A DNA stretch of 64,000 nucleotides, taken from IMG/VR virus record IMGVR_UViG_3300035698_035307, positions 87,521 through 151,520 of that record; one strand, 5' to 3'. Of the stretch, positions 1 to 64,000 are shown one piece after another. The notes under the pieces were generated by a model. It had not been told where the DNA came from, searched no databases, and was given only the letters and a program-made list of their open reading frames with translations. The translations under genes were made by a program, and so were the position numbers. The DNA comes from a virus. Taxonomy: Duplodnaviria > Heunggongvirae > Uroviricota > Caudoviricetes. How positions within the stretch are numbered: position 1 is the first letter of the stretch; each line of letters opens with the position of its first letter.

Positions 1-3000
1 ATCATCTATATCACCTCTACTTTCACCGACGACACTTGGGAATATTTTTTCAACTTCCTGTGCAAGTAAGCCTGTATCAATAGCTGAAGTTCGAGCTCCA
101 ATGAAATTATAATCTATTACATTTAGTTTTAACAATTCATTTAAACCATATTTAGTATCAACAATATTTTCCTTTATCCTAGCATCAGAAGATGTAGCAA
201 ATGCAATAGAATTATCACTATTAGTACCTCTAATTCCACCTAGGAAACCATAAGGTGACAATCCAGTAGAACTAACTCTACATTGTAGAAACCAGTTATT
301 TGGATAAGCCCAAGAAGTGCTATTAAATTCTAATTCTAAAATATCTTGACTATGATTACCACTAGCTCCATTTACAAATTGAACTAAAGGCCCATCATAT
401 GGCTTATCACCATATGCTCTTAAAACATATGAACTAAATGTAGTTAAATTAGCTGCCGGTGAAAACATAAATGTAGATTTATTGTTTCTTATTCTCCCTG
501 CAGGGGTTAATTCAATGTCAGAATTATTATAAGTCGTTTCAATTTCGAACGATGTTCCTGTAGATAAAAAACCAAGCTTTGCTTTATCACTATAACCATT
601 TTTTGTAATATACATATAATTAGGTTGATTCAATGTTGTTGATATCTCTAACATTCCACCGCCACTCATACTAGTATTATTATTAGCAAATACTCTACCT
701 TCACCAGTAACCATAAATTTATTGTTGCCTTCAGACTGAAGACGCATTAAAGCTATATTTCCTGTAGATATGTTTGCCTGATTATAGTTAATACCTACTC
801 CCCAAGGTGAAGTACTTTTATTATTAATGATATTAATCACATTAGTCTCTGATACTTCCATATCTAATGGAGTAGTAGGTGCAACACCAATTCCTAATTT
901 ATTTGTAGATGTTATTTTTACATTATTTTCAAAATAACTAAGTCCTTTTACATATAGATTAGATAGTAAACTATTATCTGGATTTCTACCTATTATAACG
1001 GAACCTCTTTTAGTAAGCGTACTATGTTGTCTAGGTATACCACCACTTATATAAACATTACCACCAGTTTCAGTTTCTGTAGTAGATACAGGTAAACTAT
1101 TATCTAGAGAATTAAATCCACCTCCTGTAATGCGAATATCTCCAGAATAACTTGAAGGGTCATATGATGTACCACCTACTAATTCTAAAATTTTACCAGA
1201 AGCACCTGCAGTAGAATAGCTATAACCATCTCCTGATTTTATTAAAAGATGCGTTCCTGTAGAACCTTTAATCCAGTTATTAGAATAATTACTATCTGTA
1301 CCTAAATAGATATTAGTTAAATTAGCTTGAAGTGCTTGTATATTTCCACTAAATAATCCGTATCCATCTACATCTAAATTTCCACTTATATTTGTATTAC
1401 CGTCTATATCAATATCACCGTAGAACCATGACTTCTGATTACTGTCAATTAACATTGCTCTCTTAAGTAAGTTATTACCAACAACATTAGATACATCATC
1501 TGCAGTCCAAAATTCCATGTTACCTCTCATTTCAGCTTGTAAACCACCTGTAGCACCATCAGTATATGTTCTGATTCTTGCTTGTGGGTAATTTAAGTTA
1601 CTTAGCTTTGTTGAACTATCGGTAAAGAAGAAGTCTAAATCTGTTCTATCACTACCATTAATATCACCATATGAATCATTCTGCAGAAGTAATCCTGTCA
1701 TCGTACCGTTATTCGCTGAAGAATCTGGTGCAGTAGCTATTGTCTTCTTTCTCAAATGAAGTGAAGTCGTATCATAATTAGCACGTTCAGCTGCTATTGC
1801 TACAGTACGTGAAGCGCTAAGATTGTATTCTGAACCAATTTGTACTTTCGCAAGTGCTTCGTTTACACCTGTAATTGACATTAAAGAAAATACGTCAGAA
1901 GGTGTATGGCTTCTAAAATTAAATCTTGAAGAATTAACATCTTGATATTGAGGGTTCATATCACTTTGATGATTGTATAATTCATCCTGCCATGAATGTA
2001 TATAGAAACTAACAAGACCAGTAGGGTCTTCTGTTAATATCATTCCTCTACGGTCTGGTCTATCATTATCAACTGTAAATAAATCAAGCTTAATTTGGAA
2101 ACTATCATTTATATTTGATGAATCTTGTAATAATCTTACATTACCGTTTACTGTAAGTTGGTTATCTATATTAGCAGGTAATGTACCTAATCCGACATAA
2201 CCTAAAGTATTAACAACTATTGCATTCTCATGTGTAGAAACTCCAATATGAAGTTCATTTGCACTACCTGAAGTATTATATTTAATCTTACCAAATTGAG
2301 AAGTTTGAGCTTCAAAGTCAGTTAAATAAATGGCTGCATAACCTTCATTTCTTGCAGCTATATTCATAGATGTTTCAGTACTACTGTTACTTCCTTTTAC
2401 GAATAACATAGAATCCCATTCATTCTTATAAGCACTTGTATTATCTAATTCAAAATCTACGCCTGCACCTAAATATCCTGCAACAGCTAAACTGTTGTCG
2501 CCTGGGTCGAGTGTTTCATTTGCAGTACCTATAGTAGCATTACCATTTACATGTAACGCTGTCTTAAATGAAATGTCAGCTGATGTACCTGTATAATAAC
2601 CTATTGCAACTGAATTTCTGTTAGAAACACTTAGCGCAATATTTGCATTTCCTCTATTTGTAATTACATTTGTATCTGATACGTAACGCTTAGCAGAAAG
2701 TACAACTGAATTTATCCCACTCGGTTGTATTAATAAAGCAGATTTATCTGTACGGTAAATTGACATTGTTCCTAATTGTTCATCATCGTCCATTACTACA
2801 TTAAGTGGTAATCCATGGAAATAATGTGAGAATTGAGAAAGACGACTACCTAAAGTATAAGATGAATTAAATTCATAGTATTTAGAACTTGATACATTTG
2901 TAAGCTTTATATTATTCTCAGCTGTTGCTGTTATTCCTAAGTTTCCATATTCAGGTGCACTAATTTGTAATTGACCACCTGTTACTAAAATTTTACTATA

Positions 3001-3669
3001 AGCTGTTGCAGCTTGTCCTTGTTCACCTAATGAGATACCGATTTTCTCTACAGAAGTTGGTGCTGAAGACATTGCAATTGTTAAAAGTGCTAGTTCATCT
3101 ACTGTACTTCCTTCTACTATACTTGATGCATTACCTAATACTAAACCTTCTTTAGTAAAGCCAGTTTGAGGGGTGATTGTGAGATAATCATGGTTTGATG
3201 CTAAAGAGTTTCTTGTCCATTCTGTAAATCCTGTAGAACCAGTTGTTCCAGAATTACCCTTTATATTGTTTCCAGTTTGGGTCCAGAGATTTGTAATGCT
3301 ACTATAAATCCAAATATCACCATCTGTTCCAGGTATATAATCACCTTCTTGTATAAATAAATCTCCATTTCTTAAAGGTTTATTATTAGGACCTATTTGG
3401 TCTGTTGAACCAGTTGCAACTGGAAAATAATTATTAGGTGATTGAAATGGTGGTGTTTCTGGTGTTCCTGTTGTTCTATTAACAATATCTATAACAGTAA
3501 ACATTCTAGTTCCTGATAAACCAATTGGACCTAAATCTCCTTCATTACCTATTAAGCCAGGAGGGCCACCTCCTGCAAGTAGTAGTTGGTCAAAATTGTA
3601 ATTAATTTTGTTGACTTGTTCAGAAAATGTATCTGCTGCTAATATTTCTCTTATAACTATGTTGCCCAT
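1..3669 (-). CDS. Tail fibre/tailspike protein (about 1220 aa in window). C-terminus is truncated by the window start and lies in an S74 intramolecular-chaperone auto-processing domain.
   Basis: ATG at 3669 (complement); reading frame is open to position 1. Reverse-complement translation of 121-240 gives ...GGIRGTNSDNSIAFATSSDARIKENIVDTKYGLNELLKLN..., matching the SDxRxKENI start of peptidase S74/IMC domains of endosialidase and T5 pb1-like fibres. A collagen-like (GXY)x7 stretch AGGGPPGLIGNEGDLGPIGLSGTR lies near the N-terminus (about 3520-3590). Not in the ORF track because it touches the window edge. Confidence 0.75.
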   Translation of the reverse strand, partial: MGNIVIREILAADTFSEQVNKINYNFDQLLLAGGGPPGLIGNEGDLGPIGLSGTRMFTVIDIVNRTTGTPETPPFQSPNNYFPVATGSTDQIGPNNKPLRNGDLFIQEGDYIPGTDGDIWIYSSITNLWTQTGNNIKGNSGTTGSTGFTEWTRNSLASNHDYLTITPQTGFTKEGLVLGNASSIVEGSTVDELALLTIAMSSAPTSVEKIGISLGEQGQAATAYSKILVTGGQLQISAPEYGNLGITATAENNIKLTNVSSSKYYEFNSSYTLGSRLSQFSHYFHGLPLNVVMDDDEQLGTMSIYRTDKSALLIQPSGINSVVLSAKRYVSDTNVITNRGNANIALSVSNRNSVAIGYYTGTSADISFKTALHVNGNATIGTANETLDPGDNSLAVAGYLGAGVDFELDNTSAYKNEWDSMLFVKGSNSSTETSMNIAARNEGYAAIYLTDFEAQTSQFGKIKYNTSGSANELHIGVSTHENAIVVNTLGYVGLGTLPANIDNQLTVNGNVRLLQDSSNINDSFQIKLDLFTVDNDRPDRRGMILTEDPTGLVSFYIHSWQDELYNHQSDMNPQYQDVNSSRFNFRSHTPSDVFSLMSITGVNEALAKVQIGSEYNLSASRTVAIAAERANYDTTSLHLRKKTIATAPDSSANNGTMTGLLLQNDSYGDINGSDRTDLDFFFTDSSTKLSNLNYPQARIRTYTDGATGGLQAEMRGNMEFWTADDVSNVVGNNLLKRAMLIDSNQKSWFYGDIDIDGNTNISGNLDVDGYGLFSGNIQALQANLTNIYLGTDSNYSNNWIKGSTGTHLLIKSGDGYSYSTAGASGKILELVGGTSYDPSSYSGDIRITGGGFNSLDNSLPVSTTETETGGNVYISGGIPRQHSTLTKRGSVIIGRNPDNSLLSNLYVKGLSYFENNVKITSTNKLGIGVAPTTPLDMEVSETNVINIINNKSTSPWGVGINYNQANISTGNIALMRLQSEGNNKFMVTGEGRVFANNNTSMSGGGMLEISTTLNQPNYMYITKNGYSDKAKLGFLSTGTSFEIETTYNNSDIELTPAGRIRNNKSTFMFSPAANLTTFSSYVLRAYGDKPYDGPLVQFVNGASGNHSQDILELEFNSTSWAYPNNWFLQCRVSSTGLSPYGFLGGIRGTNSDNSIAFATSSDARIKENIVDTKYGLNELLKLNVIDYNFIGARTSAIDTGLLAQEVEKIFPSVVGESRGDIDD

Positions 3670-3678
3670 TATTGTGCA

Positions 3679-6600
3679 TTATTTTTTCAGTATTTCTATT
3701 GTTGGTGATAAGCTGTAGTAGAAACCACCAATCTTGTTATATATTATCCTAATGTTGAAGTTATTATTAGCTTCTAAAGAAACTACGCGATAATTATCTT
3801 CTAATCTTAATCCCTTTTGGATTTTCTCAGCATTAGTTATGTTCGTATTCATAAACGGATGCGTGTTATTATATTCAGAATTATTACTCTTACCAACAAA
3901 GAATTTAACTTTATTTCTTATGTAACGAGGTAAAACGTTTTCCTCAATATAACCACTAACGTCATCAGCTATTGTTTTTTGCTTACCATATCCGTAGCTT
4001 GGTTTTATGTATTTATTAAAAAAGTCATATACGCCAGCATCTGAGATATATTTTGTAAGCTTTTTATCAATGTAAATATCTAAATAAATAGTGTTAGTAT
4101 CATTAAAATAAATTAATTGATTTAAGTTATCAGGTTTCTGTGCATCTAATCCTAATACATCTAATTCATCGAGACTATTTACTTCTACTGCTACGAATTT
4201 TTCAAGTTCAATCTTATCAATAATTTTCATTACCTTCGATGCAAAGAATGATTTCTGTTCATGTATATTTCTAGTACCTACAACATCTTCTTGCTTAATC
4301 TTATCAATGTTTCTTCTATAATAAGCTGCATCCCAATTTGAAGTAAACGTATAGAAGTTTCTTTTATCTATAGCTATTTCACCAATCTTAGGATAAGATG
4401 GTTGATATGCAGTTTCTGTACTAAGTTCAAGTATACCTTTACTATTAACTTCATTTACTTTATGATAGAACATATTATCGATTAAACCAAAATTCTCATC
4501 AATTCTTATTTCAGTATTTGAGTACTTCATATACTCACGCACTTTTTGATGTACGTCATAAACTATTTCTGACATTCCTCTTGTTCGTATTAAAGGAGTG
4601 TAAGGTTCTTTAAAATTAATAATATCTTTACATTTTGGTGTATATTTACCTGTATGTCTAATAATAGGTTGAATGTAAGCTGTATTTTGAAAATCTAATT
4701 CAAATCCAATATTCTTCTCTAAGTTAAATACTACTGGCTTATTTTCATCTGAAGCTGGTTTTAGATACTGAGGCTTCATTATTCTATTACCTGTTTGTAA
4801 CTCAATCACAAACTCATTAAAATCTTCTGTACCGTCTTCATTTATTGTGATATAGTTAATTAAAGAATCGCCGTCATTTATCATTCTAGATAGTTCAGCA
4901 AAGCTTAAGTTTTCTAATCTGCTTTCCCAAATGTTATAACCGCCATTCTTATAAACATAAAGACCTGTTGCTATATAATCAACAGGTATAGTAGGTATGA
5001 TACCAACAGGTGATATATTACCAGCAACTTCAAGTTGATTATCTGAAAGTACTTTAATCGGTGTCAAGTTATATAAACTTGTATATGTAAATATTGATAG
5101 TTCATTATAAGCTCCTTCTGGGTTTGTTCTAATTTCTTCTAAGAATATAGATTTATTCCCATTATCATCTAAAGCTCCAAATATTGTACCAGGACCAGAA
5201 GCTGGGCCAGGAACAACAGCTAGCGTACCATCTGCTGCCAGTGTTGTTGACATATTAAGAGCTCCACTTAATGTAATATCTGCAAAATCTATAGTACCAT
5301 CAGTATTGATTATCTCTGAATCTATTGTTTCATATTTAGAATTTAGACCATATAATATTGTTCTATCTAAATACATACCGTTCATATTAGCTGGGTCTTG
5401 AAGATTTACATAAACAACAAGTGTAATTGTTTTAAATGTTCTATTTTCAATTACATCGATGTCAATGTTCTTCTTTTTAATCCCTTCATATGTACCGTCA
5501 GTAGGTATTAATACTGCACTGAACTTATAATCGTTATATCTTGTGCTTTTCTTATATTGAATTTTATTCTTATTATAATTTAACTGAATTAAATTCTCAA
5601 TACGTTCTTTAACAATTACTTTAATACCTCTGAAGAAAGTAGTTGAATACGCTGCTGTACTTCCATCTTCAAATAAAGTGTATCTTTTTTGTCTTTTTAC
5701 ATTGTGTCTATCAGCATAGTTGTAATTTGCAGTCAATAAAGCTTCTGCAGTTGATACTGACATGTTTAAAGATGGATATGTTAATTCATCTACAATAAAA
5801 TAATCTTTGAAATAGTCTTCTGATATACCTTTAATTCCTGTTGCAATATTAATTGCATTATCGAAATAACTAAAGGCTTTGTTCATTTCACTTTCAGGGT
5901 ATAAACCATAATAAGATGGTAACTTTTGAAGATATAACCATTCATGTGTAAATGCATCAGTATTTCTAGAAAATTCATCTTCAGAAGGTGAGAAATTATA
6001 AATTCCAAAAGCTTCTGATGTATTTAAACGATAATCATTCTCACGAACATCTTTACCATTTTTGTAAACCCATTTATTTATGAACGGTACGACACGTGAT
6101 GGTGTTGTAAGTTCTTTTATGAAGTTCTCTTCTAATCTAGTATATTCGCTGTCAATTTTAGGACTATCTAATTCAGTATCAACATCTTCTTGTTCAAGAA
6201 CTTTTGTCAATCCAAGGTATTCGTTGTTTAAAACCCAATCTTCTAATTCAGGTTGAGTTAAACCTAATGATGTTGTTCCAAAATCTTTATAGAAATTAGT
6301 TTCAAGTATAAGTTCTTTTTCATCTCCATATTCTGTACTGTACGTATCTGTATCAAGGTCTTTGATTGGGAATAATGAAAATCTACCAAAAGGTATTTCA
6401 AAAAGGTCATACAAATGGATTCTTTTCATTGAGTCTAAATATATGTCTTTCCCAGGCACTGTCACTACAGTAGCCAGCTTGTCTATGTTCGTGAATCCTA
6501 TGATATTATCATTCACATCCATAATAGGTTCGTCTACGTAGAAACTGACTCTTCTGATTTTAACGTAGTCTAATTCTAAACCTTCATTTATAGTTTGACT

Positions 6601-8694
6601 TGACCTTAAATATCTTCCAGGTATATTGAACTGATTAAAAGATTCTAATTCAATTGAAACTCTACTTTTATTACTTTGTACACCGCCTGCAAAATCTCTT
6701 ATAATCCATTCATCATTATCTAATGAAATATTCTCTGCAAAGATTCTAATCTGTTGGATGAATAATACTCTATCACAGCCTAATAATAAATCATTAAATC
6801 TTTCTCCTTCAAATTTAGAAAGTATTACAATTTTATCATCTACTGCAACAGCTTCGAATACTCTATTCTTAATATAGTTAATTGCACTTACCATTGCTTT
6901 AGCTACCTCAGCTGGAGTACCATTATGATTATAAAATCTCTGGAAAGATTCTCCAATATTAGGTGCTAATGTATCATCAGCAGTAATTGTATTTTTATAA
7001 AGCTCTGCAGACTCTGTTTTTTCTACTGTCAGAGATGTAAGCGGGTTTGATGTAGATGTCGCAAAATTATCATCAATTCCAGTAAATACTTTTTCTCTAA
7101 CTACTAAAGTACCGTTCTTAACATATACAGAATAATTTTTGAATGTACCATTTGTATTAGCTTGCCATTCAGCTTTTAATTCATTACATGTTATATTAGG
7201 GTCTGTATCTGATGCTGTAATTGTAATATTATGGCCACCAGAATCTTGTATAGTAAAATCTTCACCTGGGATTGTGTTAACAGGTGTGAATGTATATGAT
7301 TGCTTAATAGGAAGTGATACAAATAATCTATCACCTAATGGTGGGTTATCTAAAACTTGTAAAACTAAATTTGCTTTACCACCGTTATCAGAAATATATG
7401 CTCTCTGTGATGTAATTAAATCATTAAAACCTGTAAAGTTCTTCCAATTAATAGACTTATCTGCAAGTTTTAGCTTACCACTATCAAACGAACTACCCAT
7501 TTTAAGATTGTAAAAATCATTATTCTTATCTTGAACATAGAATATTGATGTTAAGTCATCTACAGTATCTGATGTTGGGACAAAATCTAGAGCAGTTTGA
7601 CCAATAGATTCATTTACATCATATACTACATCAATTTCATCGGCATCGATATACATTGCAATACCGTCAGTATTTGTTTGAGTAATATTCTTTGAATTAT
7701 CAGGTTCTATTATATTATCAGAATTAATTCCATGTAATTGTTGAAATTCATTAACTTTATCATTAAGCATTTCAGTTCCAGAAACTTTAAAGGCTCCTTC
7801 ATGTGAAGCATTAACATATATACCAAAGTATCTGTTAATTTCCCAGTTTCCTACATCACTATCATCGAATAAGAACTGTAAGTTTATTAAGTTTGCAACA
7901 GCGATATTATTTCTTTCAAACCCTGTACTTAAAAAATAATCATTTTCAATTATTGTCTTATCTTTACCTACATAATCTTTATAAAGATATTCTGAACTGT
8001 CTGTAAATCCACCGTTTAATACATCAATACCTCTAAATAAAGATGGTTCTTCTCTATCACCATTAAAGGTTAAAGGTGACGTTGGGAAATTACCCTTCTT
8101 CTTATAATTACGAAGATATCTACCTAACTGACTTCTAGTTGTTAAATCAAATGTTTTAATAATCGTAGACTTCTTTAAGATAAGTTCTTTAAACATTTCA
8201 GGGTCTTCTACAATTGCTTTGTTTATATTTTCACTTGTAGCTGTCTTATTGTTTACTGATACTGGTTCATCTAATCTAAAGATGATGAAAAAATCTGGAA
8301 TGATTTTATCTAACCAGATTGGTGCAAGAAGCCCGAACTCTTCGTCATAAAACTTTGATGGAATACCTTCGGCTCCATAGTTATATGTAAATTCATATTG
8401 CTTCGAGAATGAATCTTGTATACTAAAATCAGTGTACTTACGTGCAACATCATATGTAATTGATGATGGTGTCGTACCTTTTTCGTAGAATCTTCTTAAG
8501 TCGTATTCATACGATGTATCATCACTTACTTTAAATGCCTTATATTTCACTTTAGCTAATTCGTCATTAGCGTCAAATGATTCTAAGTAAAGTTTGTCGT
8601 TCGTGTCAACGATAAGTTTTACATTAGTTGTAAGTTTAGGATTTGTTCTTAATATACATGCAGATACATTATCTAATAACTCTTTTGCTGCCAT
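3679..8694 (-). CDS. Giant virion structural protein (1671 aa), fibre or baseplate-associated; no recognisable motif.
   Basis: Long ORF in the structural gene run with a TAA stop 7 nt before the next start. Ser/Thr/Asn/Gly-rich composition typical of fibre-like proteins. Confidence 0.6.
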   Translation of the reverse strand: MAAKELLDNVSACILRTNPKLTTNVKLIVDTNDKLYLESFDANDELAKVKYKAFKVSDDTSYEYDLRRFYEKGTTPSSITYDVARKYTDFSIQDSFSKQYEFTYNYGAEGIPSKFYDEEFGLLAPIWLDKIIPDFFIIFRLDEPVSVNNKTATSENINKAIVEDPEMFKELILKKSTIIKTFDLTTRSQLGRYLRNYKKKGNFPTSPLTFNGDREEPSLFRGIDVLNGGFTDSSEYLYKDYVGKDKTIIENDYFLSTGFERNNIAVANLINLQFLFDDSDVGNWEINRYFGIYVNASHEGAFKVSGTEMLNDKVNEFQQLHGINSDNIIEPDNSKNITQTNTDGIAMYIDADEIDVVYDVNESIGQTALDFVPTSDTVDDLTSIFYVQDKNNDFYNLKMGSSFDSGKLKLADKSINWKNFTGFNDLITSQRAYISDNGGKANLVLQVLDNPPLGDRLFVSLPIKQSYTFTPVNTIPGEDFTIQDSGGHNITITASDTDPNITCNELKAEWQANTNGTFKNYSVYVKNGTLVVREKVFTGIDDNFATSTSNPLTSLTVEKTESAELYKNTITADDTLAPNIGESFQRFYNHNGTPAEVAKAMVSAINYIKNRVFEAVAVDDKIVILSKFEGERFNDLLLGCDRVLFIQQIRIFAENISLDNDEWIIRDFAGGVQSNKSRVSIELESFNQFNIPGRYLRSSQTINEGLELDYVKIRRVSFYVDEPIMDVNDNIIGFTNIDKLATVVTVPGKDIYLDSMKRIHLYDLFEIPFGRFSLFPIKDLDTDTYSTEYGDEKELILETNFYKDFGTTSLGLTQPELEDWVLNNEYLGLTKVLEQEDVDTELDSPKIDSEYTRLEENFIKELTTPSRVVPFINKWVYKNGKDVRENDYRLNTSEAFGIYNFSPSEDEFSRNTDAFTHEWLYLQKLPSYYGLYPESEMNKAFSYFDNAINIATGIKGISEDYFKDYFIVDELTYPSLNMSVSTAEALLTANYNYADRHNVKRQKRYTLFEDGSTAAYSTTFFRGIKVIVKERIENLIQLNYNKNKIQYKKSTRYNDYKFSAVLIPTDGTYEGIKKKNIDIDVIENRTFKTITLVVYVNLQDPANMNGMYLDRTILYGLNSKYETIDSEIINTDGTIDFADITLSGALNMSTTLAADGTLAVVPGPASGPGTIFGALDDNGNKSIFLEEIRTNPEGAYNELSIFTYTSLYNLTPIKVLSDNQLEVAGNISPVGIIPTIPVDYIATGLYVYKNGGYNIWESRLENLSFAELSRMINDGDSLINYITINEDGTEDFNEFVIELQTGNRIMKPQYLKPASDENKPVVFNLEKNIGFELDFQNTAYIQPIIRHTGKYTPKCKDIINFKEPYTPLIRTRGMSEIVYDVHQKVREYMKYSNTEIRIDENFGLIDNMFYHKVNEVNSKGILELSTETAYQPSYPKIGEIAIDKRNFYTFTSNWDAAYYRRNIDKIKQEDVVGTRNIHEQKSFFASKVMKIIDKIELEKFVAVEVNSLDELDVLGLDAQKPDNLNQLIYFNDTNTIYLDIYIDKKLTKYISDAGVYDFFNKYIKPSYGYGKQKTIADDVSGYIEENVLPRYIRNKVKFFVGKSNNSEYNNTHPFMNTNITNAEKIQKGLRLEDNYRVVSLEANNNFNIRIIYNKIGGFYYSLSPTIEILKK

Positions 8695-8722
8695 TTATGC
8701 TTCTATTTATTTATAAGGTTAA

Positions 8723-8734
8723 ATTATATATCGC
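8723..8734 (-). promoter_or_regulatory. Candidate promoter element GCGATATATAAT on the minus strand, 29-40 nt upstream of the ATG at 8694.
   Basis: Member of a four-member motif family G(G/C)GATATATAA(T/C); the others are at 24139-24150, 32798-32809 and 49753-49764. Three of the four lie just downstream of terminator hairpins and 18-55 nt upstream of a start codon. Confidence 0.3.
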
Positions 8735-8744
8735 TGGGAATAAA

Positions 8745-8775
8745 CCTAAAAAAAGCTCAGACACGTCTGAGCTTC
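8745..8775 (-). terminator. Rho-independent terminator, minus strand.
   Basis: Perfect 9-bp stem agctcagac / gtctgagct (8754-8762 and 8765-8773) with a 2-nt loop. Plus-strand A-run 8746-8753 gives a U-tract after the hairpin on the minus strand. Lies immediately downstream of the 8794..12363 gene. Confidence 0.7.
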
Positions 8776-8793
8776 TAATAATGTATGAAAATC

Positions 8794-11700
8794 TTATTTT
8801 ATACCTGAAACGTCTTTAGTAGGTCGTTCTGTAATATTTGGAACTACATCACCTTTAAGCGTTTGACGTAAGTCTTCTACTGCAAGTCTAACATCTCTTC
8901 TTGGTATTTTATCGATATTTAAGTTATTGCTTCTATATTTAGCATAAAGTTCAATGTCAAATTTAAACATTGAATCATCTATTAATTTTAAATCAAGTCC
9001 TAATTTCTTAGCATAAGTAACATCTTTTGTTGCATTTGTACTATCACCTGCAACGAATCCAAGACCATCTGTACCAACACCTGCAAAATCACTCATTCTG
9101 TATTGATATACGAGCGGAATTTGTATTGCATTGTTCTGGCCAATTGCAATCTTAATTGAAGAAAGTGCATCATTACCATTAACACTTAAACTATCTTCAT
9201 TCTGTACTGCTATGAATAAGTATGAACCACAACTTCTACCACCTAATAAATATTGGTCGTCAGGTTGGAATGATGTCTTTACAGTTCTTCCTGTAACTAA
9301 TAGACCAGATTCATTATAAAACTGTGCTGCTGGGTCGTAGAAATAACCACATTGTTTTTTACCATTAACATCACTATTAATAAGTTTAGCATGTTTTGCA
9401 TTTCTAAATTCAACTGCACCTTTTGTTAATGTGTAGTTACCTAGTCCATCATTAACATTTGGGTGTAACCAATGTGTTAGAATCTTATCATTATAAGTCG
9501 TGTTAGGAATATATGAACCTAATATTGTAACATTTGGCTTAGTACCGTTATAAGTTCCATTCCAAATATAATCACTTGTATTATCTGGACCTGATAAAGG
9601 TGCTGCAGTATATGGAGTTACTGAAAGTGAATACTCAGCTTGATTCATTGTTGTAATTACAGTACTGTAATCATCGTCAGTATCTAAGAAAAATTCTTCT
9701 GTTCCTGCTACATTGAACCATCGGCCATATAAGTATTGACCATATCTTTGACCACTTTGATAAGGTGAATCTTTTGTAAATATATTCAATGTATTTGGAT
9801 TTGTATATAACATAGGCACTCTATCATATCTACCATAAGTAGTATAATATGAATCACTTGTAACAGATGGGTCGATTGTATCACCGAATAATGTACTTGA
9901 TGATACGAGTTTACTTGGTCTATTACCAGGCATTCTTGATATAACTTCGAGAGGAGTTGCAACTTTATTCTCTATTGTTATGAAATAAGTCTTAGTTACG
10001 ATTGAACCTTTCTTAATGTCTCTGTCTTTAACTTCGTCTACATAATAACCAGCAAAGAATTTGTTAGAGCTATTATTCTCAATAAGTGTTTCAGCACCTG
10101 TATCATCAAGAATCTTAAGTACAAGTTCACCTGTAACTTTATCAATAATTTCTTGTAAGTAGTTAATTCTATTTTCAAATTCTACTAACTTATCAAAAAG
10201 ATTAATTGGCTTTTGTTCTTGTGATAAGAACCCTGAGGCAATCTTTGTTGCATCATGTGCAAAATAATATTCATTAGCTGTGAAAGAACTAGATAAATGT
10301 TCATCTAAACCTTTAGAATTAAGTTCTTCTAGTAATTGTACTTTTGCTAATTCAACATTATTCTCTTCTTTGATTGTTTCTAAATCATTATCTTGAGTTT
10401 TATCGTCTGGGAAGTCAACTGTAATTGAATCTGACCATTCTGATTCTTTCGAATTAGCTGGGAAACCAGCTTCTGATAAAGCTTTGATTCTAATTTCAAC
10501 TGATTCATTCGCTTTAATAGGAATATCTAATTGATTGATATTAACATCGTCAGCATTCTCTACGTTTTGTACAGTCCATTCAAATTGACCTGTAATTTCG
10601 TTCTTAACTCTTTCTCTTGCTTTAGTTCTTAACTCAATCCAGTTACTGAATGTTCCTCTACGTTTTACATCACTATTGTCTTGGAAATTAATCTGAGCAG
10701 TATTATTAGGCTTACCTGTTGTAGATAAGTAACGATACTGAACAACAAATTGTACAATTTCTTGTGGGTTTGTATACTTAGAAGCTTTAGGTTCTGGAAT
10801 TGGCCAGAAACCTCTAACTCTATATTTAGCTGAGATGCCAGTAAGAGAATTTCCTTTAGCTTTATCTACAATATTATTAACTATTGAAGAATACAACTTA
10901 CTAGAATTAGCACGTCTTTCAATTAAACTTTCAAGCTCTTTAGCATCTGATTGCTTTTCAATTGTACTGTCATATTTCTTAGTAGATATTACTGAACGTT
11001 TCTTTTTAATAGCAACATCAGATTCTTTAATTTCTGCAGTTACTTTGTTCTTTTCATCATTAGATTCCTGAACTTCTTTAAATGCATCGTTATCAGTTAA
11101 ATGTTTATTAATTTGAACTACTTCAAAATCTGCAGCCTTAACTGCTGGTGTATTTGGAGTTGCTGCATATAAAGCAGGTGGTATCTTATCTTTAGCAAGT
11201 CCTAAAAGAATTGCACCAATATCAGCTACTTCATTCTTGTAATATGTTTCAAGTGTTTGCACTTGACCATCTGTCTTAAGAATTTCAAGTTCATTTGAGT
11301 AGAATGCTATACCTGGAGACCATAATTCACTTGGAATTTTCGAGATTGGGTCAACAGCTTTAATAAATACTGCAACTTGCTCATCAAAACCTATTGGAAT
11401 TTCAAGTTCAATGTTTTCATCCTGTCCTCTATAGATTCCAATAACATCAGAACCTATATTTACAGCATCAAATCCTTCTACCAACACAAGTTCCACTTCA
11501 TTCGTAGTGCTATCAACAGATTTAACTGTATATCTTGTATTTTTTCTATCATTGTTGACAATTATACTATCTCCAATCTTCAAGCTGATAGAGTCTGTGA
11601 AACCAGACTGTAAATCAGTATATGTTAATTTGTTTAATTTGTATATTTGGCTTCTTCCAGATACTGTTTGCCCATCGACAATAGCTTCAGTTGCTGTATT

Positions 11701-12363
11701 TCTTATTCTTAATACGCTAAAGTTTCCAATATATCTTAACTTTCTTGGTGGAACATCTTGAGTTTCCTCATCAAGAACGAATGATATATTCTGAGCTAGC
11801 ATATCATTAAGGAATGTAGCATATACTATACCGTCTTTTCCTTTATATTTTTCATTAAAATATGAAAGCTTCTTCTCAGTATCAAGTGTTAAAAGATATC
11901 TCTTGGTTATGATTCTTTCTGTGTCTACTGGAATTTGACCTGTAACGTTGATTCCGATATAAAGAAGCGGGTTCATGAACTCTTCAAAAAACCAATTCGA
12001 TTTAGAATTAAATTCTGTCGGTACAGGTACTGCAGTAATAGTATTAGCTGCTGTCTTAAGTTTAGATGTTATCACCTTTCTATAAGTACCATCTGAAAGC
12101 CTAACATTTGTATCTGAATCGCCTGTTCCGGCAAGATTCTGAACGTTAGTATCAATTCTAGCTATCTCATTCTTTAAAAAACCAAAGCTTGGAATTTGAA
12201 TACGTACCAGGTTATTGTTCTGGTCAAACAGGTCTACATCAACTGTTTTCTTATTACTCGTAATTGCTTCATTAAGTTTGTTAAATGTTTCTAAGGCATT
12301 TGTCTCAAGCTTAAGGAACTGAGAAATTAAAGTTGATAATGAATTATTAGTGTTATTACTCAT
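8794..12363 (-). CDS. Large virion structural protein (1189 aa), baseplate or fibre-associated; contains an FN3-like SEWS segment.
   Basis: Long ORF. Contains ...AGFPANSKESEWSDSITVDFP... (FN3/Ig-like signature). Followed by a terminator. Confidence 0.55.
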   Translation of the reverse strand: MSNNTNNSLSTLISQFLKLETNALETFNKLNEAITSNKKTVDVDLFDQNNNLVRIQIPSFGFLKNEIARIDTNVQNLAGTGDSDTNVRLSDGTYRKVITSKLKTAANTITAVPVPTEFNSKSNWFFEEFMNPLLYIGINVTGQIPVDTERIITKRYLLTLDTEKKLSYFNEKYKGKDGIVYATFLNDMLAQNISFVLDEETQDVPPRKLRYIGNFSVLRIRNTATEAIVDGQTVSGRSQIYKLNKLTYTDLQSGFTDSISLKIGDSIIVNNDRKNTRYTVKSVDSTTNEVELVLVEGFDAVNIGSDVIGIYRGQDENIELEIPIGFDEQVAVFIKAVDPISKIPSELWSPGIAFYSNELEILKTDGQVQTLETYYKNEVADIGAILLGLAKDKIPPALYAATPNTPAVKAADFEVVQINKHLTDNDAFKEVQESNDEKNKVTAEIKESDVAIKKKRSVISTKKYDSTIEKQSDAKELESLIERRANSSKLYSSIVNNIVDKAKGNSLTGISAKYRVRGFWPIPEPKASKYTNPQEIVQFVVQYRYLSTTGKPNNTAQINFQDNSDVKRRGTFSNWIELRTKARERVKNEITGQFEWTVQNVENADDVNINQLDIPIKANESVEIRIKALSEAGFPANSKESEWSDSITVDFPDDKTQDNDLETIKEENNVELAKVQLLEELNSKGLDEHLSSSFTANEYYFAHDATKIASGFLSQEQKPINLFDKLVEFENRINYLQEIIDKVTGELVLKILDDTGAETLIENNSSNKFFAGYYVDEVKDRDIKKGSIVTKTYFITIENKVATPLEVISRMPGNRPSKLVSSSTLFGDTIDPSVTSDSYYTTYGRYDRVPMLYTNPNTLNIFTKDSPYQSGQRYGQYLYGRWFNVAGTEEFFLDTDDDYSTVITTMNQAEYSLSVTPYTAAPLSGPDNTSDYIWNGTYNGTKPNVTILGSYIPNTTYNDKILTHWLHPNVNDGLGNYTLTKGAVEFRNAKHAKLINSDVNGKKQCGYFYDPAAQFYNESGLLVTGRTVKTSFQPDDQYLLGGRSCGSYLFIAVQNEDSLSVNGNDALSSIKIAIGQNNAIQIPLVYQYRMSDFAGVGTDGLGFVAGDSTNATKDVTYAKKLGLDLKLIDDSMFKFDIELYAKYRSNNLNIDKIPRRDVRLAVEDLRQTLKGDVVPNITERPTKDVSGIK

Positions 12364-12375
12364 AGTTCTTTATTT

Positions 12376-14469
12376 TTATCTTACTACATCTACATCAAAT
12401 GTATAAGCGGCTTCATCTATACAAACGACTTCAATTATTGGCTTACTGTGAATAAATTCTGGGCCAGTTACGATACCTATTAAAGTACCATATACTCCAT
12501 TACCTAATCTGTTTTGTTTATCAGTGTAGATATAGAATGTCTTTGGTCCAATCACAAATTCAGTATTCCAAATCACTCTCAGTGCTTGGCCTTCTTTAAA
12601 TTTAATGTTGGCATCATCTATGTATAAATATACGTCGCTAAGTGCTGTATTTTCCGTATAAAATCTTATATAGTTTGTAAATTCTTTTAATTCAGCATAT
12701 GTTGGTATATCGACTGTCTGGTTTAAATCTAATAAATTAGATGCATTGACCACTGTCAGAAGATTAATATCTTCATATAACTGACTTAATTTATATTGTT
12801 GTACTGTATTATTTATCTTAATAGAATTTGGCGTAGATTTATCTACTTGAGTTCCACTACCAGATTTTACAACGTCAGTATTGTATTGCAGTTCTAAAGG
12901 TGTGTCACCATTTACAATATCATTAATCCTATCTGAGTTGTTTGCAATTAAGTCTAACAATGTAGTACTGTCTGCTAAAGCAAGTTGTGCATTTTGAATA
13001 TTAGATTCAAGAGCATCTACGCGAGCTTTAAGTTCTGTTACATTTTCATTTGTGAAAACTAAGTTTTCTAAATCAGTAACTCTGTCAATAACATCTAAGA
13101 ATCGAGCTTGAGTTTCTAATAGTACAGAAGCAGCTTCCTGTAATTGAGTCGAAGCATCTATAAACAAGTCCATTGAAAATGTACTATAGTCGTTGATTAT
13201 AGTTTCAATTCCTACGTTATCGATTGATGTATCGAACTTTATATTAAGCTTCAATCCATATGAGTTACCATTTAATTTAGTAATCGTATTCGGTTTAAAT
13301 TTTCTAAGACGTTGTATGTAACTGCCTGTATTAGTAGGAGTTAAGTTATCTAAGAATACTATACCATATAAGTTGGTCGCTCTATCTGTAGGTGTTGATG
13401 CATTGTAAATGTCATAATAAACAAGTATCGCATTGTACTGGAAGTCTTTAGATTTAATACTCCCATTATATTCTAATATGTTTGTTAATTTTGGGTCAGT
13501 TGCTATATCATAATACTCTTCAGCATTATAATCTAAACCAATACCATCTAAACTTGAACGCATATAAGTGATATCAGTAAACGGAGTGATACCTGGGTCT
13601 ACTGCAGCATAATCTGCATAGTACTTTGTTATCTCAGTAGATGATGCATCTTCAAATGTATCAGGTTCTGTGAAATAAGAATTAAGAGCTCCTGTTCCTG
13701 TATTAGCCCAATTTGCATTAGGGTCAGTATAATTAACTGCTCTGTCATAATCATAAAAAGCATTAAGACTTAAACCGTCAGGATGGATAGTTGTACTTTC
13801 TCTACCTTCAATTAGTTCTGTATCGCCTCTTAATGTCATTGACTCATAGTAATTTGCATCAGTAAGTGAATCAAATAAACAAACCGGTGTGTTACCTACT
13901 TTAGTAGGAACGTTTACGTAAATTTCTGTATATGTATGGCCATTTTTCTCAACGTTATTAATTACGTCAATATTTCCCATATATTCTACTACTCTATTAT
14001 ATCTTCTAATACCAGAATCAATTGAATCTTCTTCAACAAATCTTTTACCTGATACTGTAGGACTTTTCTCAGTTGCAGTTGCTTCTCTAAATCTAATAGC
14101 TCCTATTTCTTTAAGCCATTTGAAGAATACTCTTTCCGCTACTGTCTTTCGAACGTTCGGGTCGTAGTCATCATCATTTAATAATAATGTCTCAAAGTTC
14201 ATTGCATAATTCTGTAATGACTCAGCAAGATTGATATTGTCATCAGCATTAAGTTCATTAAAGATTGCACCATCAATTGAATTAAACTGAATGAAGTTTT
14301 CCTTATGAACAGGAACATCTACATCAGGTAAGTTTAGAAGTGCAAATTTTGAAAATTCAAACTTCAGGTCATCATTATTAAATGTTCTCGTTAAATCCTT
14401 AGCTGCTGAGGTGAACGCGTAAAACGTACCACCTTGAGTTAAGGGTGTTCTTATTAATGGTGCTCCCAT
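12376..14469 (-). CDS. Virion structural protein (697 aa).
   Basis: ORF in the structural run, 12 nt spacing from its neighbours. No motif recognised. Confidence 0.5.
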   Translation of the reverse strand: MGAPLIRTPLTQGGTFYAFTSAAKDLTRTFNNDDLKFEFSKFALLNLPDVDVPVHKENFIQFNSIDGAIFNELNADDNINLAESLQNYAMNFETLLLNDDDYDPNVRKTVAERVFFKWLKEIGAIRFREATATEKSPTVSGKRFVEEDSIDSGIRRYNRVVEYMGNIDVINNVEKNGHTYTEIYVNVPTKVGNTPVCLFDSLTDANYYESMTLRGDTELIEGRESTTIHPDGLSLNAFYDYDRAVNYTDPNANWANTGTGALNSYFTEPDTFEDASSTEITKYYADYAAVDPGITPFTDITYMRSSLDGIGLDYNAEEYYDIATDPKLTNILEYNGSIKSKDFQYNAILVYYDIYNASTPTDRATNLYGIVFLDNLTPTNTGSYIQRLRKFKPNTITKLNGNSYGLKLNIKFDTSIDNVGIETIINDYSTFSMDLFIDASTQLQEAASVLLETQARFLDVIDRVTDLENLVFTNENVTELKARVDALESNIQNAQLALADSTTLLDLIANNSDRINDIVNGDTPLELQYNTDVVKSGSGTQVDKSTPNSIKINNTVQQYKLSQLYEDINLLTVVNASNLLDLNQTVDIPTYAELKEFTNYIRFYTENTALSDVYLYIDDANIKFKEGQALRVIWNTEFVIGPKTFYIYTDKQNRLGNGVYGTLIGIVTGPEFIHSKPIIEVVCIDEAAYTFDVDVVR

Positions 14470-14487
14470 AATTATTGTTTAAATTTT

Positions 14488-15114
14488 TTATAATATACTA
14501 AAGTCATTACCACCAATGATATACCACACATAAACTCCTGTACTTTCTTCAATGTACTTGAATTTAACTGTAGAACCTACGTCATTAAGAACAACTTCAT
14601 CAGCTGCTAAGCCTGTATTAGAACCAAAGTTGTATTCAACTCCAATATTAGCTTTGATACCAATTGCTCCAGCGCCAGCCTGTGCACAAACGAATGTTAC
14701 TTCTTGTCCAGGATTTGCTTCATCCATTAGTATTGCTATAGCTGTTGCTGCACCTGTAATTACATAAGTGTCACCAGCTGAAGCTGCATCTAAACTTAAA
14801 GTTGCACTTGCTGTTAATGCAACGGCGTTATTGATTGCAAACTTACCTGTAATAGTAAGTAAACCATCTAAAACAACATCAGTATTAATATCAAATGTAG
14901 TTGCATTGATTTCTAAATAAGGAGCTCCTGTTGGGCCCACTTTAATTGCTGCTGTACCAAGGTCGTTTAAACCATCAATAGTTCCAGCATCAGGGTCTAG
15001 ATATGTTTCAATTGAATTAATCTCATCCTTTAATACATTAAAGTTGTCATTAATTACTAATCTCGATGCAGAGATTGAATCCGTACCTAAAATTTCTGTA
15101 ACTGTTATTGCCAT
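14488..15114 (-). CDS. Small structural protein (208 aa), Ala/Gly/Thr-rich and beta-rich.
   Basis: ORF with low-complexity A/G/T composition, sitting between large baseplate genes. Confidence 0.45.
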   Translation of the reverse strand: MAITVTEILGTDSISASRLVINDNFNVLKDEINSIETYLDPDAGTIDGLNDLGTAAIKVGPTGAPYLEINATTFDINTDVVLDGLLTITGKFAINNAVALTASATLSLDAASAGDTYVITGAATAIAILMDEANPGQEVTFVCAQAGAGAIGIKANIGVEYNFGSNTGLAADEVVLNDVGSTVKFKYIEESTGVYVWYIIGGNDFSIL

Positions 15115-15141
15115 AATATTCTATTTTATTTAATTGTTAAT

Positions 15142-18100
15142 TTATTTTATTACAAGTTGATTCTTAACTACTGTGTTTTTATTACCGTTAGAATCTTCTA
15201 ATTCTAATGAAAGACTATATCGACCTTCACGTTTGAACAGGTAAGTAAACCACCTATCCTCAAAGTATATATCATCAGTTCCTGGGCTATCTAGATTAGT
15301 TAATCTCCATTTTGGCTTATCTTTTCCAGGGATAGCACATTTGTCATAAGCGAACGTAATGTATACTAACTTTGGTAATTCTTTCCAATCATTAATGAAT
15401 CTTATATCATTATAAGTTGGGTTAGCTGTTTCAGACAGCTGTGTGTATCTTAAATCAATATTAGTCGATTGTATGTCTGTCCAGTCTCCATTCTTTCCAA
15501 AGTATTTTGCAACTGCCTGAATGAATACTAGCTCAGTAGGTGGATATGTTAATCCTGTATCATAATCTCTAACTAAATTATAAGTAAATTTGCTTATAAC
15601 TGGGTCAGTACTATTATTAAGATTCTGAGCTACTATTTCCAAATCAGTACTTGTAAAAGTATGAGCTCCATAATCTAGTTGAGGTTTATTTTGCCAGATT
15701 TTAAGTTGACCATTAATGTTAGTAGAATAGATTCTAAAGTTAGCAGGTGTGTCACCAGATACTTTAGTACTTGACCATGTTAAATGATATGCATCATCCC
15801 AATCGCCTGGTGTTATATTGTCCCAGAAGTAAGCTCCGGGTGTATATGCAACTTCTGTTTCTAAATTATCAAAATGATAAGATAATCTATGGTCAGGATT
15901 AGTATTATTAAGAATATAATTAGCTCTGTCAAGTGATTCATATAAACTTGCATGACCTTCACCTGTTTCAGAAACAGGCACAATTGGTAATTCCCAATCT
16001 GAAGCATATTCATTCCACGATACATCTTTATTGAAGTCCCAATAATATCTCAGTTCTCTGAACTTATAAAATCCGGAAAATTCAACATTTTTAGAATCTA
16101 CTGTGATGTAATCTTTCCAATACTTTTCTGAAATATTGTTGAATGTGTCATACAATTTCATTTGTACAGTATATGTACCAACATATGGTAATTCAAGTGG
16201 AAGAGAATTGTAATCGTTTACACTTCCTCTTATTTCGTAATGCCATGCTGGAGTATCATCTGCTTCTTTATCAATGTTCCATTCTATCTCGTAAAAGTTC
16301 CCATTTCCAAAATTATTCCACGTGTATATCTGTGATGTACTTCTATATTGTTTATCAAAATCAGGTGGTCCTAATAGCGTACCTGCTACTGTAGATACCT
16401 GAAATACAAATGCTCTATAGCCTGTAAATACTCTAGTCATTCTAAATGTATCAGTATCTAGTATTTCTCCTTGAAAAAATATCCAAGGTCTACCATCACC
16501 AGTTGCAACTGCAGTATTAAATGCTGCTAATAAACCTGCTACTACATTTGTTGTTGAACTTGATGTTGCAGTGTATTCAATAAATTCACCAGATTCAGTT
16601 TCTGAAATTCTAAAAGTATCTCCAATTGAAACGTTTGCACAGTCAAAGTCTATTGATATAGAACCACTTGATAGTAATTCATCCCATTGAACTTCAGCAT
16701 CATTCCAAGTTGTATCAAAACTTGTGTTTGTAAGGACACATGGGTATCCTGCTGGTATACCAGGCTTATCAGGCAGCTGAGCTACTGTAGTCAAATTTGG
16801 ACTATAGTTTGTAAAGTATGCTAACATTACATCAGCTACATCAGCTATAACCATCCCAGTTTCACCAATAACTCTCATATCATGGTCTAATAAGTATGGC
16901 GTTACTTCCGGGAAGAACATATCTCTCAATGTTCTTAAATCTTGTACGTAACCATATTGGCTTGGTGCAATTGAAAAACTTGGGTGAATACCTGAATCGA
17001 TATTCTCAATTCTCTGTTGGTCATTCCAAACATTCATTTCAGTTTTACCAAAGTAATCAGCTTCACCAACTATATCTATTATTCTTGCATTAAATGGCAA
17101 GTAACTTTTCTTGATTCTTTCTTTTAAGCCATATAATTTAATAAGAACTTCTTCTGTAGTAAATTCGCTTGTCTCCTGTGTTGTAGGTATATCGTATTCA
17201 TCTACATCTCCAGTAAGCTCATTTATATTATACGCTAATTGGAACATTGACGTTTTCTTAAAGACTTTGCTTGGCAAGTTCATATTAGGGTCTTTAAAAT
17301 CAACATCTTGGTCGAACATACTAATTACATCAGTATATTTGTATTTACCGTAGTTAACAGATTCTTGATTAATGTTTAACCAAGCTTCTCTTAATTGGAT
17401 ATTATCGTATCCAAAGAATTTGATGATATTTACTAAACCTTTATAAGCTCCTTTAAATGGGAAGATGTTCTTACCTTCAAGTAGCATCTCTTTACGTTTC
17501 CTATTAATCAACTTGTAATCAATTCCAAATTCATTTATATCGCTTTCTCTGAAGATTGTTTGGTCTTCTGGGAATAATGACATTCCTAAGTTTGAAAGTA
17601 GAACTTTAAATCTTTCGTCTTCAGCTACTGTTTCACCATAGAAAACTATCTCAGCTACTTTAGTTTCAGTATCTGATTCTTCTATAATAAGTTTACGTTC
17701 ATATAAATCTTCTTCATCTGAATTGATGCCAATATTTAACTGAAGTGCTCTTGTTGTAACGTGTTCTGTAGATGTTTTACCATCTGTCATAATAATATCA
17801 CCTACATTATCATCAACTTCAACTTCTAATGTATCAGTTACTACTTCAAGTGTAGGGTGTGTAGATGTTAAATCAAATTGATATAAGAAAATCTTGTCAT
17901 GCACATCTTCTTCCCAGTATACGTTCCATTTATTACCACCTGTTGAAGATGTTTCTTTAGAATGTGGTAAACCGTGTTCTGTTCTATTCTTAACGCTATT
18001 AAAAAATTCTTCAATGATATAAACATTTGAACTCTCATATAACCCTGTAGAAACTTCTGGAATATAAGCAGTGCCTTTCCATATACCATCTTCGGTGTCA

Positions 18101-18159
18101 TAATTAAAGTTTAAATTATCACCGTCATTGTCGAAAAATTGTAAGTATTTATATCCCAT
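15142..18159 (-). CDS. Large baseplate wedge-type protein (1005 aa); the position after a gp6-like gene suggests a T4 gp7-like role.
   Basis: Size and position are analogous to T4 gp7 (about 1030 aa) following gp6. No sequence motif verified; the start overlaps the upstream stop (TAATG). Confidence 0.4.
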   Translation of the reverse strand: MGYKYLQFFDNDGDNLNFNYDTEDGIWKGTAYIPEVSTGLYESSNVYIIEEFFNSVKNRTEHGLPHSKETSSTGGNKWNVYWEEDVHDKIFLYQFDLTSTHPTLEVVTDTLEVEVDDNVGDIIMTDGKTSTEHVTTRALQLNIGINSDEEDLYERKLIIEESDTETKVAEIVFYGETVAEDERFKVLLSNLGMSLFPEDQTIFRESDINEFGIDYKLINRKRKEMLLEGKNIFPFKGAYKGLVNIIKFFGYDNIQLREAWLNINQESVNYGKYKYTDVISMFDQDVDFKDPNMNLPSKVFKKTSMFQLAYNINELTGDVDEYDIPTTQETSEFTTEEVLIKLYGLKERIKKSYLPFNARIIDIVGEADYFGKTEMNVWNDQQRIENIDSGIHPSFSIAPSQYGYVQDLRTLRDMFFPEVTPYLLDHDMRVIGETGMVIADVADVMLAYFTNYSPNLTTVAQLPDKPGIPAGYPCVLTNTSFDTTWNDAEVQWDELLSSGSISIDFDCANVSIGDTFRISETESGEFIEYTATSSSTTNVVAGLLAAFNTAVATGDGRPWIFFQGEILDTDTFRMTRVFTGYRAFVFQVSTVAGTLLGPPDFDKQYRSTSQIYTWNNFGNGNFYEIEWNIDKEADDTPAWHYEIRGSVNDYNSLPLELPYVGTYTVQMKLYDTFNNISEKYWKDYITVDSKNVEFSGFYKFRELRYYWDFNKDVSWNEYASDWELPIVPVSETGEGHASLYESLDRANYILNNTNPDHRLSYHFDNLETEVAYTPGAYFWDNITPGDWDDAYHLTWSSTKVSGDTPANFRIYSTNINGQLKIWQNKPQLDYGAHTFTSTDLEIVAQNLNNSTDPVISKFTYNLVRDYDTGLTYPPTELVFIQAVAKYFGKNGDWTDIQSTNIDLRYTQLSETANPTYNDIRFINDWKELPKLVYITFAYDKCAIPGKDKPKWRLTNLDSPGTDDIYFEDRWFTYLFKREGRYSLSLELEDSNGNKNTVVKNQLVIK

Positions 18160-18431
18160 TAGTTAATGTATTTATAATCTTTGTCAACTGAATATGTCTT
18201 AGAAATTTTGTATGATTTAATACTATCAACCATTTTAACCCAAATATCATTCATGAATCCCATAAAGTCTGTAAGAGTTTGATTTCTAAACATATGGTTA
18301 GACATCGTCTTTTTGAAAATTGTATCTGAGTAATCATAAGCCAGATTCTTTCTATCCTCTCCAGCTGTTCTAGCTATCTTGTATAGACTTTGTCTCTTAT
18401 ACTTATATAACCCTTTGTATAAATCTGACAT
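18159..18431 (-). CDS. Small hypothetical protein (90 aa).
   Basis: ORF translationally coupled on both sides; K/Y-rich. Confidence 0.4.
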   Translation of the reverse strand: MSDLYKGLYKYKRQSLYKIARTAGEDRKNLAYDYSDTIFKKTMSNHMFRNQTLTDFMGFMNDIWVKMVDSIKSYKISKTYSVDKDYKYIN

Positions 18432-18432
18432 C

Positions 18433-20268
18433 TTAAGTTAATTTTTTCTTGTTCGCTGTTTGTATTCTGTTCGAGATTGTCTGTGTGATTTTCTCTTTAA
18501 AATAAACTGTAAGTGATGAAGGTTGTGCTTGCTTTGGTTCTTCGTCATAATAAGTACCATTTCTATCATCCCAACCACCTCTAATTATTGGTAATTCGTT
18601 TTTGCCAATTGTAATATCACCAAATTCGTCTAAACCTAAGTTAGGGTCTTCACCAGTTGCTAAAGTTATCTTAGTTTTTATAATTTCTTTATTGAAAAAT
18701 ACGTAACGTTTCTTATTACCTTCACCTTCTTGTAAGAAGGGTGTAGTAGGTTCTACCTTTGTAGTTTCCTTATAGTAATATCCGTTTCTAATTGCTTCTT
18801 CATTTTCTTCTGAAGTAAAATATACATTTACTGAATCAATACCATCTATTCCTTCAATTATTGCAATCAGGTCAGACTTAGGTATCTTATCTCTTCTATT
18901 AACTGTTAAGAAGTAATCATTTAGTTGTGTTCTTATCTCTTTAGATATAGTTTCAAGTTGGTAGCCATCGAAATATCTAAGTATCACTGTACATGCATAT
19001 TTCTTAATTATTGGGTCAACAATTTCTACTTCACTACTTAAACCTTCTTGGCCACTTTCATTAAGAACAGAATAAACCATTTTCGTTTCATCTGAATCGA
19101 GTGTAAATTCGTCTTGAGGAATTGTGAAGTAATCGTTTCCTGAGGTCAGTTTAGACTTAACGTCAGGCAGTAAGAACAAGTAGACGACATTATCATCATC
19201 TAAATACTCATCGTCATACGTGTTGTATGCTTCTATGTACGAGAGATTATTATATCTGCTTAAGAAGTACTGGTAGTTTTCAGGGGCCACTAAAACGAAT
19301 GATTTACTCGCTAAAGGTGCAATGATTTTAGTGAACTGAGTATTTTCTGCATCTGCTCCAAATTTTGGAGTAGTAACAGCTTCTGTCATCATAAATTCAT
19401 TAAGGTCAACTTCTTCTCCTAGTGAATCTATACCACTATCTAAATATTCGAATGATAAGAAGTCTGAGTCACCAATAATTGTACCAACAGAACCATTTGT
19501 TAAAATATATTCTACTTCAATTATAGCACCGATTCCAGGTACCATACCGAAATAACCATTACCAAAGAATATATCTAAACCACCAGAAAGTCCACTTTTA
19601 ATTAAGCATCCTTTTGTATCGTTCTTCATATCATATAATGAATCATATGTAGTCCATAGTTCGCTATTAACAAATACTTTAACATTATAATGTTCAGGTT
19701 GACCACTGATGTTAATATTGAAACTTTGCATTGATTGACCAGTTCCTATGACTTTCTGTGATTCAATTTCACCTTGAATGATTTGTGCATTTATAAAGTC
19801 TACGCTATTCTTATCAATTTTTATAAAGTCTTGGTTAAATCTTATTAAGTACTTAAGGTTATTGTTCTTACATTTAAGTTTTGTATTATTCTGCAGTAAA
19901 AGATATGAACCAATAAAGTCACTTTCTTTACCAGGTTTGAATTTAAAGCGTACTTCACCTAAAGCTGAAATTGCACGAGTAGGATTATGACCAGCTAAAA
20001 CAGCTAACCCATAAATAGATTCATTTGTAGTTGCTGTAAGTATATTTTGTTCTAAGGTAGCATCTTCTACATAGAACATATTAAATTCAAACAACTCAGC
20101 CATAACTTTCAGTATCTGAGCATACGGTGATGCAACACTGAAAATACTTGATGATTGACTATAAGTTCTACTTAAATAAGTCGTGACATCTTCATATATC
20201 TCATTTGATAATACTCTTACTTTACTTAAAAAGAGTAACGGTCTAGGTTTTTTTAACGTTTCAGCCAT
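18433..20268 (-). CDS. Baseplate J-like protein (P2 gpJ / T4 gp6 family), 611 aa.
   Basis: N-terminal ...SPYAQILKVMAELFEFNMFYVEDATLEQNILTATTNESIYGLAVLAGHNPTRAISALGEV... resembles the Baseplate_J N-terminal region. Sits directly after a gp25/gpW-like gene, the conserved myovirus order. Confidence 0.5.
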   Translation of the reverse strand: MAETLKKPRPLLFLSKVRVLSNEIYEDVTTYLSRTYSQSSSIFSVASPYAQILKVMAELFEFNMFYVEDATLEQNILTATTNESIYGLAVLAGHNPTRAISALGEVRFKFKPGKESDFIGSYLLLQNNTKLKCKNNNLKYLIRFNQDFIKIDKNSVDFINAQIIQGEIESQKVIGTGQSMQSFNINISGQPEHYNVKVFVNSELWTTYDSLYDMKNDTKGCLIKSGLSGGLDIFFGNGYFGMVPGIGAIIEVEYILTNGSVGTIIGDSDFLSFEYLDSGIDSLGEEVDLNEFMMTEAVTTPKFGADAENTQFTKIIAPLASKSFVLVAPENYQYFLSRYNNLSYIEAYNTYDDEYLDDDNVVYLFLLPDVKSKLTSGNDYFTIPQDEFTLDSDETKMVYSVLNESGQEGLSSEVEIVDPIIKKYACTVILRYFDGYQLETISKEIRTQLNDYFLTVNRRDKIPKSDLIAIIEGIDGIDSVNVYFTSEENEEAIRNGYYYKETTKVEPTTPFLQEGEGNKKRYVFFNKEIIKTKITLATGEDPNLGLDEFGDITIGKNELPIIRGGWDDRNGTYYDEEPKQAQPSSLTVYFKEKITQTISNRIQTANKKKLT

Positions 20269-20281
20269 TTTCTATTTTATC

Positions 20282-20638
20282 TTAATTTAATACTACGCCG
20301 AGTGTATACGTATTGTCTATTATGACGTCAACTACAGCTAAGTCTCTTACTTGTCCTTTCATAAATCTGCAAGTTACCGTGAATGGTATTCTTGAAGCTA
20401 ATGGGACATAATGTATAATTTGTTTCTGGATTAGAGATTCTATCTCACCGTTTGTTGCATTAAGTGAGTAGATGACATCTTCAAGATTAGCACCAAACAT
20501 CTTATGTCCAATTACTTCTCTTCTACGTGTAAACATAATCATCTCAATCTCTTGAATGAACTCCATAATTTCGTCATGGACTTCAATTTGTCCAGGGTTA
20601 AAATTAGGGTCGCCAGATGTTCTATTATATATTTCCAT
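20282..20638 (-). CDS. Baseplate wedge protein gp25/gpW-like (118 aa).
   Basis: Size about 120 aa. ...FTRRREVIGHKMFGANLEDVIYSL... parallels the T.xGERxMxPxFGsxL core of GPW/gp25. Located immediately upstream of the gpJ-like gene. Confidence 0.5.
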   Translation of the reverse strand: MEIYNRTSGDPNFNPGQIEVHDEIMEFIQEIEMIMFTRRREVIGHKMFGANLEDVIYSLNATNGEIESLIQKQIIHYVPLASRIPFTVTCRFMKGQVRDLAVVDVIIDNTYTLGVVLN

Positions 20639-20654
20639 GTTTTATTTATTGCTA

Positions 20655-21470
20655 TTATGAGGTGAAGAAAAAGTCTACACCTTCGTCTTCTTTCATTTCT
20701 TCTGCTATTGCAGTTAATTCTTCTTGGCCAGCGTCTCTAATCATGTCACCATTTATAGTAACGTTACCAGGTAATTGATATCCAAACATCATAATTTGTG
20801 TACCTAACTGTACTTTAACTTTTGCAACTACATATCTGTGAAAAATTTCATCAGAATATAGAGCATAATCAGGAATAGTTTCGGAAACTTCTAATACAAC
20901 GCTTTTATCTTTCTTAGGTTTGTCACCTAATACTTTAAGTTTTTGTGAAAGTCTATCGTAATGATATGAAATTGGATTGTTGAAAATCTGTCGAGCTAAA
21001 TCATAATACTTCTGATTCACAACGTAGTACATTAATTCATCACCTTCAATTGAAGCATTAGAATAAACACTACCATAAATCCATTTCTGAACTGAGAAGT
21101 CAGCATCTGAAACACCACTTGAGATATTCATATCGTTTTGTTGTCTCAAACCATAAACTTGGTAAATCCAACCACTACCATCAGGCTGTGCACCAGGTAA
21201 TGAAATAGTTCTTGTCTTCTGAAATTCCTTTGTATTGAAAGCAGCATAAGGTAGAATATAATAGTTTTCTGCAACTGAATACTCGTATTTCTTATAGAAC
21301 CACTTCTTCGCGAGCTTTATAATACGTACTACTTCCTTCTTAGGCAAGTTCATAGGTATCATACATGCACCTGTTATTTCTTGTGCAACGTTTCTAACCA
21401 GCTCATCTAAAGCTTGTCCTGCTGATAAATGCCCAGTGTTTTCTTCTGGTCCTGTTCTAATATCGCTCAT
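20655..21470 (-). CDS. Baseplate-module hypothetical protein (271 aa).
   Basis: ORF overlapping the upstream gene by 14 nt. No motif recognised. Confidence 0.4.
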   Translation of the reverse strand: MSDIRTGPEENTGHLSAGQALDELVRNVAQEITGACMIPMNLPKKEVVRIIKLAKKWFYKKYEYSVAENYYILPYAAFNTKEFQKTRTISLPGAQPDGSGWIYQVYGLRQQNDMNISSGVSDADFSVQKWIYGSVYSNASIEGDELMYYVVNQKYYDLARQIFNNPISYHYDRLSQKLKVLGDKPKKDKSVVLEVSETIPDYALYSDEIFHRYVVAKVKVQLGTQIMMFGYQLPGNVTINGDMIRDAGQEELTAIAEEMKEDEGVDFFFTS

Positions 21471-22773
21471 TTGGATTATAATTTATTTTTTCGTATTCAA
21501 TAACTTCACATTTTATAAATCTAGCTAAGTCTGTAATTTTACCTTTTCTAAATATACCACCTTCCATTGTACCGTTCATAATACTATTATTCCCAGTTAC
21601 AAAACAATCTTTAAGGTAGCAACTTCTATTAATATATGAGTTATCTATTCTACAATTAAGTAGTTGACTATTATCAAACACGTTACATGTCCAAAGTTCT
21701 ACGTTATCAATTGAACTTTTAAATATATCACAGTTGAATAGTCTTCCTTTTACTACAGAATCTATAACATCAATTCCTTCTAACTTATAGTTATTTAAGA
21801 GCTTAGCATCTTTAATCTGTATCTTGCTTGTATCACTATCATAGTTGATTAAACCTTCTTCCATTTGACCTTCTGTAAGAAGTTCATATACTTTATTTTG
21901 TATTTTACCCCAATATAAATTGATTCTACGTATGTCTGTGTCTAAATCAACTAACAATCCAATTTTTGGAAAGTATTCTTTGAAGTTTTCAAATGAAATA
22001 TAAGCTTTGTTTACATGTTCATGTGTTTTAAGTATTCTCATTAACTCGACTTTATTGAGTTCATTGAATGTTCGTTCTTCTGCTGATTCAAATAGTGAAA
22101 TAGCGAAGTGGTCCCATGTCGTAAGAATCTCTGAAAGTTTCTGTTGATAATCTTTACCACCTAAATATCTAAATTCAAGATAATTCTTTTGAAGTTTCTC
22201 GAAGTTGATTCCATAATATTTTTCGAATGGAACTATAAAGTCATGTGAATTAATGTTCTCTGAACTATAGAACGACTGTTTCTGTACAGGTTCAACGAAC
22301 TTAATAGATTTAGCATAAACGTTATTCTTTCTTTCAGGCCAGTATTGATATACAAAGTCTTCATCAAAGTCTAAGATAAACTTAAGTGGGTTTAACCCTG
22401 TTAAAAAGTTTGCACCATATTTATCCTTATTGTAAGAAATGTTCAAATGTATTCCAGCTCTATCATTAGTATAACCGTTTTCATCTATCCACTTGCACAT
22501 CTTTATTAAAATAATTCTACCATCCGCATATTTAAGTGGGCCAGTAATCAACTCAAATAGAGCTGCACCACCAGAAAAATCTGGTTCCATCTTAAACGTT
22601 TTATCATCAGGAATAAAATCACTGTGAGCTTTTTCCTCTACATGTATCTTCTTACCTAATAATTCTTCTAAGCTACGCTTTGTTTCCGCTTCTTCAAGAT
22701 TTGAATAAAATTCAAATTCGAATCCAATATTGGAATTTAAAAGCACACTTGATTTTTTCGTATCTAATAACAT
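21457..22773 (-). CDS. Amidoligase-like protein (glutamine-synthetase-fold GxExE...ExR pattern) with a Cys-rich C-terminal region, 438 aa.
   Basis: N-terminal IGFEFEF (GxExE), GIHLNIS and LEFRYLGG (ExR) follow the order of motifs in the phage 'putative amidoligase' family. The C-terminal 90 aa carry seven Cys in NC/DC repeats. Functional call is tentative. Confidence 0.3.
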   Translation of the reverse strand: MLLDTKKSSVLLNSNIGFEFEFYSNLEEAETKRSLEELLGKKIHVEEKAHSDFIPDDKTFKMEPDFSGGAALFELITGPLKYADGRIILIKMCKWIDENGYTNDRAGIHLNISYNKDKYGANFLTGLNPLKFILDFDEDFVYQYWPERKNNVYAKSIKFVEPVQKQSFYSSENINSHDFIVPFEKYYGINFEKLQKNYLEFRYLGGKDYQQKLSEILTTWDHFAISLFESAEERTFNELNKVELMRILKTHEHVNKAYISFENFKEYFPKIGLLVDLDTDIRRINLYWGKIQNKVYELLTEGQMEEGLINYDSDTSKIQIKDAKLLNNYKLEGIDVIDSVVKGRLFNCDIFKSSIDNVELWTCNVFDNSQLLNCRIDNSYINRSCYLKDCFVTGNNSIMNGTMEGGIFRKGKITDLARFIKCEVIEYEKINYNPNERY

Positions 22774-22782
22774 TCAAACGCT

Positions 22783-22802
22783 TTATTTTATGTATATATT
22801 CA
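22783..22802 (-). repeat. Exact 20-mer TGAATATATACATAAAATAA (minus-strand reading), copy 1, ending 10 nt upstream of the ATG at 22773.
   Basis: Identical 20-nt string also at 48666-48685, which likewise precedes a start codon (48652). Confidence 0.6.
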
Positions 22803-22818
22803 TCTCTAGAAAACCCAC

Positions 22819-22848
22819 CTCTGGCGATAACAAAGTATCGCCAGGGTT
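22819..22848 (-). terminator. Hairpin and probable terminator downstream of the S1-domain gene.
   Basis: 9-bp perfect stem ctggcgata / tatcgccag (22821-22829 and 22837-22845) with a 7-nt loop and flanking G+T/A-runs. Confidence 0.45.
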
Positions 22849-22858
22849 TTAAGGATTT

Positions 22859-24100
22859 TTATTTTGAAATTGTAAAGGTTATCTTCTTAGAAGACTTTTC
22901 AATTCTTGTAATTTTTACATTAATTTTATCACCTTCAGTTAATTCGACACCGTCGTATTCGCTAAAGTGAAGTAAGCCAGAGATTCCTTTTTCTAATTCT
23001 ACAAATGCACCGTATTCTTTGATAGTTAATACTTTACCTTCTACTGTAGATTGTACTTTGTACTTCTCATCGATATCATTCCAAGGGTTATTCTCAGGAG
23101 TCTGAGTTAAAATAATCTTGTTATTCTGAGCTACTTCTTTTACGTAGAACTCAATTACATCACCTGAATTAATATTCCTGTCTTGATGTAAATTATGATG
23201 AGATTTGTCAAGGTCTGATATGTGAATAAGACCTGTTAAGCATTTAGGCGCATCAGCTACTCCAAACTCGCAGAATACTCCGAATTTTGTTGTTCCTGTA
23301 ACAGTTCCTTTATACTTTTGTTTTGGATTTTGCTTAACATGTTCGATTGAACTTGGTATAAGCGTTTGTAAATAAGCTCTTGCTGATACTACAATTGTAC
23401 CTTTTTCAGGGCTAAAATTAACTGGCATTACAATTAATTCTTTACCTACATAATCTTCGAAGTTATCAATTTTGTTCATTGTAACTTGTGAACCTGGCAT
23501 AAAACAACCAATTCCATCAATCTCTACAATAAACCCACCTGAAATAAGTTCTCTAACTACTGCAGTGAAAGCACAAGACATATTGATTGAATCTTTTATC
23601 TCTTCTTCTTTCATTACTTTAATAGCTTCACTATATGATGCCATTATCGCATTGTTGTTCTCCTTATCGTTAGTAATCTTTACTCTGATAGCTTCACCTT
23701 GAACTATATTTTCAAGATAACGTTTTTCTTCCTTCTTCAACTCTAAGTAAGCATACTCTCTGTAGTTGATATCAAGAAACGCAGTAGTAGCATCAACTGA
23801 CACAACTAAAGCATCTACTGTCTCACCTTTTAGAGGAACTGCAAATCGCATATTCTCAGTGTTTTCAGTATACAGATGATATGCGTCTTGGGCATATTCT
23901 GCATGTGAATAAACTACTTCACCTGTTTTTGTTTTAATTGAGTTGTTGGAGTTAAGACCTGGTTTACTTGTTTTTTCAAATTCAGTCCAGTCAAATTCTT
24001 TGTGTTGGAGGGTTTTAGAATCTTGTTCGACTTTCTCGTCTAATTCTAATGTTGTTGTGCCGGGTTTTGTAAAAACCGTACTAATTTTACCTTTAATCAT
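22859..24100 (-). CDS. RNA-binding protein with tandem S1 domains (ribosomal protein S1-like), 413 aa.
   Basis: Repeated S1/OB signatures, for example ...GKVLTIKEYGAFVELEKGISGLLHFSE... and ...GTVTGTTKFGVFCEFGVADAPKCLTGLIHISDL...; at least three S1-like units. Confidence 0.7.
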   Translation of the reverse strand: MIKGKISTVFTKPGTTTLELDEKVEQDSKTLQHKEFDWTEFEKTSKPGLNSNNSIKTKTGEVVYSHAEYAQDAYHLYTENTENMRFAVPLKGETVDALVVSVDATTAFLDINYREYAYLELKKEEKRYLENIVQGEAIRVKITNDKENNNAIMASYSEAIKVMKEEEIKDSINMSCAFTAVVRELISGGFIVEIDGIGCFMPGSQVTMNKIDNFEDYVGKELIVMPVNFSPEKGTIVVSARAYLQTLIPSSIEHVKQNPKQKYKGTVTGTTKFGVFCEFGVADAPKCLTGLIHISDLDKSHHNLHQDRNINSGDVIEFYVKEVAQNNKIILTQTPENNPWNDIDEKYKVQSTVEGKVLTIKEYGAFVELEKGISGLLHFSEYDGVELTEGDKINVKITRIEKSSKKITFTISK

Positions 24101-24156
24101 TTATTTTGTTTTTAATAATACAATACTATTATATCAAGGTTATATATCGCGGTGAA

Positions 24157-24501
24157 TTATGTAATTGAGCCGGTTCCTGGCGCACTTGTCGCTCCAACTT
24201 GTGCAGTCGGTGAACCTGCAACATTAACAACTTGACCTGCATCTGTAATCACTGTAGCACTTTTTATGTAATCATCAATTGCAGTGGCTAGCTTACCTGC
24301 AACACCTGAAACGAAACTATCAGTAAAATCTCTAGCGATTTCTTCGTCGGTCGGGGCAGTTGCACCATCTACATTACCATTACCACCAAAAGAAAATGTA
24401 ATTTCTTTCATTTTAGTTAACATTGCTTTAACAGCATCCATAGATGCATCGTCAAATATAGTGTTTAATTCTTGTTCAAATGTTGCTTTTACTAATGCCA
24501 T
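24157..24501 (-). CDS. Small Ala/Gly/Thr-rich baseplate-associated protein (114 aa).
   Basis: ORF immediately downstream of the spike gene. Confidence 0.4.
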   Translation of the reverse strand: MALVKATFEQELNTIFDDASMDAVKAMLTKMKEITFSFGGNGNVDGATAPTDEEIARDFTDSFVSGVAGKLATAIDDYIKSATVITDAGQVVNVAGSPTAQVGATSAPGTGSIT

Positions 24502-24512
24502 AATTTTGTATT

Positions 24513-25307
24513 TTAATCTAATGAAACTTTTTCTGATAATGTTGCTGGTATTGTAGTATTTGGTAACGCAGGTAACTGACCTAATATAGCTGCAGACTGT
24601 GCTAACAAGCCATCATAACCTGGAGTTAATGGTGCAAATAAGTATACTGCCTTTGTTACAGCACTTTGTGTCGTACAGAACGTTTTAATAGCATCTGTTA
24701 AGTCTACTATTCTATCATGTAATTCAGTAAGGGCATCTACATTCTTATCTCCTAGTACTGCAGGTTCTGCTGACTCAGTTTCAGTACCTAAGCTAATCAT
24801 TGCTTCTTGTATATGAATACCTAAGCCTTCATTATGTTGAATCCAAATTGTATTGTCATCTCTCATATTAATTTGAGAATCTTTATAATTAATGTTGATA
24901 CCGTCTGCCTCATTGAAATAAGCTTTCAAATTAATATCAGTATCATACCATAAAGCTTTAACAGTATAGGGCGTATCCGAAACTGACACAACTTCATCTT
25001 TTAACTCTTGTGATACGTGTTGAATCTTGAAATAACGAGGTTGGTGAATATCACCGTTGTCAAAACGTACACCGACAGTAGTTCCTACTTTCGGAACATC
25101 ATAATTGCCTGCACCACTTGCTGAACCTGAACTCTGTTGATTATCACATACAGACCAAGGTAAATCTTCATCTGCAAACAAATCAAACTTACCCCACACT
25201 CTTATTTTAACTCTGTTATCAAAGTTAGGGTCTTCAATATTAACAACTTCGCCAACCCAAGTCGTACCTACTAAATCATCTTCAAATAATTCTTTCTGTA
25301 TGTCCAT
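24513..25307 (-). CDS. Baseplate central spike/hub protein, gpV / gp5 N-terminal OB-domain family (264 aa).
   Basis: ...VGEVVNIEDPNFDNRVKIRVWGKFDLFADEDLPWSVCDNQ...VPKVGTTVGVRFDNGDIHQPRYF... matches the Phage_base_V / VgrG-gp5 OB-fold signature. Confidence 0.6.
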   Translation of the reverse strand: MDIQKELFEDDLVGTTWVGEVVNIEDPNFDNRVKIRVWGKFDLFADEDLPWSVCDNQQSSGSASGAGNYDVPKVGTTVGVRFDNGDIHQPRYFKIQHVSQELKDEVVSVSDTPYTVKALWYDTDINLKAYFNEADGININYKDSQINMRDDNTIWIQHNEGLGIHIQEAMISLGTETESAEPAVLGDKNVDALTELHDRIVDLTDAIKTFCTTQSAVTKAVYLFAPLTPGYDGLLAQSAAILGQLPALPNTTIPATLSEKVSLD

Positions 25308-25312
25308 CTTAT

Positions 25313-26512
25313 TTAATTAACATTTCCTAAATCTACACCGTCATCTATATTCTCAAGTTGTGGGCCATGTATATTGCCGCCTACTGGTTGTCCAAATTCT
25401 TCTTGTACTTCATCAGCACTTAAATTACCAACAATACTAGATACACTCGCTTGATTAATTGCATCTAATGCTCCTGATATTGAAAAACCGTGTGCATTTC
25501 CTAAGAATAAGCCTGTTACGAAACCTTCTACAGCTCCTACTACGGCATTCTCTAATTGTCCTGCTATATTCGCAGCTGCATTACTTGCAACATCTTTTAC
25601 TTTATCCTTTAATTTATCTACTAAACCACCACCTGCTTCATTTGCTGTATTTAATCGTGCAGCAAGGTCACCGAAGTTTAAACCATTCTCATATTCCATA
25701 TTGTCATACTTAATGACTAACTTATTCGTAGCCTGTGCAGCTTCTGCAAATGATAAACTAGATAAATATTGATTCGATTCATCTGTTTGAAATTCACAGT
25801 GGTCTAATTGGAATAGCATCCAAGGAGAACTTTGATTAACGATAGCTGCAGTTGCATTACTATCTTTATTTAATACACTGTTGAATGCTCCAGCTGCTTC
25901 TGGATTAAGACCAGGCATATTCACCGCACCTGCTGCAGCTTGACCTAACAATGATTGGTTAATTTGAAACTTTCTTAATTCTTGTACCCAAATCCAAAGT
26001 CTAAATTGTCTTAAGTTCTCAGGTACTATTTCTCTCCTGTTCTTCATATCGAAACATGCATTACGATATAATTCAACTACTTGAGTAATCTTTAAATCAA
26101 TTGATTCAAGTGTGTTGATAGCAATAACAGCATCATCACCACCTTGATAAGGGTCTTTAAAGTTTTTGTATTTATATGCATTCTCAAGCCCTTCAATACT
26201 TTGCCAGTACCATGGCATGTTATGATTTAAGTCTCTTATAATTTCTGAAAGCAATTTAATATATTGAGCTCTTGTATGTTCGCCAATCTTTGTTAAATAA
26301 TTATAAGCTGAACCTGGAGCATTTGAAATATTTAATAACGGACTGTTCGGTTGAAATAAGAAAACAAACCCTAGATAAGTAGGGTCATTATACATACCTA
26401 ACTTACGTTGTGAACCTTTTACAAAATCAGCCCTGTTTCTCATTGACCAGGCATAGCCTCTATCGTCCATTTCACCTAATAAGAAATTCTTTGTATTTTT
26501 TATAAATCCCAT
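25313..26512 (-). CDS. Baseplate hub-associated hypothetical protein (399 aa).
   Basis: Position between the spike and gpX-like genes. Size is similar to hub proteins (T4 gp27 is about 390 aa). No motif verified. Confidence 0.35.
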   Translation of the reverse strand: MGFIKNTKNFLLGEMDDRGYAWSMRNRADFVKGSQRKLGMYNDPTYLGFVFLFQPNSPLLNISNAPGSAYNYLTKIGEHTRAQYIKLLSEIIRDLNHNMPWYWQSIEGLENAYKYKNFKDPYQGGDDAVIAINTLESIDLKITQVVELYRNACFDMKNRREIVPENLRQFRLWIWVQELRKFQINQSLLGQAAAGAVNMPGLNPEAAGAFNSVLNKDSNATAAIVNQSSPWMLFQLDHCEFQTDESNQYLSSLSFAEAAQATNKLVIKYDNMEYENGLNFGDLAARLNTANEAGGGLVDKLKDKVKDVASNAAANIAGQLENAVVGAVEGFVTGLFLGNAHGFSISGALDAINQASVSSIVGNLSADEVQEEFGQPVGGNIHGPQLENIDDGVDLGNVN

Positions 26513-26527
26513 TTTTATCTTTAAATT

Positions 26528-28030
26528 TTAAATTGGAGCTGGCCATTCACGTCTTGATAACGTTAGTTGCTGTTCCATTGTTCCTCTTGATTGTCTGTAT
26601 ATATATTTAATCTTTAGGATGATATAGAAGCCTGAATAAAATACATTCAGCTTAGGATTATTAGGATTTGCCTTTTTACCATCTGCTGTTTCATTCTCTT
26701 TCTGTGTATCACCTGATTTCTCGGCTTTCTGTTCTATATTTTGAGTTCTTGTCGCGTTCATTTCATATATTGCAACTGGCACTCTTTGATATCTATACAA
26801 TGACATATTAGCTGAAGGTAATATTACCTGTAACATGAGTTTTTCAATCTCTTCAGCATTCTGAAAATTCTGAATCATTGCATAATTATAATTTGGGTGC
26901 ACATTACCATTTGCTTCTACATCTGACTGTATACCTAAATACTTATATTTCATTTCAGTTTCAAATCTATCCTCATCACTTTTACCTTTGAGAGGTAAGT
27001 AATTATCTGGTAGGTTTTCACTTGTAAGTGTATCTAATGTAAATTCTACAAATTCTCGTTCTACTTGATTATAATATTGTACAACTCGTTTATATCCATT
27101 CTTTAAGAATATCTGGCCTGCGTTATTAACTAATCCATATTTTCCAATATATGTAGTCGAACCAGGACCTTCTTCTTTTCTATTTGTAAGTACTAACTTC
27201 TTCTCTATCTTATTAGCATCTGTATCATCAGCCATCTCTTTCTCATTAATAGAATCCATTAAAGATACTAATGTGTCTTCAACATTCTCATCTACAATGA
27301 GTTGTTGGTTTAAATTAACAAAGTTAAGATAGTAGTATGGGTCAATCGATGCTACAAAGAATGATTCGTCATCTTTATATGCATGTAATAATTCTCTCTT
27401 TAAACAACTTAAAGGCGTTTCATACGCACAAAATCTTACCTGTTCATCTGCAGTCTCAGTTTCATTACTTGCAAATCCTATTTGAAGATTATCTGTAATA
27501 GTTTGTAAATGGTTAAAACTTATGTCTGTACCATATGACTCGCATTTCTCAGCTAATAGCCCAGGAATTTTAGCTTGACATGAAAATGAATATTTTTGCC
27601 CAGAACCTAAGTCTGTGCCTGTACCTTGGTCTTCTGTAGAAACAGGTGCACTATCAATATTAAGAATATCAAAATCCATTCTAATACCTTTATAAACTTC
27701 TTCGTCCTTTGACTTAATTAAAAGTTCTAACACATCACCGTCCTTTGGATATTGACTAATCGTGAATACGCCTTTTGAATCTCTAAGTGTAACATTTAAA
27801 GTAGGAATAAAATCATCAAGAGAAAGCTCAAAGTAGATAACATCATCTTTCTGGAAGTCATATCCATTTATACGTATCCCAGGATATGCATCACCAATAC
27901 TTTTACTTAATTTATCTTTGTTCTTACTTCTGTCATCACCTTCTTGTGATTCCATATCAGTAATTGCAAACGGTTCAAGTTCTATTGTAGGTTCAGTTAT
28001 TGTTAAAATGTTAGTATCTATTGCACTCAT
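26528..28030 (-). CDS. Baseplate/tail hypothetical protein (500 aa).
   Basis: ORF overlapping the upstream LysM gene by 4 nt (ATGA). Confidence 0.4.
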   Translation of the reverse strand: MSAIDTNILTITEPTIELEPFAITDMESQEGDDRSKNKDKLSKSIGDAYPGIRINGYDFQKDDVIYFELSLDDFIPTLNVTLRDSKGVFTISQYPKDGDVLELLIKSKDEEVYKGIRMDFDILNIDSAPVSTEDQGTGTDLGSGQKYSFSCQAKIPGLLAEKCESYGTDISFNHLQTITDNLQIGFASNETETADEQVRFCAYETPLSCLKRELLHAYKDDESFFVASIDPYYYLNFVNLNQQLIVDENVEDTLVSLMDSINEKEMADDTDANKIEKKLVLTNRKEEGPGSTTYIGKYGLVNNAGQIFLKNGYKRVVQYYNQVEREFVEFTLDTLTSENLPDNYLPLKGKSDEDRFETEMKYKYLGIQSDVEANGNVHPNYNYAMIQNFQNAEEIEKLMLQVILPSANMSLYRYQRVPVAIYEMNATRTQNIEQKAEKSGDTQKENETADGKKANPNNPKLNVFYSGFYIILKIKYIYRQSRGTMEQQLTLSRREWPAPI

Positions 28031-28551
28031 TGTTTCTTAGTTTTCATATTAGCACCTAATAAAATTCTTTCATTCTGTATTAGCTTACTCTTCTCACCTT
28101 CTTTTAACATATTAGGTGGTAAGTTTTGACTTGAACCATTAGCTTTCGCTTCTGATTTAGCTTTAAGGTATTCTTGACGCTTCTTGTCTTTCTGACTAAG
28201 TCTTTTTTCATCAGTAAACATAGCTCTTGGATTGTTCTCTATTGTACTTGGCCTCTTATATTTAGCACGACCTGCACCTCTATCTGGGATAGCAAGTATC
28301 TGTCCTATTTTTAATGAATAGGGATTTGATATCCCATTATATTTCAGAATCATTTCTAAGCCATCTTCGGTACCGTAATAATCAAGTGCAATAATGTCAG
28401 GACGCATTTCTGTTTCTGCATTAACGACATGATAATCAACTATCTTGATTTCTGCAATCAATTGTAATACTGGTTCGCCCATTGCAAGTTTCTTATCACC
28501 TGAATAAGGGTCTCGTATCTTTCGCTTACTTTTTAATAATCTTAATCTCAT
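28027..28551 (-). CDS. LysM-domain tail protein (P2 gpX-like), 174 aa, with a basic C-terminal tail.
   Basis: ...DIIALDYYGTEDGLEMILKYNGISNPYSLKIGQILAIP... is a LysM-like motif. gpX-type LysM proteins accompany hub and tape-measure genes in myoviruses. Confidence 0.45.
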   Translation of the reverse strand: MRLRLLKSKRKIRDPYSGDKKLAMGEPVLQLIAEIKIVDYHVVNAETEMRPDIIALDYYGTEDGLEMILKYNGISNPYSLKIGQILAIPDRGAGRAKYKRPSTIENNPRAMFTDEKRLSQKDKKRQEYLKAKSEAKANGSSQNLPPNMLKEGEKSKLIQNERILLGANMKTKKQ

Positions 28552-28556
28552 TATCT

Positions 28557-30347
28557 TTATCCTTCATTTACGTGGAAGACGTTATTTGCTAATAATGTAG
28601 CTTTCTCAGAAGCTTCTGCTTCGTTATTGAGTTGCATTTCTGGAGATACTGCTGATGTTCTTCCTTCAACTGCATCACCTTCATCCATTATTTTAGACCA
28701 ATTTGTATTATTGCCTGCGTTTCCTTTTCTTACTTGATTAAATGCATCACCTGGTGCACCAGATTGGTCTGCATTTTTTGGATATCCTGATATCTTAATT
28801 GGTTGTTTACCTTCAAGATTCAGTACATCGTCTAATCCTTTTGGTGCATAGTATAATCTACCTCTACCTGCGTTGAACATGCTTTCTATATCTGCACTAT
28901 CTCTAGACCTACCTGGTTTTAATTTAACAGTAACAGTAAGTTCAGTTGGAAAATCACCTCTAGATAGTGGTGTGTCTAATTCCCATTGAACATCTTCTAA
29001 ACAAAGATTCCCAATCATACAGATTGGATTAAATGGGTTTCCTATTGTTAAATGCCATTGACCTGTTGGGTCACCAGTTAAGAAAGCATTTGCAACCTGT
29101 GCTTGCTGAGGAGTACTTAAACCTTTACTTAAAATACCACCAAGCATATCACCTGCTACATCTCCCATTCCTCCTAGTACACTATCAAGAGAAAAACCGC
29201 CTCCACCATCGCCAAACACATTTGACAACGCAGAACCAATATCTGACATTACAGAACTTAAGAATCCGCCAACATCACCACTTGCTAATTTATCATGGTC
29301 ACCTAATGGTTTACCAAATTTGCCGTTTCCAATATATCTTGTAGCTCCACCGAAGAAAGGTGCAGTATTATATGTAAGTACTAATAAGTTAGCCATTAAA
29401 TCGAGCATAGCCATCTTAGGGTCAATATCACCAATACTTCTTAGACTATAATGGAACTTCAATTCAAACTGTTGTTCAAATTCCATCCCTGTATCTCTTA
29501 TAATCATCTTATCGATAACGTTTAAAGGACCCATAACGTAGTTCGGGTAAGTTTCAGTTAAAGCATCGTAACCAGCATTCGCAGCATGTTGTCTAGCCCC
29601 TGCAGAAGTTTGACCTGCTGCTAAGCCGAAGAATGAAGAAGCTGCTCCACCTCCAGACATTCCAGTTGTTCCCACTCCTAAGAATGAACTACCTTGAATA
29701 CCCTGAGCTTTACTTTCAATAGTTTGTATCTTTGATTCAATTTCTTTCCACTTGAATTTAGTAGAAAATTTTAAAATATCTTTTAATTTATTATCTGTAG
29801 CTTCACTCATCCAAGTTACAGCCCTTGCTAAGTCAGGTTGGTCACCTGAAAGCAGCTTACCTGACTTAGAATCAGTTACTACATTATCGATTATATTATC
29901 TGTTACTGGATATGCAAAACGTCTTAGAGTTACCATATGATTGTTAGGTATTCTACCGTAAAACTTGTTGTATAGAAAATCAGCCCAGCCATATCTCATA
30001 CCCATTGTACCAATATTACCAAACTTCTCAATTAAAGCTGCAGCACTAGGATTCATAACGACATTGTCTAATGCAGTATTATCTCCAAGGTTATACTGGT
30101 CTCTAGTAAGTTCATTACCGTTCCATGGCATACCCTTATACTTAAATAAAGAATATCTGTTTATTATTGATGGTGGTGCTTTGGAAAGTTCTTGTCCTTC
30201 AGCATATTGTTCTATGTCTTGTAGTTCTCTATAAGAAGTGTTAATGCCTTTTCCAGCACCTAAGTCAAAATCACTCGCTGAAGTTAGCGGAGTTGATTTG
30301 TTTTCACTAGATTTTAATCCTGATAGAATTTTGTCGGCAACTGGCAT
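28557..30347 (-). CDS. Gly-rich tail/hub protein, possibly a tape-measure-like protein (596 aa).
   Basis: Long Gly/Ala/Ser-rich segments (GVGTTGMSGGGAASSFFGLAAGQTSAGA..., GDGGGGFSLDSVLGGMGDVAGDMLGGIL). Located upstream of gpX-like, as gp29/TMP are. Size matches T4 gp29 (about 590 aa), but no sheath or tube genes are nearby, so the call is weak. Confidence 0.25.
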   Translation of the reverse strand: MPVADKILSGLKSSENKSTPLTSASDFDLGAGKGINTSYRELQDIEQYAEGQELSKAPPSIINRYSLFKYKGMPWNGNELTRDQYNLGDNTALDNVVMNPSAAALIEKFGNIGTMGMRYGWADFLYNKFYGRIPNNHMVTLRRFAYPVTDNIIDNVVTDSKSGKLLSGDQPDLARAVTWMSEATDNKLKDILKFSTKFKWKEIESKIQTIESKAQGIQGSSFLGVGTTGMSGGGAASSFFGLAAGQTSAGARQHAANAGYDALTETYPNYVMGPLNVIDKMIIRDTGMEFEQQFELKFHYSLRSIGDIDPKMAMLDLMANLLVLTYNTAPFFGGATRYIGNGKFGKPLGDHDKLASGDVGGFLSSVMSDIGSALSNVFGDGGGGFSLDSVLGGMGDVAGDMLGGILSKGLSTPQQAQVANAFLTGDPTGQWHLTIGNPFNPICMIGNLCLEDVQWELDTPLSRGDFPTELTVTVKLKPGRSRDSADIESMFNAGRGRLYYAPKGLDDVLNLEGKQPIKISGYPKNADQSGAPGDAFNQVRKGNAGNNTNWSKIMDEGDAVEGRTSAVSPEMQLNNEAEASEKATLLANNVFHVNEG

Positions 30348-30382
30348 ATAATATCGTTATTTTATATTATATATCAATACCC

Positions 30383-30943
30383 CTACAACATTTTTATATA
30401 CTTGTCCCAAGGAATATTAGCGGCTTCTACTTTATCTCCCATGAATTTACGTAAACGGATATTAAAGTTGCCATAAGAATCGACAGAATATCGACCTTTA
30501 TAAACTGCTCTTAATGACATCTCACGAATTTCTCTCATTCGTACTTCTATTAAATGGTCTTGTAGCTTATTAAATAGAACTGTCATATCAGCTTTGAACT
30601 TCGTACACATAATAGAATCAACTACTACGTAAAAGTTCTTCTCATCGGCTTCGTTTATACGTTTAAGTAAATCTGAAGCATCTCTATATTCATGACCCCC
30701 CAACTTTAAAGCTCTTGGCTTTTTACCTATACTGTTTTGAAACCGCATGTCAAAGAAGTACCGCTGAAGGTACTTCAATGTGTCATAAAATTTTGTAATC
30801 TTTATCAGATATTGTGGGTTGATATCATCGAACTTTATTTCTTTAACAATTCCCTTTACTGGGATTAAGATGTTCGGCCTAACATTCGATGAAAGGAGTG
30901 CATGAACTTGCTCTCCTTTTGGAAATAATCTGTGGGTTATCAT
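30383..30943 (-). CDS. Hypothetical protein (186 aa).
   Basis: ORF; ATGA overlap with the upstream gene. Confidence 0.4.
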   Translation of the reverse strand: MITHRLFPKGEQVHALLSSNVRPNILIPVKGIVKEIKFDDINPQYLIKITKFYDTLKYLQRYFFDMRFQNSIGKKPRALKLGGHEYRDASDLLKRINEADEKNFYVVVDSIMCTKFKADMTVLFNKLQDHLIEVRMREIREMSLRAVYKGRYSVDSYGNFNIRLRKFMGDKVEAANIPWDKYIKML

Positions 30944-31341
30944 ACTTCAACATACTCGATTTTATCGAATTGTTCTAGAAATTCAACATATTCTTCTATG
31001 TTAATCTTAAGCTTTTCCGGATTCAGAACAATAAGATTCATTTCATATTCATCTGTATGGTAATCAGCTATCAATTCTTTAATCGCGCTTACTGTATCTT
31101 TTTCAAGAGTTTTAAGTGCGTATAAAATAGCTTTGGATTTTTCATTCTCCAAAGCTTTTAGTAATTTCTTGCGAATATAAGAGTTAATAACAATCGTAGA
31201 AGGTTTGATGCTGTTAATATCGTTCTTAATTAATTTTGATGTAATGTCATTATAGTTAATCACATCATCATACTTAGTACTTTTAGCATATTTCTTAAAG
31301 TCTAATTTATTTCTACTGTATATGCAACATATTTTCTTCAT
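30940..31341 (-). CDS. Hypothetical protein (133 aa).
   Basis: ORF in an operon-like arrangement. Confidence 0.4.
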   Translation of the reverse strand: MKKICCIYSRNKLDFKKYAKSTKYDDVINYNDITSKLIKNDINSIKPSTIVINSYIRKKLLKALENEKSKAILYALKTLEKDTVSAIKELIADYHTDEYEMNLIVLNPEKLKINIEEYVEFLEQFDKIEYVEV

Positions 31342-31346
31342 ATTTA

Positions 31347-31676
31347 TTATTTAAGTTGATTAAACTGTGCTTGTAAACCTGCTAGTTCAAGCTTCAGAGT
31401 ATCTATTCTTACTGCAATCTCTTCCTTAGATGGTCTATAACTCATTCCCCAATGAGTAGACATAACGAGATTATTATTTTTATGGATATTTCCAGTCTCG
31501 ATACCTAAGTCAGCTGCTAACTCATAGAAGAAACCTATCTTTCTATCGTGATATACATCTTCTTTAAAATCATAAACTGTCTTAGATTCATAGTTGGCTC
31601 CTGCACCATTTATATTATCATCTTTGATTGTTTTGATTATGCCATTGTCAGCAGAATCTATTACGACTGTAACCAT
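31347..31676 (-). CDS. Hypothetical protein (109 aa).
   Basis: ORF; C-terminal coiled-coil-like LKLELAGLQAQFNQLK. Confidence 0.4.
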   Translation of the reverse strand: MVTVVIDSADNGIIKTIKDDNINGAGANYESKTVYDFKEDVYHDRKIGFFYELAADLGIETGNIHKNNNLVMSTHWGMSYRPSKEEIAVRIDTLKLELAGLQAQFNQLK

Positions 31677-31685
31677 TCTCTTACT

Positions 31686-32207
31686 TTATTTAGTTTGTGT
31701 TTCTAATTGCTTTCTTTTCATGTCTTTTTGACGAAAGTTATTCTTTCTGTCAATTACAACATCATACCAAGCATCCATTTGTTTATCTATTTCAGCATTT
31801 ACTTCAGCTTCTGTCCAACCTAAACCAGTATAAAAAGTTTTAAGGTTTTCTCTTTTCTTAACATCTGTTTGTTCAAGGTACCATTCCTTTTGCTTTGTTA
31901 CAGCATCAGTATTTTCTTGGTGGATTCTTTTACCTTCTGTACGGGTCTTATCATACCATTGAATCCATTCAGGTGAACCAAATATAAGCTTCTTCTTCAT
32001 TTTTAATACACCAGCACGTTTGAGATGGTCTCTACGCATTTTTCTATTAAAATTAGATGGGCCTAAAGCTCTTCTCTCAATTTCTGTTTTTTGTTCTTCG
32101 GTAAGTTCAACTTCGTCTTCTTTACCTAAATTCTTCACATAGTTTGCACTTACTGAATCGATAACTCCTGGGCTACCTGTTACTAATTTGTTTTTTTGTT
32201 CTTCCAT
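31686..32207 (-). CDS. Hypothetical basic protein (173 aa).
   Basis: ORF; K/R/E-rich. Confidence 0.4.
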   Translation of the reverse strand: MEEQKNKLVTGSPGVIDSVSANYVKNLGKEDEVELTEEQKTEIERRALGPSNFNRKMRRDHLKRAGVLKMKKKLIFGSPEWIQWYDKTRTEGKRIHQENTDAVTKQKEWYLEQTDVKKRENLKTFYTGLGWTEAEVNAEIDKQMDAWYDVVIDRKNNFRQKDMKRKQLETQTK

Positions 32208-32217
32208 AATAATTTGT

Positions 32218-32742
32218 CTATGAATAATACATTTTAATAGCCTCTTCTAGTCGACTATATACTTTATCAATTATTTCCTGTTTGTTTAATTTATCTTTTG
32301 AGAATTTTATTACTTCTTCGTTTACATCTTCATCGAATGTATCTTGGAGTAATTCTATAACTTCTTTTTTAGGGACGTTTACTTCAAATTCTAACTCAAT
32401 TTTAACTTTGTTATTCTTTGATTGTTTCTCTAGAAGTATTCTTATAGGGTTTGCAGGTTCTACTTTCTGTGCAGCTTGTTGAATCGGAGTATTTTTATTA
32501 CTGTTCTCGTATTTAAGGCCAGTTTCAGCTTCTATATCTAAAGCTTTCGTAGGCTCCATCTTCAATACATCAGCATCAGAATGTATTTGAATCATAAACT
32601 CACCTAAAAGTTGTTGATTCAATTTTCTTTTACTTTCAAATACCATGAAGCCATCTACTGTTTCTACGAACGTTTCAATTGTTCCAGTATTATCACCCTT
32701 TATCCATTGGTATTTTAAAATTGTGTTTTCTATTTCAGCCAT
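32218..32742 (-). CDS. Hypothetical acidic protein (174 aa).
   Basis: ORF preceded by a 194-nt intergenic region. Confidence 0.4.
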   Translation of the reverse strand: MAEIENTILKYQWIKGDNTGTIETFVETVDGFMVFESKRKLNQQLLGEFMIQIHSDADVLKMEPTKALDIEAETGLKYENSNKNTPIQQAAQKVEPANPIRILLEKQSKNNKVKIELEFEVNVPKKEVIELLQDTFDEDVNEEVIKFSKDKLNKQEIIDKVYSRLEEAIKMYYS

Positions 32743-32797
32743 GCAAAATTATTGTTTAATATTATATCCGTGAGTTTTAAATTGTTTAATTATATAT

Positions 32798-32809
32798 CTA
32801 TATATCCCA
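32798..32809 (-). promoter_or_regulatory. Candidate promoter element TGGGATATATAG on the minus strand, upstream of the ATG at 32742.
   Basis: Same motif family as 8723-8734, 24139-24150 and 49753-49764. Lies about 20 nt downstream of the 32831-32864 terminator on the minus strand. Confidence 0.3.
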
Positions 32810-32830
32810 GACAGTCATTTCACCCCATCC

Positions 32831-32864
32831 AAAAAAAGCTGCCTAATGAAAAATAAGCAGCTTT
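32831..32864 (-). terminator. Rho-independent terminator, minus strand, after the patatin gene.
   Basis: Stem aaagctgc / gcagcttt (32835-32842 and 32857-32864) with a 14-nt loop. Plus-strand A7 at 32831-32837 gives a U-tract on the minus strand. Confidence 0.6.
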
Positions 32865-32936
32865 CTTTTGTTTTATATGTAATCTTATTATAGTATTCAG
32901 TACATCTGACTAGAATAACAAGAATCTGTCTAGGGT

Positions 32937-33851
32937 TTATCCTTTGAGTGTTTTAAATCCTTTACCATTTACAATGAAAGATTTCTGACAACCGTTGTTT
33001 TTAATATAGTCATACCCATCGTTCCACCATTTTGTCATTTCTTCTTTATCAAAAACTAACCCGTAATTCTGTACTAATAAAGTAGGAGTATAATAGAAAT
33101 TAATTTTAACTTCTTTAAGGTCTGACTTTAATTGACCAATAAGAACATCACTCATTGAAATTTCTCTCTGCATAAGGTCAATAGTTCTCAACATTACATC
33201 GAACATATTATCTGGATTCCATTTATCTTCTTTATAAAATTCTGGCCTTAAGATGATTACATCGACTTCATCAGCACCATCATCAATAGCTTTCTGTAAA
33301 GGTACGTGTTCCATTACACCGCCATCTAAATAAAGTTCACCATATTTTCTAACAAAATCCATCGCTAAAGGTACACTCGTAGATGCAAGTGTATAATCAA
33401 TATAGTCTTCATATGTTTCATTGAAATTGTCATGAAATTCTACTTGACCTTTATGATAATTAGTAATACAGCAATGTAATTTCTTATTAGCTTTCTTAGT
33501 TGTTTGATAATCGACCGAACTGAACATATCGTAAAGCAGTTGGCGTAACTTACCCGATTCACCTAAAGACGTTTTCTTATTTAAGAATCTCCAAATAGCA
33601 TTCCAAATGCTAAGTTTTCCTTTCTTAGTGAATGGGTTAACCGAGAATATATTCTCAGTAGTCGCATTCGTATAAGACTCTTTTAATTTTTTCATCTCAT
33701 GTAGAGAAGTTAATGTAATAAGTAATGAACCTGTTGAACTACCGAAATATGAATCCCAATCGTATCCAAGTTCTTCTACCATATACTGTAAAGCTCCGCC
33801 GCCCCATGCGCCTTTTGCTCCACCTCCTGATATTACTAATGCTCTTTTCAT
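32937..33851 (-). CDS. Patatin-like phospholipase (304 aa).
   Basis: Oxyanion GGGAKGAWGGG near the N-terminus, nucleophile GSSTG (GxSxG) and a catalytic-dyad DGG (LYLDGGVMEHVP). This is the canonical patatin Ser-Asp dyad arrangement. Confidence 0.8.
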   Translation of the reverse strand: MKRALVISGGGAKGAWGGGALQYMVEELGYDWDSYFGSSTGSLLITLTSLHEMKKLKESYTNATTENIFSVNPFTKKGKLSIWNAIWRFLNKKTSLGESGKLRQLLYDMFSSVDYQTTKKANKKLHCCITNYHKGQVEFHDNFNETYEDYIDYTLASTSVPLAMDFVRKYGELYLDGGVMEHVPLQKAIDDGADEVDVIILRPEFYKEDKWNPDNMFDVMLRTIDLMQREISMSDVLIGQLKSDLKEVKINFYYTPTLLVQNYGLVFDKEEMTKWWNDGYDYIKNNGCQKSFIVNGKGFKTLKG

Positions 33852-34114
33852 TTTTTCTTTTTGTTTTTTCTCTTCTTATTTGGTTTTGAATCAGGCCTTA
33901 CAGTATTAATTTCATACGGGATTTTATCTGAAAGTTCTATAACGTCACCATCTTCAAACTCTAATAAAACTGTATGTGTTTGACTATCATATCTTCTTAA
34001 TTCTTTGATAACTTTGTCACCACCTTCTAAGCTTATAGTTGCACCGAAAAGGCCATCTCCATAAATAGCTTGCTGCCAGATTAAATCTGACAAATTTCTA
34101 ACTTGTATAGCCAT
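33848..34114 (-). CDS. Small protein with a poly-Lys C-terminal tail (88 aa).
   Basis: ORF; ATGA overlap with the patatin gene; C-terminus KPNKKRKNKKKK. Confidence 0.4.
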   Translation of the reverse strand: MAIQVRNLSDLIWQQAIYGDGLFGATISLEGGDKVIKELRRYDSQTHTVLLEFEDGDVIELSDKIPYEINTVRPDSKPNKKRKNKKKK

Positions 34115-34769
34115 AATAAAATATATCTTTTATTGTTTTTACTAATCCTTCCAGTGTTAATCCGGGTGATATCACATAATTCTTTAAACCGCCATCAACA
34201 TATGAGCCAGTACTTTCTATGTAATCCATAATACCATCATAGATATTATTATAATTAGTTCCAATTCTTGCCATATCTTTTACATCAATTGCAAAATTCC
34301 TTACAGCATCCATAAAAGTTTCACCTTGTGTGATACCTAAATACATCATAATAGTTGCCATAAATTCAGGTTGCATCAATCTTGTATGATAACAAGTAGC
34401 TGCTGTTCTTACATCAACTGACCTTACATTTATATGAAGTATAGTAGCTTCTTGTACTGTCATACCCTTTGAAACATAATACCCAACTATAGTTTCATCA
34501 GTTGCTGCACAATATTTACATATGATATCCTTTTCAGCTGTTGATAAACTCCAAAATGGGTCAGATGTATCATCCATCATATTCTTTAATATAAGTCTAA
34601 TGAGACAATAATCTTCGAGTTTTCTTCCTATTATATCTAAATTCGTAACAGACGTAATGTCTTTATACTTTTCAGTATCTAATGTTTGACCAATTACGAA
34701 AAAATTATCCCCTTGTCCCGGGTTCATCATCTTTTCTGGTTTATTTATTAATTCTCCTAAATACCACAT
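34098..34769 (-). CDS. Hypothetical protein (223 aa).
   Basis: ORF; no motif recognised. Confidence 0.4.
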   Translation of the reverse strand: MWYLGELINKPEKMMNPGQGDNFFVIGQTLDTEKYKDITSVTNLDIIGRKLEDYCLIRLILKNMMDDTSDPFWSLSTAEKDIICKYCAATDETIVGYYVSKGMTVQEATILHINVRSVDVRTAATCYHTRLMQPEFMATIMMYLGITQGETFMDAVRNFAIDVKDMARIGTNYNNIYDGIMDYIESTGSYVDGGLKNYVISPGLTLEGLVKTIKDIFYYGYTS

Positions 34770-34791
34770 ATTATATTCTTTGTTTGTTTAT

Positions 34792-36522
34792 TTATTTGTA
34801 TTCTATTTTAATATTATCGACACAGAAAGGTGGGTTACCTCCTATACTTCCGTCATTATGCCATGTAAATACTAAGCGTACAGTATCTCCTATCCAATCA
34901 TCTAATGCAATTACTTCTTTAGTCCAAACTGATGATAAAGAATTATGCTTACCTGAATTATCAGTAGCACCTACTCTGCTTGCAACTGGCAGTTCAGCTG
35001 CTCCAACAGGAGTAGTAGTAGTTGGTACTAAACTGATTAAGCCATAATCATAGCTTGTATCACTAAAACCATTTTCTCCAACACATTTCCAGTATAAACT
35101 TAATCTTGCGGTTGCCCAAGATGAATCAATTGTAAAATCTTTATAGAAGTGTGCTGTTGTAATATCATTTTCATCATATTGTGCTGTTAATGGAGTGTCA
35201 TTTGTAATATATGCACTGTCAGTACCTGAAAAGCTTTCATCTGAACCTATAACCCAATAATTAACACTTGCTGGGTCATCTACTACAGTCCAGCCATTTC
35301 CTGCAAAACTACCACTTAACCATTCTTCAAGAAAATCTACTGACCAAAGATTTTCAAAATCTAAGTAAGAAAATATTGCAATGTTATCTACAGCTATAGG
35401 TTCTGTTCCTATACTGGTGTCATTCTTCCACGTAAATATAATACGTTTGTTTGTTCCTTCTGCACCTTCTATTATACCAATTGCTTCAGCCCATTCATCT
35501 CCTGTAGCTAAAGGTCCAATTATTTGACCACCTGTAGGTACTTCACCTGCTACAGGAGTATAAGTCTGGTCTGCAAGGAATATTGTTAAGTTATCATATG
35601 TTGTTTCACCTGTTCCTACCCACTGTAAACGAACTTTCCAGGTTGAGAAAGGTACATTTGGAATATCAATATCAAAGTAAAAATGAGAATATTGAGTTAA
35701 ATTATTCGTATAAGCCCATGTTACGCCATTGTCATTTGAAATATACATACAATTATCACCACTGAACGCAGTTAAATCTGCAGCAGGTTCACCTTTATAC
35801 CAAGCATTAGTATCATCATTAACGATAGTCATTCTTGCAGTATCTTTATTAGTATCTTCAAAATTACATTCTAATAAATATAAAGGCCTATCAATTAATT
35901 TTAATTCTAAACTTAAATTCCTTGGATTAAAACCATCGCCACTTACAGTATTAGTAAATCTTAAACCATATTGGATAAAATCTTGATTATATTGGTCTAA
36001 CTCTATTATATCTTTCGTATAGATATTTGCAAATCCAGCTGCAGCTGGTGTTGCACCACCAAAACTATTAGCTAATGATGCATTTTTCGCAACTGAAGCT
36101 TCGATATCCCATCTAACTCCTGCATCTTGATTATACCAATGGCCATTTGATTCAACCATAAATCTACCTGAAACATTAGGATATATTTTTTCTGTTACAA
36201 TTGTTGCAAGAGATGAAGATTTCTCAACCCAAGTTAAATCATTAGGTGTAAATATAGTTGGGTACCAACTTTCTGCAGTATAATTACCTTCCTCATAATA
36301 GTGAGTTGTATCATCTTCTACGGCCATATTTGCATTAACTTCTAATGCAACTAGTTGGTCCCACTTCCCATTACCTTTAGCTATCCAGATACCATTTGGT
36401 CTTTCATTTTCTATAATAATAGCTATACTTCCTTTAGGCGCTAAATGGTCAGGTGGTACAATCAAATCCTCATATACCTGATATTCAATTTTGCCTACTG
36501 TTATTCTATTTCTTGCTGACAT
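34792..36522 (-). CDS. Receptor-binding / tail fibre-like protein with an internally duplicated beta-sandwich module (576 aa).
   Basis: N-terminal motif PDHLAPKGSIAII is shared with the next gene (PDHIAPLGSIYV). Two internal repeats end in ...RIIFTWKNDTSIGTEPIAVDNIAI and ...RLVFTWHNDGSIGGNPPFCVDNIKIEY. Confidence 0.5.
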   Translation of the reverse strand: MSARNRITVGKIEYQVYEDLIVPPDHLAPKGSIAIIIENERPNGIWIAKGNGKWDQLVALEVNANMAVEDDTTHYYEEGNYTAESWYPTIFTPNDLTWVEKSSSLATIVTEKIYPNVSGRFMVESNGHWYNQDAGVRWDIEASVAKNASLANSFGGATPAAAGFANIYTKDIIELDQYNQDFIQYGLRFTNTVSGDGFNPRNLSLELKLIDRPLYLLECNFEDTNKDTARMTIVNDDTNAWYKGEPAADLTAFSGDNCMYISNDNGVTWAYTNNLTQYSHFYFDIDIPNVPFSTWKVRLQWVGTGETTYDNLTIFLADQTYTPVAGEVPTGGQIIGPLATGDEWAEAIGIIEGAEGTNKRIIFTWKNDTSIGTEPIAVDNIAIFSYLDFENLWSVDFLEEWLSGSFAGNGWTVVDDPASVNYWVIGSDESFSGTDSAYITNDTPLTAQYDENDITTAHFYKDFTIDSSWATARLSLYWKCVGENGFSDTSYDYGLISLVPTTTTPVGAAELPVASRVGATDNSGKHNSLSSVWTKEVIALDDWIGDTVRLVFTWHNDGSIGGNPPFCVDNIKIEYK

Positions 36523-36523
36523 A

Positions 36524-37129
36524 TTATAAACCTATTCTTTGTGTTATTATAATTGCATGTAATGGTATAACTGTTTGTGAACCATTAGTGCTTCTAATTC
36601 CTATTTGAAGAGTATCAGTACTTTCTAAATCAATTGTTCCAATTGCAGTTGCATTATTTGTAGTCAATATAGACGAAATTGTAGTTCCACTATAATCTCC
36701 TGCAGCAGGGTTATTACCATTTTTAGAAATACCTACTTCTACATCTGCTGCTGTTCCTGCTGAATATTGGAAAGTTACAATTGCTGTACTTTTAAATCTA
36801 CCTGGCGTTTTATTACAAACTAAAGCTCCTGCTGTATTTATTACTCCACTGAATTCGCCGTCAGTAAATGTAATTCCTGAAACATCTTTTAATTTAGTCC
36901 ATGTTGATGTTAATGCTACTGTCTGAGTAGAGTCGTTATAAAATATAGAACCATATGCAACTTTTTGAGCTGCAGTCCATATTGTTCCTCCACTTGCATT
37001 AACGAATAAGTTAGAAGAAACAGTATCGACATATATTGAACCTAATGGCGCAATATGGTCTGGAATTCCTTCACCACTTTGTACTAATACTTTACCTAAA
37101 CTCTTTGATGATAATTTTGTTGTTGCCAT
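36524..37129 (-). CDS. Small fibre-like protein sharing an N-terminal attachment motif with 34792..36522 (201 aa).
   Basis: N-terminal ...GKVLVQSGEGIPDHIAPLGSIYVDTVSSNLFVNASGGTIWTAAQ parallels ...GKIEYQVYEDLIVPPDHLAPKGSIAIIIENERPNGIWIAKG. Confidence 0.5.
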   Translation of the reverse strand: MATTKLSSKSLGKVLVQSGEGIPDHIAPLGSIYVDTVSSNLFVNASGGTIWTAAQKVAYGSIFYNDSTQTVALTSTWTKLKDVSGITFTDGEFSGVINTAGALVCNKTPGRFKSTAIVTFQYSAGTAADVEVGISKNGNNPAAGDYSGTTISSILTTNNATAIGTIDLESTDTLQIGIRSTNGSQTVIPLHAIIITQRIGL

Positions 37130-37132
37130 GTT

Positions 37133-39979
37133 TTATACTTTTTTATACCAGCTTGATGACCAATTTATTGTAGTACCATCTATACCAGTTATTTCTATAT
37201 CTAATTCTCCTGCACTATTACCTTCAAATGTAACTGCAGTTGGTTCTAAACCACCTTGACTATCAACATCTGAACTTACAAATTCAACATGTATTACGCC
37301 ATCTAATTTTCGTACAACAAGTGTTCTTTCCCATGCTCCAAACTCAAGTGCTGTACTCGTTGGTGCAAGAGCTTTTATAAATACTTTATATACTGAGAGA
37401 TTATCATCTTCTATATTAATAATTGAATCTATTATCTCAGGTGTTGCATCAGTTGTTGTAGTTGTTTCTGTAGTTGATTTACTTACCCATTTTAAACCAG
37501 TTGCAGTACTCGAGTCAGCTGATAAAAGTTGGTCATCAGTACCGGCTGGTAATCTTGTATCGACTGTACTAAACGTATAGATATCACCTTTAGTTGTTAA
37601 TGGGCTTGAACTTCCACCATCAGCCCATTCTAAAGCTGTAGCGCCTGCATTTACTCTAAGTACTTGAAGACTTGTGCCGATTGAAAGTTTAGCTGCTGTA
37701 TCTAAACCAGTACCTACTGCTAAGTCACCAGCTGCATCCCAAATGGTATCAGTTGCAACATCTCCACCTGGAGCTGAAACAAATTGTACATCACCATCAG
37801 TATTTTCAATACGTAAATATTTACCAGTATTATCAACGCCATCATCTAACCTCAACGTAATATTTTTAGTAACTGCGTTTTCAACATGTGACCATAAGCC
37901 AATTTTAGTATCAGTGATACCAGTTCTTTTTAAGTTTGCAACGACACCAACTGCAGTACCTGAAGCTACAGAAGCTTCAAAAATACCTCCAATATTAGTA
38001 CCATATGTAGCTAAAGCACCTAAGCCATCTTGTCCATTTGAACATGATGCACCATAAATACCTGAATTATATGATTGGTTTGTTGCAGTTCCTTCTGCAC
38101 CTACGCCATATGCACTCGAACCGCTTGCATTTCCTTTTATTCCTTTATTAGAAAATGTAGAATCTCCTGCTGTACCTTTTACACCGATTGATGTACTACT
38201 TTCACTACCAAGACTTGCAGCACCTGCAATTCCGGCAAGACCTATATTCATTGATGTTCCGTTTTGAGCACTTGCTAAAATACCAGTAGTTACAGTATAT
38301 GCTAAATTTGCTGTTACTCTAATCATTGCATCAAACACAGTTGAAGTACCTCCAAGTGATATGAAAGTGCCACCGTCATATAATAATGACGAGCCAATAG
38401 TATCTGAATCAATCCACTTTGTAACATAATCTGCAGTACCAGAACCATCTGTCAGTGAAACTTGATTCCCATTATAGTCTAATAAACCTGCAGTATTTTC
38501 TGTTAACTTGCTAAGTACTGGAATATCTAAACTTTGGAAGTCAGTATATTCAGTAGCAGTTATATGATAATATTCATCAACTATACCACCTTGCAATCCA
38601 ATTAAATTATTATGGTCTGTTGCGCTCGGTGCAACACCTGTTAAAACATTATAATTATTATCTCTAACATCAACAATATCACTAATAGCTGCGTTACGTG
38701 CATTAGCTGGAGTTGAGTCTGCTTTAATAAGTAATATGTATAAAATCTTTAATTCAGCAAATGGTAATCCTGTTAATGATAAATTAGCAAAATTATCCAG
38801 AGCTGCATTTCTTGCGTTATTACGTGTAGTTTCATCGCTCTGACCTTGTATAATAAGTACAGGTTCGTTAACATCAGTTGTTGCTGCAACATAAACATAA
38901 GTCCAATCATTATTAGGTACTTGTACTTGTGTACCTACGCCTCCTGTAATTGAATTGTATGTTGGTCTAGTTCCATCCCATTTAATAGGATATTGTGTAG
39001 CTGTATCTTTCTTCCAAACTGTACCGTCTTTATAAAATATCGGAAGATAAGCAGCTTTAATACCACCTGTGTCTAATGCCAACCTTTGTTCAAAGTTAAC
39101 AGCAGGTGTATCACTTTCTACAATATCAACTTGAAGTTCTTCGTCAAAAATAGTACCTCCTGAAAGATATAATTGGATATCATCACTAGTTTGTCCACCC
39201 ATTGTACCGTCCATACCGTAATTAAATCCTGTATAGTATTTAGCACCTTCTGTAAGGTGTATCGCTAAGTGTAATGCTTGATTACGTTTAGCATAATGAC
39301 CTTCATATGCTACAATTGTTGCTAACTTTGTTACTGCAGTATCATCTAATTCAACGAATGCAATATAAGCTGCAGGTCCAGGGTTAGGAACTGCCTCATC
39401 ATGTCCAAATATTAAACCAGGTACATTAGCAGGGTCAGTAGTTTCTGTAAGTATGCCAGCTGAATTAAAATAAATAAAGTGAGGTCCAGTTGTATCTGAA
39501 ATAACGATTGATTTTGTAGTACTGACTGTAGTCATTTGACCTTCAAGCCAATAATCATAAGATGTACCTGTTGTTATTTCAAGAGTTCTTGTAGCTTCTG
39601 TATAAGATAATTGTATATCAGCTTCTGGTAAAGGTTCAAATCCAGTTCCTGTACCTAAACTATCTGGGTCAGAAAGATTCTCAAGTAAAGCAATTGGCTT
39701 CCAAGTATCAGTATAGAGTTGAAGGATATCATCATCATATTGTACCATTCCTGCTGTACCGCTTCCTGATACTGCTGCACTTATAGTAATAGCCTCCATA
39801 AGGTTTAACTGTGTGTTTATGTTCACGGCAGAATCCGTCAGTTGTATCAGATTAACTGTATTAAGAAGTATATTTCCATTACTTCCATCATAGTCTATCT
39901 GTATCTGATTAGAAGCATCTGTACCTATCTGGAGATTACTTTCTTTTCTTATTTCAAAATTGCTTAATTGTTCTGACAT
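37133..39979 (-). CDS. Tail fibre protein (948 aa).
   Basis: Ser/Thr/Gly/Ala-rich long ORF within the fibre gene cluster. Confidence 0.55.
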   Translation of the reverse strand: MSEQLSNFEIRKESNLQIGTDASNQIQIDYDGSNGNILLNTVNLIQLTDSAVNINTQLNLMEAITISAAVSGSGTAGMVQYDDDILQLYTDTWKPIALLENLSDPDSLGTGTGFEPLPEADIQLSYTEATRTLEITTGTSYDYWLEGQMTTVSTTKSIVISDTTGPHFIYFNSAGILTETTDPANVPGLIFGHDEAVPNPGPAAYIAFVELDDTAVTKLATIVAYEGHYAKRNQALHLAIHLTEGAKYYTGFNYGMDGTMGGQTSDDIQLYLSGGTIFDEELQVDIVESDTPAVNFEQRLALDTGGIKAAYLPIFYKDGTVWKKDTATQYPIKWDGTRPTYNSITGGVGTQVQVPNNDWTYVYVAATTDVNEPVLIIQGQSDETTRNNARNAALDNFANLSLTGLPFAELKILYILLIKADSTPANARNAAISDIVDVRDNNYNVLTGVAPSATDHNNLIGLQGGIVDEYYHITATEYTDFQSLDIPVLSKLTENTAGLLDYNGNQVSLTDGSGTADYVTKWIDSDTIGSSLLYDGGTFISLGGTSTVFDAMIRVTANLAYTVTTGILASAQNGTSMNIGLAGIAGAASLGSESSTSIGVKGTAGDSTFSNKGIKGNASGSSAYGVGAEGTATNQSYNSGIYGASCSNGQDGLGALATYGTNIGGIFEASVASGTAVGVVANLKRTGITDTKIGLWSHVENAVTKNITLRLDDGVDNTGKYLRIENTDGDVQFVSAPGGDVATDTIWDAAGDLAVGTGLDTAAKLSIGTSLQVLRVNAGATALEWADGGSSSPLTTKGDIYTFSTVDTRLPAGTDDQLLSADSSTATGLKWVSKSTTETTTTTDATPEIIDSIINIEDDNLSVYKVFIKALAPTSTALEFGAWERTLVVRKLDGVIHVEFVSSDVDSQGGLEPTAVTFEGNSAGELDIEITGIDGTTINWSSSWYKKV

Positions 39980-40010
39980 TTCTTAAGTCTTTATTTTATT
40001 GTTATATTAT

Positions 40011-43000
40011 TTATCCGATAATTACTACTCTATAGTCATCACCTATAGTTGTTGCTGCAGCAAATTTAACAGTTACTGAAGTAGTTGATGTTCTTTCAAC
40101 TGTAACACCTTTAGTATCATACGGTGAATTTGCATCGTAAACTTGTACAATAACGTCTCTTGTATCTAATGTATGGTTGATAACGTATGTTGCAACAGCA
40201 TCAGAACCTGTAATAGTTCCGACTTGCTTAAGAGCATTTCCTGTAGCATCTACTGCAACCCATTTATCATCAGCAGATGAGAATTGTAATATCTGACCGT
40301 CTGTAGGTTCTCCTGTATTTAAAAGCACATCAGTTAAGTCTGCAAGTGTTCCACCAAATAAATCACCTGTTAAAGCAATTGTTCCTTCAGCATCAGGAAA
40401 CCTAATAATTCTATCAGCTGTAAGTGCTACACTTTCATATTGTGCATAGAAACCGTTATTACGCATGAAAAAATTGTTAGCACCGTAACTTGACTTATCC
40501 ACAGAAGAACCTAATTCGTCTGTAAAAAGCAAACCTTCTTCAGGACTAAGCGTTACTCCCCAAGCTTCAGCAGGACTACGGAACACCAGATGAGTGTTAT
40601 ATAAATTATAATAATTATCAATGTCATTGTAAGAGATTGGAGCATTAACATCAATAACATCACTAAGGTTCATAACTACACCATCACCTGATTCTAACTT
40701 TATTTCACCATCCGCTTGTATATTAATATCACCATCATTATTTTCAATCCTTAGAATAGCCCCTAAACTTTTAATCAAGGAACTTGAATCTAGTACAATT
40801 GAGTTAGTACCCATGTAAATATTACCAGTCATTGTACCACCTGCTAAAGGTAAGTATACGCCAGAAGGGTCAATAATATCACTAAGTAAAGCTACTGTCC
40901 CTGTTGCATCTGGAAAAGTCCATGTTCTTTCAGCTGCAATAGTTGTCATCTTTATTATACCTTGTAAAGTGCTTGTGTTATTCTGTAGTTGTATATGCGA
41001 TTCAGTACCAGATGTCAATAGCTGTATTTTAGTTTTCTGTACACCATCATTAATAGTGAGACCATCTTGTGAAATTTTAGTGTATATACCTGCGTTATTT
41101 CCACCTTGAAGATTAATTTCAGTATCAGCTTTGATTACCATAGCACTTCCATATTCTACATCTATAGAATTACTAGCATTCCAGTATATTCTCCCTGCAT
41201 TAAAATTAGAACCATCTAAAATAAGGTCGTTAGCTTGCATGTCAATATCGCCTGCCATTGTACCACCTGCTAAAAGTAAATAAACTCCTGTTGGGTCAAT
41301 GATATCTGAAGTTAAAGCAATAGTACCAGTTACATCAGGGAAAGTCCAGGTTCTATTAGCTGTGAAAGTAGGAGCTGTTAATGCGCCATTATATAAACCT
41401 TGATTTAAGTGCACTTCAGCATCAAAATAATGTGAACCTTGTGATGTTATTCTCTGTGCACTTGCTAAAACTAACTCTTCATCAGTTGCATTTATTAAAA
41501 TACCTTTACCATTATTATTACTTTGAATCACAAGGTCTGTAGTACCTTCATAAATAGTCGACGTACCACCAAAGCCGATAAAATCACCATTAGTAATATA
41601 AATGGCTGTACCTCCTGTTGTATTACCTAAAGCTAAAACTTCAGCTAAAGTATCAGCAGCTTGAACATCACTTAAATAAGCTATTGTATTACCATCATAA
41701 TCTAAATGACCATCTGTAATCTCAGTAAATGTAGTAACCTCTGAAGTAAGTGCTAATGTACCTGCTTTATTATGAGGTAAATATACTATGTAACTAGTGT
41801 CTGTTAACGGGTTAATTGTTAATGATGTTTTTGCATCTGTAATATATGGTTCGTAAAACTCAATTACAGGAGTTTCACTTCTTAATGTAATTATACCACC
41901 GTCAAATTCAAAAGTATCTGATATTGTTAAAGTTCTACCGTCGCCTGATTGTATTTTAATACCACCTTCTCCGAATAATTGTAAATCGTTATCAGGTGTA
42001 CCAAGACCTATATAACTATCACCACCAGCAAATAGTATTCTATCTGTAGTTGTCATTTCAATATCATTACCCTCAGTTGAATTATCTACACTTAAAACTT
42101 GTTCAAGGCTAGGTGTTGCTGGCGCAAGACCATCTACGTATTCTTTATCTACTAAACTTCTGTTTGTATAGTTAGCTGAATAATCTGCAAAATATTCAAA
42201 ACCAGAACCTGCCGCTCTCCAATCTCTAAATACTGAATATCCATATGAATTAAATTGATATCCTGTCCCGATTTCAATATGTGTATTACCTGAACCTTGG
42301 ATATTTGTATAAGTACCCATACTGATACCGAAACCGGCTGAGTTATTAATATTAATTGTTTCAGCATTTAATTCAAATACACTTCCAACTGTAATACCTG
42401 TAAGACTTACAACTGTAAAGCTGCCACCTAATGTAATATTATCAAGAGTCTTAGTTAAACCATTGGATGCAGTAGTTGAATCTGTAATATCAGTTAAATA
42501 AGCTATTGTATTACCATCATATTCTAAATGACCGTCTGTGATTTCTGTAAATGTAGTTACGTCATCTAATAGAGCCAATGTACCATTTTTATCAGGAACT
42601 TGATAAGTCCTATCATATGTTAACGAATTATTATCTGCCCATACACTTCCTGTGAACCCAGATGTTAAATCTTTTGTTCCTAACCAAGCTGCTATAACTC
42701 CTGATGAAAAGAAAGCTTCACCACCATCGAAGAAATATTGCGAACCATCTAATGAAAAGTTTAAATTGTCACCACTATTAAATAAATCAATGTTCCAACC
42801 GCTTCTTCCCCAGTCATTAGTACCATTATAAATTCCATTTGATGTATCGAATATGATTGCGTCTCCGCTTGAGATTGCAATATCATAACCTCCTGTAGTA
42901 TTTCCTTGAGCTAATGTAGCGTTTAAACCTTCTGCTGGTATAACATCACTTAAATAAGCTATAGTTTCTCCAGTATTATCATAAACAATATGACCATCAG

Positions 43001-43580
43001 TAAGTTCTGTAAATCCAGCACCAACTAAATTATCTACATATGCTTTATCAACTAAACTTCTAGCTGTAAAGTTAGCTGAATAGTCGTTTTGATATGTAGC
43101 TCCAGCGAAACCTACATGTGTCCCTAAGATTCTAAATTCAATATCTGATATTAATAAACCATTAGCACCTGAAGCATCTGCATGTTGTAAAACTATAGAT
43201 GTTATTCCTGGGCCCATTGGTGTATTTAAACTAATTGTACTTCCAATTGTTGTTCCTATACCAAATGCAAAACCACCAGTATCTATAGTTGTCTGTTCAG
43301 TTAAAGAACCACCTAATTTAATATCATCAAGAGTCTTAGTTAAACCGTTAGAAGCTGTTGTAGCATCTATGACATCACTTAAATAAGCTATAGTCTCACC
43401 GTTATGACCTAAACGACCATCCGTAAGTTCGAATAAAAATTCAATTGGAGTTTCAAGTCCATTGTCATCAATTTTAGTTAAAATGCCTGCTGCATTAAAA
43501 TATAAGCTTCTGAATCCTAACGGAGTTGCGATAGGGTTGCTCAATAAGCTCTGGGCTCTTTGTGAATATTGTCTTTTCAT
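40011..43580 (-). CDS. Long tail fibre protein with repeated ...TDGHLEYDGNTIAYLSDV... modules (1189 aa).
   Basis: At least six copies of the motif (G)ETIAYL(S/T)D(V/I). Three copies of DYSANFTARSLVDKAYVD-like motifs are shared with the neighbouring 1424-aa gene. Confidence 0.6.
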   Translation of the reverse strand: MKRQYSQRAQSLLSNPIATPLGFRSLYFNAAGILTKIDDNGLETPIEFLFELTDGRLGHNGETIAYLSDVIDATTASNGLTKTLDDIKLGGSLTEQTTIDTGGFAFGIGTTIGSTISLNTPMGPGITSIVLQHADASGANGLLISDIEFRILGTHVGFAGATYQNDYSANFTARSLVDKAYVDNLVGAGFTELTDGHIVYDNTGETIAYLSDVIPAEGLNATLAQGNTTGGYDIAISSGDAIIFDTSNGIYNGTNDWGRSGWNIDLFNSGDNLNFSLDGSQYFFDGGEAFFSSGVIAAWLGTKDLTSGFTGSVWADNNSLTYDRTYQVPDKNGTLALLDDVTTFTEITDGHLEYDGNTIAYLTDITDSTTASNGLTKTLDNITLGGSFTVVSLTGITVGSVFELNAETININNSAGFGISMGTYTNIQGSGNTHIEIGTGYQFNSYGYSVFRDWRAAGSGFEYFADYSANYTNRSLVDKEYVDGLAPATPSLEQVLSVDNSTEGNDIEMTTTDRILFAGGDSYIGLGTPDNDLQLFGEGGIKIQSGDGRTLTISDTFEFDGGIITLRSETPVIEFYEPYITDAKTSLTINPLTDTSYIVYLPHNKAGTLALTSEVTTFTEITDGHLDYDGNTIAYLSDVQAADTLAEVLALGNTTGGTAIYITNGDFIGFGGTSTIYEGTTDLVIQSNNNGKGILINATDEELVLASAQRITSQGSHYFDAEVHLNQGLYNGALTAPTFTANRTWTFPDVTGTIALTSDIIDPTGVYLLLAGGTMAGDIDMQANDLILDGSNFNAGRIYWNASNSIDVEYGSAMVIKADTEINLQGGNNAGIYTKISQDGLTINDGVQKTKIQLLTSGTESHIQLQNNTSTLQGIIKMTTIAAERTWTFPDATGTVALLSDIIDPSGVYLPLAGGTMTGNIYMGTNSIVLDSSSLIKSLGAILRIENNDGDINIQADGEIKLESGDGVVMNLSDVIDVNAPISYNDIDNYYNLYNTHLVFRSPAEAWGVTLSPEEGLLFTDELGSSVDKSSYGANNFFMRNNGFYAQYESVALTADRIIRFPDAEGTIALTGDLFGGTLADLTDVLLNTGEPTDGQILQFSSADDKWVAVDATGNALKQVGTITGSDAVATYVINHTLDTRDVIVQVYDANSPYDTKGVTVERTSTTSVTVKFAAATTIGDDYRVVIIG

Positions 43581-43639
43581 TATATTTAAACATTTTATTT
43601 AATGTGCCAACCTATTGGCTTCGGTATTCTATATATCTG

Positions 43640-46600
43640 TTATCCAATTACAGTTACGGTAACTGCTCCGATTACTGCTGATGAATTAATTGTAATACTA
43701 TTGATTGATGTACGTACAATGTCAATATCAACTTCTGAGTCATCTGATTCATCCATAACTGATACTATAATTGCTTTAGTTCCTAAATTATGAGTTACTA
43801 CATTTGCACCGATTGATATTGCAAATCCTGTTACAGTATACTTATTAACGATATCGCTTAAGTAAGCTATTGTTTCGCCATTATATTCTAAATGACCATC
43901 TGTAATTTCAGTAATTCCTAAAGCTGATAAATCTAGCGTAGACCATTCTGCTAAACCATTACCATCTATATCTGTTAATACTTTTCCTATTCCGGTTGTC
44001 CTTCCATCGTCGAATTGGCCAATATAACTAGTTCCTGCACCTACGTTTCCAGTTATTACAGTTATACCAATATTGTTAGAACTATTAGATTGTTGTAATC
44101 TTGTATAAAAACCATAGTTAGGTGCTGATGTGTTTTCAGACATTGCAACTATACCATAACCTGCTCCACCAGAAACTGAAGGTAAACCATCTATTTGATT
44201 ATAACTACCTGTTCCAATTATACCGATATTCATATTAGTAGATTGGCCTGCTTGGCCAACTATACCCATATTTCTACCTGAATGTACTCCACTTGAATAT
44301 GAACGTATACCTGCAGAAACTGTTGTAAGTGTATTAACTGCATCTATAGCATAAGTTAATATATTTGTTGAAACCTTTAAAGTTGCAACTCCTGTTGCAG
44401 GTGCAGCTCCGATTCCTACGTTATCACCATCATCACGAATCATACCATATTCTAATGCATCTTCTCCTACATTAACTTTAAGAAGATAATCTGCATATCC
44501 AGTATAATCGTTTGGAGTATCTGTAAGTTCAGTAAATTCGTTTGCAGTTAAAACTGCGTTATCAACATATTCTTTATCAACTAAAGTCCTAGCTGTAAAG
44601 TTAGCAGAATAGTCATCTGCGTAATCTAGGCCTTTACTGTAAATATCATCTTTAAACACTTGACTTAAAGCAGTCTGTGAAAGATAAAGGCCTGCTTCTA
44701 CTCCTGAACTTACTTTAGTATAGATTTGGCCACCAGTATTGGCAATTAAAATACCAGTATTAGGGTACCCAGTTGAATTGTCTCTTTGTGCTATTGATAT
44801 TTGACCGCCGTTTAACCAAAACTCACTACGATCAGTACCGCTTATAGTTCTAAGTCTAACTAAGCCTGCCATATTATCTGCAGTAGCATCTACATTTAAA
44901 ACATCTTCCCATGAAGGTGTTGCAGGAACTACTGGTATATCTGTTAAATAAGCTATCGTATTACTATTGTATTCTAAATGACCATCTGTAATTTCAGTAA
45001 ATGTAGTTACGTCATCCAATAGAGCAAGTGTACCTGTTGCTGCTTGCATTGTTTGGAACCAAGGTCCTCCTGATGTAGGGAATAATATTGAAGCTGTATT
45101 AGAACTATCAGCTCTACGTATACTTCCTGTACCAAAATGCCATTGTACAGGTGCTGTTGTGATACTGTTAATAAGAACTATCTCAGAACCTGCTGTATTA
45201 AGTACTAAATTAGAACTTGATTGTGCAATGAAGCTTTGATTAGTAGCACCAAAGTATAATTGGTCAGTACCCATTTCAATATCTGTACCACCTGATGTGT
45301 TACCATTTGAAAGAACAGTAGCTAAAGTTGATATGCCACTATTTATAGATGGTTCCCATTTACCTGAAATACTATTATACTTAAGTACTTGGTCATTCTG
45401 TGGGTCACCTGTAGCAAACTGAACATCACTTAAGTCTTCTATAGATGCAGCTACATCTGAAAATTCAAGGGCAGTTTCACCTGCATTAACTCTTACGAAT
45501 TTAAGAGATTCTCCTGCATATGATGAAGGTGAATCAGTTAATGTTAAGAATGAAGTTACTGCAGAGTTAGTTGCAGGGGCCCAAAAACCACCTGATTGCC
45601 ATACAAGTACTTGACCTGTTGTAGGCGCAACTCCTGCGTTATAATCGTATACGTCTAATAGTTCGTATGCATAATCTTTAATCTGTGAAGCTAATGCAAA
45701 TGCAGGATAATCAAAAACTTTATCCCAATTTACATAACTTGCTACACCTGTTGAACCAAGTGCAGTCTGTGTATAATATAATGAATCTAAAGCACCACCA
45801 TCTAAATCAGCTTGTGAATATAAGCCAACATCAGATGCTATGCCATTAATCCAAAGTTGTGTTGCAAAATCAAAATATAATAAACTTTTATCTACTGGTG
45901 GTGAACCTGTTGTACTAACTTCAACATCAATAAGACTATTTAAACTTAAGTTGTTAGCAATTGCAAACAATTCATCAGCTGGTCTATTTCTCCAAGCTAA
46001 GTTAATACCATCCCATATAAGAACGTTAGGCATTATACCGTTTGTTCCAGGTGCTAATACACCGCCATTATTAAAATCTAATGGATTGACAAGTACATCT
46101 AACATATCTGAATTGACACGAAGTGTAACGTCTCCTGTTTTACCAGCTACTGTATTTACAGGTGCTGTAACATCTAATACGATATTGAATTTAGTACCTG
46201 AATCTACAATTGTGTAATCAACTACTGAATTTCCAGTTGCACCTTCTATGAAGTTTATAATATCTCTTTTGAATGCACTTACTGCTACACCACCTGCTTC
46301 CATGTTGATACCAGATTCTGCTAGAGAATTAAAAGTAACATCGTATCTATTATTCCCAATGTCTTCAGTAACAGTTATATCAATCTCAGTACCTTCAATG
46401 AAGTTTATAATTGGTTGGCTTGTTCCAATCTCAGTATTATTAAGACCTGCAGTTATCATCTGTCTAATAGAATCAGCAGTTTGAGCTATAGTAAATGTAC
46501 TACCTGCTCCTGCATCTGTAAAATTAATACCTAGTCCTGCTGTTATAGCACGTTCTGAACCTAGATAAGTATCGTTAGTTAATGTTAAGAATGTAGAATT

Positions 46601-47914
46601 AGCGATTGCCATTAAAGCATCACTTAAACCAACTACATCGGCAGATATTGAAATATAATCACTACCTGTTGTTTGGGCTATATCAAATACAAGAGTAGAT
46701 GTATCTACAAAATCAATATTTGAATAAGAACCTTGTAATAATGAATTGTCCCAAATAGTAACTTGTTGAATATTACTTCTATCGACAACTGATAGTGTCA
46801 TATTAGCTGTTGCGCCACCATCTGCTACATTAATTGTAGTATCACTTGAAAGAACTCTATAATTACTAAGAGGTGTTCCTACTGGTGTAACTGCTAATAA
46901 AAAAGGTTCATCATCAGGTACACCAGTTGGAGCTCCTGTAATGTTATTCCAATTTACTGATGCACCACCTGAGGTTTGTAAATTCGTTTGTGTATAATAT
47001 AATGAGTCATGGTTATGTTGTAATGGTGAACTAAGTCCTGTAGTAGAATTAGCTACTACACTTATATTAATCCAATTACTTCCATCAAATGTTAAGAATT
47101 GTCTAAGACTCGGTGCAGATATAGTAACATCAGTATGGTCGCCTAAAGCATGTGCACCAACAGAAGCTGATGAATTTTCCCATCTTTGAGTTCCTGAGTT
47201 ATATTGTAAAATGTCTTCATCTGCTAAAGATGAAATTAAAACATCTGAAATTTGAGTAATATTACTTAAAGAAGATGCTACATTAGAAATATAGTGTTGA
47301 TGTACGTCATAGTTACTTTTAAATGCAGCTAAATCGACACCATCAACTAAACCACCTACAGTAATAGAACCACTTATCCATGCTCCACCTTGTACCTGAA
47401 GCTTATCAGAACTCCAAGGTGTAGATGTACCAATTAAAACAGTGTCATTGTAATAAATTTCACTACCACCTGAAATTAATTGCCAAGGAGTTGCTACTCC
47501 AGAAATTACATCAATACGTGCAGTACTGCCTACCATCGTTACCTCAAGATTATTACCAAAGTCTAAAAGTATCGCAGCTGTTGGTAGTAAACCTGTATCA
47601 TCATCCTTGACAGCTACTTCACCTGTAAGTGATTGAGCACCAATTGGGTCCCATTTTGAAATATCAAATATGACACTTGGGTCATGGTTTACTGAAGCTC
47701 TCCACCATGATAATGCATATGCTGATGAGCCAGTTGCTACGCCAGTTACAGAAATATCTTCTTCTGCAATATAGACAATCATTCCTTCTTTGTACTTACG
47801 TAACGGCGACCACGAATTTGCAACGTATTGCTGGTTCTGGTCTAATTCTAAATGAGTTAATTCACTTAGTAATTCTGTACGCAATTTAAGTTTTTCTGGT
47901 AATATTATTGACAT
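43640..47914 (-). CDS. Long tail fibre protein (1424 aa), paralogous modules with 40011..43580.
   Basis: Contains FTEITDGHLEYNSNTIAYLTDIP, ITEITDGHLEYNGETIAYLSDIV and DYSANFTARTLVDKEYVDNAV, matching motifs in the preceding fibre. Confidence 0.6.
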   Translation of the reverse strand: MSIILPEKLKLRTELLSELTHLELDQNQQYVANSWSPLRKYKEGMIVYIAEEDISVTGVATGSSAYALSWWRASVNHDPSVIFDISKWDPIGAQSLTGEVAVKDDDTGLLPTAAILLDFGNNLEVTMVGSTARIDVISGVATPWQLISGGSEIYYNDTVLIGTSTPWSSDKLQVQGGAWISGSITVGGLVDGVDLAAFKSNYDVHQHYISNVASSLSNITQISDVLISSLADEDILQYNSGTQRWENSSASVGAHALGDHTDVTISAPSLRQFLTFDGSNWINISVVANSTTGLSSPLQHNHDSLYYTQTNLQTSGGASVNWNNITGAPTGVPDDEPFLLAVTPVGTPLSNYRVLSSDTTINVADGGATANMTLSVVDRSNIQQVTIWDNSLLQGSYSNIDFVDTSTLVFDIAQTTGSDYISISADVVGLSDALMAIANSTFLTLTNDTYLGSERAITAGLGINFTDAGAGSTFTIAQTADSIRQMITAGLNNTEIGTSQPIINFIEGTEIDITVTEDIGNNRYDVTFNSLAESGINMEAGGVAVSAFKRDIINFIEGATGNSVVDYTIVDSGTKFNIVLDVTAPVNTVAGKTGDVTLRVNSDMLDVLVNPLDFNNGGVLAPGTNGIMPNVLIWDGINLAWRNRPADELFAIANNLSLNSLIDVEVSTTGSPPVDKSLLYFDFATQLWINGIASDVGLYSQADLDGGALDSLYYTQTALGSTGVASYVNWDKVFDYPAFALASQIKDYAYELLDVYDYNAGVAPTTGQVLVWQSGGFWAPATNSAVTSFLTLTDSPSSYAGESLKFVRVNAGETALEFSDVAASIEDLSDVQFATGDPQNDQVLKYNSISGKWEPSINSGISTLATVLSNGNTSGGTDIEMGTDQLYFGATNQSFIAQSSSNLVLNTAGSEIVLINSITTAPVQWHFGTGSIRRADSSNTASILFPTSGGPWFQTMQAATGTLALLDDVTTFTEITDGHLEYNSNTIAYLTDIPVVPATPSWEDVLNVDATADNMAGLVRLRTISGTDRSEFWLNGGQISIAQRDNSTGYPNTGILIANTGGQIYTKVSSGVEAGLYLSQTALSQVFKDDIYSKGLDYADDYSANFTARTLVDKEYVDNAVLTANEFTELTDTPNDYTGYADYLLKVNVGEDALEYGMIRDDGDNVGIGAAPATGVATLKVSTNILTYAIDAVNTLTTVSAGIRSYSSGVHSGRNMGIVGQAGQSTNMNIGIIGTGSYNQIDGLPSVSGGAGYGIVAMSENTSAPNYGFYTRLQQSNSSNNIGITVITGNVGAGTSYIGQFDDGRTTGIGKVLTDIDGNGLAEWSTLDLSALGITEITDGHLEYNGETIAYLSDIVNKYTVTGFAISIGANVVTHNLGTKAIIVSVMDESDDSEVDIDIVRTSINSITINSSAVIGAVTVTVIG

Positions 47915-47944
47915 CTTGTTTATATTATGTTTTTTTATTTATCG

Positions 47945-48652
47945 CTACAAATCGATTCGCTTTAAATATCTAGGATTTAAAACACTCAAACGTAAGCCAC
48001 TGTTAATTCTTTCTTTTACAAGAGGAAAGTACAGTTTATATAATTTGATTGATTCCGCGACATACCCAACCTTAACATAGCATAAGTCTACATAAAGGCT
48101 TGCATTCCATGATTTATATAATTGAGTTTGAATTTTCTGATAATCTGTTATGAATTTACTGATACGTTTTTTGTATCTCTCCATGTCAAGAGTTCTTGTA
48201 TTATCTCTTCTTAAATCAAAGCTTCTACCAGGAATTATTGAGAAAACATCACTGATGTCTCTACAGTTATAGATTAATTCAAATCCTAATACTGAATTTG
48301 TTAATCGGAAACTTTCAATCCCTACAAATGGACCTACTGAACATAGGCCTTCAACTGCACTTGTTTTCACAGGAGCTAATTCTTGACTAAGGATTTCACC
48401 ATTTACGGCGATTTTTCCGTATGAGGCTTTTGATTTATCTGTTGTGAAAGGATTTTTCCTTGCAGCAATGATATATTTGTACTTATTATTATAGAACAAT
48501 TCAAGCTGCTCTAAGCTGTCAAACGTTCTAAACGTAATAATACCATTATCATAGATAAAGGACAGTCTAATCTGACTAGGAGTATATCCATTTTTCTTTA
48601 AGCTGTAAAGTAAATCAATATTAAGTCGAGTACTTGCGCATTCAATAAGCAT
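47945..48652 (-). CDS. Hypothetical protein (235 aa) upstream of the fibre genes; possible fibre assembly factor.
   Basis: ORF only; preceded by the conserved 20-mer. Confidence 0.4.
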   Translation of the reverse strand: MLIECASTRLNIDLLYSLKKNGYTPSQIRLSFIYDNGIITFRTFDSLEQLELFYNNKYKYIIAARKNPFTTDKSKASYGKIAVNGEILSQELAPVKTSAVEGLCSVGPFVGIESFRLTNSVLGFELIYNCRDISDVFSIIPGRSFDLRRDNTRTLDMERYKKRISKFITDYQKIQTQLYKSWNASLYVDLCYVKVGYVAESIKLYKLYFPLVKERINSGLRLSVLNPRYLKRIDL

Positions 48653-48665
48653 TTCTTTCGCGTCA

Positions 48666-48685
48666 TTATTTTATGTATATATTCA
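48666..48685 (-). repeat. Exact 20-mer TGAATATATACATAAAATAA (minus-strand reading), copy 2, ending 13 nt upstream of the ATG at 48652.
   Basis: Identical to 22783-22802. Confidence 0.6.
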
Positions 48686-48717
48686 ACGAAATGGGGCGTA
48701 CTCAAGAAGATGGGAAT

Positions 48718-48876
48718 TTATTCGGAAAGCTTCTTTAGAATAAAGTTAATAGATTCTTCTGGACCAATAAAAGCATCACGCTTTTTATACAGATTTTTAA
48801 ACTGCTCGAGGCCTAATGATTCATACTGCTCTTTAACTTTCTCTAATTCGCTTACATAGCATTTATTAAAACTCAT
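48718..48876 (-). CDS. Possible small ORF (52 aa) in the 226-nt gap: MSFNKCYVSELEKVKEQYESLGLEQFKNLYKKRDAFIGPEESINFILKKLSE.
   Basis: ATG at 48876 and TAA at 48718-48720, read by eye; below the ORF-track length cutoff. Fills an otherwise unusually long intergenic gap. Confidence 0.25.
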   Translation of the reverse strand: MSFNKCYVSELEKVKEQYESLGLEQFKNLYKKRDAFIGPEESINFILKKLSE

Positions 48877-48878
48877 AT

Positions 48879-49337
48879 CTAAAAACTTGTTAATTCTGAA
48901 ACTTTGCCAAACTTAATACCACATGTGCCGAATATTTCGTGTAAGTGGTCAGTCTTTCTATACTCATTAATATAGTAGACATGTTTAAAGCCAGCATTAA
49001 CTAATCTCATCGCACACATTCTACATGGAGAATATGTTACAATCACAATATAATTTTCTGCATCTTTTTCATGGAATTTAGCTATCATATTCTCTTCAGC
49101 GTGAAGAAAACCAGATTTACCAGGGTCAAGAGATATTTCTTCCCCACCTGTTTCAGGATTAATAGGAGCATTTGGGTATGTTCCGTTATATCCAAAGCTT
49201 TCAACTTTAGAGAAGTCCTTTCTAAATGCTGTACAACCAACTCTCAACGTTTGCGAAACGGACAAATCAGCTATATTATTTGTAAAATCTACAAAAACTT
49301 GAAGCTTCTGTTTAAATCTTTTTTGCTTTCTTTCCAT
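48879..49337 (-). CDS. dCMP deaminase (cytidine/deoxycytidylate deaminase family), 152 aa.
   Basis: Zinc-binding motifs HAEENMI (H[AC]E) and SPCRMCA (PCxxC). Confidence 0.8.
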   Translation of the reverse strand: MERKQKRFKQKLQVFVDFTNNIADLSVSQTLRVGCTAFRKDFSKVESFGYNGTYPNAPINPETGGEEISLDPGKSGFLHAEENMIAKFHEKDAENYIVIVTYSPCRMCAMRLVNAGFKHVYYINEYRKTDHLHEIFGTCGIKFGKVSELTSF

Positions 49338-49357
49338 GTGTATTATATTACAATGAA

Positions 49358-49735
49358 CTATTTTGTTTCTTTCAATTTCAAGTATTCATCTCTTAAAAGA
49401 ACTTGAAAATCATATGTAGCTTGCTCATATACAAATGAACCTGCAGTCTTTCCGATTAATTCTTGTCTCTTAAATGCTGAGAAATATTTCCATGCATCTA
49501 AATACTTTTTGTTTTTCTTTTGGAATACGCCATACATCGTTTGGAATATAGCATCTACACCTTCTTCATCAGTTGCAGCATTTAATTCGTCATACATAAA
49601 TGCAAATAAAGCCCAGTAACGAGAATAATCTTGTAATGACAGATTAGTATATTGCTTAAAAAAATCTTTAGTTTTAGGTAAACGTTTTTCTAAAAGTTGA
49701 GGGTCTTCTAATAATTGTGTGAATGTAGGTCTCAT
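49358..49735 (-). CDS. Hypothetical protein (125 aa).
   Basis: ORF preceded by terminator and promoter-like elements. Confidence 0.4.
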   Translation of the reverse strand: MRPTFTQLLEDPQLLEKRLPKTKDFFKQYTNLSLQDYSRYWALFAFMYDELNAATDEEGVDAIFQTMYGVFQKKNKKYLDAWKYFSAFKRQELIGKTAGSFVYEQATYDFQVLLRDEYLKLKETK

Positions 49736-49752
49736 TATGTTTGATTATTTTT

Positions 49753-49764
49753 ATTATATATCCC
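49753..49764 (-). promoter_or_regulatory. Candidate promoter element GGGATATATAAT on the minus strand, 18-29 nt upstream of the ATG at 49735.
   Basis: Motif-family member immediately after the 49765-49788 terminator. Confidence 0.3.
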
Positions 49765-49788
49765 AAAAAAAGCGGCTGATAAGCCGCT
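49765..49788 (-). terminator. Rho-independent terminator, bidirectional in form.
   Basis: Stem agcggct / agccgct (49771-49777 and 49782-49788) with loop gata, A7 upstream and T-rich downstream. Lies between the 49795..50280 and 49358..49735 genes. Confidence 0.65.
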
Positions 49789-49794
49789 GTTCTT

Positions 49795-50280
49795 TTAAGG
49801 TAGCCGTGGATTCTTCCACTTGATATCAGGTATGAATGATACTGTACTTTTTAATAATACGTAAATAAGTTCCCATTCTGTATTAGGATTGAAACCAGCT
49901 TTGTCTTCGAACATTACATCGAAATACGGTTTAAGTTTATAATAACCGAACATTCCATTCTCTTCGCAGATTTCTGGATTTTCGTTAAGATATTTAAAAT
50001 TGATACCGTCTTTCTTAAATAGTTCATCGTATCCTTTTAATTCTTCAGGATAAGAACTTGTAAATATTATCGTTCTAATATCTTGCCTATTAGTTAATAT
50101 TTGTAGGACTTCTTTTGCATATGGGTAATATACAACTTCGCAGTTACCTCTTCTATGATTAGGTTCTATTATTGTTCCGTGCAAGTCGAAGAGCCAAAAT
50201 GATTCATACCATTTATTCCGATGTTGCCTAGCCCATTGCTTTTGTATTACGTCTACTAACATATTATAACATATTTTCAA
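49795..50280 (-). CDS. HAD-like hydrolase / nucleotidase candidate (161 aa).
   Basis: N-terminal ...FWLFDLHGTII... resembles HAD motif I (DxDGT), but the second Asp is replaced by His. Sits in the nucleotide-metabolism neighbourhood. Weak call. Confidence 0.25.
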   Translation of the reverse strand: MKICYNMLVDVIQKQWARQHRNKWYESFWLFDLHGTIIEPNHRRGNCEVVYYPYAKEVLQILTNRQDIRTIIFTSSYPEELKGYDELFKKDGINFKYLNENPEICEENGMFGYYKLKPYFDVMFEDKAGFNPNTEWELIYVLLKSTVSFIPDIKWKNPRLP

Positions 50281-52141
50281 ATTCGTCTTTATCTAGAATA
50301 GTAATTCCTAAAGCAAGTGCATCATTTTCCTTTGATGTTCCGCTTCCTTTAGCTTTCATTACTAACATTGTAGCTTTCTTATTTACTTTCTTACCAATTG
50401 TTCCACCTTCAGCTACTATTCTTACTTCAGCATCTTTGTTTCTGTAACCAGTAAATACTATAACTTGGTCTTTAAACTGGCTGCCAGTAACTACTGGAGC
50501 GGCTTCAGGTTCAGAAATTGTACATGGTAAATCTTCAACCCATTCGTTAAATAAGTGAATACCTTTCATGAACATATTTGCTGACTTAGTTGAGAAGCCA
50601 TCAATTTTGCAAATCTCAATATTTGGAGTTTTTGAATGATGAACAAAATCAAATTCAATTAAAGCTTTTTCAATTAAAGCTAATTTTTTACTTCCAAGAC
50701 CTTGAAAAAATCCTGATGCATGTTGTAAAATAGGTAGTGATATGTTTTGTAATTTACTATGAATACCTTCGTAAATCTTTTCTGCTCTTCTTTGTCCAAT
50801 TCTTTCAAGACCGATTAAATCTTCAAGTGACATTGCTAAAATCTTTTTGATTGAATCAAAACCAGCTTCAACTACTGTATCAATTGTACCTTCTGAAAAG
50901 CTATCTGAATCAATAGTTTTAAAGAATGAGTATAATTTTGTTATTGCGATTGCAGGACATTCAGGATTGATACACATTAAATCAATGTCTGATTCATTCC
51001 AACTTAATTCTTTACCACATTCTGGGCAATGTGTAGGTACGATTGCATCCATTGGTGTAATTACTTCAACAACTTTAGGAATAACCATTCCACTTCGTTT
51101 GATTGTAATTTCAGCACCAGGTGCAAGTTCCATATTGATTACCGTTCTCCAGTTATATAGAGTTACGTTCGATACAGTAGCACCATCACATTTAACTGGA
51201 TTAACTTGACCAACTGGTGCAAGTTTACCTGTTTTAGATACTTGAGAAATGATTGCGTTTAATTTTGTAGGTTTAACTTCTTCGAAGTTTCCTTTGAATG
51301 CTCTTGCGTAAGCTGGATTTGGTTTTGAAGTTTCTCTTCCAAGTTCTTTTCTTATCTCTGCATTGTTTACATCGATTATAATACCATCAATCTCGTAGTC
51401 TTTAGACCACTTTTCAAATAATTCAGTAATAATTTCTACTGTGATTTCAGATGCATTACAAACTGTATACATTACTGGAACTTCGTTTAATTGATTACAA
51501 AATTCAATTTGTTCTAATTTAGATACTTCTAAACCTGAATGGTATGCTACACCGTAACGAATATAATCACAATCAGCAAGCATTGCATTTGGTGTTTTAT
51601 GATTTAACTGACCTGCTACCATGTTACGAGGATTTGCAAATTCATCTGCGTATTTATCAGCGAATGTATCACGTCTCATAATAACTTCACCGAAACAATA
51701 TGCATCGTAGTCATTTTTACATGAACCAATGATTTCATAATGTTCAGTTGAGCGTTGTCCTTTAATACCGTTTCCTCTTGTCCAAGCTTTATTAGAAGAA
51801 TTTTCTTCAGTAGCTAGTGAAAGGCCGTCGTATTTTGCAGAAAGAACTAATAATTCGTCATCTTTAATTCCTTTTGATTTTAGCCACTTTTTATATTCTT
51901 CAATTGTTTTGATTTTATTCATTGAACCCATAATAATCGGAAGGTCTTCCATTCTATCATCAGATGCATCTGCAAATCCAATTTCAGAGATAAAAGTATC
52001 TTCACCATAAAGTGAAACATATTCGTCGACAAGTGTGTCATATAGACTGTCTTCGATTATTGCTTCACCTTTACGATAAGCTTCGTTAGCTGCGATTAGC
52101 TCCTTTTGCTTGTTTATTTGTGGTATTGTAAGTTTCGACAT
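50264..52141 (-). CDS. ligA: NAD-dependent DNA ligase LigA (625 aa).
   Basis: Adenylation motif I KYDGLS (KxDG). Cys4 zinc finger CPECGKELSWNESDIDLMCINPECPA. C-terminal HhH and BRCT-like region (VIVFTGYRNKDAEVRIVAEGGTIGKKVNKKATMLVM). Confidence 0.85.
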   Translation of the reverse strand: MSKLTIPQINKQKELIAANEAYRKGEAIIEDSLYDTLVDEYVSLYGEDTFISEIGFADASDDRMEDLPIIMGSMNKIKTIEEYKKWLKSKGIKDDELLVLSAKYDGLSLATEENSSNKAWTRGNGIKGQRSTEHYEIIGSCKNDYDAYCFGEVIMRRDTFADKYADEFANPRNMVAGQLNHKTPNAMLADCDYIRYGVAYHSGLEVSKLEQIEFCNQLNEVPVMYTVCNASEITVEIITELFEKWSKDYEIDGIIIDVNNAEIRKELGRETSKPNPAYARAFKGNFEEVKPTKLNAIISQVSKTGKLAPVGQVNPVKCDGATVSNVTLYNWRTVINMELAPGAEITIKRSGMVIPKVVEVITPMDAIVPTHCPECGKELSWNESDIDLMCINPECPAIAITKLYSFFKTIDSDSFSEGTIDTVVEAGFDSIKKILAMSLEDLIGLERIGQRRAEKIYEGIHSKLQNISLPILQHASGFFQGLGSKKLALIEKALIEFDFVHHSKTPNIEICKIDGFSTKSANMFMKGIHLFNEWVEDLPCTISEPEAAPVVTGSQFKDQVIVFTGYRNKDAEVRIVAEGGTIGKKVNKKATMLVMKAKGSGTSKENDALALGITILDKDEFENML

Positions 52142-52212
52142 TTTTTATATTGTTTAAATGATTATAGAGTAAATATAACAAATGTTTCTGACATACCAAA
52201 GAAAAACTCAGA

Positions 52213-52905
52213 TTAGTTTGACATTTTATCCTTATATTTCCATTTATTATATCTCTTAACAACTTCAATCAGGATTTTATTTCTAACAATGTCACTTTCA
52301 TGAAATTCATGATTTGCAATACCTTTAACTCCTTCAAGCATAGTTATAAAATCAGGTAAACCAATTTCTTTAAATTTGATATCATATTGGCTCACATCAC
52401 CAGATACAATAACTTTAGTATCTTTACCCATTCTTGTTATAAAAAGCATTAATTGTTTAAATGTGCAATTTTGTGCTTCGTCTAATATCATTACGGCATT
52501 ATCAAATGTAGCTCCACGCATGTGAGCTAGTGGGCGATAATCTATCTGACTTACACTTTCTAAGAATCCTCTTGATTGCGTTCCACAAATTTTATCAAAA
52601 TTAGTTCTGAATGTGTCAATGAATGGTGCAATCTTCTCGGCTACTTCTCCAGGTAACGCACCAAGCTTCTCTCCAGATTCTTGGATAGGCTTTGTACAGA
52701 TAATCTTATTAATATTATTGTTCTTATCTGATAATAACTTTAAAGCTGTGTAAGCTGCTGTGAACGTTTTAGATGTTCCAGCTGGGCCAAAACAAAACGT
52801 AATATCGTTTTCCCATATTTTTTGTGAATAAGTTTTTTGTGTCTGTCTAAGCTGAACGTGTTTTATTTCGTCATACTTAATTTGAGGGCTTTCTTTCTTG
52901 CTCAT
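52213..52905 (-). CDS. phoH: PhoH-like ATPase (230 aa).
   Basis: Walker A CFGPAGTSKTFTA. Size and overall pattern match phage PhoH. Confidence 0.75.
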   Translation of the reverse strand: MSKKESPQIKYDEIKHVQLRQTQKTYSQKIWENDITFCFGPAGTSKTFTAAYTALKLLSDKNNNINKIICTKPIQESGEKLGALPGEVAEKIAPFIDTFRTNFDKICGTQSRGFLESVSQIDYRPLAHMRGATFDNAVMILDEAQNCTFKQLMLFITRMGKDTKVIVSGDVSQYDIKFKEIGLPDFITMLEGVKGIANHEFHESDIVRNKILIEVVKRYNKWKYKDKMSN

Positions 52906-53363
52906 TAGTCTCCGAATTCGATTATTTTTGTTTTAAGGTCTCTTAATACGGCACACTTCTCATAATCTTCTACTTCAATAAAATAGTTCATTATTCTGTC
53001 TATCGCCATACTGCGATGTCCTTTTCCTTTAGGTACTTCTATGACAGTATCACCATCTTCAAATATAATAAAGATATCTACTGTACGTTCTTCATTTCGA
53101 GTTAATGAATCATAAGAAGCATTCATCAAGTAATTCATGTCATGCTTAGGTAATTCTTCCTCGTCCATAAAATCATCTTTTTTTAACTCTCCATCCAGTT
53201 GTTTAGCATAAACGTCTCTTAGAATTTCATTTATTCTTCTGGGTCTTCTTTTATTTTCCATTTTATAAAATTTAAGATGCTGAATCTCCGAACATCTTTT
53301 GTTTATATACTGCTTTAATTTTTTGCTTTCTTTTTTTAGCTGATGGCTTTGTGAACTTTTCAC
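52905..53363 (-). CDS. Hypothetical protein (152 aa as drawn; more likely starts at the internal Met, about 53261, to avoid a 92-nt overlap with the bS21 gene).
   Basis: The ORF overlaps 53272..53469 in another frame. The internal start MENKRRPRR... would reduce the overlap to 10 nt. Confidence 0.35.
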   Translation of the reverse strand: MKSSQSHQLKKESKKLKQYINKRCSEIQHLKFYKMENKRRPRRINEILRDVYAKQLDGELKKDDFMDEEELPKHDMNYLMNASYDSLTRNEERTVDIFIIFEDGDTVIEVPKGKGHRSMAIDRIMNYFIEVEDYEKCAVLRDLKTKIIEFGD

Positions 53364-53469
53364 GTTCTCTAAGTTCCTTTACTTGCTTAGTCTTAATAAC
53401 CTTACGTTTAAATTGCTTTAGAGCTCTTTCGAGACCACCTTTGCCAGGTTCTACTATAATTTTTAACAT
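53272..53469 (-). CDS. rpsU: Ribosomal protein bS21 homologue (65 aa).
   Basis: MLKIIVEPGKGGLERALKQFKRKVIKTKQVKELREREKFTKPSAKKRKQKIKAVYKQ follows the bS21 pattern (ALRRFKR...REREFYEKPSxxRKRK...A). Confidence 0.7.
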   Translation of the reverse strand: MLKIIVEPGKGGLERALKQFKRKVIKTKQVKELREREKFTKPSAKKRKQKIKAVYKQKMFGDSAS

Positions 53470-54279
53470 TTAATCTACTTTAATTTTTTTATTTACGTAT
53501 ACCCTTAGTCTATCTAAAGCTTTACGTTCCTTATCATCGAACTTATGCATAATTACATTTATCACGATATAAAAATCACCAAATCTTTTGGTACCGAATA
53601 TTGGCATGCCTTTGTTTGGTACTCTAAGTTTCTGTCCTTGTTTTGTTCCCTCTGGGATTTTAACCTTTAACTTACCTGCAAGTGTTTCTACTTCAACTTC
53701 TATTCCTAATAGACTATCATACAATGATATTTCTACATTATAGAGTAAATCATGATTAATATTTTTGTAAAGGGGATTGTTTAAAACAACGATATGTATA
53801 AATGCATCACCAGGTGCAGCCATTTCATTAATAGTACTCTTAAATCCTTTTCCGCGAGCTCTGAAATTATGACCACTGTGTGTACCAGGTTTAATATCCA
53901 ATGAAAGAGTTTCACCTGTCGGTAACATAAATTCCTTTCTACACCCAGAATAAGCTTCTTTTAATGTAATTGCAAGATTGACACGAATACTTTCACCTTG
54001 AACTGGAATTTCATATTCACCATAGAACTGATTCCAAACGTCATGCATATTAGTACCTGTATGCCTGAATGGGTTCGGGTTGTCGTATGCTGTTCGTTTT
54101 TCTTTATTACTTAATACATTATAAGCTTCAGATACTTCCTTAAATTTCTCCTCAGACTGTTTATTATCTGGATTTTTATCAGGGTGTAATTTCTTAGCTA
54201 GCTTACGATAAGACTTTTTAATCTCGTCATCAGTTGCTGTACGTTCAACTTCTAATATCTTATAATAATCTTTATTCAT
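53470..54279 (-). CDS. DnaJ/CbpA-like J-domain co-chaperone (269 aa, no zinc-finger domain).
   Basis: J-domain: [35 protein letters not shown] (HPD motif). DnaJ C-terminal beta-domains follow; there is no CxxCxGxG repeat. Confidence 0.8.
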
Positions 54280-54556
54280 CTACTGCACTTAAATCGGCGT
54301 CCTTCTTTGTAGGATGGCCACCTTCGTTTGTTTTAATTTCTTTCTTTTCTTTTTCTTCTAACTTATCAAGTTCTTTAATGTCTTTGATTTTATCCTCATC
54401 GACCTTACCTGCTTTCTTAGTAAGCTTAGCTTCTTTCATCATCATCTTATTGCCTTTTTCAAGGCTATCTGCGATACGTCTTAATTCTTTAATCATTTCT
54501 GGGACATGTTTACCGTAGTACATTTGCCCTATGCCTGTTTTATGAAAATCTGTCAT
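54272..54556 (-). CDS. Small Lys/Glu-rich hypothetical protein (94 aa).
   Basis: ORF; overlaps the DnaJ start by 8 nt. Confidence 0.35.
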
Positions 54557-54611
54557 AGTAATATTCGTTTAGTATATTTATGGTAAAAGGAGTTAATGTT
54601 TCACAAGTCAT

Positions 54612-54884
54612 TTATAATTCTTTAGCTATAACGACTGGTAATAAAGCATTTGAACCTGTGATTACGTAGTAATAACTGAACCCACTTGGATTCCCACAAC
54701 ATGCTTTAACTTTCTTCTTATGAATTTTATAGAAGTCTACAATATCACCCTCATCAAAAAATAGACGTTCTTTAGAACCTTCTTTGACATGTATTGCACA
54801 ATCCATTAAGATTAATAGTTTACCCTTCTGTTTGTTTGGTGTTTTTGGTTGAGCTGAATTGATTGGCGGAACTTTAATCGCCAT
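54612..54884 (-). CDS. Small hypothetical protein (90 aa).
   Basis: ORF; contains a CC...C cysteine cluster. Confidence 0.35.
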   Translation of the reverse strand: MAIKVPPINSAQPKTPNKQKGKLLILMDCAIHVKEGSKERLFFDEGDIVDFYKIHKKKVKACCGNPSGFSYYYVITGSNALLPVVIAKEL

Positions 54885-55029
54885 CTTTCTTAGGAATTTG
54901 CTTGCCTCGTTTGATATAATACGAATCTTTCAATTGTAATTTACCATTAATAAAAATATAATCATCTCTATCTAAAATTGGGTTAGCATTCGGTTTTCTA
55001 AACTTTGTCTTTGGTTTTCTTTTATCCAT
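54874..55029 (-). CDS. Possible 51-aa basic ORF (MDKRKPKTKFRKPNANPILDRDDYIFINGKLQLKDSYYIKRGKQIPKKDGD), translationally coupled.
   Basis: Read by eye. Its TAA stop overlaps the ATG of 54612..54884 (ATGGCGATTAA). Below the ORF-track cutoff. Confidence 0.25.
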   Translation of the reverse strand: MDKRKPKTKFRKPNANPILDRDDYIFINGKLQLKDSYYIKRGKQIPKKDGD

Positions 55030-55050
55030 TAAAATTTGTTTTAAAATTCA

Positions 55051-55413
55051 TTAATAGCGATGAGAATCACCACTACCTGATTTACGATTTTTGTTTAAAT
55101 ATTTTGATAGGCCTGATTCACCGTTAGCAAAATCTTGATAACTTGTAAAATCTCCTTCTTTTTCTTCTCTATCTGTAGGATGAACATATTTTATGTCCTT
55201 GTATGGATTTGGTTCTCCACCTTCTTCTTTAATCTTCTTTGCTAAATAATCATTGAACTGTTTAATACTTCCCCTGAAAAATCTAATATCTTCTAAGTCT
55301 TTATTTTCTTTAGATGCTGGAGTTTCAGCTTCTGCAGAAGTTTCAGATGGTAGATTCTCTCTACTATTCTCATATAAAAATTCATCAAATGTAAGTATGT
55401 TCTTAAATGTCAT
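55051..55413 (-). CDS. Hypothetical acidic protein (120 aa).
   Basis: ORF only. Confidence 0.35.
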   Translation of the reverse strand: MTFKNILTFDEFLYENSRENLPSETSAEAETPASKENKDLEDIRFFRGSIKQFNDYLAKKIKEEGGEPNPYKDIKYVHPTDREEKEGDFTSYQDFANGESGLSKYLNKNRKSGSGDSHRY

Positions 55414-55936
55414 TGAAGTTTTGGTAATTTTTTAGCTCAAAGCTTTCGTTAGATTTATATATCGCATCTAACATATCCAATAACTTCTGCATAGGACGTG
55501 AAGCTCGCTTCCTTGCTTCTTTAAATGTAATAAATCCAGCCCAGTCAATTTCAACTATACCTTCACTATTCGGTTTAAAAAATGACTTATCTATCACTTC
55601 TTTCTTTAAGCCTATTTCTTTTATATCATCGATCTCAACAATATAAAAAGTCAAATCTTTCTTACCATATTTATTAGCTGGGTACATGTACGTATACGGA
55701 CCAGAAGTGACTTGTGATTTTTTTATTTTAATTCCTATTTCTTCTTCTGTTTCTCTCATAGCCCCTTGCCATTGAGTTTCACCTGGGTCGATTAAACCTT
55801 TAGGAATACTATATGAACCATACCATTTACTGCCACCAGGATGACCCATCAAAATTTTGTCTCCCATTTTAATTACTATACCAGCTGAATGTTTCATATG
55901 TTTTAATTTTTTTATAATCGTGTAAGAGAATTTCAC
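55403..55936 (-). CDS. NUDIX hydrolase (177 aa as drawn; the true start is probably an internal Met).
   Basis: Nudix box GLIDPGETQWQGAMRETEEEIGI (Gx5Ex7REUxEExGU). The first 23 codons overlap the upstream ORF 55869..56261. Confidence 0.8.
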   Translation of the reverse strand: MKFSYTIIKKLKHMKHSAGIVIKMGDKILMGHPGGSKWYGSYSIPKGLIDPGETQWQGAMRETEEEIGIKIKKSQVTSGPYTYMYPANKYGKKDLTFYIVEIDDIKEIGLKKEVIDKSFFKPNSEGIVEIDWAGFITFKEARKRASRPMQKLLDMLDAIYKSNESFELKNYQNFNDI

Positions 55937-56261
55937 TTATAAGTTTACCATGAACAGTAACTCCAATATAGGGTTCCTGTGTTTCTTCTTCAACTGTATT
56001 GAAGAATAAATTCGTTTTAGCTAATTCTCTAAGTATTTCTCCTACAGTATCTGCTTTGCTTTGATTTGTTACTGAGACTATTTGTTCTTGAGTAAGAACA
56101 GGTGAACCAGTTGACTCATATAATTCCTTAGCCAATTCCTTTAAATTCTTAAAGAATACTTGTTCATTAAATAGTACTGTATTAAAGAAACTGCCTTGAA
56201 CAGAATCGTTATTCATTAACAGACCTTTAAAGTTTAATATATATTTGTCTACTTCATTCAT
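55869..56261 (-). CDS. Hypothetical protein (130 aa).
   Basis: ORF; coupled to the downstream NUDIX gene. Confidence 0.4.
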   Translation of the reverse strand: MNEVDKYILNFKGLLMNNDSVQGSFFNTVLFNEQVFFKNLKELAKELYESTGSPVLTQEQIVSVTNQSKADTVGEILRELAKTNLFFNTVEEETQEPYIGVTVHGKLISEILLHDYKKIKTYETFSWYSN

Positions 56262-56494
56262 TATCTGCTGTAAGGGATTATCGTTACATGTTCTACTGCT
56301 TTACAAATCTCATAGAACTTCTTAATGTGTGCATGCTTAGTATCTTCACGATAAATTTTATTTGTGACCCATCTTGTGTTAGGTCCTTTTGATTGTACAT
56401 GGTATCTATTCGAGAATGTATGTTCTACATTTTCAACTATACGAACACAGTTACCATTGTTGTGTTCGAATTTCAAAATTACTTTGTTTTCCAT
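56261..56494 (-). CDS. Small hypothetical protein (77 aa).
   Basis: ORF overlapping the next gene by 1 nt. Confidence 0.35.
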   Translation of the reverse strand: MENKVILKFEHNNGNCVRIVENVEHTFSNRYHVQSKGPNTRWVTNKIYREDTKHAHIKKFYEICKAVEHVTIIPYSR

Positions 56495-56542
56495 ATCTAT
56501 TAAATTAAAAAGTTTGGAATTGTTTCATTATTCTTTTAAGCT

Positions 56543-56575
56543 AAAAAAAACCGGAACTGATGTAGTCCCGGTTTT
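56543..56575 (-). terminator. Terminator-like hairpin after the flotillin gene.
   Basis: A8 (56543-56550), stem ccgg...ccgg extended as aaaaccgg / ccggtttt with a 13-nt loop, then a T-run. Bidirectional in form. Confidence 0.5.
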
Positions 56576-56594
56576 AATATTATTTAAGAGAAGA

Positions 56595-58187
56595 CTACTT
56601 ATCATCTTTCTTTTCGATTTTAGCTTTGGCTTCTTCGATTACTTTCTTAGCATCGATTTTACCTTCTACATTACCTTTTTCAGCAAGCTTCGCTCTTTCA
56701 CCAGCACCTTGCATGAATTGTGGCATCTCAGCTCCAGCTTGTTCGAACATCTCTTTTAATGGTGGTACCATTCCAAGTAGTCCTTGCATGAAGCCAGCTG
56801 TTGATGTTTGACCATCTGAACCGCTTCCAGAACCTGAGTCCCAAACTGTTACTTTATCAATCTTCACATTCTTGATTGCTTCTACTTGAATCTTGATTAA
56901 TTCTGGTAATTTATCTGCAATCATTAATTGTACCGCTTTGTCACTTGAACCAGCTGCTTGTACTAATCTATCAAAACCGTCTGCTTGTTTTGTAAGTATC
57001 TCATTGATACCTTTCGCTTCTGCTTCCATCATCGCGAACTTAGCATCAGCCTTACCTTGTGCTACTCTACGGATTGCTTCTGCTTCTGCTTCTGCATTGA
57101 TTTCAATTTCTTCCTTAGCAATTTGTGCTGGGATTACAGTATCTGCATACTGTGAGGCTTTATCTTTCTTCGCTCTTTGCTTTTCAGCTTCTTCCTGGGC
57201 AATATAAGATTCTTTGTTAGCTTCTGCTTTCTTAACATTGAAAGCTGCAACTGATTTTCTTTCAGCTTCTGCTTCAGCTACTTTTCTTGTAGCAGTAGTA
57301 TTTGCAATTGCGACTTGTGAAGCATTTTCACCTTCAATCGCTGTAGCATTCATAGATGCTGTTGCAACTCTTTTTCTTTGTTCAGCATCTGCTTCACCAA
57401 TTTCTGATTTAGATATTGCTTCTGCAACTTGAACACGCTTGTCTTGGTCAGCTGCTGCTTCTCCAATTTCTGCTGTAGCATGAGCTGCTGCTACTTCAGT
57501 TCTCTGTGATTTCTCAGCTGTTGCAACTCCAATTGCACCACTTCTGTTTTTATCTGCAACAGATACTTTCGCTTCGTTGATAGCTGCGGCTGAAGCTTCC
57601 TTACCAAGAGCATCAATATAACCAGACTCATCTGTTATATCTGTGATGTTTACGTTGATAAGCTTTAAACCAATCTTCTGTAATTCATCTTCTAAGTTTT
57701 GTTGAATATTTAATAAGAACTTATCACGGTCAGCGTTAATTTCTTCAATATCCATTGTTGCAATTACAAGTCTCATTTGACCGAAGATGATATCTTTTGC
57801 TAGACCAGCAATATCAGTTCTTGAAAGGCCAAGTAGTCGTTCTGCAGCGCTTTCTCTTACACCTTCTGATGCAGATACTGCTACTGTAAATGTAGATGGT
57901 ACATCAATACGAATATTCTGTTTTGAAAGTGCATTCGTTAGATTTACATCAATTGCAATTGGTTTTAAATCAAGAAATTCATAATCTTGAATAACAGGCC
58001 AAATAAACTGTGCGCCACCATGAACTACTTTCGCGGTTGCTGTTTCTCCTGAAGCCTTCTTCCCGGTTTTACCGTAAATAACCATCAGTTTGTCCGAAGG
58101 ACATCGTTTGTATCGTTTTACCATCGCTACGATAAAGGCAAATGCTGCAACTACTGCAACTCCAATAATAATTAAATTGTACATCAT
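56595..58187 (-). CDS. Flotillin-like SPFH/Band-7 protein (530 aa).
   Basis: N-terminal TM helix, SPFH domain, then long Ala/Glu-rich flotillin repeats (AEAEAERK..., EINAEAEAEAIRRVAQGKADAKF) and a C-terminal tail, like bacterial YqiK/FloT. Confidence 0.8.
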   Translation of the reverse strand: MMYNLIIIGVAVVAAFAFIVAMVKRYKRCPSDKLMVIYGKTGKKASGETATAKVVHGGAQFIWPVIQDYEFLDLKPIAIDVNLTNALSKQNIRIDVPSTFTVAVSASEGVRESAAERLLGLSRTDIAGLAKDIIFGQMRLVIATMDIEEINADRDKFLLNIQQNLEDELQKIGLKLINVNITDITDESGYIDALGKEASAAAINEAKVSVADKNRSGAIGVATAEKSQRTEVAAAHATAEIGEAAADQDKRVQVAEAISKSEIGEADAEQRKRVATASMNATAIEGENASQVAIANTTATRKVAEAEAERKSVAAFNVKKAEANKESYIAQEEAEKQRAKKDKASQYADTVIPAQIAKEEIEINAEAEAEAIRRVAQGKADAKFAMMEAEAKGINEILTKQADGFDRLVQAAGSSDKAVQLMIADKLPELIKIQVEAIKNVKIDKVTVWDSGSGSGSDGQTSTAGFMQGLLGMVPPLKEMFEQAGAEMPQFMQGAGERAKLAEKGNVEGKIDAKKVIEEAKAKIEKKDDK

Positions 58188-58242
58188 TGTTTTTAAAAAA
58201 TTAAGTTAAATTAAACATTTATAAATATTACTACTAAAAATT

Positions 58243-58821
58243 CTACTTTTGTTTCACAACCATTAGATGACCTCTAATGTCTGTTACTTCTACTGTTGCA
58301 CCTCTTGGTATAAATCCAGTATCTGATATTACATCAACTTCTCGAATTGCTCCACCATTAAGTACATTAGCTTTTCCTTTTCCACCTTCTTGAACTGCAA
58401 GGGTAACAGTACCAGTCTTACCAACTGAATGAATTAGTTTGGGACTGCGGTCAACTGCAAGCTTTTTCATACCATACATCAACATCGTCATCATAACTAC
58501 CATACTTAAACCTGCTAAGGTTGCCCATAGAGTAGTATATCCTAAACCAACATCTTGATTAATACATGCAATTCCAGTCCAACTGAACATTACAAAGAAA
58601 TTCATTAAGTTCTTAAATGAGAACCAACCGAACGAAGCTCCTGCATCTCCTTGTGCATTATCTACGTCAGCATCAAAATCTGTATCTGTGTCTAAATCAC
58701 CGTCACTATCTAATCCTAAGAATATCATCATGAACTGTATCAAAAATACTAGCGATGTGGGTATCGCTATAAACCAAAGCACCTTTTCAAATCCTGTTAG
58801 TGCATCAAAAAATTCCATCAT
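58243..58821 (-). CDS. NfeD-like membrane protein (partner of SPFH proteins), 192 aa.
   Basis: Multiple TM segments plus a C-terminal OB-fold signature ...GKTGTVTLAVQEGGKGKANVLNGGAIREVDVISDTGFIPRGATVEVTDIRGHLMVV... Gene order NfeD then flotillin is as in bacterial yuaF-floT and yqiJ-yqiK. Confidence 0.65.
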   Translation of the reverse strand: MMEFFDALTGFEKVLWFIAIPTSLVFLIQFMMIFLGLDSDGDLDTDTDFDADVDNAQGDAGASFGWFSFKNLMNFFVMFSWTGIACINQDVGLGYTTLWATLAGLSMVVMMTMLMYGMKKLAVDRSPKLIHSVGKTGTVTLAVQEGGKGKANVLNGGAIREVDVISDTGFIPRGATVEVTDIRGHLMVVKQK

Positions 58822-58886
58822 TGTTTTATTGTTTTAAAGTTTCTAATTAAAAGTAATACTATTTCTCGCAAGGCCAAAGGGTTTTA

Positions 58887-59939
58887 CTAAAATTCCCCAT
58901 CAATTATGTTCAGAAAGTTTTCTCTAATCAGTAAAGCGTTATTTGAACCTACTTTCTTAGTTATAAACTTCTGTTCCTTTTTATCAAGCTTCATAAAATC
59001 TTCTCTGTTATCTTTCATAAAATCTTCGATAACATCTTTGTTCATATTACCCATAAGCATACCAAAATCCTTATCTGTAATAGTTCCAATCTTAGAGATA
59101 ACATTCTTCAGCCTATTCTCTGTCACATGACTGTCCATGATATCAAACAGCCTCTGAACCTCTTCAGAAACAATAACTTCCTCTTTTGGAACTCTATCTT
59201 TCTTAGGCTTCTTTGCAACTTCTGCAAATAGTTCATTCTTGTTCTTAAGAATAACTCTACTACCTGACCACATAAAATCTGGTTGTACAGGAATAATTAC
59301 ATTACCTTCACAGATATTCTCTACATCAATTTCTGGTAGACCTAATCTAGCAGGTATTGTAGACTTGTAAGCATTCTCATAAGCTAGACATTCTTCTAGC
59401 GTTCCTCTGAATAGAGGTTTCGTTCTAAATATATTACCAGCATCACATAATGTCGCGAATGTATCATAATCTACAAGTTCGCCATTGATTTTAATATCAA
59501 ATGCGTAAATATGATTATCAGGTGAGTAAAATACGCCTTTCTGACATCTTACTGCATGTGGACTTTTTGCTACTTCTGGATGGGGGTAAGAACCGCCAAA
59601 GATTTCACCATAAATTGTAAGTGTCTCAAGCTCAGGAGCTTCTTCTCCTTGTAGTGCAAGTTGATTACGCATAAGAGTAATAATATTCCAGATTTTTTCA
59701 ATGCCTGCTTTATTAGCTTCCATTACTACACCTGAATTATTAAATCCTTTCGGGTCATCAACAAAACCAGAACGCTTACCAGCTTTTAATTCATTACCAT
59801 CAAACCAAAGTGAAAAATTAGAGCCGTGTATTTTCTCGGTCACAACCCATTCGCCACCAGATTTACCTTGTTCTGCAATCTGATTTAGGAACTTAGTCCT
59901 ATAACTGTTTTCTATACTTGAAAATTTTGTAAATTCCAT
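58887..59939 (-). CDS. RNA ligase 2 (T4 Rnl2 family), 350 aa.
   Basis: N-terminus MEFTKFSSIENSYRTKFLNQIAEQGKSGGEWVVTEKIHGSNFSL is near-colinear with T4 Rnl2 MFKKYSSLENHYNSKF...GGEWVAREKIHGTNFSL (KxHG motif I). The C-terminal ...NVISKIGTITDKDFG... matches the Rnl2 C-domain. Confidence 0.85.
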   Translation of the reverse strand: MEFTKFSSIENSYRTKFLNQIAEQGKSGGEWVVTEKIHGSNFSLWFDGNELKAGKRSGFVDDPKGFNNSGVVMEANKAGIEKIWNIITLMRNQLALQGEEAPELETLTIYGEIFGGSYPHPEVAKSPHAVRCQKGVFYSPDNHIYAFDIKINGELVDYDTFATLCDAGNIFRTKPLFRGTLEECLAYENAYKSTIPARLGLPEIDVENICEGNVIIPVQPDFMWSGSRVILKNKNELFAEVAKKPKKDRVPKEEVIVSEEVQRLFDIMDSHVTENRLKNVISKIGTITDKDFGMLMGNMNKDVIEDFMKDNREDFMKLDKKEQKFITKKVGSNNALLIRENFLNIIDGEF

Positions 59940-60727
59940 TATATTTCAAAAAATTTAGATGTGCTATACTCTGGAGTTTCTCCATAACCTGCATAACCCA
60001 TTTGATTACTAACTACTTTTGTTCCATTTATTTCTGCATCAATATTCCTATGTGTATGACCATAAATCCAATGACTGATATCAAAATCGTGAATCCAATC
60101 AAAAAGTTCTACTACAAATCCAGCGTTAATTGGACTACCTTTAAAATCAGGATGATTAACCATCTGAGTAGGAGCATGATGCGTAACTACTACATTCTTT
60201 TCTCCTTTATGTTCTTCGAGTGCATCGTGCAAAAATCCTCTTGCTTCAAGGTGTAGTTTATTATACCTCATAGAGGTCAAAGGTTTTGGGTATTTTTGAT
60301 ACTCTTCCCAATACTTAATTACCCTGAAGTCGTTTAATCCTTTTGTGACATTCGTTATGTCATTATAATTACTCAAAGAAGACCACAGTGTAGTACAGAT
60401 AAAATTAACACCTTCAAATTTTACTATATCATTGTTAACTAACAATACATTTTCCCTAATCTTTTTATTGAGTTTAGGCTCTTTCAATAATTTATAATCT
60501 GCGTTATAATATTCATGGTTGCCAGGTATCATTATTACTAATTTCCACTTTTCAGAGAAATAATCAAAAATCTGGTCACTGTAATGTGAATCATTCATTT
60601 TTGTGATATCACCAGCAAGAACAAGTACATCACCGACAGGGATGATAGGATTATCTGATATCTCATCTCTGTTGGTGTACATTTCTAAATGTAAGTCTGA
60701 CGCGTATTGTATTTTTAATTTTGCCAT
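59939..60727 (-). CDS. Calcineurin-like metallophosphoesterase (262 aa); candidate 2',3'/3'-phosphate end-healing phosphatase.
   Basis: MPP motifs: SDLHLE (DxH), LAGDITK (GD), GNHEYY (GNHE), GHTHRN (GHxH). Confidence 0.75.
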   Translation of the reverse strand: MAKLKIQYASDLHLEMYTNRDEISDNPIIPVGDVLVLAGDITKMNDSHYSDQIFDYFSEKWKLVIMIPGNHEYYNADYKLLKEPKLNKKIRENVLLVNNDIVKFEGVNFICTTLWSSLSNYNDITNVTKGLNDFRVIKYWEEYQKYPKPLTSMRYNKLHLEARGFLHDALEEHKGEKNVVVTHHAPTQMVNHPDFKGSPINAGFVVELFDWIHDFDISHWIYGHTHRNIDAEINGTKVVSNQMGYAGYGETPEYSTSKFFEI

Positions 60728-60764
60728 AGTCTAATATACTAATTCTTTTTCAGAACCCAAAGTT

Positions 60765-61598
60765 TTAGGGCATTAAATTTAATAAAAAGTCTCTATCTTG
60801 AGATATGATAGGAATATCTACTGTTTCCCAAGCTGAACGTGTTATGCCAGTTGCTCTTGCAGAAATATCACCAGATGACATCATATCATAACTCTGTACA
60901 ACAACGTTGTCAACTCTTGTAATCTTCTTCACAAAACCACCACGTTTGAAACGTATTGGCTCATCATTCCAGTTAATTTTCTTTTCAAGCATTAACATAT
61001 CCTGCATGTCATTTGTCTTCTTGCCGTGTAATTCATTTTGGCTGAAGTACGCTTGAGCTAACATACTAATACTATTCCTTGTTGCATCTTGTTGTCTCCA
61101 AAGAAAATAGTTTACAACTTCTTCTTGGTTTGGAATTACAAATACTCTTGCATCAAATTCCGCAACTCTCATTGTACTTAATACTTTTGAGATATCAGTA
61201 CCGGGTTCTTGATTCCCTATAGCTCTAATATAGCGTAGTTGATTAAACTTACTCGTTGCCATAGAAGCAGCTACTGATACCATCTTTTGGATTTTATTAC
61301 CAAACCAAGCATCTGTCTCTAGCTTATCGTAGTCTGTTAATAGAAGTGATATTTCATCACTCTGAACATAACCACATTTACAGCCCTGAATATTCTTACA
61401 AAGATATTGAGTTGTTGCATCCATGTCATCATTTAATCCAGTATCATACGGTTTTTTAAGGCCACGAGTGTACGTGTGAAATGCCTTACCGTCAAGTCTG
61501 ATGATAATGTTTGTTCTGCGGGGCATAGTATGGTTAAATATACCTTCATAGAATGTTTTCATTCTGTCCCCTAAAGCGTCTTTTACTTTTTTTGCCAT
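60765..61598 (-). CDS. Thg1-like protein (tRNA-His guanylyltransferase family; 3'-5' nucleotidyltransferase), 277 aa.
   Basis: ...DRMKTFYEG...NIIIRLDGKAFHTYTRGLKKPYD...GYVQSDEISLLL...KMVSVAASMATSKF...FDARVFVIPNQEEVVNYFLWRQQD... is colinear with the Thg1 signatures VVVRLDGRNFHRF...KPND, GQSDEYSFVF, FDGRVVVYPS...YLSWRQAD. Confidence 0.7.
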   Translation of the reverse strand: MAKKVKDALGDRMKTFYEGIFNHTMPRRTNIIIRLDGKAFHTYTRGLKKPYDTGLNDDMDATTQYLCKNIQGCKCGYVQSDEISLLLTDYDKLETDAWFGNKIQKMVSVAASMATSKFNQLRYIRAIGNQEPGTDISKVLSTMRVAEFDARVFVIPNQEEVVNYFLWRQQDATRNSISMLAQAYFSQNELHGKKTNDMQDMLMLEKKINWNDEPIRFKRGGFVKKITRVDNVVVQSYDMMSSGDISARATGITRSAWETVDIPIISQDRDFLLNLMP

Positions 61599-61600
61599 AA

Positions 61601-62092
61601 TTATTTTAATTTACTGATGCTAAAATCTTCATTTAACTGAAGCTGATGGCCTTTCCATTTAGTCGGATTAACATCGAGCCATTCTTTAATATCTTTTTTT
61701 ACTGTTTTAATTCTATTTGCATTCCAGTCTTTAACTAAGTGGGCCAATACGTATTGCTTTGCTTTAATTTCATATGCTTCAGTATCAATATTCCATTTCT
61801 TAGCTTCAGATATAGCATACATCTCTGCAAGGTATTCATTAACATAAGATATCTCATGCCAACCTTCAGCGATGTGACCAATTTCATGTAGACATATTAA
61901 GAATGCTGTCCTGTTTTTAGGTACAGGAAGCATCACAGTCTTGCTGTCTTGGAATGCAATATAAGAAGCAGCATTCAAACTTTTATACCATTTCTTAACG
62001 TGAATGTCAAGACGTCGTATGTATAATCTGACTACTGCTTCATAAAAATCTGCTGTGTTATCGTATAAGTCTCTAGGACAATATTTGTTCAC
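61601..62092 (-). CDS. HExxH zinc-metallohydrolase-like protein (163 aa).
   Basis: LICLHEIGHIAEGWHE contains HExxH followed by a third His six residues on (metzincin/ImmA-like spacing is imperfect). Function unassigned. Confidence 0.35.
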   Translation of the reverse strand: MNKYCPRDLYDNTADFYEAVVRLYIRRLDIHVKKWYKSLNAASYIAFQDSKTVMLPVPKNRTAFLICLHEIGHIAEGWHEISYVNEYLAEMYAISEAKKWNIDTEAYEIKAKQYVLAHLVKDWNANRIKTVKKDIKEWLDVNPTKWKGHQLQLNEDFSISKLK

Positions 62093-63099
62093 TAGTTTTT
62101 ATATTTTGTAAACCATAACTTGAAATGTGATTTAACTTCTTCAGGAGTACTGTTAAGCATAAATCTCCTGTAAGCTTCTCCGAGAAAATTTTTATACCAA
62201 CCAATAACTTCACCTAATTGCTTACCTTTAAGATATGGATATAATTCCATAATAATACGACCATTAAATTTAGTTTTAATAAGCTGGTTCTCACCATCAG
62301 TCTTCTTAATCTTAGCAAGCTTTTCTAGAAAATTAGCTTCAGGAAAATACTCGTTAATCATTTGAATGTAATCTTCTTTATTCTTAGAAAATTCAAACTT
62401 ACTGATTGGTTTATGTTCATTAATATAAGTAAGGAATTGTTGATAAGTATCTCTCTTTGCATTACGCTTACGGTCAATATGATTAAGATTGTCCATCATG
62501 TAGTTTTCACCGTTAAAGTACTTACTACCAATGATATAATCAAAAATCTCTTGAACTGTATCAAATGTTTGAAGATATCTGTCATAATCAAGGCCAAGAA
62601 ATTCAAAAATCTTAGAATTATCTAAGCTGATTGTAATATCTTCACTAAGTCTACCATCATAATTTCTAAATGGATAAACTAAACCTTGAAAACCATATTT
62701 AAGTCCAAACTTATGAGCAAGTTTACCCATTAAGTTACCAGTTGGGTCAAAGTCAAAGAAACATTTTGCAGTTTCCCATCTGCTAGTTGGTTGAGGAATA
62801 ATATCAATTTGAAAAGCTTTGTATTCAAAACTAAAAACACCGCCGTTACAATGAACTGCGTGAACATCTTTAAATTCTGATTGAATTTTTTCTTTAATGT
62901 TTCCTAAGTTTCCTGAATTAAGAATTAAAAGGTCCATGTCACCATGACTCTCTTTTGTATTATATGCTCGAACATTATGAACTTCTGTATTAAAAAGTTT
63001 CTCAATACGAGGTTTAACTTCCTTTACGATTTCATTATATTCTGGAGTATCATAACGTCTTGTTTCAATACCATACTGCTTCATTGCTCTTCCACCCAT
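62092..63099 (-). CDS. Hypothetical protein (335 aa) with a possible minimal nucleotidyltransferase motif (hGDxD).
   Basis: ...NTKESHGDMDLLILNSG... resembles the Pol-beta-superfamily hG[GS]...DxD active site, but the upstream Gly-Ser is not canonical. Weak call. Confidence 0.25.
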   Translation of the reverse strand: MGGRAMKQYGIETRRYDTPEYNEIVKEVKPRIEKLFNTEVHNVRAYNTKESHGDMDLLILNSGNLGNIKEKIQSEFKDVHAVHCNGGVFSFEYKAFQIDIIPQPTSRWETAKCFFDFDPTGNLMGKLAHKFGLKYGFQGLVYPFRNYDGRLSEDITISLDNSKIFEFLGLDYDRYLQTFDTVQEIFDYIIGSKYFNGENYMMDNLNHIDRKRNAKRDTYQQFLTYINEHKPISKFEFSKNKEDYIQMINEYFPEANFLEKLAKIKKTDGENQLIKTKFNGRIIMELYPYLKGKQLGEVIGWYKNFLGEAYRRFMLNSTPEEVKSHFKLWFTKYKN

Positions 63100-63124
63100 T
63101 GTGAATTGTTTTAATGATTAATTA

Positions 63125-63182
63125 TAGGGTAAATATATAATAAATTCCTCAGAATCCAAAGTATTATCTGAGATTTACCCTA
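63125..63182. promoter_or_regulatory. Nested inverted repeat (10-bp outer arms tagggtaaat / atttacccta; 6-bp inner arms ctcaga / tctgag) in the intergenic region between the kinase and the 335-aa gene.
   Basis: Outer arms 63125-63134 and 63173-63182. Inner arms 63148-63153 and 63167-63172. Overlaps the kinase stop codon. No U-tract. Confidence 0.4.
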
Positions 63183-63606
63183 ATTTAATGTCAAATCTTT
63201 CTCTCATTCTTTCTAATGCTACTTCTGGTACACCGTGAGCGTTTACGCCACCATGTCTATTCTCAGTAATCAAAGAAACAACAATATAGTTATGCTTCTC
63301 AGCAAGTTTATAATAGTCTTTCAATTCTTTTTGAGTAGTAGAAGTATTGGCTACAAATACCTTCTCAGTACCTTCAATCATAGCATTCTCACATTTAGTT
63401 TGACATGCTTTATGTGCTGCACCTAATTTAGAAGCATCAAACATATATTTGCCACCTCTCATAAAATAGTCATCTGCAGTACAGACTGGGTATTTATAAG
63501 TCTCACCACCAAATTCAGAAGCTACTCCTGAATCAGCTAAAGCTTCAGCTGCTGTAGTTTTACCAGAACCTGGTATTCCTCTTATAATAAATAAAATATT
63601 TTTCAT
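63175..63606 (-). CDS. P-loop 5'-OH polynucleotide kinase (Pnk-like, AAA_33-type), 143 aa.
   Basis: Walker A ILFIIRGIPGSGKTTAAEALA at the N-terminus, as in the T4 Pnkp kinase domain (ILTIGCPGSGKSTWA). Small size and context within the RNA-repair cassette. Confidence 0.65.
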   Translation of the reverse strand: MKNILFIIRGIPGSGKTTAAEALADSGVASEFGGETYKYPVCTADDYFMRGGKYMFDASKLGAAHKACQTKCENAMIEGTEKVFVANTSTTQKELKDYYKLAEKHNYIVVSLITENRHGGVNAHGVPEVALERMRERFDIKLG

Positions 63607-63622
63607 TGTTTGTTATTTTAAG

Positions 63623-64000
63623 TTAACGTCCACCTGCATCACACAAGTTAAACTCCATAATTCCTTTAAAGTCAGGTAAGTTTTCAAAAGCTTCTAACTT
63701 AACCTTCTTCTTAATTTGTCCAGACTTGAACAAATGTGCTTTCATGTGATTTTTACACATTGCGTAAACTGTATCTTTATCAATACCTAAATCCATGAAC
63801 TTATCAATATGAGCATCAATGTATTTCAAAGAAACAATCTCATGTCCATAATGAGTAATTCTTTCTACACCATTCTTAACTCTTAATCTTGTAGTCTCTG
63901 GTTTTCCTAAATCATGGAAGATTGCAGAAACTAAAAGGTTAATATCACCTGGATAGTGAGTATCAGCAAAGTTGAAAACCAACTCAATGTGATTGTATAC
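63623..64000 (-). CDS. HD-domain phosphohydrolase, N-terminus outside the window (partial).
   Basis: ...THYPGDINLLVSAIFHDLGKPET...HYGHE... (H...HD...H motif). The ORF stays open to position 64000; the 63982 'start' in the ORF track is a TTG, not ATG. Its position directly upstream of the Pnk gene mirrors the HD-Pnk fusion order of Runella slithyformis. Confidence 0.6.
   Translation of the reverse strand, partial: VYNHIELVFNFADTHYPGDINLLVSAIFHDLGKPETTRLRVKNGVERITHYGHEIVSLKYIDAHIDKFMDLGIDKDTVYAMCKNHMKAHLFKSGQIKKKVKLEAFENLPDFKGIMEFNLCDAGGR

Follow-up and report, generated by a model that had tools for sequence, protein, structure and literature searches.

The window, by which we mean the whole stretch of 64,000 nucleotides of viral DNA analyzed here, has a GC content of 33.1% and carries roughly 52 genes, all of them on one strand. 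One of these is rpsU, the gene for ribosomal protein bS21, which lies in a tightly packed, co-directional string that includes, in this order, a 94-aa protein, DnaJ, bS21, a 118-aa protein and PhoH. LigA and Nudix genes are further members of this region, while a homolog of ribosomal protein bS1 is encoded among the baseplate genes. The following features are referred to in the text:

22859..24100, minus strand: ribosomal protein bS1 homolog, 413 aa (PF00575, rpsA models)
52213..52905, minus strand: PhoH-like ATPase, 230 aa, last in the conserved block (PF02562, 182 bits; PHROG 170)
52905..53261, minus strand: conserved small protein with an EYEKC motif, 118 aa (gene calls, homolog N-termini)
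53262..53363, minus strand: spurious 5' extension of a 152-aa ORF, the lysine-rich 3' end of the bS21 gene read out of frame
53272..53469, minus strand: rpsU, ribosomal protein bS21, 65 aa (PF01165, TIGR00030, PHROG 21469; best solved matches 9i5v and 7jil)
53470..54279, minus strand: J-domain co-chaperone (DnaJ), 269 aa (PF00226, PF01556, alignment with DnaJ 2 of 4j80)
54272..54556, minus strand: lysine/glutamate-rich protein, 94 aa, overlapping the DnaJ start by 8 nt, in the same co-directional string
56547..56575, minus strand: best intrinsic-terminator candidate upstream of the bS21 string, with a T run after a 12-bp stem

The bS21 reading frame starts with ATG and encodes 65 residues (…ERALKQFKRK…ELREREKFTKPSAKKRKQKIKAVYKQK… in the ORF list), with no N-terminal extension. 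As family criteria, we used a score above the curated cut-off over most of the protein, a length of about 55–75 aa, a strongly basic composition and the core motif. The match to PF01165 (E=2.5e-13, 50 bits, cut-off 27) is far above chance and covers residues 6–57 of 65, equivalent to profile positions 2–54 of 55. TIGR00030 (NCBIfam) scores 39.5 bits against a cut-off of 28.95, and PHROG 21469, ‘ribosomal protein S21’, is matched with E=2e-7. With 22 Lys/Arg and 6 Asp/Glu residues, counted from the sequence, the protein is strongly basic, and the core ALK-x-FKRK … ELR-x-R-x-x-F/Y-x-KPS-x-x-KR is present and aligns with the bS21 chains in the PDB. A preliminary description of this DNA had named the product bS21 and proposed alignment to the family models as a check; the matches lie above both curated cut-offs, and the poor alignment that would speak against the assignment was not seen.

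Judged by its closest relatives and its signature residues, this bS21 is of the Bacteroidota type. Its best matches among solved structures are 9i5v and the bS21 of the Flavobacterium johnsoniae ribosome (7jil). In a scan of GTDB genomes, seeded with peptides from the query, 54 of 55 matching loci are labelled Bacteroidota, and the upstream DNA of the lone exception (L047) is the same as that of a Flavobacterium MAG locus (L038). Tyr55 of the window protein aligns with Tyr54 of F. johnsoniae, a signature of the phylum that stacks on A1534 (PMC7797042). The aligned tyrosine is found in all 34 genomic and PDB sequences and in 13 of the 62 phage-context sequences, the one from the window included. 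Furthermore, the C-terminal part of Bacteroidota bS21 is much less basic than in other phyla (PMC7797042), and the tail after Tyr55 (KQKMFGDSAS, net charge +1) is short and weakly basic; E. coli bS21 continues after the aligned position with HAKKLARENARRTRLY. Identity of the window protein to bS21 from Bacteroidota genomes is 53–65% in the best tblastn segments, and both have the same C-terminal KAVYKQKM motif, including the tyrosine.

Within this type, phage-context and genomic sequences differ consistently at positions 19, 25, 28, 35 and 45. The phage-typical residues, Q19, a non-acidic residue at 25, K28, E35 and K45, are common to distantly related phage lineages, but word or peptide seeds from the query had been used to assemble both comparison sets, so that these residues carry an ascertainment bias. 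Chen et al. reported similar divergent positions near the mRNA side (PMC9723584). All of the closest metagenomic homologs whose contig was examined have a phage-like context. The phylogeny that had been suggested for telling a host-derived gene from a phage clade, here a bootstrapped neighbor-joining tree of a reduced set, places the window bS21 in a phage-context group apart from genomic Bacteroidota bS21. With 65 residues, support in this tree is predictably weak: 31% for the phage-context group and 44% for the window sequence with L065 and L068.

The gene downstream of bS21 was originally drawn as a 152-aa ORF (52905..53363, minus strand), with a GTG start at 53363 and in another frame than bS21. 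The preliminary description had noted its 92-nt overlap with bS21 and considered an internal methionine near 53261 the better start; it was right on both counts. The overlap extends over 53272..53363 in the ORF list, and Met35 of the longer frame corresponds to the ATG at 53261..53259, 10 nt past the bS21 stop codon. By the gene calls and homologs, the 152-aa version is an artefact of taking the longest ORF: ATG 53261 is the true start, the product has 118 aa, and the extension, which would carry peptides from MKSSQSHQLKKESKK…, is non-coding. A genuine pair of overlapping genes is conceivable in that the GTG-initiated frame is open and overlapping genes are known in phages, but we rejected this reading as very improbable. 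Independent gene calls on five identical contigs (ENA, JGI and Logan) uniformly use the ATG and give 118 aa, homologs of 120–122 aa start at the same methionine, and none of seven homologs, whose N-termini align there, has an N-terminal extension. In L065 and L068, a 299-aa UvdE gene separates bS21 from the 118-aa homolog, so that no extension into bS21 is possible, and in L074, L087 and L089 the homologs at this position comprise just 86–108 aa. GTG starts are also rare in the window (2/52, compared to 48/52 for ATG). The Pfam match of bS21 itself reaches down to about 53299, inside the spurious extension.

The 118-aa protein ends in an invariant C-terminal helix (…E-D-Y-E-K-C-x-x-L-R-D…), and its stop codon shares bases with the start codon of PhoH (TAATG). 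Searches of Pfam, NCBIfam and PHROG assigned it to no family. Lenient Pfam scans of seven homologs of this type gave nothing significant, the UVR-motif match in one of them having E=0.0045, and an IMG/VR scan returned only short matches to the C-terminal motif. An AlphaFold2 model, built from a seven-sequence alignment, reached a mean pLDDT of 58, too low for a fold search.

On its other side, bS21 is flanked by the J-domain chaperone that the preliminary description had recognized. Its J domain (PF00226, 98 bits, residues 4–66) is followed by a DnaJ C-terminal domain (PF01556, 123 bits, residues 98–243), and residues 2–254 align with the ‘Chaperone protein DnaJ 2’ chain of PDB 4j80. The HPD motif is found at residues 32–34, both in the window and in 5/5 syntenic homologs, while the zinc finger (CxxCxGxG insertion) is absent and the sequence contains a single cysteine. 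On these features, the protein classifies as a class B (type II), DnaJ2/CbpA-like J-domain protein. With Thermus thermophilus DnaJ2 and E. coli CbpA it shares the HPD-containing J domain and two C-terminal beta-domains without a zinc finger; it differs from them in being phage-encoded and in having a very short linker without a clear G/F region, and its scores fall far short of the equivalog cut-offs that NCBIfam sets for DnaJ and CbpA. In other lineages of bS21 phages, GroES/GroEL adjoin bS21.

Upstream of DnaJ, the string contains the 94-aa protein, for which gene calls exist in L001, L004 and L005 and for which Pfam holds just a weak DUF4290 match under the cut-off. The terminator candidate at 56547..56575 probably marks the start of a predicted transcription unit running from 56494 to 52213, and no comparably strong minus-strand terminator lies between it and the end of PhoH; bS21 is probably co-transcribed with its neighbors in the string. 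Since the DnaJ stop codon directly abuts the bS21 start (TAAATG), bS21 may also be translationally coupled to DnaJ. Bacteroidetes-type -7 promoter motifs (TAnnTTTG) on the coding strand are not enriched between genes and point to no promoter (2 of 40 sites are intergenic, compared to 9.4% intergenic sequence), and a sigma-70 promoter scan remained below the shuffle expectation.

The sequence upstream of bS21, AAATAAAAAAATTAAAGTAGATTAA-ATG, has no Shine-Dalgarno (SD) core. The same applies to most of the window, where an SD core precedes 2/52 genes, compared to 4.5±2.1 expected at random, and where the leaders consist of about 55–65% A. Likewise, the extended SD of the Bacteroidia rpsU autoregulatory unit (McNutt et al. 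2023) was not found before the phage gene, which would therefore escape the rpsU autoregulatory loop of F. johnsoniae. Such an extended SD belongs to how the host gene is regulated and does not define the protein family. Almost none of the retrieved bacterial rpsU MAG loci has an extended SD within 30 nt either, so that this feature provides no contrast with the phage gene.

By its gene content, the window belongs to a large myovirus-like phage. Baseplate wedge, baseplate/hub and head-tail adaptor proteins are among its PHROG matches, as are large families confined to phages, with scores of up to 540 bits. A protein of 1189 aa from the structural region is common to phages of Tenacibaculum, Chryseobacterium and Flavobacterium as well as to Lak and huge/jumbo phages. 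It has been considered whether the window could instead be a segment of a bacterial chromosome or a mis-assembled contig carrying the host's own rpsU, given that the protein resembles genomic Bacteroidota bS21 and that DnaJ, PhoH, LigA and Nudix are also bacterial. The structural families, the shared 1189-aa protein and the one-strand arrangement of the genes speak so clearly against this that we rejected it as next to impossible; moreover, no tRNA genes were found within the 64-kb window, the ORFs scanned contain no ribosomal-protein gene besides bS21 and the bS1 homolog, and the gene block around bS21 occurs solely in phage-like contigs. No terminase gene was recognized in the 64-kb window, nor a capsid or terminase gene among those scanned within about 10 genes of bS21, and when the 6 kb surrounding bS21 were compared with phage records by blastn, only short matches of 67–79% identity were obtained. 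The Bacteroidota host assignment, which bS21 had been said to support, is backed by the structure and genome matches, Tyr55, the scarcity of SD cores and the cultured relatives of the phage, which infect Tenacibaculum, Chryseobacterium, Flavobacterium and Prevotella.

The bS1 homolog represents a second candidate gene for a take-over of translation initiation. Its residues from about 90 to 411 correspond to S1 domains 1 through about 4 in the alignments: PF00575 matches in two stretches (90 bits), the NCBIfam rpsA models give E=1e-45 to 1e-55, under their equivalog cut-offs, and matches extend over residues 21–310 of E. coli bS1 (E=5e-41) and residues 43–334 of 9zcd chain A.

bS21 is a late-binding, exchangeable protein of the 30S platform. 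Considering all of the above, we are fairly confident that the window contains a genuine phage-borne rpsU of the Bacteroidota type, in a large myovirus-like phage of Bacteroidota, and that its product probably replaces host bS21 on ribosomes. Family, type, boundaries, phage context, synteny and the lack of SD sites are read directly from the comparisons above; expression, ribosome incorporation and selectivity are the steps we infer. The phage protein would be made during infection and would take the place of host bS21 on the 30S platform. With Tyr55 retained, stacking on A1534 would be kept and the anti-SD tail would stay sequestered, which fits phage mRNAs with A-rich, SD-less leaders. The phage-typical substitutions in the first helix region may then bias start-site or mRNA choice toward phage transcripts; alternatively, the effect may simply be that ribosomes are kept fully equipped.

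That this protein modifies ribosomes, which the preliminary description took to be implied by its presence, is an over-reading; the proposal leans on published work on other phage bS21. A phage bS21 is known to enter E. coli ribosomes (PMC6375957), but ribosomes with the pelagiphage protein are nearly inactive in vitro (Mizuno et al., PMC6375957), so that incorporation need not mean enhanced translation. The bS21 genes of Bacteroidetes phages are highly transcribed late in infection and keep an aromatic residue at position 54 (PMC9723584); since the genomic context of bS21 differs between these phages and ours, the late timing is not transferable. In F. johnsoniae, loss of bS21 or the Y54A exchange alters SD recognition (PMC9976891).

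Selectivity is open to a rival view. The phage protein may be equivalent to host bS21 and merely top up an unstable or limiting protein during host shut-off, leaving ribosomes complete, SD-blind and without a preference for phage mRNAs. The similarity to genomic Bacteroidota bS21 in identity and in the tyrosine-containing C-terminal motif would agree with such a role, as would the SD-less leaders of the phage itself and the finding that bS21 is essential in F. johnsoniae, where ribosomes without it initiate poorly on SD-less mRNAs (PMC9976891). Against it stand the differences at positions 19, 25, 28, 35 and 45 across distant phage lineages, for which sampling is biased, and the similar positions near the mRNA side in the data of Chen et al. 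(PMC9723584), which suggest more than a neutral copy. We therefore regard a role in supply as possible but doubtful. A function away from the ribosome, as a free RNA-binding or regulatory protein acting for instance on phage mRNAs or in another ribonucleoprotein, appears highly unlikely: bS21 has indeed been proposed to form part of a non-ribosomal particle, the OLE complex (PMC12054373), and the window protein is very basic, but it matches the ribosomal family over its full length, including the 16S-contacting tyrosine, and a phage bS21 does enter ribosomes in published data (PMC6375957).

The neighborhood of bS21 raises a further question. The block of DnaJ, bS21, the small EYEKC-motif protein and PhoH is shared by six divergent groups of phage contigs, across which DnaJ falls to 31% and bS21 to 45% identity while the surrounding genes change. 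A PhoH gene sits at the corresponding place in L065, L074, L087 and L089; for the gene found there in L068, no Pfam match is recorded. It is tempting to view the block, which may in part be translationally coupled, as a functional ribosome-remodelling cassette, in which the J-domain protein would bring host DnaK to the 30S platform, evicting host bS21 or loading the phage protein. Its persistence despite changing surroundings would be compatible with such a role, in E. coli DnaK/DnaJ help in late 30S assembly (PMC3061059), and McNutt et al. 2023 speculated that such phages might need a bS21 ‘exchange factor’ (PMC9976891). Nevertheless, shared ancestry of an early-gene region explains the synteny equally well, and we consider the cassette unlikely. 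If the DnaJ-bS21 pairing does reflect function, it would point to a chaperone-assisted exchange of a ribosomal protein, which is testable in the F. johnsoniae system.

Phage-encoded bS21, the commonest virus-borne ribosomal protein, is already well documented (Mizuno 2019; Al-Shayeb 2020; Chen 2022), and the window is a further example rather than a new principle. It is of interest in that Bacteroidia bS21 hides the anti-SD tail, which makes a phage copy a plausible lever on start-site selection, and in that bS21 serves as a clean marker of the host of a large phage that is otherwise unclassified; the analysis also yields a corrected gene model of 118 rather than 152 aa. Compared to cellular Bacteroidia bS21 (F. 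johnsoniae 70S, 7jil; Jha et al. 2020; McNutt et al. 2023), the window protein has the same length class, conserved core, A1534-stacking tyrosine and weakly basic C-terminus, whereas its gene is phage-borne and lacks an extended SD, and substitutions are found at positions 19, 25, 28, 35 and 45.

Among phages, Pelagibacter phage HTVC008M (Mizuno et al. 2019, Nat Commun, PMC6375957) is likewise a large myovirus encoding bS21, the only one with experimental ribosome incorporation, but unlike the window phage it has an alphaproteobacterial host; its bS21 was not detected by tblastn with the window protein at E<=1e-3. The huge phages (Al-Shayeb et al. 2020, Nature, PMC7162821) resemble the window in combining bS21 and an S1-domain protein in phages without recognizable SD sites. 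The 1189-aa protein is 43% identical to one in the uncultured huge-phage record LR756500 (462 kb), the closest of these, in which no bS21 was matched at E<=1e-3, and the records LR756501-04 contain bS21 proteins of 47–49% identity to ours. Many huge-phage bS21 differ from the window protein in having an N-terminal basic/aromatic extension (PMC7162821).

The freshwater Bacteroidetes myoviruses of Chen et al. 2022 (ISME Commun, PMC9723584) are similar in many respects. They are large and AT-rich (31–34% GC), have predicted Bacteroidetes hosts and contain baseplate, PhoH and chaperone genes. Their bS21 is nearest to that of Bacteroidetes yet clusters apart, is still aromatic at the Tyr54 position and has been proposed to substitute into host ribosomes, as we propose for the window. 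In these phages, bS21 lies on the reverse strand inside a module of TerL, portal, prohead protease and MCP, with a co-transcribed hypothetical gene of the opposite strand next to it. By contrast, the window bS21 is co-directional with all its neighbors and lies between DnaJ and the EYEKC-motif protein, in a DnaJ-PhoH-ligase region. We therefore rejected membership of their clades a–e by context, the gene being co-directional and no capsid or terminase family having been detected nearby among the genes scanned. Accordingly, the window represents a second genomic context for Bacteroidota-phage bS21, beside DnaJ and PhoH rather than in the capsid module, and its phage encodes a bS1 homolog as well.

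The gene under study encodes a 65-residue protein and stands in a run of four minus-strand genes:

53470..54279 (-), J-domain protein (DnaJ-like), 269 aa; its TAA stop is followed at once by the bS21 ATG
53272..53469 (-), bS21, 65 aa, ATG start; product MLKIIVEPGKGGLERALKQFKRKVIKTKQVKELREREKFTKPSAKKRKQKIKAVYKQKMFGDSAS
52905..53261 (-), EYEKC-motif protein, 118 aa
52213..52905 (-), PhoH

By its sequence, the 65-aa product is a bS21 under both general models of the family, with scores over their curated cut-offs: 50 bits with PF01165 (cut-off 27, E=2.5e-13), nearly the whole profile being covered, and 39.5 bits with TIGR00030 (cut-off 28.95). It also matches a PHROG family annotated as ribosomal protein S21. 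Its two best matches among solved structures are 9i5v (E=1.5e-10) and the Flavobacterium johnsoniae 70S structure 7jil (E=5.8e-9), followed by the bS21 chains of 5myj, 7qv1 and 5nd8, for which the match table names no organism (E ~1e-6 to 1e-5). The many-times-deposited PDB bS21 sequences, which we take to be those of E. coli, match at only ~1e-3 to 1e-2. The preliminary description had recognized a bS21 from the sequence alone and proposed alignment to bS21 families as a check; all of these comparisons bear it out.

The bS21 of Bacteroidetes carries two marks, a signature Tyr54, which stacks on A1534 at the point of entry of the 16S 3' tail into the pocket that hides the anti-Shine-Dalgarno (anti-SD) sequence, and a C-terminal part much less basic than in other groups (Jha et al., PMC7797042). 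Tyr55 of the window protein occupies the Tyr54 position in the HMMER alignment, and the tail beyond it reads KQKMFGDSAS. In a scan of one genome per GTDB species, 54 of 55 loci were labelled Bacteroidota (Saprospiraceae, Lewinellaceae, Bacteroidales, Crocinitomicaceae, Flavobacterium and others); as the scan was seeded with query-derived peptides, it is not an unbiased survey, but its outcome is still one-sided. The exception, locus L047 (CALRIU020000011.1), comes from a MAG labelled Hydrocarboniphaga daqingensis (Gammaproteobacteria), yet holds a Bacteroidota-type rpsU. It is probably mis-binned or contaminated, since its upstream DNA is identical to that of a Flavobacterium MAG locus (L038).

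The window is from a phage with relatives that infect Bacteroidota. Its ~52 genes all lie on the minus strand, and PHROG matches include a baseplate wedge (E=2e-24), a baseplate protein/hub, a head-tail adaptor-like protein and phage-only families with up to 540 bits. A 1189-aa protein (8794..12363) shares 43% identity with one encoded by LR756500, a 462-kb uncultured huge phage, and 24-33% identical to proteins of the Tenacibaculum phages PTm1, PTm5 and pT24, the Chryseobacterium phages MA9V-1 and MA9V-2, Flavobacterium phage MaF61, Sphingomonas phage PAU and Prevotella Lak phages. A Shine-Dalgarno (SD) core at -20..-4 precedes 2 of 52 genes, against 4.5±2.1 at random positions, and upstream regions contain 55-65% A, position -3 included, at a window GC content of 33.1%. 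According to published abstracts, such A-rich, SD-poor regions are the Bacteroidia style of initiation region. The Bacteroidota host proposed at the outset is thus supported by three independent lines, namely the bS21 type, the phage relatives and the SD-less leaders.

Short metagenomic contigs that share the window's gene order encode an identical bS21 protein, and the next relatives, 45-65% identical, have a phage-like context in every examined contig: DNA polymerase, GroES/GroEL, Hsp20, PD-(D/E)XK nuclease or clamp-loader-like genes, or long runs of small ORFs of unknowns. In a neighbour-joining tree, phage-context bS21 cluster apart from genomic Bacteroidota bS21 (bootstrap 31%), and the window protein groups with those of contigs L065 and L068 (bootstrap 44%). 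The preliminary description had asked for a phylogeny to tell a host-derived copy from a phage clade; the bootstraps here are weak, as expected for 65 columns. Five columns distinguish the two sets, and in each of them the window shows the phage state:

Position 19: phage context Q; genomes K
Position 25: phage context R/K/I; genomes E/D
Position 28: phage context Q/K/R; genomes G
Position 35: phage context E; genomes S/N/A
Position 45: phage context K; genomes T

The phages of Chen et al. show the same pattern, with separate clustering, divergence around residues 21-28 and an aromatic residue kept at 54 (PMC9723584). A big marine subgroup of phage-context bS21, to which the window does not belong, has Arg rather than Tyr at position 55. 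Its members (proteins P0012-P0060, e.g. L070 6001..6189) have 61-62 aa, come from many Tara contigs and have genes for a clamp-loader-like AAA protein and GroES/GroEL as neighbours.

The neighbouring J-domain chaperone, also noted initially, matches PF00226 (98 bits, HPD at residues 32-34) and PF01556 (123 bits). It has a single Cys and hence no zinc finger, aligns over its full length with a chain of PDB 4j80 named 'Chaperone protein DnaJ 2' and falls far under the equivalog cut-offs for DnaJ and CbpA; on these sequence features, it can be called a class B-like co-chaperone.

On the other side, a 152-aa ORF (52905..53363) begins with GTG, a rare start in this phage, and shares 92 nt with bS21 in another frame. 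The suggested restart at the in-frame ATG at 53261, 10 nt past the bS21 stop codon, agrees with how the gene was called on five identical contigs, which come from three sources, and with the 120-122-aa homologues, which begin at the aligned Met. The 34-residue extension, absent from all homologues, is the lysine-rich bS21 3' end read out of frame, and the gene should be 118 aa. Two other listed ORFs are similar longest-ORF artefacts: 55403..55936 (-), where gene calls give a 164-aa Nudix protein starting at ~55897 instead of GTG 55936, and 49795..50280 (-), with a listed TTG start and an overlap with LigA, where they give 155 aa from ~50262. Family searches with the 118-aa protein gave no match, and its AlphaFold model is poor; it is marked by an invariant C-terminal helix with E-[DE]-Y-E-K-C, a motif weakly UVR-like in one member only.

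The order DnaJ, (0-1 small ORF), bS21, (UvdE in two lineages), EYEKC-motif protein, PhoH recurs in six groups of contigs:

Group 1: window and identical contigs
Group 2: L065; UvdE (UV-damage endonuclease, 299 aa) at 9082..9981
Group 3: L068/L069; UvdE at L068 6534..7433
Group 4: L074/L075; EYEKC paralogues at L074 197/2193/2769
Group 5: L087/L088; EYEKC paralogues at L087 917/2316/2874
Group 6: L089/L090; EYEKC paralogues at L089 773/3528/4109

The UvdE gene, absent from the window, separates bS21 from the EYEKC homologue. In the more distant lineages, additional paralogues (E-[ED]-[YF]-E-K-C) lie between DnaJ and bS21, with up to three within 3 kb around bS21; the EYEKC homologue has only 86-108 aa in L074, L087 and L089, which, like the UvdE gene between the two genes elsewhere, favours the 118-aa reading. 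For the gene in the PhoH position of L068/L069, no Pfam hit is recorded, and BLASTP did not match it to the PhoH of the window. Across groups, DnaJ is as little as 31% identical to that of the window, bS21 45% and PhoH 53%. DnaJ and bS21 meet as TAAATG in the window and as TAATG in L065; their junction in L068 is 8 nt. The flanks vary: some groups have LigA, others RNase HII, an acetyltransferase or a Fapy glycosylase. In L068, the ligase gene is followed directly by a 93-aa ORF (10523..10804) with a Cas12f1-like/TnpB zinc ribbon (PF07282), which may be left over from a TnpB-type element.

In further bS21 phage lineages, GroES/GroEL lie one to eight genes from bS21; still others have no chaperone near it, and Hsp20 and Clp genes are among its common neighbours (Chen et al., PMC9723584). 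A literature search combining bS21, DnaJ and phage returned nothing on phage bS21 by title or abstract. The DnaJ-bS21 pairing, as read from gene order, appears to be new in a modest way and is explicable by shared ancestry.

What the data establish is that a phage lacking SD sites has a bS21 gene of Bacteroidota type, which divergent phages retain and which shows phage-typical substitutions; the initial observation and its interpretation were both correct. On the 30S platform, the phage protein would take the place of the host bS21, which is exchangeable (Mizuno et al., PMC6375957), and the anti-SD would stay sequestered via Tyr55 (Jha et al., PMC7797042; McNutt et al., PMC9976891). Initiation would then be biased to phage mRNAs (Chen et al., PMC9723584), or ribosomes would merely be kept complete. 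As no extended SD precedes the phage gene, it would escape host rpsU autoregulation of the kind described in F. johnsoniae (PMC9976891).

Further genes and features of the window include:

56547..56575, good terminator upstream of the bS21 gene string, the only usable transcription signal found
56595..58821 (-), Band_7/flotillin-like protein (530 aa) with a preceding NfeD-like protein (192 aa), a membrane-scaffold pair conserved in L065 and L068
58887..59939 (-), Rnl2-type RNA ligase
59939..60727 (-), metallophosphoesterase
60765..61598 (-), Thg1-like tRNA-His guanylyltransferase
32937..33851 (-) and 21457..22773 (-), patatin-like phospholipase and Amidoligase_2-domain protein, inside the structural-gene region
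22859..24100 (-), bS1 homologue, 413 aa, among baseplate genes

Such a membrane-scaffold pair is unusual for a phage. The ligase, metallophosphoesterase and Thg1-like trio (58887..61598), also present in L065, is a probable tRNA-repair set. Beyond a unique N-terminus of ~90 aa, the bS1 homologue has about four S1 domains; residues ~90-411 match rpsA models (E=1e-45 to 1e-55, under the full-length cut-offs), and it aligns with the PDB bS1 chains of E. coli (residues 21-310) and 9zcd chain A (residues 43-334). Together with bS21, the phage thus carries homologues of two 30S platform/initiation proteins.

With ~900 to 1300 bS21-encoding phage sequences already analysed (PMC9723584, PMC6375957), the window bS21 belongs to a well-known kind, and only the DnaJ-bS21-EYEKC-PhoH block and the accompanying bS1 homologue go beyond the searchable literature. 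In the latter respect, the window, with its S1-domain protein and few SD sites, resembles the huge phages in which S1-domain proteins occur alongside missing SD sites (Al-Shayeb et al., PMC7162821).

Follow-up and report, generated by a model that had tools for sequence, protein, structure and literature searches.

Flotillins are widespread in bacteria, where their function is disputed—scaffolding, membrane fluidity and stress have all been advanced—and single mutants show weak phenotypes. Flotillins of the SPFH2 class co-evolve with, and are co-transferred with, NfeD2 proteins, whose architecture consists of three N-terminal hydrophobic helices and a short hydrophilic linker (PMC2636767). In Bacillus subtilis, yuaFGI is one of the operons of the envelope-stress regulon under sigma-W (PMC2636767); FloT recruits NfeD2, both migrating as one assembly, and deletion of nfeD2 is without phenotype (PMC4928834). 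SPFH proteins form closed cages confining a membrane patch (PMC12478178), and flotillins have been proposed as scaffolds of membrane protein complexes (PMC5718613, PMC4409396).

The window analyzed here, a 64,000-nt stretch of viral DNA, carries a gene pair of this kind, with the following layout:

58243..58821, minus strand: gene for the NfeD2-type partner, 192 aa
58188..58242, minus strand: AT-rich intergenic spacer of 55 nt, from direct sequence reading
56595..58187, minus strand: gene for the flotillin (SPFH2), 530 aa
56543..56575, minus strand: intrinsic terminator at the end of the transcription unit (12-bp stem with 5 GC pairs, 5-nt loop, T-run)

Both genes begin with AAAACAATGATG, as read directly from the sequence. 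Another gene caller chose the second ATG of the partner gene, yielding 191 aa. The preliminary description had read the locus as a phage-borne operon in the bacterial yuaF-floT arrangement, bounded by a terminator, and both features held up: the two genes follow the order of the yuaF-floT type operon (Hinderhofer et al. 2009, PMC2636767), and the stem-loop with its T-run has a counterpart at the equivalent position (9609-9631) of a related phage locus, L003. A terminator scan reported no terminator-like site within the 55-nt spacer. Scanning for sigma-70 promoters was uninformative (11 matches vs 14.0 in shuffled sequence); by eye only, a candidate Bacteroidota-type -33/-7 motif can be made out 5′ of the partner gene. 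On balance, the best overall explanation of the locus is that flotillin and NfeD2-type partner are two co-transcribed phage genes whose products form one membrane complex, a reading we favor with restraint. The identity of the two proteins, as a flotillin and an NfeD2-type protein, we consider nearly certain.

The flotillin is organized as follows:

58107..58184, minus strand: N-terminal membrane anchor, aa 2-27 (helix 2-27 in the AF2 model; single hydropathy peak at aa 10-17)
57549..58088, minus strand: SPFH/Band-7 domain, aa 34-213 (Pfam PF01145, E=1.8e-26)
56952..57629, minus strand: two very long Ala/Glu-rich helices, aa 187-294 and 299-412 (DSSP of the AF2 model)
56796..57086, minus strand: match to Pfam ‘Flot’ (flotillin C-terminal, PF15975), aa 368-464

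Profile searches bore out the SPFH domain, and sequence composition the AEAEA repeats, that had been noted in the 530-aa protein. PF01145 scored 93.7 bits against a cutoff of 23.6, PF15975 passed marginally (27.2 bits vs a cutoff of 27), and PDB profiles retrieved flotillin-1 (E=5e-28) and flotillin-2 (E=2.4e-24) far ahead of QmcA and stomatin (~1e-5). The long-helix, coiled-coil region, with 25% Ala and 13% Glu, contains EA repeats, including AEAEAE at aa 304 and 365, and aligns with flotillin-1 residues 23-348 in the PDB profile. Flotillin cage chains made up the top four Foldseek matches of the monomer model, an AF2 prediction of low confidence (pLDDT 62). Directly after the anchor lies an RYKRCPSD motif, in which R25, Y26 and R28-D32 are invariant in the homolog alignment and K27 is kept at ≥90%. 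The NCBIfam equivalog model for FloT (NF058507) returned 173.2 bits against a cutoff of 700, and the protein is thus not a FloT orthologue; it is a relative of FloT on a Bacteroidota-like branch of SPFH2.

With respect to the partner, four segments can be distinguished:

58720..58794, minus strand: transmembrane helix 1, aa 10-34 (AF2 helix and hydropathy peak)
58618..58719, minus strand: Asp-rich loop, aa 35-68 (composition; disordered in the AF2 model)
58450..58617, minus strand: transmembrane helices 2 and 3, aa 69-88 and 93-124, then a K/R-rich linker (AF2)
58246..58425, minus strand: C-terminal NfeD-type five-strand beta (OB-like) domain, aa 133-192

The partner was initially described as carrying an NfeD OB-fold. 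The predicted structure does contain the NfeD-type C-terminal five-strand beta-barrel, and three N-terminal hydrophobic helices followed by a linker (four K/R within aa 119-134) reproduce the NfeD2 architecture; the Pfam NfeD match, on the other hand, stays at 22.6 bits, below the gathering threshold of 29.1 (E=1.2e-4), as do those of 12 of the 29 partner-family members. Since the threshold is missed by sequence, membership in NfeD rests on fold, architecture and operon. A partner profile aligned to YuaF by sequence with E=0.06 only, and PDB profile matches to ‘Bagel’ and cell-surface repeat proteins were discarded as repeat artefacts of a 25-residue stretch. The loop holds ten D/E and no K/R in an alternating D-x-D-x-D pattern that is kept family-wide, in viral and bacterial members alike; aa 41-61 have a pLDDT below 50 in the AF2 model. 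The region of helices 2 and 3 carries a conserved F..F.W.G motif, with F75, F79, W81 and G83 nearly invariant and G104 invariant across the family. Longer, more acidic loops in phage partners than in others found no support (Mann-Whitney p=0.28). Their His content is lower (p=0.02 uncorrected, n=8), a difference too weak to be used. At 50% identity the whole family falls into no fewer than 7,382 clusters, still labeled ‘hypothetical’.

By the positive-inside rule, the OB domain of the partner and the SPFH domain of the flotillin fall on the same, cytoplasmic side. The 192-aa protein would pass the host cytoplasmic membrane three times, presenting its Asp-rich loop and small beta-barrel (NfeD/OB-like) domain to the cytoplasm, while the flotillin would be held by its one N-terminal hydrophobic helix. 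Solved SPFH assemblies suggest, by analogy, that the flotillin oligomerizes through its long Ala/Glu-rich helices and so forms a dome or cage seated on the membrane from the cytoplasmic side. Such a cage may enclose a membrane patch and recruit the partner. By the same analogy, a joint cage-type assembly of the two proteins is likely.

Several features identify the window as phage DNA, as the preliminary description had it: a baseplate wedge protein (phrog_219, E=1.9e-24), giant ORFs matching phrog_29329 (E=1.5e-161), phrog_31887 and phrog_28177, a 1189-aa ORF common to jumbo phages of 168-735 kb, and genes for a T4-type Rnl2 and Thg1, which flank a phosphoesterase gene in an RNA-repair cassette (Thg1-phosphoesterase-Rnl2) directly upstream of the pair. 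The ORFs scanned in the window included no recognizable gene for a major capsid protein, portal or terminase. A PHROGs search returned a family for neither flotillin nor partner; the reference phages therefore carry the gene rarely if at all, which does not count against the domain assignments.

Partner and flotillin genes are closely linked wherever they were found. The partner lies directly upstream of the flotillin gene and co-oriented with it in 85 of 87 bacterial and viral loci (median gap 28 nt), and linkage and order are the same in all 29 IMG/VR loci, some of these contigs, as well as loci L121 and L127, being only probably viral. A single-sequence scan of IMG/VR had given no match, a limit of the method, since the alignment-based scan returned the 29 loci. 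A further, pattern-based contig scan used exact peptide patterns and is biased toward Clostridia and Verrucomicrobiota (45-54% identity); it served for gene-order statistics only, not for nearest relatives.

Phylogenetic analysis, suggested as a check on recent host origin, gave a negative answer, placing the gene in a viral clade that is old and diversified. Mean identity within viral clades is 68%, compared with 55-57% to Bacteroidota chromosomal copies. Bootstrap values of these clades are moderate (59% and 74%). The nine contexts sampled from clades A and B all look phage-like, and the two sampled outside them are both chromosomal. A single acquisition uniting the two clades found no support (17.5% bootstrap as sisters), and because they do not resolve as sisters, there may have been one or several acquisitions. 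The module was likely acquired from a bacterium; the nearest cellular copies today are in Bacteroidota, the likely host phylum.

It is very improbable that the pair is a neutral passenger taken up from the host only recently, or that the region is bacterial rather than phage. Many Bacteroidota flotillins are ~60% identical to the phage protein, and phage contigs are sometimes binned in MAGs, locus L003, a phage context, itself deriving from a GCA assembly. Yet the closest relatives (66-79% identity) all sit in phage contexts, no bacterial copy exceeds ~62% identity among at least 8000 flotillin homologs, and phage genes lie on both sides of the pair over 64 kb, on one strand throughout. The phages with flotillins 66-79% identical retain the order NfeD2-flotillin-NUDIX-DnaJ-PhoH-LigA, and among 18 syntenic genes conservation peaks at the flotillin (79% vs 32-76%). 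An identical locus was found in independent metagenomes. The module appears to have passed down a lineage of large and jumbo phages, with purifying selection maintaining it. Because relatives are conserved across this group, the virus probably needs the pair for managing the host membrane, and a selected function in the phage is very probable. Constraint on the pair exceeds that on the phage's own ligases and RNA-repair enzymes, implying a strong, condition-specific benefit.

Inspecting the neighborhoods revealed the pair to lie, in all loci examined, within an auxiliary region of RNA-repair, nucleotide and NAD-salvage genes; in clade B phages, NAPRTase and nucleoside deoxyribosyltransferase genes follow directly downstream. 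Such neighbors, together with the upstream RNA-repair cassette, are typical of counter-defence islands. The cage might accordingly shield the membrane from abortive-infection effectors (pore-formers, phospholipases, premature depolarisation), or sequester or modulate a host protease such as FtsH and so stabilize phage proteins, in the way HflK/C and QmcA act on the membrane protease; the SPFH proteins HflK/C and YbbK (QmcA) interact with FtsH (PMC2636767). This is guilt by association only, however, and the neighbors would fit a generic auxiliary-gene region too. FloT rarely colocalizes with FtsH in B. subtilis (PMC4928834), neither protein matches a known anti-defence family, and we regard counter-defence, in its effector and protease variants taken together, as unlikely.

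An auxiliary or early-type region encoding membrane proteins would also suit superinfection exclusion, in which the complex alters the membrane and blocks DNA entry of competing phages. Phage exclusion proteins are often small proteins of the inner membrane; a 530-aa cage-forming scaffold does not resemble the known ones, and very high conservation of the flotillin is atypical for fast-evolving exclusion genes. PADLOC-DB, with its 5027 defence-system models, holds a match for neither protein at E≤0.01, and a defence-system identity of the pair was rejected. Exclusion is a doubtful reading that we give little weight.

Nor do the neighborhoods favor a scaffolding role in membrane-bound steps of the phage cycle, be it replication, assembly of virions, timing of lysis or a membrane compartment induced by the phage. 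Flotillins have been proposed as scaffolds, as noted above, and eukaryotic flotillin cages cap membrane patches (9bq2, 9l3g), but in none of the loci examined does the pair adjoin a gene for lysis, capsid or tail, and no co-varying phage client protein emerged from the viral loci compared. We consider this role about as improbable as exclusion. A link to lipid genes was likewise dropped: an ACP gene next to the pair of phage csAssE-Sib and a patatin gene elsewhere in the window do not recur near other viral pairs.

Among the alternatives, the largest single share falls to an auxiliary role in membrane maintenance, which as a specific role is tentative: the pair may keep the membrane of the infected cell organized, fluid and intact through a long infection, which would matter once host envelope-stress responses are no longer inducible. 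The bacterial flotillin biology behind this role is itself unsettled. More speculatively, and with rather low probability, a domesticated flotillin-NfeD2 cage could serve as a dedicated viral membrane device, one that protects the infected cell's membrane from premature lysis or abortive-infection effectors, or that organizes a virus-specific membrane domain; if so, the phage version would give the clear phenotype that bacterial flotillin research lacks. Infection in any case offers a sharply defined condition in which to seek the benefit of flotillin-NfeD2 pairs. With this locus, membrane organization joins the known classes of auxiliary genes in jumbo phages; the comparative surveys and reviews searched do not mention such a class. 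The locus also draws attention to the large partner family still called ‘hypothetical’.

How, then, does the pair relate to known systems? Two annotated phage flotillins are more distant. That of csAssE-Sib (OR575929) is 43% identical to the window's protein and groups apart, in a clade whose flotillins are long (626-699 aa; 100% bootstrap); the 164-aa ‘transmembrane protein’ encoded upstream is a partner homolog (E=1.3e-6). That of Vibrio phage KIT04 (LC487410) is 32% identical and has no partner detectable within 5 kb, so the pairing is not obligatory. The literature searched yielded no discussion of either gene, and the Perkons paper describes a phage integrating into host floA, not a phage-borne flotillin.

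In Escherichia coli, yqiJ-yqiK likewise places a flotillin-type SPFH gene after a gene for a membrane protein with an OB-fold domain. YqiK, however, is only 25% identical to the phage flotillin; YqiJ (DUF1449) matches Pfam YqiJ_N and YqiJ_OB (58 and 54 bits), whereas the window's partner and four relatives match neither, and hhalign gave a probability of 0.1% (no relation) for partner and YqiJ. The E. coli pair was therefore rejected as nearest model. At E ~1e-5 or worse, the relation to QmcA, stomatin and HflK/C is far more remote than that to flotillins. Solved SPFH cages comprise human flotillin-1/2 (9bq2, 9l3g), E. coli QmcA-YbbJ (8z5g) and HflK/C-FtsH (7wi3, 7vhq), while the phage proteins are known from genes and monomer models only.

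The B. subtilis yuaF(nfeD2)-floT(yuaG) pair represents the SPFH2/NfeD2 class of Hinderhofer et al. 2009, to which the phage flotillin also belongs without being an orthologue of FloT. Unlike yuaFGI, the phage locus has no yuaI-like third gene, and it is phage-encoded rather than part of a sigma-W stress regulon. The nearest cellular relatives are chromosomal pairs of Bacteroidota (such as L091, on a 4.2-Mb chromosome, and L122), in which a flotillin 57-62% identical to that of the phage is preceded directly by a homologous, likewise unannotated partner of ~190 aa (E=7.6e-61 to the family HMM, gap 18 nt). These adjoin housekeeping genes (LGT, thioredoxin and T9SS cargo, for example); the phage flotillin is instead followed by NUDIX, DnaJ, PhoH and LigA genes in an order shared among its phage relatives, and the phage pair groups with phage copies, not with the Bacteroidota chromosomal pairs.

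The preliminary description placed two ORFs on the minus strand, and reading the sequence returned both at exactly those positions, along with the peptides and EA repeats it had quoted and the terminator said to bound the operon:

58243-58821, minus strand, partner ORF (192 aa)
56595-58187, minus strand, flotillin ORF (530 aa)
56575-56547, minus strand, strong intrinsic terminator (12-bp stem, 5-nt loop, T-run), 20 nt past the flotillin stop

The two genes share an identical start context (AAAACAATGATG); between them lies a 55-nt AT-rich spacer, within which a terminator scan found no terminator. The orthologous flotillin gene of the related phage locus L003 has its own equivalent terminator on the 3' side (9609-9631), and the two stem cores are similar. 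Since the spacer between the RNA ligase gene and the partner gene (58822-58886) is also free of terminators, the pair may close a longer transcription unit.

Profile and structure searches bore out the assignment of the 530-aa protein as a flotillin with an SPFH domain. It passed Pfam Band_7 with 93.7 bits and barely passed the Flot domain (27.2 bits; cutoff 27). A profile of the protein and its close relatives matched human flotillin-1 over ~330 residues (E=5e-28) and also flotillin-2, with QmcA and stomatins matching at only ~1e-5. Although its confidence is low (pLDDT 62), the monomer model has the expected layout, in which a hydrophobic helix at the N-terminus is joined by an alpha/beta SPFH core and a pair of helices some 110 residues long each; the best four Foldseek matches to this model were flotillin cage chains.

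Because the 192-aa protein missed the Pfam NfeD threshold (22.6 bits vs 29.1) and had no match in PHROG, NCBIfam or PADLOC, its fold was tested with a model built from 60 homologues. In this confident model (pLDDT 85), three long helices (aa 10-34, 69-88 and 93-124) are accompanied by a five-strand beta-domain (aa 136-191), and the Asp-rich loop (aa 41-61) is disordered. The NfeD identity initially proposed is thus supported by the predicted fold, the helix architecture and the gene pairing, the sequence score falling short of the Pfam threshold. Counted at 50% identity, the partner family has 7,382 or more clusters (E≤1e-3; 1,739 at E≤1e-30), labelled 'hypothetical' everywhere, with neither a precomputed Pfam domain nor a Pfam or NCBIfam name. 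Its hallmark, in viruses and bacteria alike, is a loop leading from TM1 to TM2 with alternating D-x-D-x-D (window 58618-58719, minus strand), which is conserved in both family alignments (A1 and A2), almost devoid of basic residues, and may bind divalent cations. Four K/R residues in the linker following TM3, and KRYKR right after the flotillin membrane anchor, suggest by the positive-inside rule that the soluble domains of both proteins face the cytoplasm.

Of the first 87 loci examined, mostly bacterial, 85 had a partner homologue directly upstream of flotillin at a median distance of 28 nt, in agreement with the bacterial gene-pair arrangement recognized beforehand; the exceptions were Vibrio phage KIT04 and one contig lacking upstream sequence. 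In all 29 IMG/VR loci retrieved using the phage-clade alignment, the partner precedes flotillin in the same orientation, a small gene intervening in a few. Partner and flotillin therefore are one module. In the T5-like KIT04 (L001 4689-6359), which encodes a 473-aa flotillin, no NfeD2 partner was detected, and the ORF upstream is only 82 aa long and not a partner homologue. In phage csAssE-Sib, the NfeD2-type gene begins inside a gene for an acyl carrier protein (L002 4170-4421); among the other viral loci this neighbour did not recur beside the pair, save for one weak match (L119).

All 39 ORFs of ≥150 aa in the 64-kb window lie on the minus strand. The window has a negative GC skew along its whole length and a GC content of ~0.33, and no tRNA genes were found in it. 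The window encodes a baseplate wedge protein and several giant ORFs with PHROG family matches, together with T4-type RNA ligase 2, Thg1, metallophosphoesterase, NUDIX, DnaJ and NAD-dependent ligase:

3679-18159 and 37133-47914, minus strand, giant ORFs of 1671, 1189, 697, 1005, 948, 1189 and 1424 aa, mostly without known function
8794-12363, minus strand, 1189-aa ORF common to large phages, with relatives in jumbo/mega phages of 168-735 kb
21457-22773, minus strand, putative amidoligase (Amidoligase_2, E=5.5e-6)
22859-24100, minus strand, S1 RNA-binding-domain protein with two S1 stretches (E=1.2e-25)
32937-33851, minus strand, patatin-like phospholipase of 304 aa (Pfam Patatin E=2.9e-26), among the large unannotated ORFs
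53470-54279, minus strand, DnaJ co-chaperone (J domain E=2.6e-28, DnaJ C-terminal domain E=1.8e-35)
58887-59939, minus strand, T4-type RNA ligase 2 (Rnl2)
59939-60727, minus strand, calcineurin-like phosphoesterase
60765-61598, minus strand, Thg1-like tRNA-His guanylyltransferase

The 1189-aa ORF is 43% identical to its counterpart in an uncultured 462-kb phage; further relatives occur in Tenacibaculum phages PTm1, PTm5 and pT24, Chryseobacterium phages MA9V-1 and MA9V-2, Flavobacterium phage MaF61, Sphingomonas phage PAU and Prevotella (Lak-type) megaphages. Given this ORF, the one-strand layout and the phage genes, the window is a jumbo-phage fragment; the host is most likely a member of the Bacteroidota. 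The patatin-like phospholipase is a second membrane-acting gene of this genome, and in bacterial locus L122 the flotillin gene has a 751-aa patatin gene as its opposite-strand neighbour. Locus L088 likewise has an S1-domain protein close to the pair, and the DnaJ gene downstream of flotillin is kept in L003 and L126. Thg1, phosphoesterase and Rnl2 form a tight RNA-repair cassette (58887-61598, minus strand) directly upstream of the pair.

Recent host origin, for which the preliminary description had called on phylogeny, found no support in a neighbour-joining tree of 141 flotillins. The window fell into viral clade A (18 sequences, 59% bootstrap), grouping with P0002 at 96%. Clade B holds 13 sequences (74% support), two IMG/VR contigs among them, and clade C the long flotillins including csAssE-Sib (100%); a sister relationship of A and B was unsupported in the tree (17.5%). 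All nine contexts sampled from clades A and B were phage-like (seven clear, two probable; contigs of 17-425 kb), carrying T4-type prohead protease and portal, Rnl1, Rnl2, Thg1, NAPRTase and thymidine kinase, with small unannotated ORFs in long one-strand runs; outside these clades, both sampled contexts were chromosomal. Many chromosomal flotillins of Bacteroidota share 57-62% identity with that of the window, and a closer set stands at 66-79%. Mean identity is 68% inside each viral clade and 71% among those bacteria, as compared to 55-57% between viral clades and Bacteroidota. The gene order NfeD2-flotillin-NUDIX-DnaJ-PhoH-LigA is common to the window and two clade A phages, whose flotillins are 79% and 66% identical to its own. 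Among 18 genes syntenic with L003, flotillin is the most conserved (79%), ahead of PhoH (76%), Thg1 (73%), Rnl2 (72%), LigA (67%) and the partner (53%), and the identical locus is present in independent metagenomes. Collectively, these sequence comparisons argue for an old phage gene long retained under purifying selection and against a recent passenger, making a neutral passenger or non-phage origin highly improbable.

L003 additionally harbours a GIY-YIG/NUMOD3 homing endonuclease between phosphoesterase and Rnl2 (5467-6300) and, after DnaJ, a block encoding ribosomal protein S21, UvdE and another NUMOD3 endonuclease (12926-14719), none of which the window has at the corresponding points (59939 and 53363-53470, respectively); these differences therefore look like indels linked to homing endonucleases. 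In clade B phages (L090 11208-13301 and the P0105 locus), NAPRTase-family and nucleoside 2-deoxyribosyltransferase genes follow flotillin directly or after one small ORF, an NAD/nucleotide-salvage pair of a kind linked to counter-defence.

Relatives occurred in only 9 of 50,697 GenBank phage records, two being complete genomes (KIT04 and csAssE-Sib) annotated 'flotillin family protein' without comment. Full-text literature searches returned no paper on phage-encoded flotillin or NfeD; two phage genome papers name an SPFH gene in passing, one calling its purpose unclear, and neither a broad comparative jumbo-phage survey nor a 2026 review mentions SPFH.

These data establish both genes' identity and architecture, their linkage, their viral setting and their conservation; they confirm the original observation and support its interpretation as an NfeD-flotillin operon. 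FloT of B. subtilis draws NfeD2 into a shared assembly moving as a unit (PMC4928834), and solved SPFH complexes are closed cages confining a membrane patch (PMC12478178). By analogy, the phage flotillin would build a cage at the host inner membrane, on its cytoplasmic side, that contains or recruits the NfeD2 partner. In the loci examined, the pair always resides in an auxiliary region alongside genes for RNA repair or for nucleotide or NAD salvage and never beside lysis or virion genes, and Thg1 near the pair recurs across clades A, B (L090) and C (L109). Among the possible roles in infection, counter-defence or protease modulation appears unlikely, and superinfection exclusion or a scaffold for a phage process rather improbable. 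A membrane-maintenance role is favoured by the bacterial counterpart, which belongs to an envelope-stress regulon (PMC2636767); we tentatively suggest, also from the gene context, that the pair may provide such an auxiliary function in infection.

The SPFH2/NfeD2 operon is a known type in an unusual, so far undiscussed viral setting, and the main value of the pair is as an experimental way into what flotillins do. With 173 bits against a cutoff of 700 bits, the window flotillin is ruled out as an orthologue of B. subtilis FloT, and its identity to E. coli YqiK is just 25%.

Follow-up and report, generated by a model that had tools for sequence, protein, structure and literature searches.

A probable RNA end-repair operon with a Thg1-like protein in a large Caudoviricetes genome

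The stretch of DNA analysed here, referred to as the window, comprises 64,000 nucleotides from the genome of a large, uncultured Caudoviricetes phage (IMG/VR record IMGVR_UViG_3300035698_035307, positions 87,521 to 151,520). A first-pass annotation had described seven consecutive minus-strand genes at one end of it as an RNA-repair cassette, and we located all seven reading frames, on that strand and where they had been placed (Table 1). The run of seven is thereby confirmed; chance reading frames are excluded because the frames are long and their profile matches strong. Two junctions overlap by 1 nt, one of them between the HExxH start and the stop codon of the nucleotidyltransferase (NTase) gene, and the remaining gaps are 2, 16, 37 and 75 nt. 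Shared orientation, tight packing and the lack of any convincing intergenic terminator between the seven genes support the co-transcription that had been proposed, as a prediction from sequence. The boundaries drawn for the cassette do not stand, since the predicted unit has 12 genes, bears strong terminators only at its two ends, and continues downstream of Rnl2 to finish in an NfeD gene and a flotillin gene; close by upstream of the seven lie genes for a second ligase (Rnl1), PTH2 and a tRNA with a CUA anticodon. The wider region also carries bS21, DnaJ, Nudix, PhoH and NAD-salvage genes.

Table 1. Features of the predicted operon and its flanks, in window coordinates unless another sequence is named
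Feature	Position	Strand	Basis or remark
Intrinsic terminator, strong	56547..56575	-	12-bp stem then T-run; closes unit
SPFH/Band-7 flotillin-like protein, last gene of predicted operon	56595..58187	-	PF01145 Band_7; NF058507 FloT 1e-50
NfeD-like membrane protein	58243..58821	-	PF01957 E 1.2e-4, under gathering score
T4 Rnl2-family RNA ligase	58887..59939	-	TIGR02307; PF09414 + PF18043; phrog_548
Calcineurin-like metallophosphoesterase (MPP)	59939..60727	-	PF00149; phrog_1649
Bacterial-type Thg1-like protein (TLP)	60765..61598	-	PF04446; phrog_4717
HExxH protein, small gluzincin	61601..62092	-	HExxH + downstream Glu
Pol X-like (Pol beta superfamily) nucleotidyltransferase, 335 aa	62092..63099	-	phrog_24943; conserved residues
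Small P-loop kinase, 143 aa	63175..63606	-	AAA_33; phrog_2071
HD phosphohydrolase	63623..64000, cut by window edge	-	PF01966; phrog_6931
Matching upstream terminator	L004:4099-4119		Beyond window edge

Profile searches upheld every domain call that had been made (Thg1, Rnl2, HD, AAA_33 and MPP). The Rnl2 protein scores 211.8 bits against the Rnl2 equivalog model TIGR02307 (cut-off 197), with residues 3-347 aligned to positions 1-326 of the 326-position model; PF09414 (4.6e-18) and PF18043 (2.6e-23) agree, phrog_548 is matched at 3.4e-67, and motif I reads EKIHGSN. We predict that this ligase seals nicked RNA duplexes. The second ligase, Rnl1, is encoded about 3 kb upstream and is 28% identical to T4 RnlA (E 1e-11), and 13 nt after it comes the tRNA(CUA) gene, in which CCA is not encoded. 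NfeD-like proteins are the usual partner of SPFH/Band-7 proteins, and the pair at the end of the operon is kept together in two relatives (L034 and L035) and absent in a third (L033). A passage in a preprint (bioRxiv 10.1101/312249, citing Burroughs & Aravind 2016) links Band-7 bioinformatically to RNA ligase systems; the flotillin-like protein is a possible scaffold.

The Thg1-like call is borne out by PF04446 (4.9e-29), by phrog_4717 (2.5e-89) and by a best PDB match to the Bacillus thuringiensis TLP (4KGK, 4.3e-61, residues 7-223), eukaryotic Thg1 being matched at only about 2e-10. The segment WRQQDATRNSISM aligns with the TLP motif and not with the HINNLYN motif described in PMC6471195. 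Both the catalytic region and the WRQQDA(S/T)(K/R)NSISM motif typical of TLPs are conserved between 4KGK and the phage protein, which we predict to be a bacterial-type, templated 3'-5' RNA polymerase; it differs in being phage-encoded and in lying inside an operon for end healing and sealing. Repair of tRNA 5' ends by the B. thuringiensis TLP family has been demonstrated in vitro (PMC3061083, PMC6471195), and phages are never mentioned in the TLP review (PMC6471195). For the MPP, motif inspection and PF00149 (1.1e-13) agree with the earlier description of a calcineurin-like phosphoesterase with complete motifs: all five are present, with DxH, GD, GNHE and GHxH visible in the sequence, and phrog_1649 is matched at 2.5e-47. 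Its weak matches to TIGR03729 and CpdA lean towards a CpdA/class-III phosphodiesterase (cyclic-nucleotide) type, and it is not lambda-phosphatase-like; the sole PDB sequence match is 6UNC (E 0.048).

The complete HD gene, which would end at about window position 64099, encodes 158 aa (positions 5168-5644 of the source contig, L004). The HD call holds although the protein just misses the PF01966 gathering score of 22 (21.3 bits; E 3.5e-4 to 6e-4); it matches phrog_6931 at 2e-13 and the HD regions of CCA enzymes at 1.6e-5 (TIGR02692) and 8.5e-5 (PRK10885). Among phage sequences it is most similar to the HD domains of CCA-adding/repair enzymes, and by tblastn it aligns with phage 'CCA tRNA nucleotidyltransferase' genes (34% identity, 91% query coverage, E 1e-11). 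These matches point to an HD domain of the Cca type, and the protein is a candidate for 2',3'-cyclic phosphodiesterase or 3'-phosphatase activity. The neighbouring protein had been called a 5'-OH polynucleotide kinase. That it is a P-loop kinase is supported by AAA_33 (2.4e-6; 28.4 bits, gathering score 27) and phrog_2071 (6e-36), but the polynucleotide specificity was overstated: although phrog_505 'polynucleotide kinase' is matched at 2.8e-7, a BLASTP alignment with T4 PseT covers the P-loop alone, for which reason we can only infer that name, and our search returned no PDB relative. We therefore treat it as a candidate 5'-OH polynucleotide kinase. Members of its family are found in 619 phage records; in two unrelated phage groups, represented by E. 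coli phage MiataMamis and Pseudomonas phage PsIn, they sit beside a phosphoesterase and an Rnl1-type ligase.

The suggestion that these two genes are a split form of HD-Pnk fits phrog_6931, a 343-position phage family whose two parts match the HD protein (positions 24-155) and the kinase (186-291). In the Runella slithyformis enzyme, an N-terminal HD 2',3'-phosphoesterase is followed by a 5'-OH kinase, and the gene is clustered with an ATP-dependent ligase in an HD-Pnk/ligase/Tpt1 repair cluster (Munir & Shuman 2017; PMC6097658). By that description the phage arrangement is alike, with the kinase gene following the HD gene after 16 nt and both products matching the fusion family. However, the phage HD and kinase are separate polypeptides, the HD most resembles those of CCA enzymes, and neither a Tpt1 nor an MTase-HIT partner accompanies them.

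Two of the seven proteins fit the first-pass description in part. The 335-aa protein does have an NTase site, with G53, D56 and D99 invariant in its family and D54 conserved in at least 90% of members, although it is Pol X-like and lacks RNA-repair linkage elsewhere. It has no Pfam match and resembles none of the PDB chains at the sequence level; its best structural matches, over about 160 residues, are DNA polymerases, namely Pol lambda, beta and mu and ASFV Pol X, and PHROG and GenBank annotators label the family 'DNA polymerase' (phrog_24943, 1.2e-31). One could accordingly envision a BER/NHEJ-like module, of the DNA end-repair or 'ribo-patch' kind, in which the Pol X-like enzyme would fill gaps, perhaps by inserting ribonucleotides, DNA ends would be healed by the kinase together with the phosphoesterases, and Rnl2 would seal nicks bearing a 3'-ribonucleotide. 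Polynucleotide kinases and HD-Pnk accept both DNA and RNA, and the sole requirement of Rnl2-type ligases is a 3'-ribonucleotide at the nick. However, we consider this reading very improbable: RNA is indicated by the TLP and the Cca-type HD as well as by the tRNA, PTH2 and Rnl1 genes nearby, the NTase family is not tied to ligases elsewhere, and neither the 8-kDa nor the fingers domain of genuine family X polymerases is present in the NTase, for which the minimal ASFV Pol X is the nearest comparison. About 165 aa at its N terminus form a palm and thumb, and the C-terminal half, of about 170 aa, is helical and unique to the family. In the HExxH protein, the motif is confirmed, and all 46 homologues compared share H69, E70, H73 and E86, but the protein is protease-like and its family is likewise without RNA-repair linkage elsewhere. 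It matches nothing in the profile libraries and is metallopeptidase-like, distantly similar to M78/ImmA-IrrE; compared with ImmA/IrrE, CapP and ArdC-type small zincin proteases, it lacks an HTH or sensor partner domain and Pfam-level membership.

The seven genes do not form a conserved unit. Their order is retained only in close relatives whose flanking genes are also syntenic, and even there homing endonucleases or other insertions (mobile elements) lie between MPP and Rnl2. The full set did not recur in any of 19 Thg1-anchored and 80 NTase-anchored loci. Within 10 kb, the Thg1-anchored loci contained no ligase or kinase homologue except one weak Rnl1-like match; among the NTase-anchored loci, Thg1 was found in 2, Rnl2 in 1, Rnl1 in 4, the kinase in 4, HD in 1 and HExxH in 0, roughly what chance placement in genomes of 150-400 kb would give. 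Such a pattern is compatible with a loose neighbourhood, in a plastic region of a large phage genome, where accessory genes act independently of one another: Rnl2, the kinase and HD would act in RNA repair, the MPP would break down cyclic nucleotides that serve as defence signals, the Pol X-like enzyme would act on DNA, the HExxH protein would be an anti-defence or regulatory protease, and flotillin and NfeD would act at the membrane. The lack of recurrence beyond a narrow clade, the tolerated insertions, the loss of the NfeD/flotillin pair in L033, the weakly CpdA-like MPP and the assorted functions encoded in the surrounding region favour this account, as do the distant HExxH members lying among small unannotated genes, the conserved NTase-family neighbours, which are unknown proteins and not repair enzymes, and the distance of about 50 kb between MPP and rnlB in Vibrio phage nt-1. 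Nonetheless, we think it rather unlikely. In a second phage lineage, the genes that come after a TLP encode an HD and an MPP protein, both from subfamilies that differ from those here and are not orthologous to them, and at one locus (L018) yet another MPP type occupies the same neighbourhood; recurrence with non-orthologous parts favours a functional link over common descent. The kinase, Rnl1 and phosphoesterase adjacency in unrelated phages, the overlapping or very short junctions and the terminators bracketing the block also speak against independent genes.

We thus conclude that the locus is probably a phage RNA end-repair operon, most likely for tRNA, and a clade-specific assembly of a described modular type, 'ligase + nucleotidyltransferase + end-healing enzymes + scaffold'. 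An RNA-end role has reasonable support for five of the seven genes (HD, kinase, TLP, MPP and Rnl2) because of the kinase-Rnl1-phosphoesterase adjacency, the CCA-enzyme-like HD and the TLP-HD-MPP grouping in a second lineage; the RNA-repair claim stands for these by context and not for the NTase and HExxH genes. The following steps are drawn from the biochemistry of the enzyme families. A host nuclease or toxin would leave 2',3'-cyclic-phosphate or 3'-phosphate and 5'-OH ends, or remove terminal nucleotides. The Cca-type HD protein, the MPP or both would remove the 3' phosphate, the small kinase would phosphorylate the 5'-OH, and the TLP would refill missing 5' nucleotides of a helix (e.g., the acceptor stem) in the 3'-to-5' direction with the opposite strand as template. 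Rnl2 would then seal nicks in duplex regions, the upstream Rnl1 would seal anticodon-loop breaks, and PTH2 would free peptidyl-tRNA. As a guess, the Pol X-like enzyme may fill or extend 3' ends; the gluzincin and the NfeD/flotillin pair would be co-transcribed passengers or accessory factors.

Alternatively, the same enzymes could serve the maturation or upkeep of tRNAs encoded by the phage itself, and not the repair of damage done by the host, with the TLP fixing or extending 5' ends and HD with an NTase attending to 3' ends, for example those of the CCA-less tRNA(CUA). The position of that gene beside Rnl1, the Cca-type HD, the translation-centred surroundings (bS21, PTH2) and the maturation and editing roles of TLPs/Thg1 in eukaryotes (PMC6471195) are in keeping with this. 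However, ordinary tRNA maturation needs neither two RNA ligases nor a 5'-kinase, and we found no tRNA genes inside the 64-kb window itself, so we regard it as improbable.

As an RNA end-repair operon, the locus invites comparison with phage T4, which heals ends and then seals them (PseT/Pnkp and RnlA against the PrrC anticodon nuclease) and also encodes RnlB/Rnl2; both an Rnl2 equivalog and an RnlA homologue are encoded here. Unlike T4, there is no bifunctional Pnkp: healing would be divided between the AAA_33 kinase and the HD and MPP phosphoesterases, which stand in place of the T4 HAD phosphatase domain. The T4 pseT and rnlA genes are near neighbours, whereas the in-operon ligase here is Rnl2, and the TLP, Pol X-like NTase, gluzincin and NfeD/flotillin are additions.

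The system had been called previously undescribed, which is too strong, as its organisation and components already appear in PMC7824862. The syntax of ligase, NTase and kinase/phosphatase, with or without a Band-7 scaffold, is published there (citing Burroughs & Aravind 2016), and Thg1, HD, calcineurin-like enzymes, PTH2, Rnl1 and Rnl2 are listed as RNA-repair components of large phages (Iyer et al. 2021, PMC7824862). The full syntax is seen here: an ATP-grasp-type RNA ligase, nucleotidyltransferase(s), a kinase with phosphatases, and an SPFH/Band-7 candidate scaffold. In contrast to those systems, the operon has no RlaP, the NTase commonly associated with ligases (no PF10127 match), and the TLP and the Pol X-like enzyme fill the NTase slots; no Band-7-associated tRNA-like RNA adjoins the Band-7 gene; and Thg1, only 'sporadic' in PMC7824862, lies within the operon. 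This is therefore a known kind of system, in which the combination, including a reverse-direction (3'-5') polymerase, is unusual; if our reading is correct, the substrates that it mends would most likely be tRNAs damaged by bacterial defences.

The seven genes that the first-pass annotation had joined into a tRNA-repair cassette were all found exactly as described, in the order HD protein, kinase, nucleotidyltransferase (NTase), HExxH protein, Thg1-like protein (TLP), calcineurin-like metallophosphoesterase (MPP) and Rnl2-type ligase, but the predicted unit extends beyond the seven genes then proposed. A contig recovered from public assemblies (L004), 100% identical to the window, shows the full HD gene to encode 158 aa and runs on past the window edge, where it carries three small unknown ORFs and then a strong terminator. 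Downstream of the Rnl2 gene lie an NfeD-like protein, a Band-7/flotillin protein and then the strongest terminator of the region. From the upstream terminator, the NfeD/flotillin pair and the closing terminator we thus predict a transcription unit of ~8.6 kb and 12 genes (three small ORFs, HD, kinase, NTase, HExxH, TLP, MPP, Rnl2, NfeD and flotillin); a promoter scan of the region was uninformative, its counts equalling the shuffled expectation. Beyond the upstream terminator follow a 136-aa ORF, a PTH2-like peptidyl-tRNA hydrolase of 98 aa, a 146-aa ORF, a tRNA gene, an Rnl1-type ligase (28% identity to T4 RnlA, E 1e-11), a nicotinamidase-like isochorismatase and an NAD synthase. The best-supported reading of this arrangement, judged from gene content, is that of an RNA end-repair operon, most likely for tRNA.

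Coordinates of the features discussed, on the window or on the contig or locus named
Feature	Sequence	Position	Strand	Remark
Series of very large ORFs	window	3679-47914	-	1671, 1189, 1005, 948, 1189 and 1424 aa
Baseplate wedge homologue	window	18433-20268
bS21 neighbours (DnaJ, PhoH-like ATPase), listed with bS21	window	53470-54279 and 52213-52905	-
bS21	window	53272-53469	-	PF01165, 2.5e-13
Nudix hydrolase	window	55403-55936	-
Strongest terminator of the region	window	56575-56547		closes the unit downstream of the Band-7/flotillin gene
NAD synthase and isochorismatase adjoining Rnl1	L004	2-1397
NAD synthase and isochorismatase adjoining Rnl1	L005	575-2087
tRNA gene	L004	2604-2676		~ window 66591-66663, outside the window
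PTH2-like hydrolase	L004	3259-3555		upstream of the operon
Mobile elements at ligase genes	L033	560-3313 and 9537-11747
Mobile elements at ligase genes	L034	3728-4561
Mobile elements at ligase genes	L035	3295-4128
TLP-HD-MPP array	L018	4471-7190
TLP-HD-MPP array	L021	10001-12129
TLP-HD-MPP array	L023	10001-12156
TLP-HD-MPP array	L025	4412-6534
TLP-HD-MPP array	L014	2198-4501
701-aa NTase fusion	L099	10001-12106

The window is AT-rich (~32% GC), and its minus strand carries essentially all genes. No annotated close relative exists, because a megablast of the region returned zero matches among 50,697 phage records; with one ORF matching a baseplate wedge subunit, this null result points to an unsequenced lineage of myovirus-type phages. 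The series of very large ORFs, mostly without PHROG function and one with a C-terminal head-decoration-like segment, is probably the structural module of this novel lineage. Just downstream of the operon lies a Nudix hydrolase, and a phage-encoded ribosomal protein, bS21, directly follows a full DnaJ (J domain and C-terminal domain) and precedes a PhoH-like ATPase; the DnaJ-bS21 pair is also found in two relatives (L034 and L035).

The near-colinearity of the ligase with T4 Rnl2, noted at first pass, extends across the whole TIGR02307 equivalog model (211.8 bits against a cut-off of 197.15; protein residues 3-347, model positions 1-326 of 326), and the adenylyltransferase domain (PF09414) and the Rnl2-specific C-terminal domain (PF18043) both exceed their gathering scores. 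KxHGxN holds the motif I lysine nucleophile of the T4 Rnl2 family, and EKIHGSN is read at residues 35-41; these features place the cassette ligase in that family. The Thg1-like call was likewise borne out, PF04446 matching at 101.3 bits, well above its gathering score of 29.2 (E 4.9e-29). Against PDB sequences this protein matches the TLP of B. thuringiensis (4KGK) at 4.3e-61 and eukaryotic Thg1 only at 2e-10 to 4e-10, and its segment aligned to HINNLYN, the eukaryote-specific anticodon-recognition motif of Thg1 (PMC6471195), reads WRQQDATRNSISM, the TLP motif replacing HINNLYN. By these comparisons it is a bacterial-type TLP, closer to bacterial and archaeal TLPs than to eukaryotic Thg1; phages are nowhere mentioned in the TLP review (PMC6471195).

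The MPP also has the complete motif set that had been claimed for it: PF00149 matches at 52.5 bits against 21.5 (E 1.1e-13), and all five metal-binding motifs (SDLH, AGDIT, GNHE, THH and GHTH) are read in the sequence. Membership of the Pnkp/lambda-phosphatase clade was considered and rejected, as PDB and NCBIfam searches gave no such homology. Nothing in the PDB sequences was better than 6UNC (E 0.048), and the nearest NCBIfam models, TIGR03729 and CpdA, were both far under their cut-offs, so that the affinities of this protein may lean, weakly, to CpdA-type phosphodiesterases and not to lambda-phosphatase-like enzymes. Its closest sequenced counterpart, with 46% identity, is in megaphage LR756500, which has zero other cassette genes within 12 kb.

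The two remaining end-healing enzymes were upheld in part. The HD protein matches PF01966 and contains FHDLGK, from the H...HD metal motif, but at 20.5-21.3 bits it falls just below the gathering score of 22. Among sequenced phages it comes closest to the HD domains encoded by genes with the annotation CCA or multifunctional tRNA nucleotidyl transferase (E 1e-11; 34% identity with 91% of the query covered), and weak NCBIfam matches to TIGR02692 and PRK10885 cover the same region of CCA enzymes, in agreement. The proposed P-loop polynucleotide kinase is above threshold for AAA_33 (28.4 bits against 27) and matches phrog_2071 (6e-36) and phrog_505, 'polynucleotide kinase' (2.8e-7), but its BLASTP alignment with T4 PseT stops at residues 1-20, the P-loop (E 8e-4), and it is probably no close relative of T4 Pnk; no relative was found among PDB sequences. 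The idea of a split HD-Pnk holds insofar as the two proteins match different halves of one phage fusion family, phrog_6931, but in this phage a 16-nt gap divides them into distinct ORFs, in contrast to the Runella HD-Pnk, in which an N-terminal HD phosphoesterase is fused to a C-terminal P-loop kinase (PMC6097658).

More than 220 'hypothetical' proteins or clusters, many on phage contigs of 100-670 kb, make up the family of the 335-aa NTase. In an AlphaFold model built from 32 homologues (pLDDT 94) the NTase has the palm fold of the Pol beta superfamily with three catalytic carboxylates; G53, D56 and D99 are invariant and D54 nearly so. Only about 150-165 residues at its N-terminal end align with Pol X (palm and thumb), and the full Pol X architecture of 8-kDa, fingers, palm and thumb domains was rejected, the C-terminal ~170 aa forming a different, family-specific helical domain. 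It is neither RlaP nor a class II CCA-adding enzyme, because the PF10127 and PF01743 profiles give no match, and its profile found nothing useful among PDB sequences. A Pol X-like enzyme could also be the centre of a DNA 'ribo-patch' end-repair module, a reading that we place third by weight among the rivals to RNA repair. The family recurs widely on contigs of large and jumbo phages, the longest of 669 kb, with conserved but unannotated neighbours in subsets of loci (a 110-aa protein upstream in 20/64, a 295-aa protein downstream in 13/64); PTH2 occurs within 10 kb in 15 of 80 NTase-anchored loci, and one 701-aa fusion has no Pfam match.

The HExxH protein (163 aa) has four close homologues, to which an exhaustive profile search adds 182 distant ones. 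H69, E70, H73 and E86 are invariant, which is the gluzincin signature, and 6 of 46 relatives give weak Peptidase_M78 matches; we therefore regard it as apparently protease-like and no obvious RNA enzyme. Three long, distant matches to its profile (P0187, 1569 aa; P0220, 624 aa; P0232, 1178 aa) align in 8-10 separate stretches each, which could be tandem small-zincin repeats or else low-complexity artefacts.

Conservation of the whole cassette is narrow. Its order is kept in three contigs from close relatives (63-77% protein identity), in which the Nudix, DnaJ and bS21 flanks are syntenic as well, although a GIY-YIG homing endonuclease or small ORFs separate MPP from Rnl2 and one case is without NfeD or flotillin. 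Mobile elements target RNA ligase genes in these relatives: the endonuclease inserted between MPP and Rnl2 is GIY-YIG/SegE-like, the Rnl1 of one relative is split by an intein (Intein_splicing matches), and the Rnl2 of L033 is interrupted by ~1.2 kb directly behind the lysine motif of its active site, a group I intron there being rejected on an empty Rfam search at gathering threshold. Farther afield, the full set was absent from 19 Thg1-anchored viral loci and from 80 NTase-anchored loci. Within 10 kb of the former (45-56% identity) only weak PncA, NadE and Rnl1 matches were seen; the latter included Thg1 in 2, Rnl2 in 1, Rnl1 in 4, kinase in 4 and HD in 1, counts that appear close to random placement in genomes of such size. 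A conserved NTase-HExxH pair was rejected, HExxH being present in 0/80 of these loci, and so was a tie of distant HExxH members to repair genes, their neighbours being small unannotated genes. From the NTase-anchored counts and the distant HExxH neighbourhoods it follows that neither NTase nor HExxH is independently tied to RNA repair, and of the seven genes two may be bystanders. The heaviest rival explanation is that the region is a neighbourhood of independently acting accessory genes.

What recurs, when the whole set does not, is the pair of sub-modules kinase-ligase-phosphoesterase and TLP-HD-MPP. The kinase family is present in 619 phage records, and its member directly adjoins an Rnl1-type ligase and a phosphoesterase in two unrelated groups, represented by E. 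coli phage MiataMamis and Pseudomonas Pakpunavirus PsIn, where the set is near NAD-salvage genes; in the present phage it shares its predicted operon with Rnl2, HD and MPP. When the 105 ORFs that flank TLP genes at 14 non-redundant loci were scanned in bulk with Pfam, the commonest neighbours were Metallophos (5), NT5C (4), HD (4) and the RNA-repair 'Swiss-army-knife' HAD (2). Four loci of one large-phage lineage (L018, L021, L023 and L025) have TLP, a 13-nt gap, an HD protein and then MPP, and the HD position of L014 is filled by a DUF5662 protein that has an HD-like motif. No BLASTP similarity was detectable between the HD and MPP proteins of these loci and those of the window, and the MPP of L018 is unrelated to that of its sister loci, so the array looks as if it recurs by non-orthologous displacement. 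Non-orthologous neighbours of the same class are the pattern expected of a functional association. To our knowledge the TLP-HD-MPP association has no earlier mention, Burroughs & Aravind 2016 itself being known to us only at second hand.

The tRNA gene (Rfam 74.7 bits) has a CUA anticodon, of the amber-suppressor type, lies 13 nt downstream of the Rnl1 gene and does not encode CCA; ARAGORN labels it 'tRNA-Pyl', and its D-arm and anticodon stem look tRNA-Trp-like. Wholesale recoding of TAG in the region, which such a tRNA might imply, was rejected because TAG still ends 11 of 53 window genes, four cassette genes among them (TGA ends only 3). Maturation or maintenance of phage tRNAs is the second rival by weight to repair of damaged tRNA. 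NAD synthase and the isochorismatase adjoin Rnl1 upstream of the window (L004 and L005; compare L118 and L119), and in PsIn and MiataMamis the small kinase and Rnl1 pair lies beside NAMPT, PRPP synthetase, Sir2 and macro-domain genes, which suggests that RNA repair is recurrently paired with NAD-replenishment genes. A scaffold function in RNA-ligase systems has been proposed for Band-7 proteins (bioRxiv 10.1101/312249, citing Burroughs & Aravind 2016). No tRNA or Rfam match was found near 56.5-58.9 kb, and a Band-7-associated tRNA-like RNA system was rejected, the sole tRNA being ~8 kb upstream beside Rnl1.

As an RNA end-repair operon, the system would work by steps known from family biochemistry (T4 Pnkp/Rnl1/Rnl2, the HD domain of E. 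coli Cca and bacterial TLPs; PMC3061083, PMC6471195). HD and/or MPP would strip 2',3'-cyclic or 3'-phosphates, the kinase would phosphorylate 5'-OH ends, and the TLP would restore 5' nucleotides missing from a helix by templated 3'-5' addition; Rnl2 would then seal duplex nicks and the nearby Rnl1 loop breaks, while PTH2 would free peptidyl-tRNA. A 3'-end fill-in role for the NTase is an attractive but unsupported guess, and the gluzincin and the NfeD/flotillin pair are given no step. We consider it improbable that one joint pathway of TLP, Pol X-like NTase and Rnl2 fills gaps in tRNA duplexes from a template in both directions and seals the nicks; in a damaged acceptor stem the TLP would then rebuild the 5' strand, its 3' strand would fall to the Pol X-like enzyme, HD, MPP and kinase would clean the ends, and Rnl2 would close the nick. 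If true, such a pathway would be the counterpart on RNA of base-excision or NHEJ repair of DNA. It would enable the phage to withstand toxins that hit tRNA termini or acceptor stems rather than anticodon loops (acceptor-stem nucleases or modifiers of the 3' CCA end), and it would be the first physiological role of bacterial-type TLPs to lie outside eukaryotic organelles.

Phage mending of tRNA damage inflicted by host defences is a classic paradigm, exemplified by T4 against PrrC. The description of the cassette as a previously undescribed system goes too far, the concept being already present in Iyer et al. 2021 (PMC7824862), who report large-phage RNA-repair sets with Rnl1, Rnl2, RtcB and polynucleotide kinases, HAD, calcineurin-like and HD phosphatases, RlaP (since characterised biochemically; PMC12776372) and CCA NTases, sporadic Thg1 and PTH2. 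The general RNA-repair syntax of Burroughs & Aravind 2016, insofar as it is cited there, comprises ligase, NTase, kinase and phosphatase, a scaffold being optional, and all these classes lie here in one terminator-bracketed block. New is this assembly, with a TLP inside the operon; also new are the separation of HD from kinase with an HD of putative Cca type, the Pol X-like enzyme at what would usually be the place of RlaP, and the gluzincin and NfeD/flotillin pair in the same predicted transcription unit.

The value of the finding is limited, the concept having been published and the case being known from genomic inference alone. Repair of tRNA damage is newly relevant, many tRNA-targeting defences having now been found. 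The Pol X-like NTase and the small gluzincin represent two well-populated, uncharacterised families of large phages, and an operon in which end-healing enzymes and Rnl2 enclose a TLP, along with the recurrence of TLP-HD-MPP, offers concrete proteins with which to ask whether RNA repair in counter-defence involves 3'-5' polymerisation.
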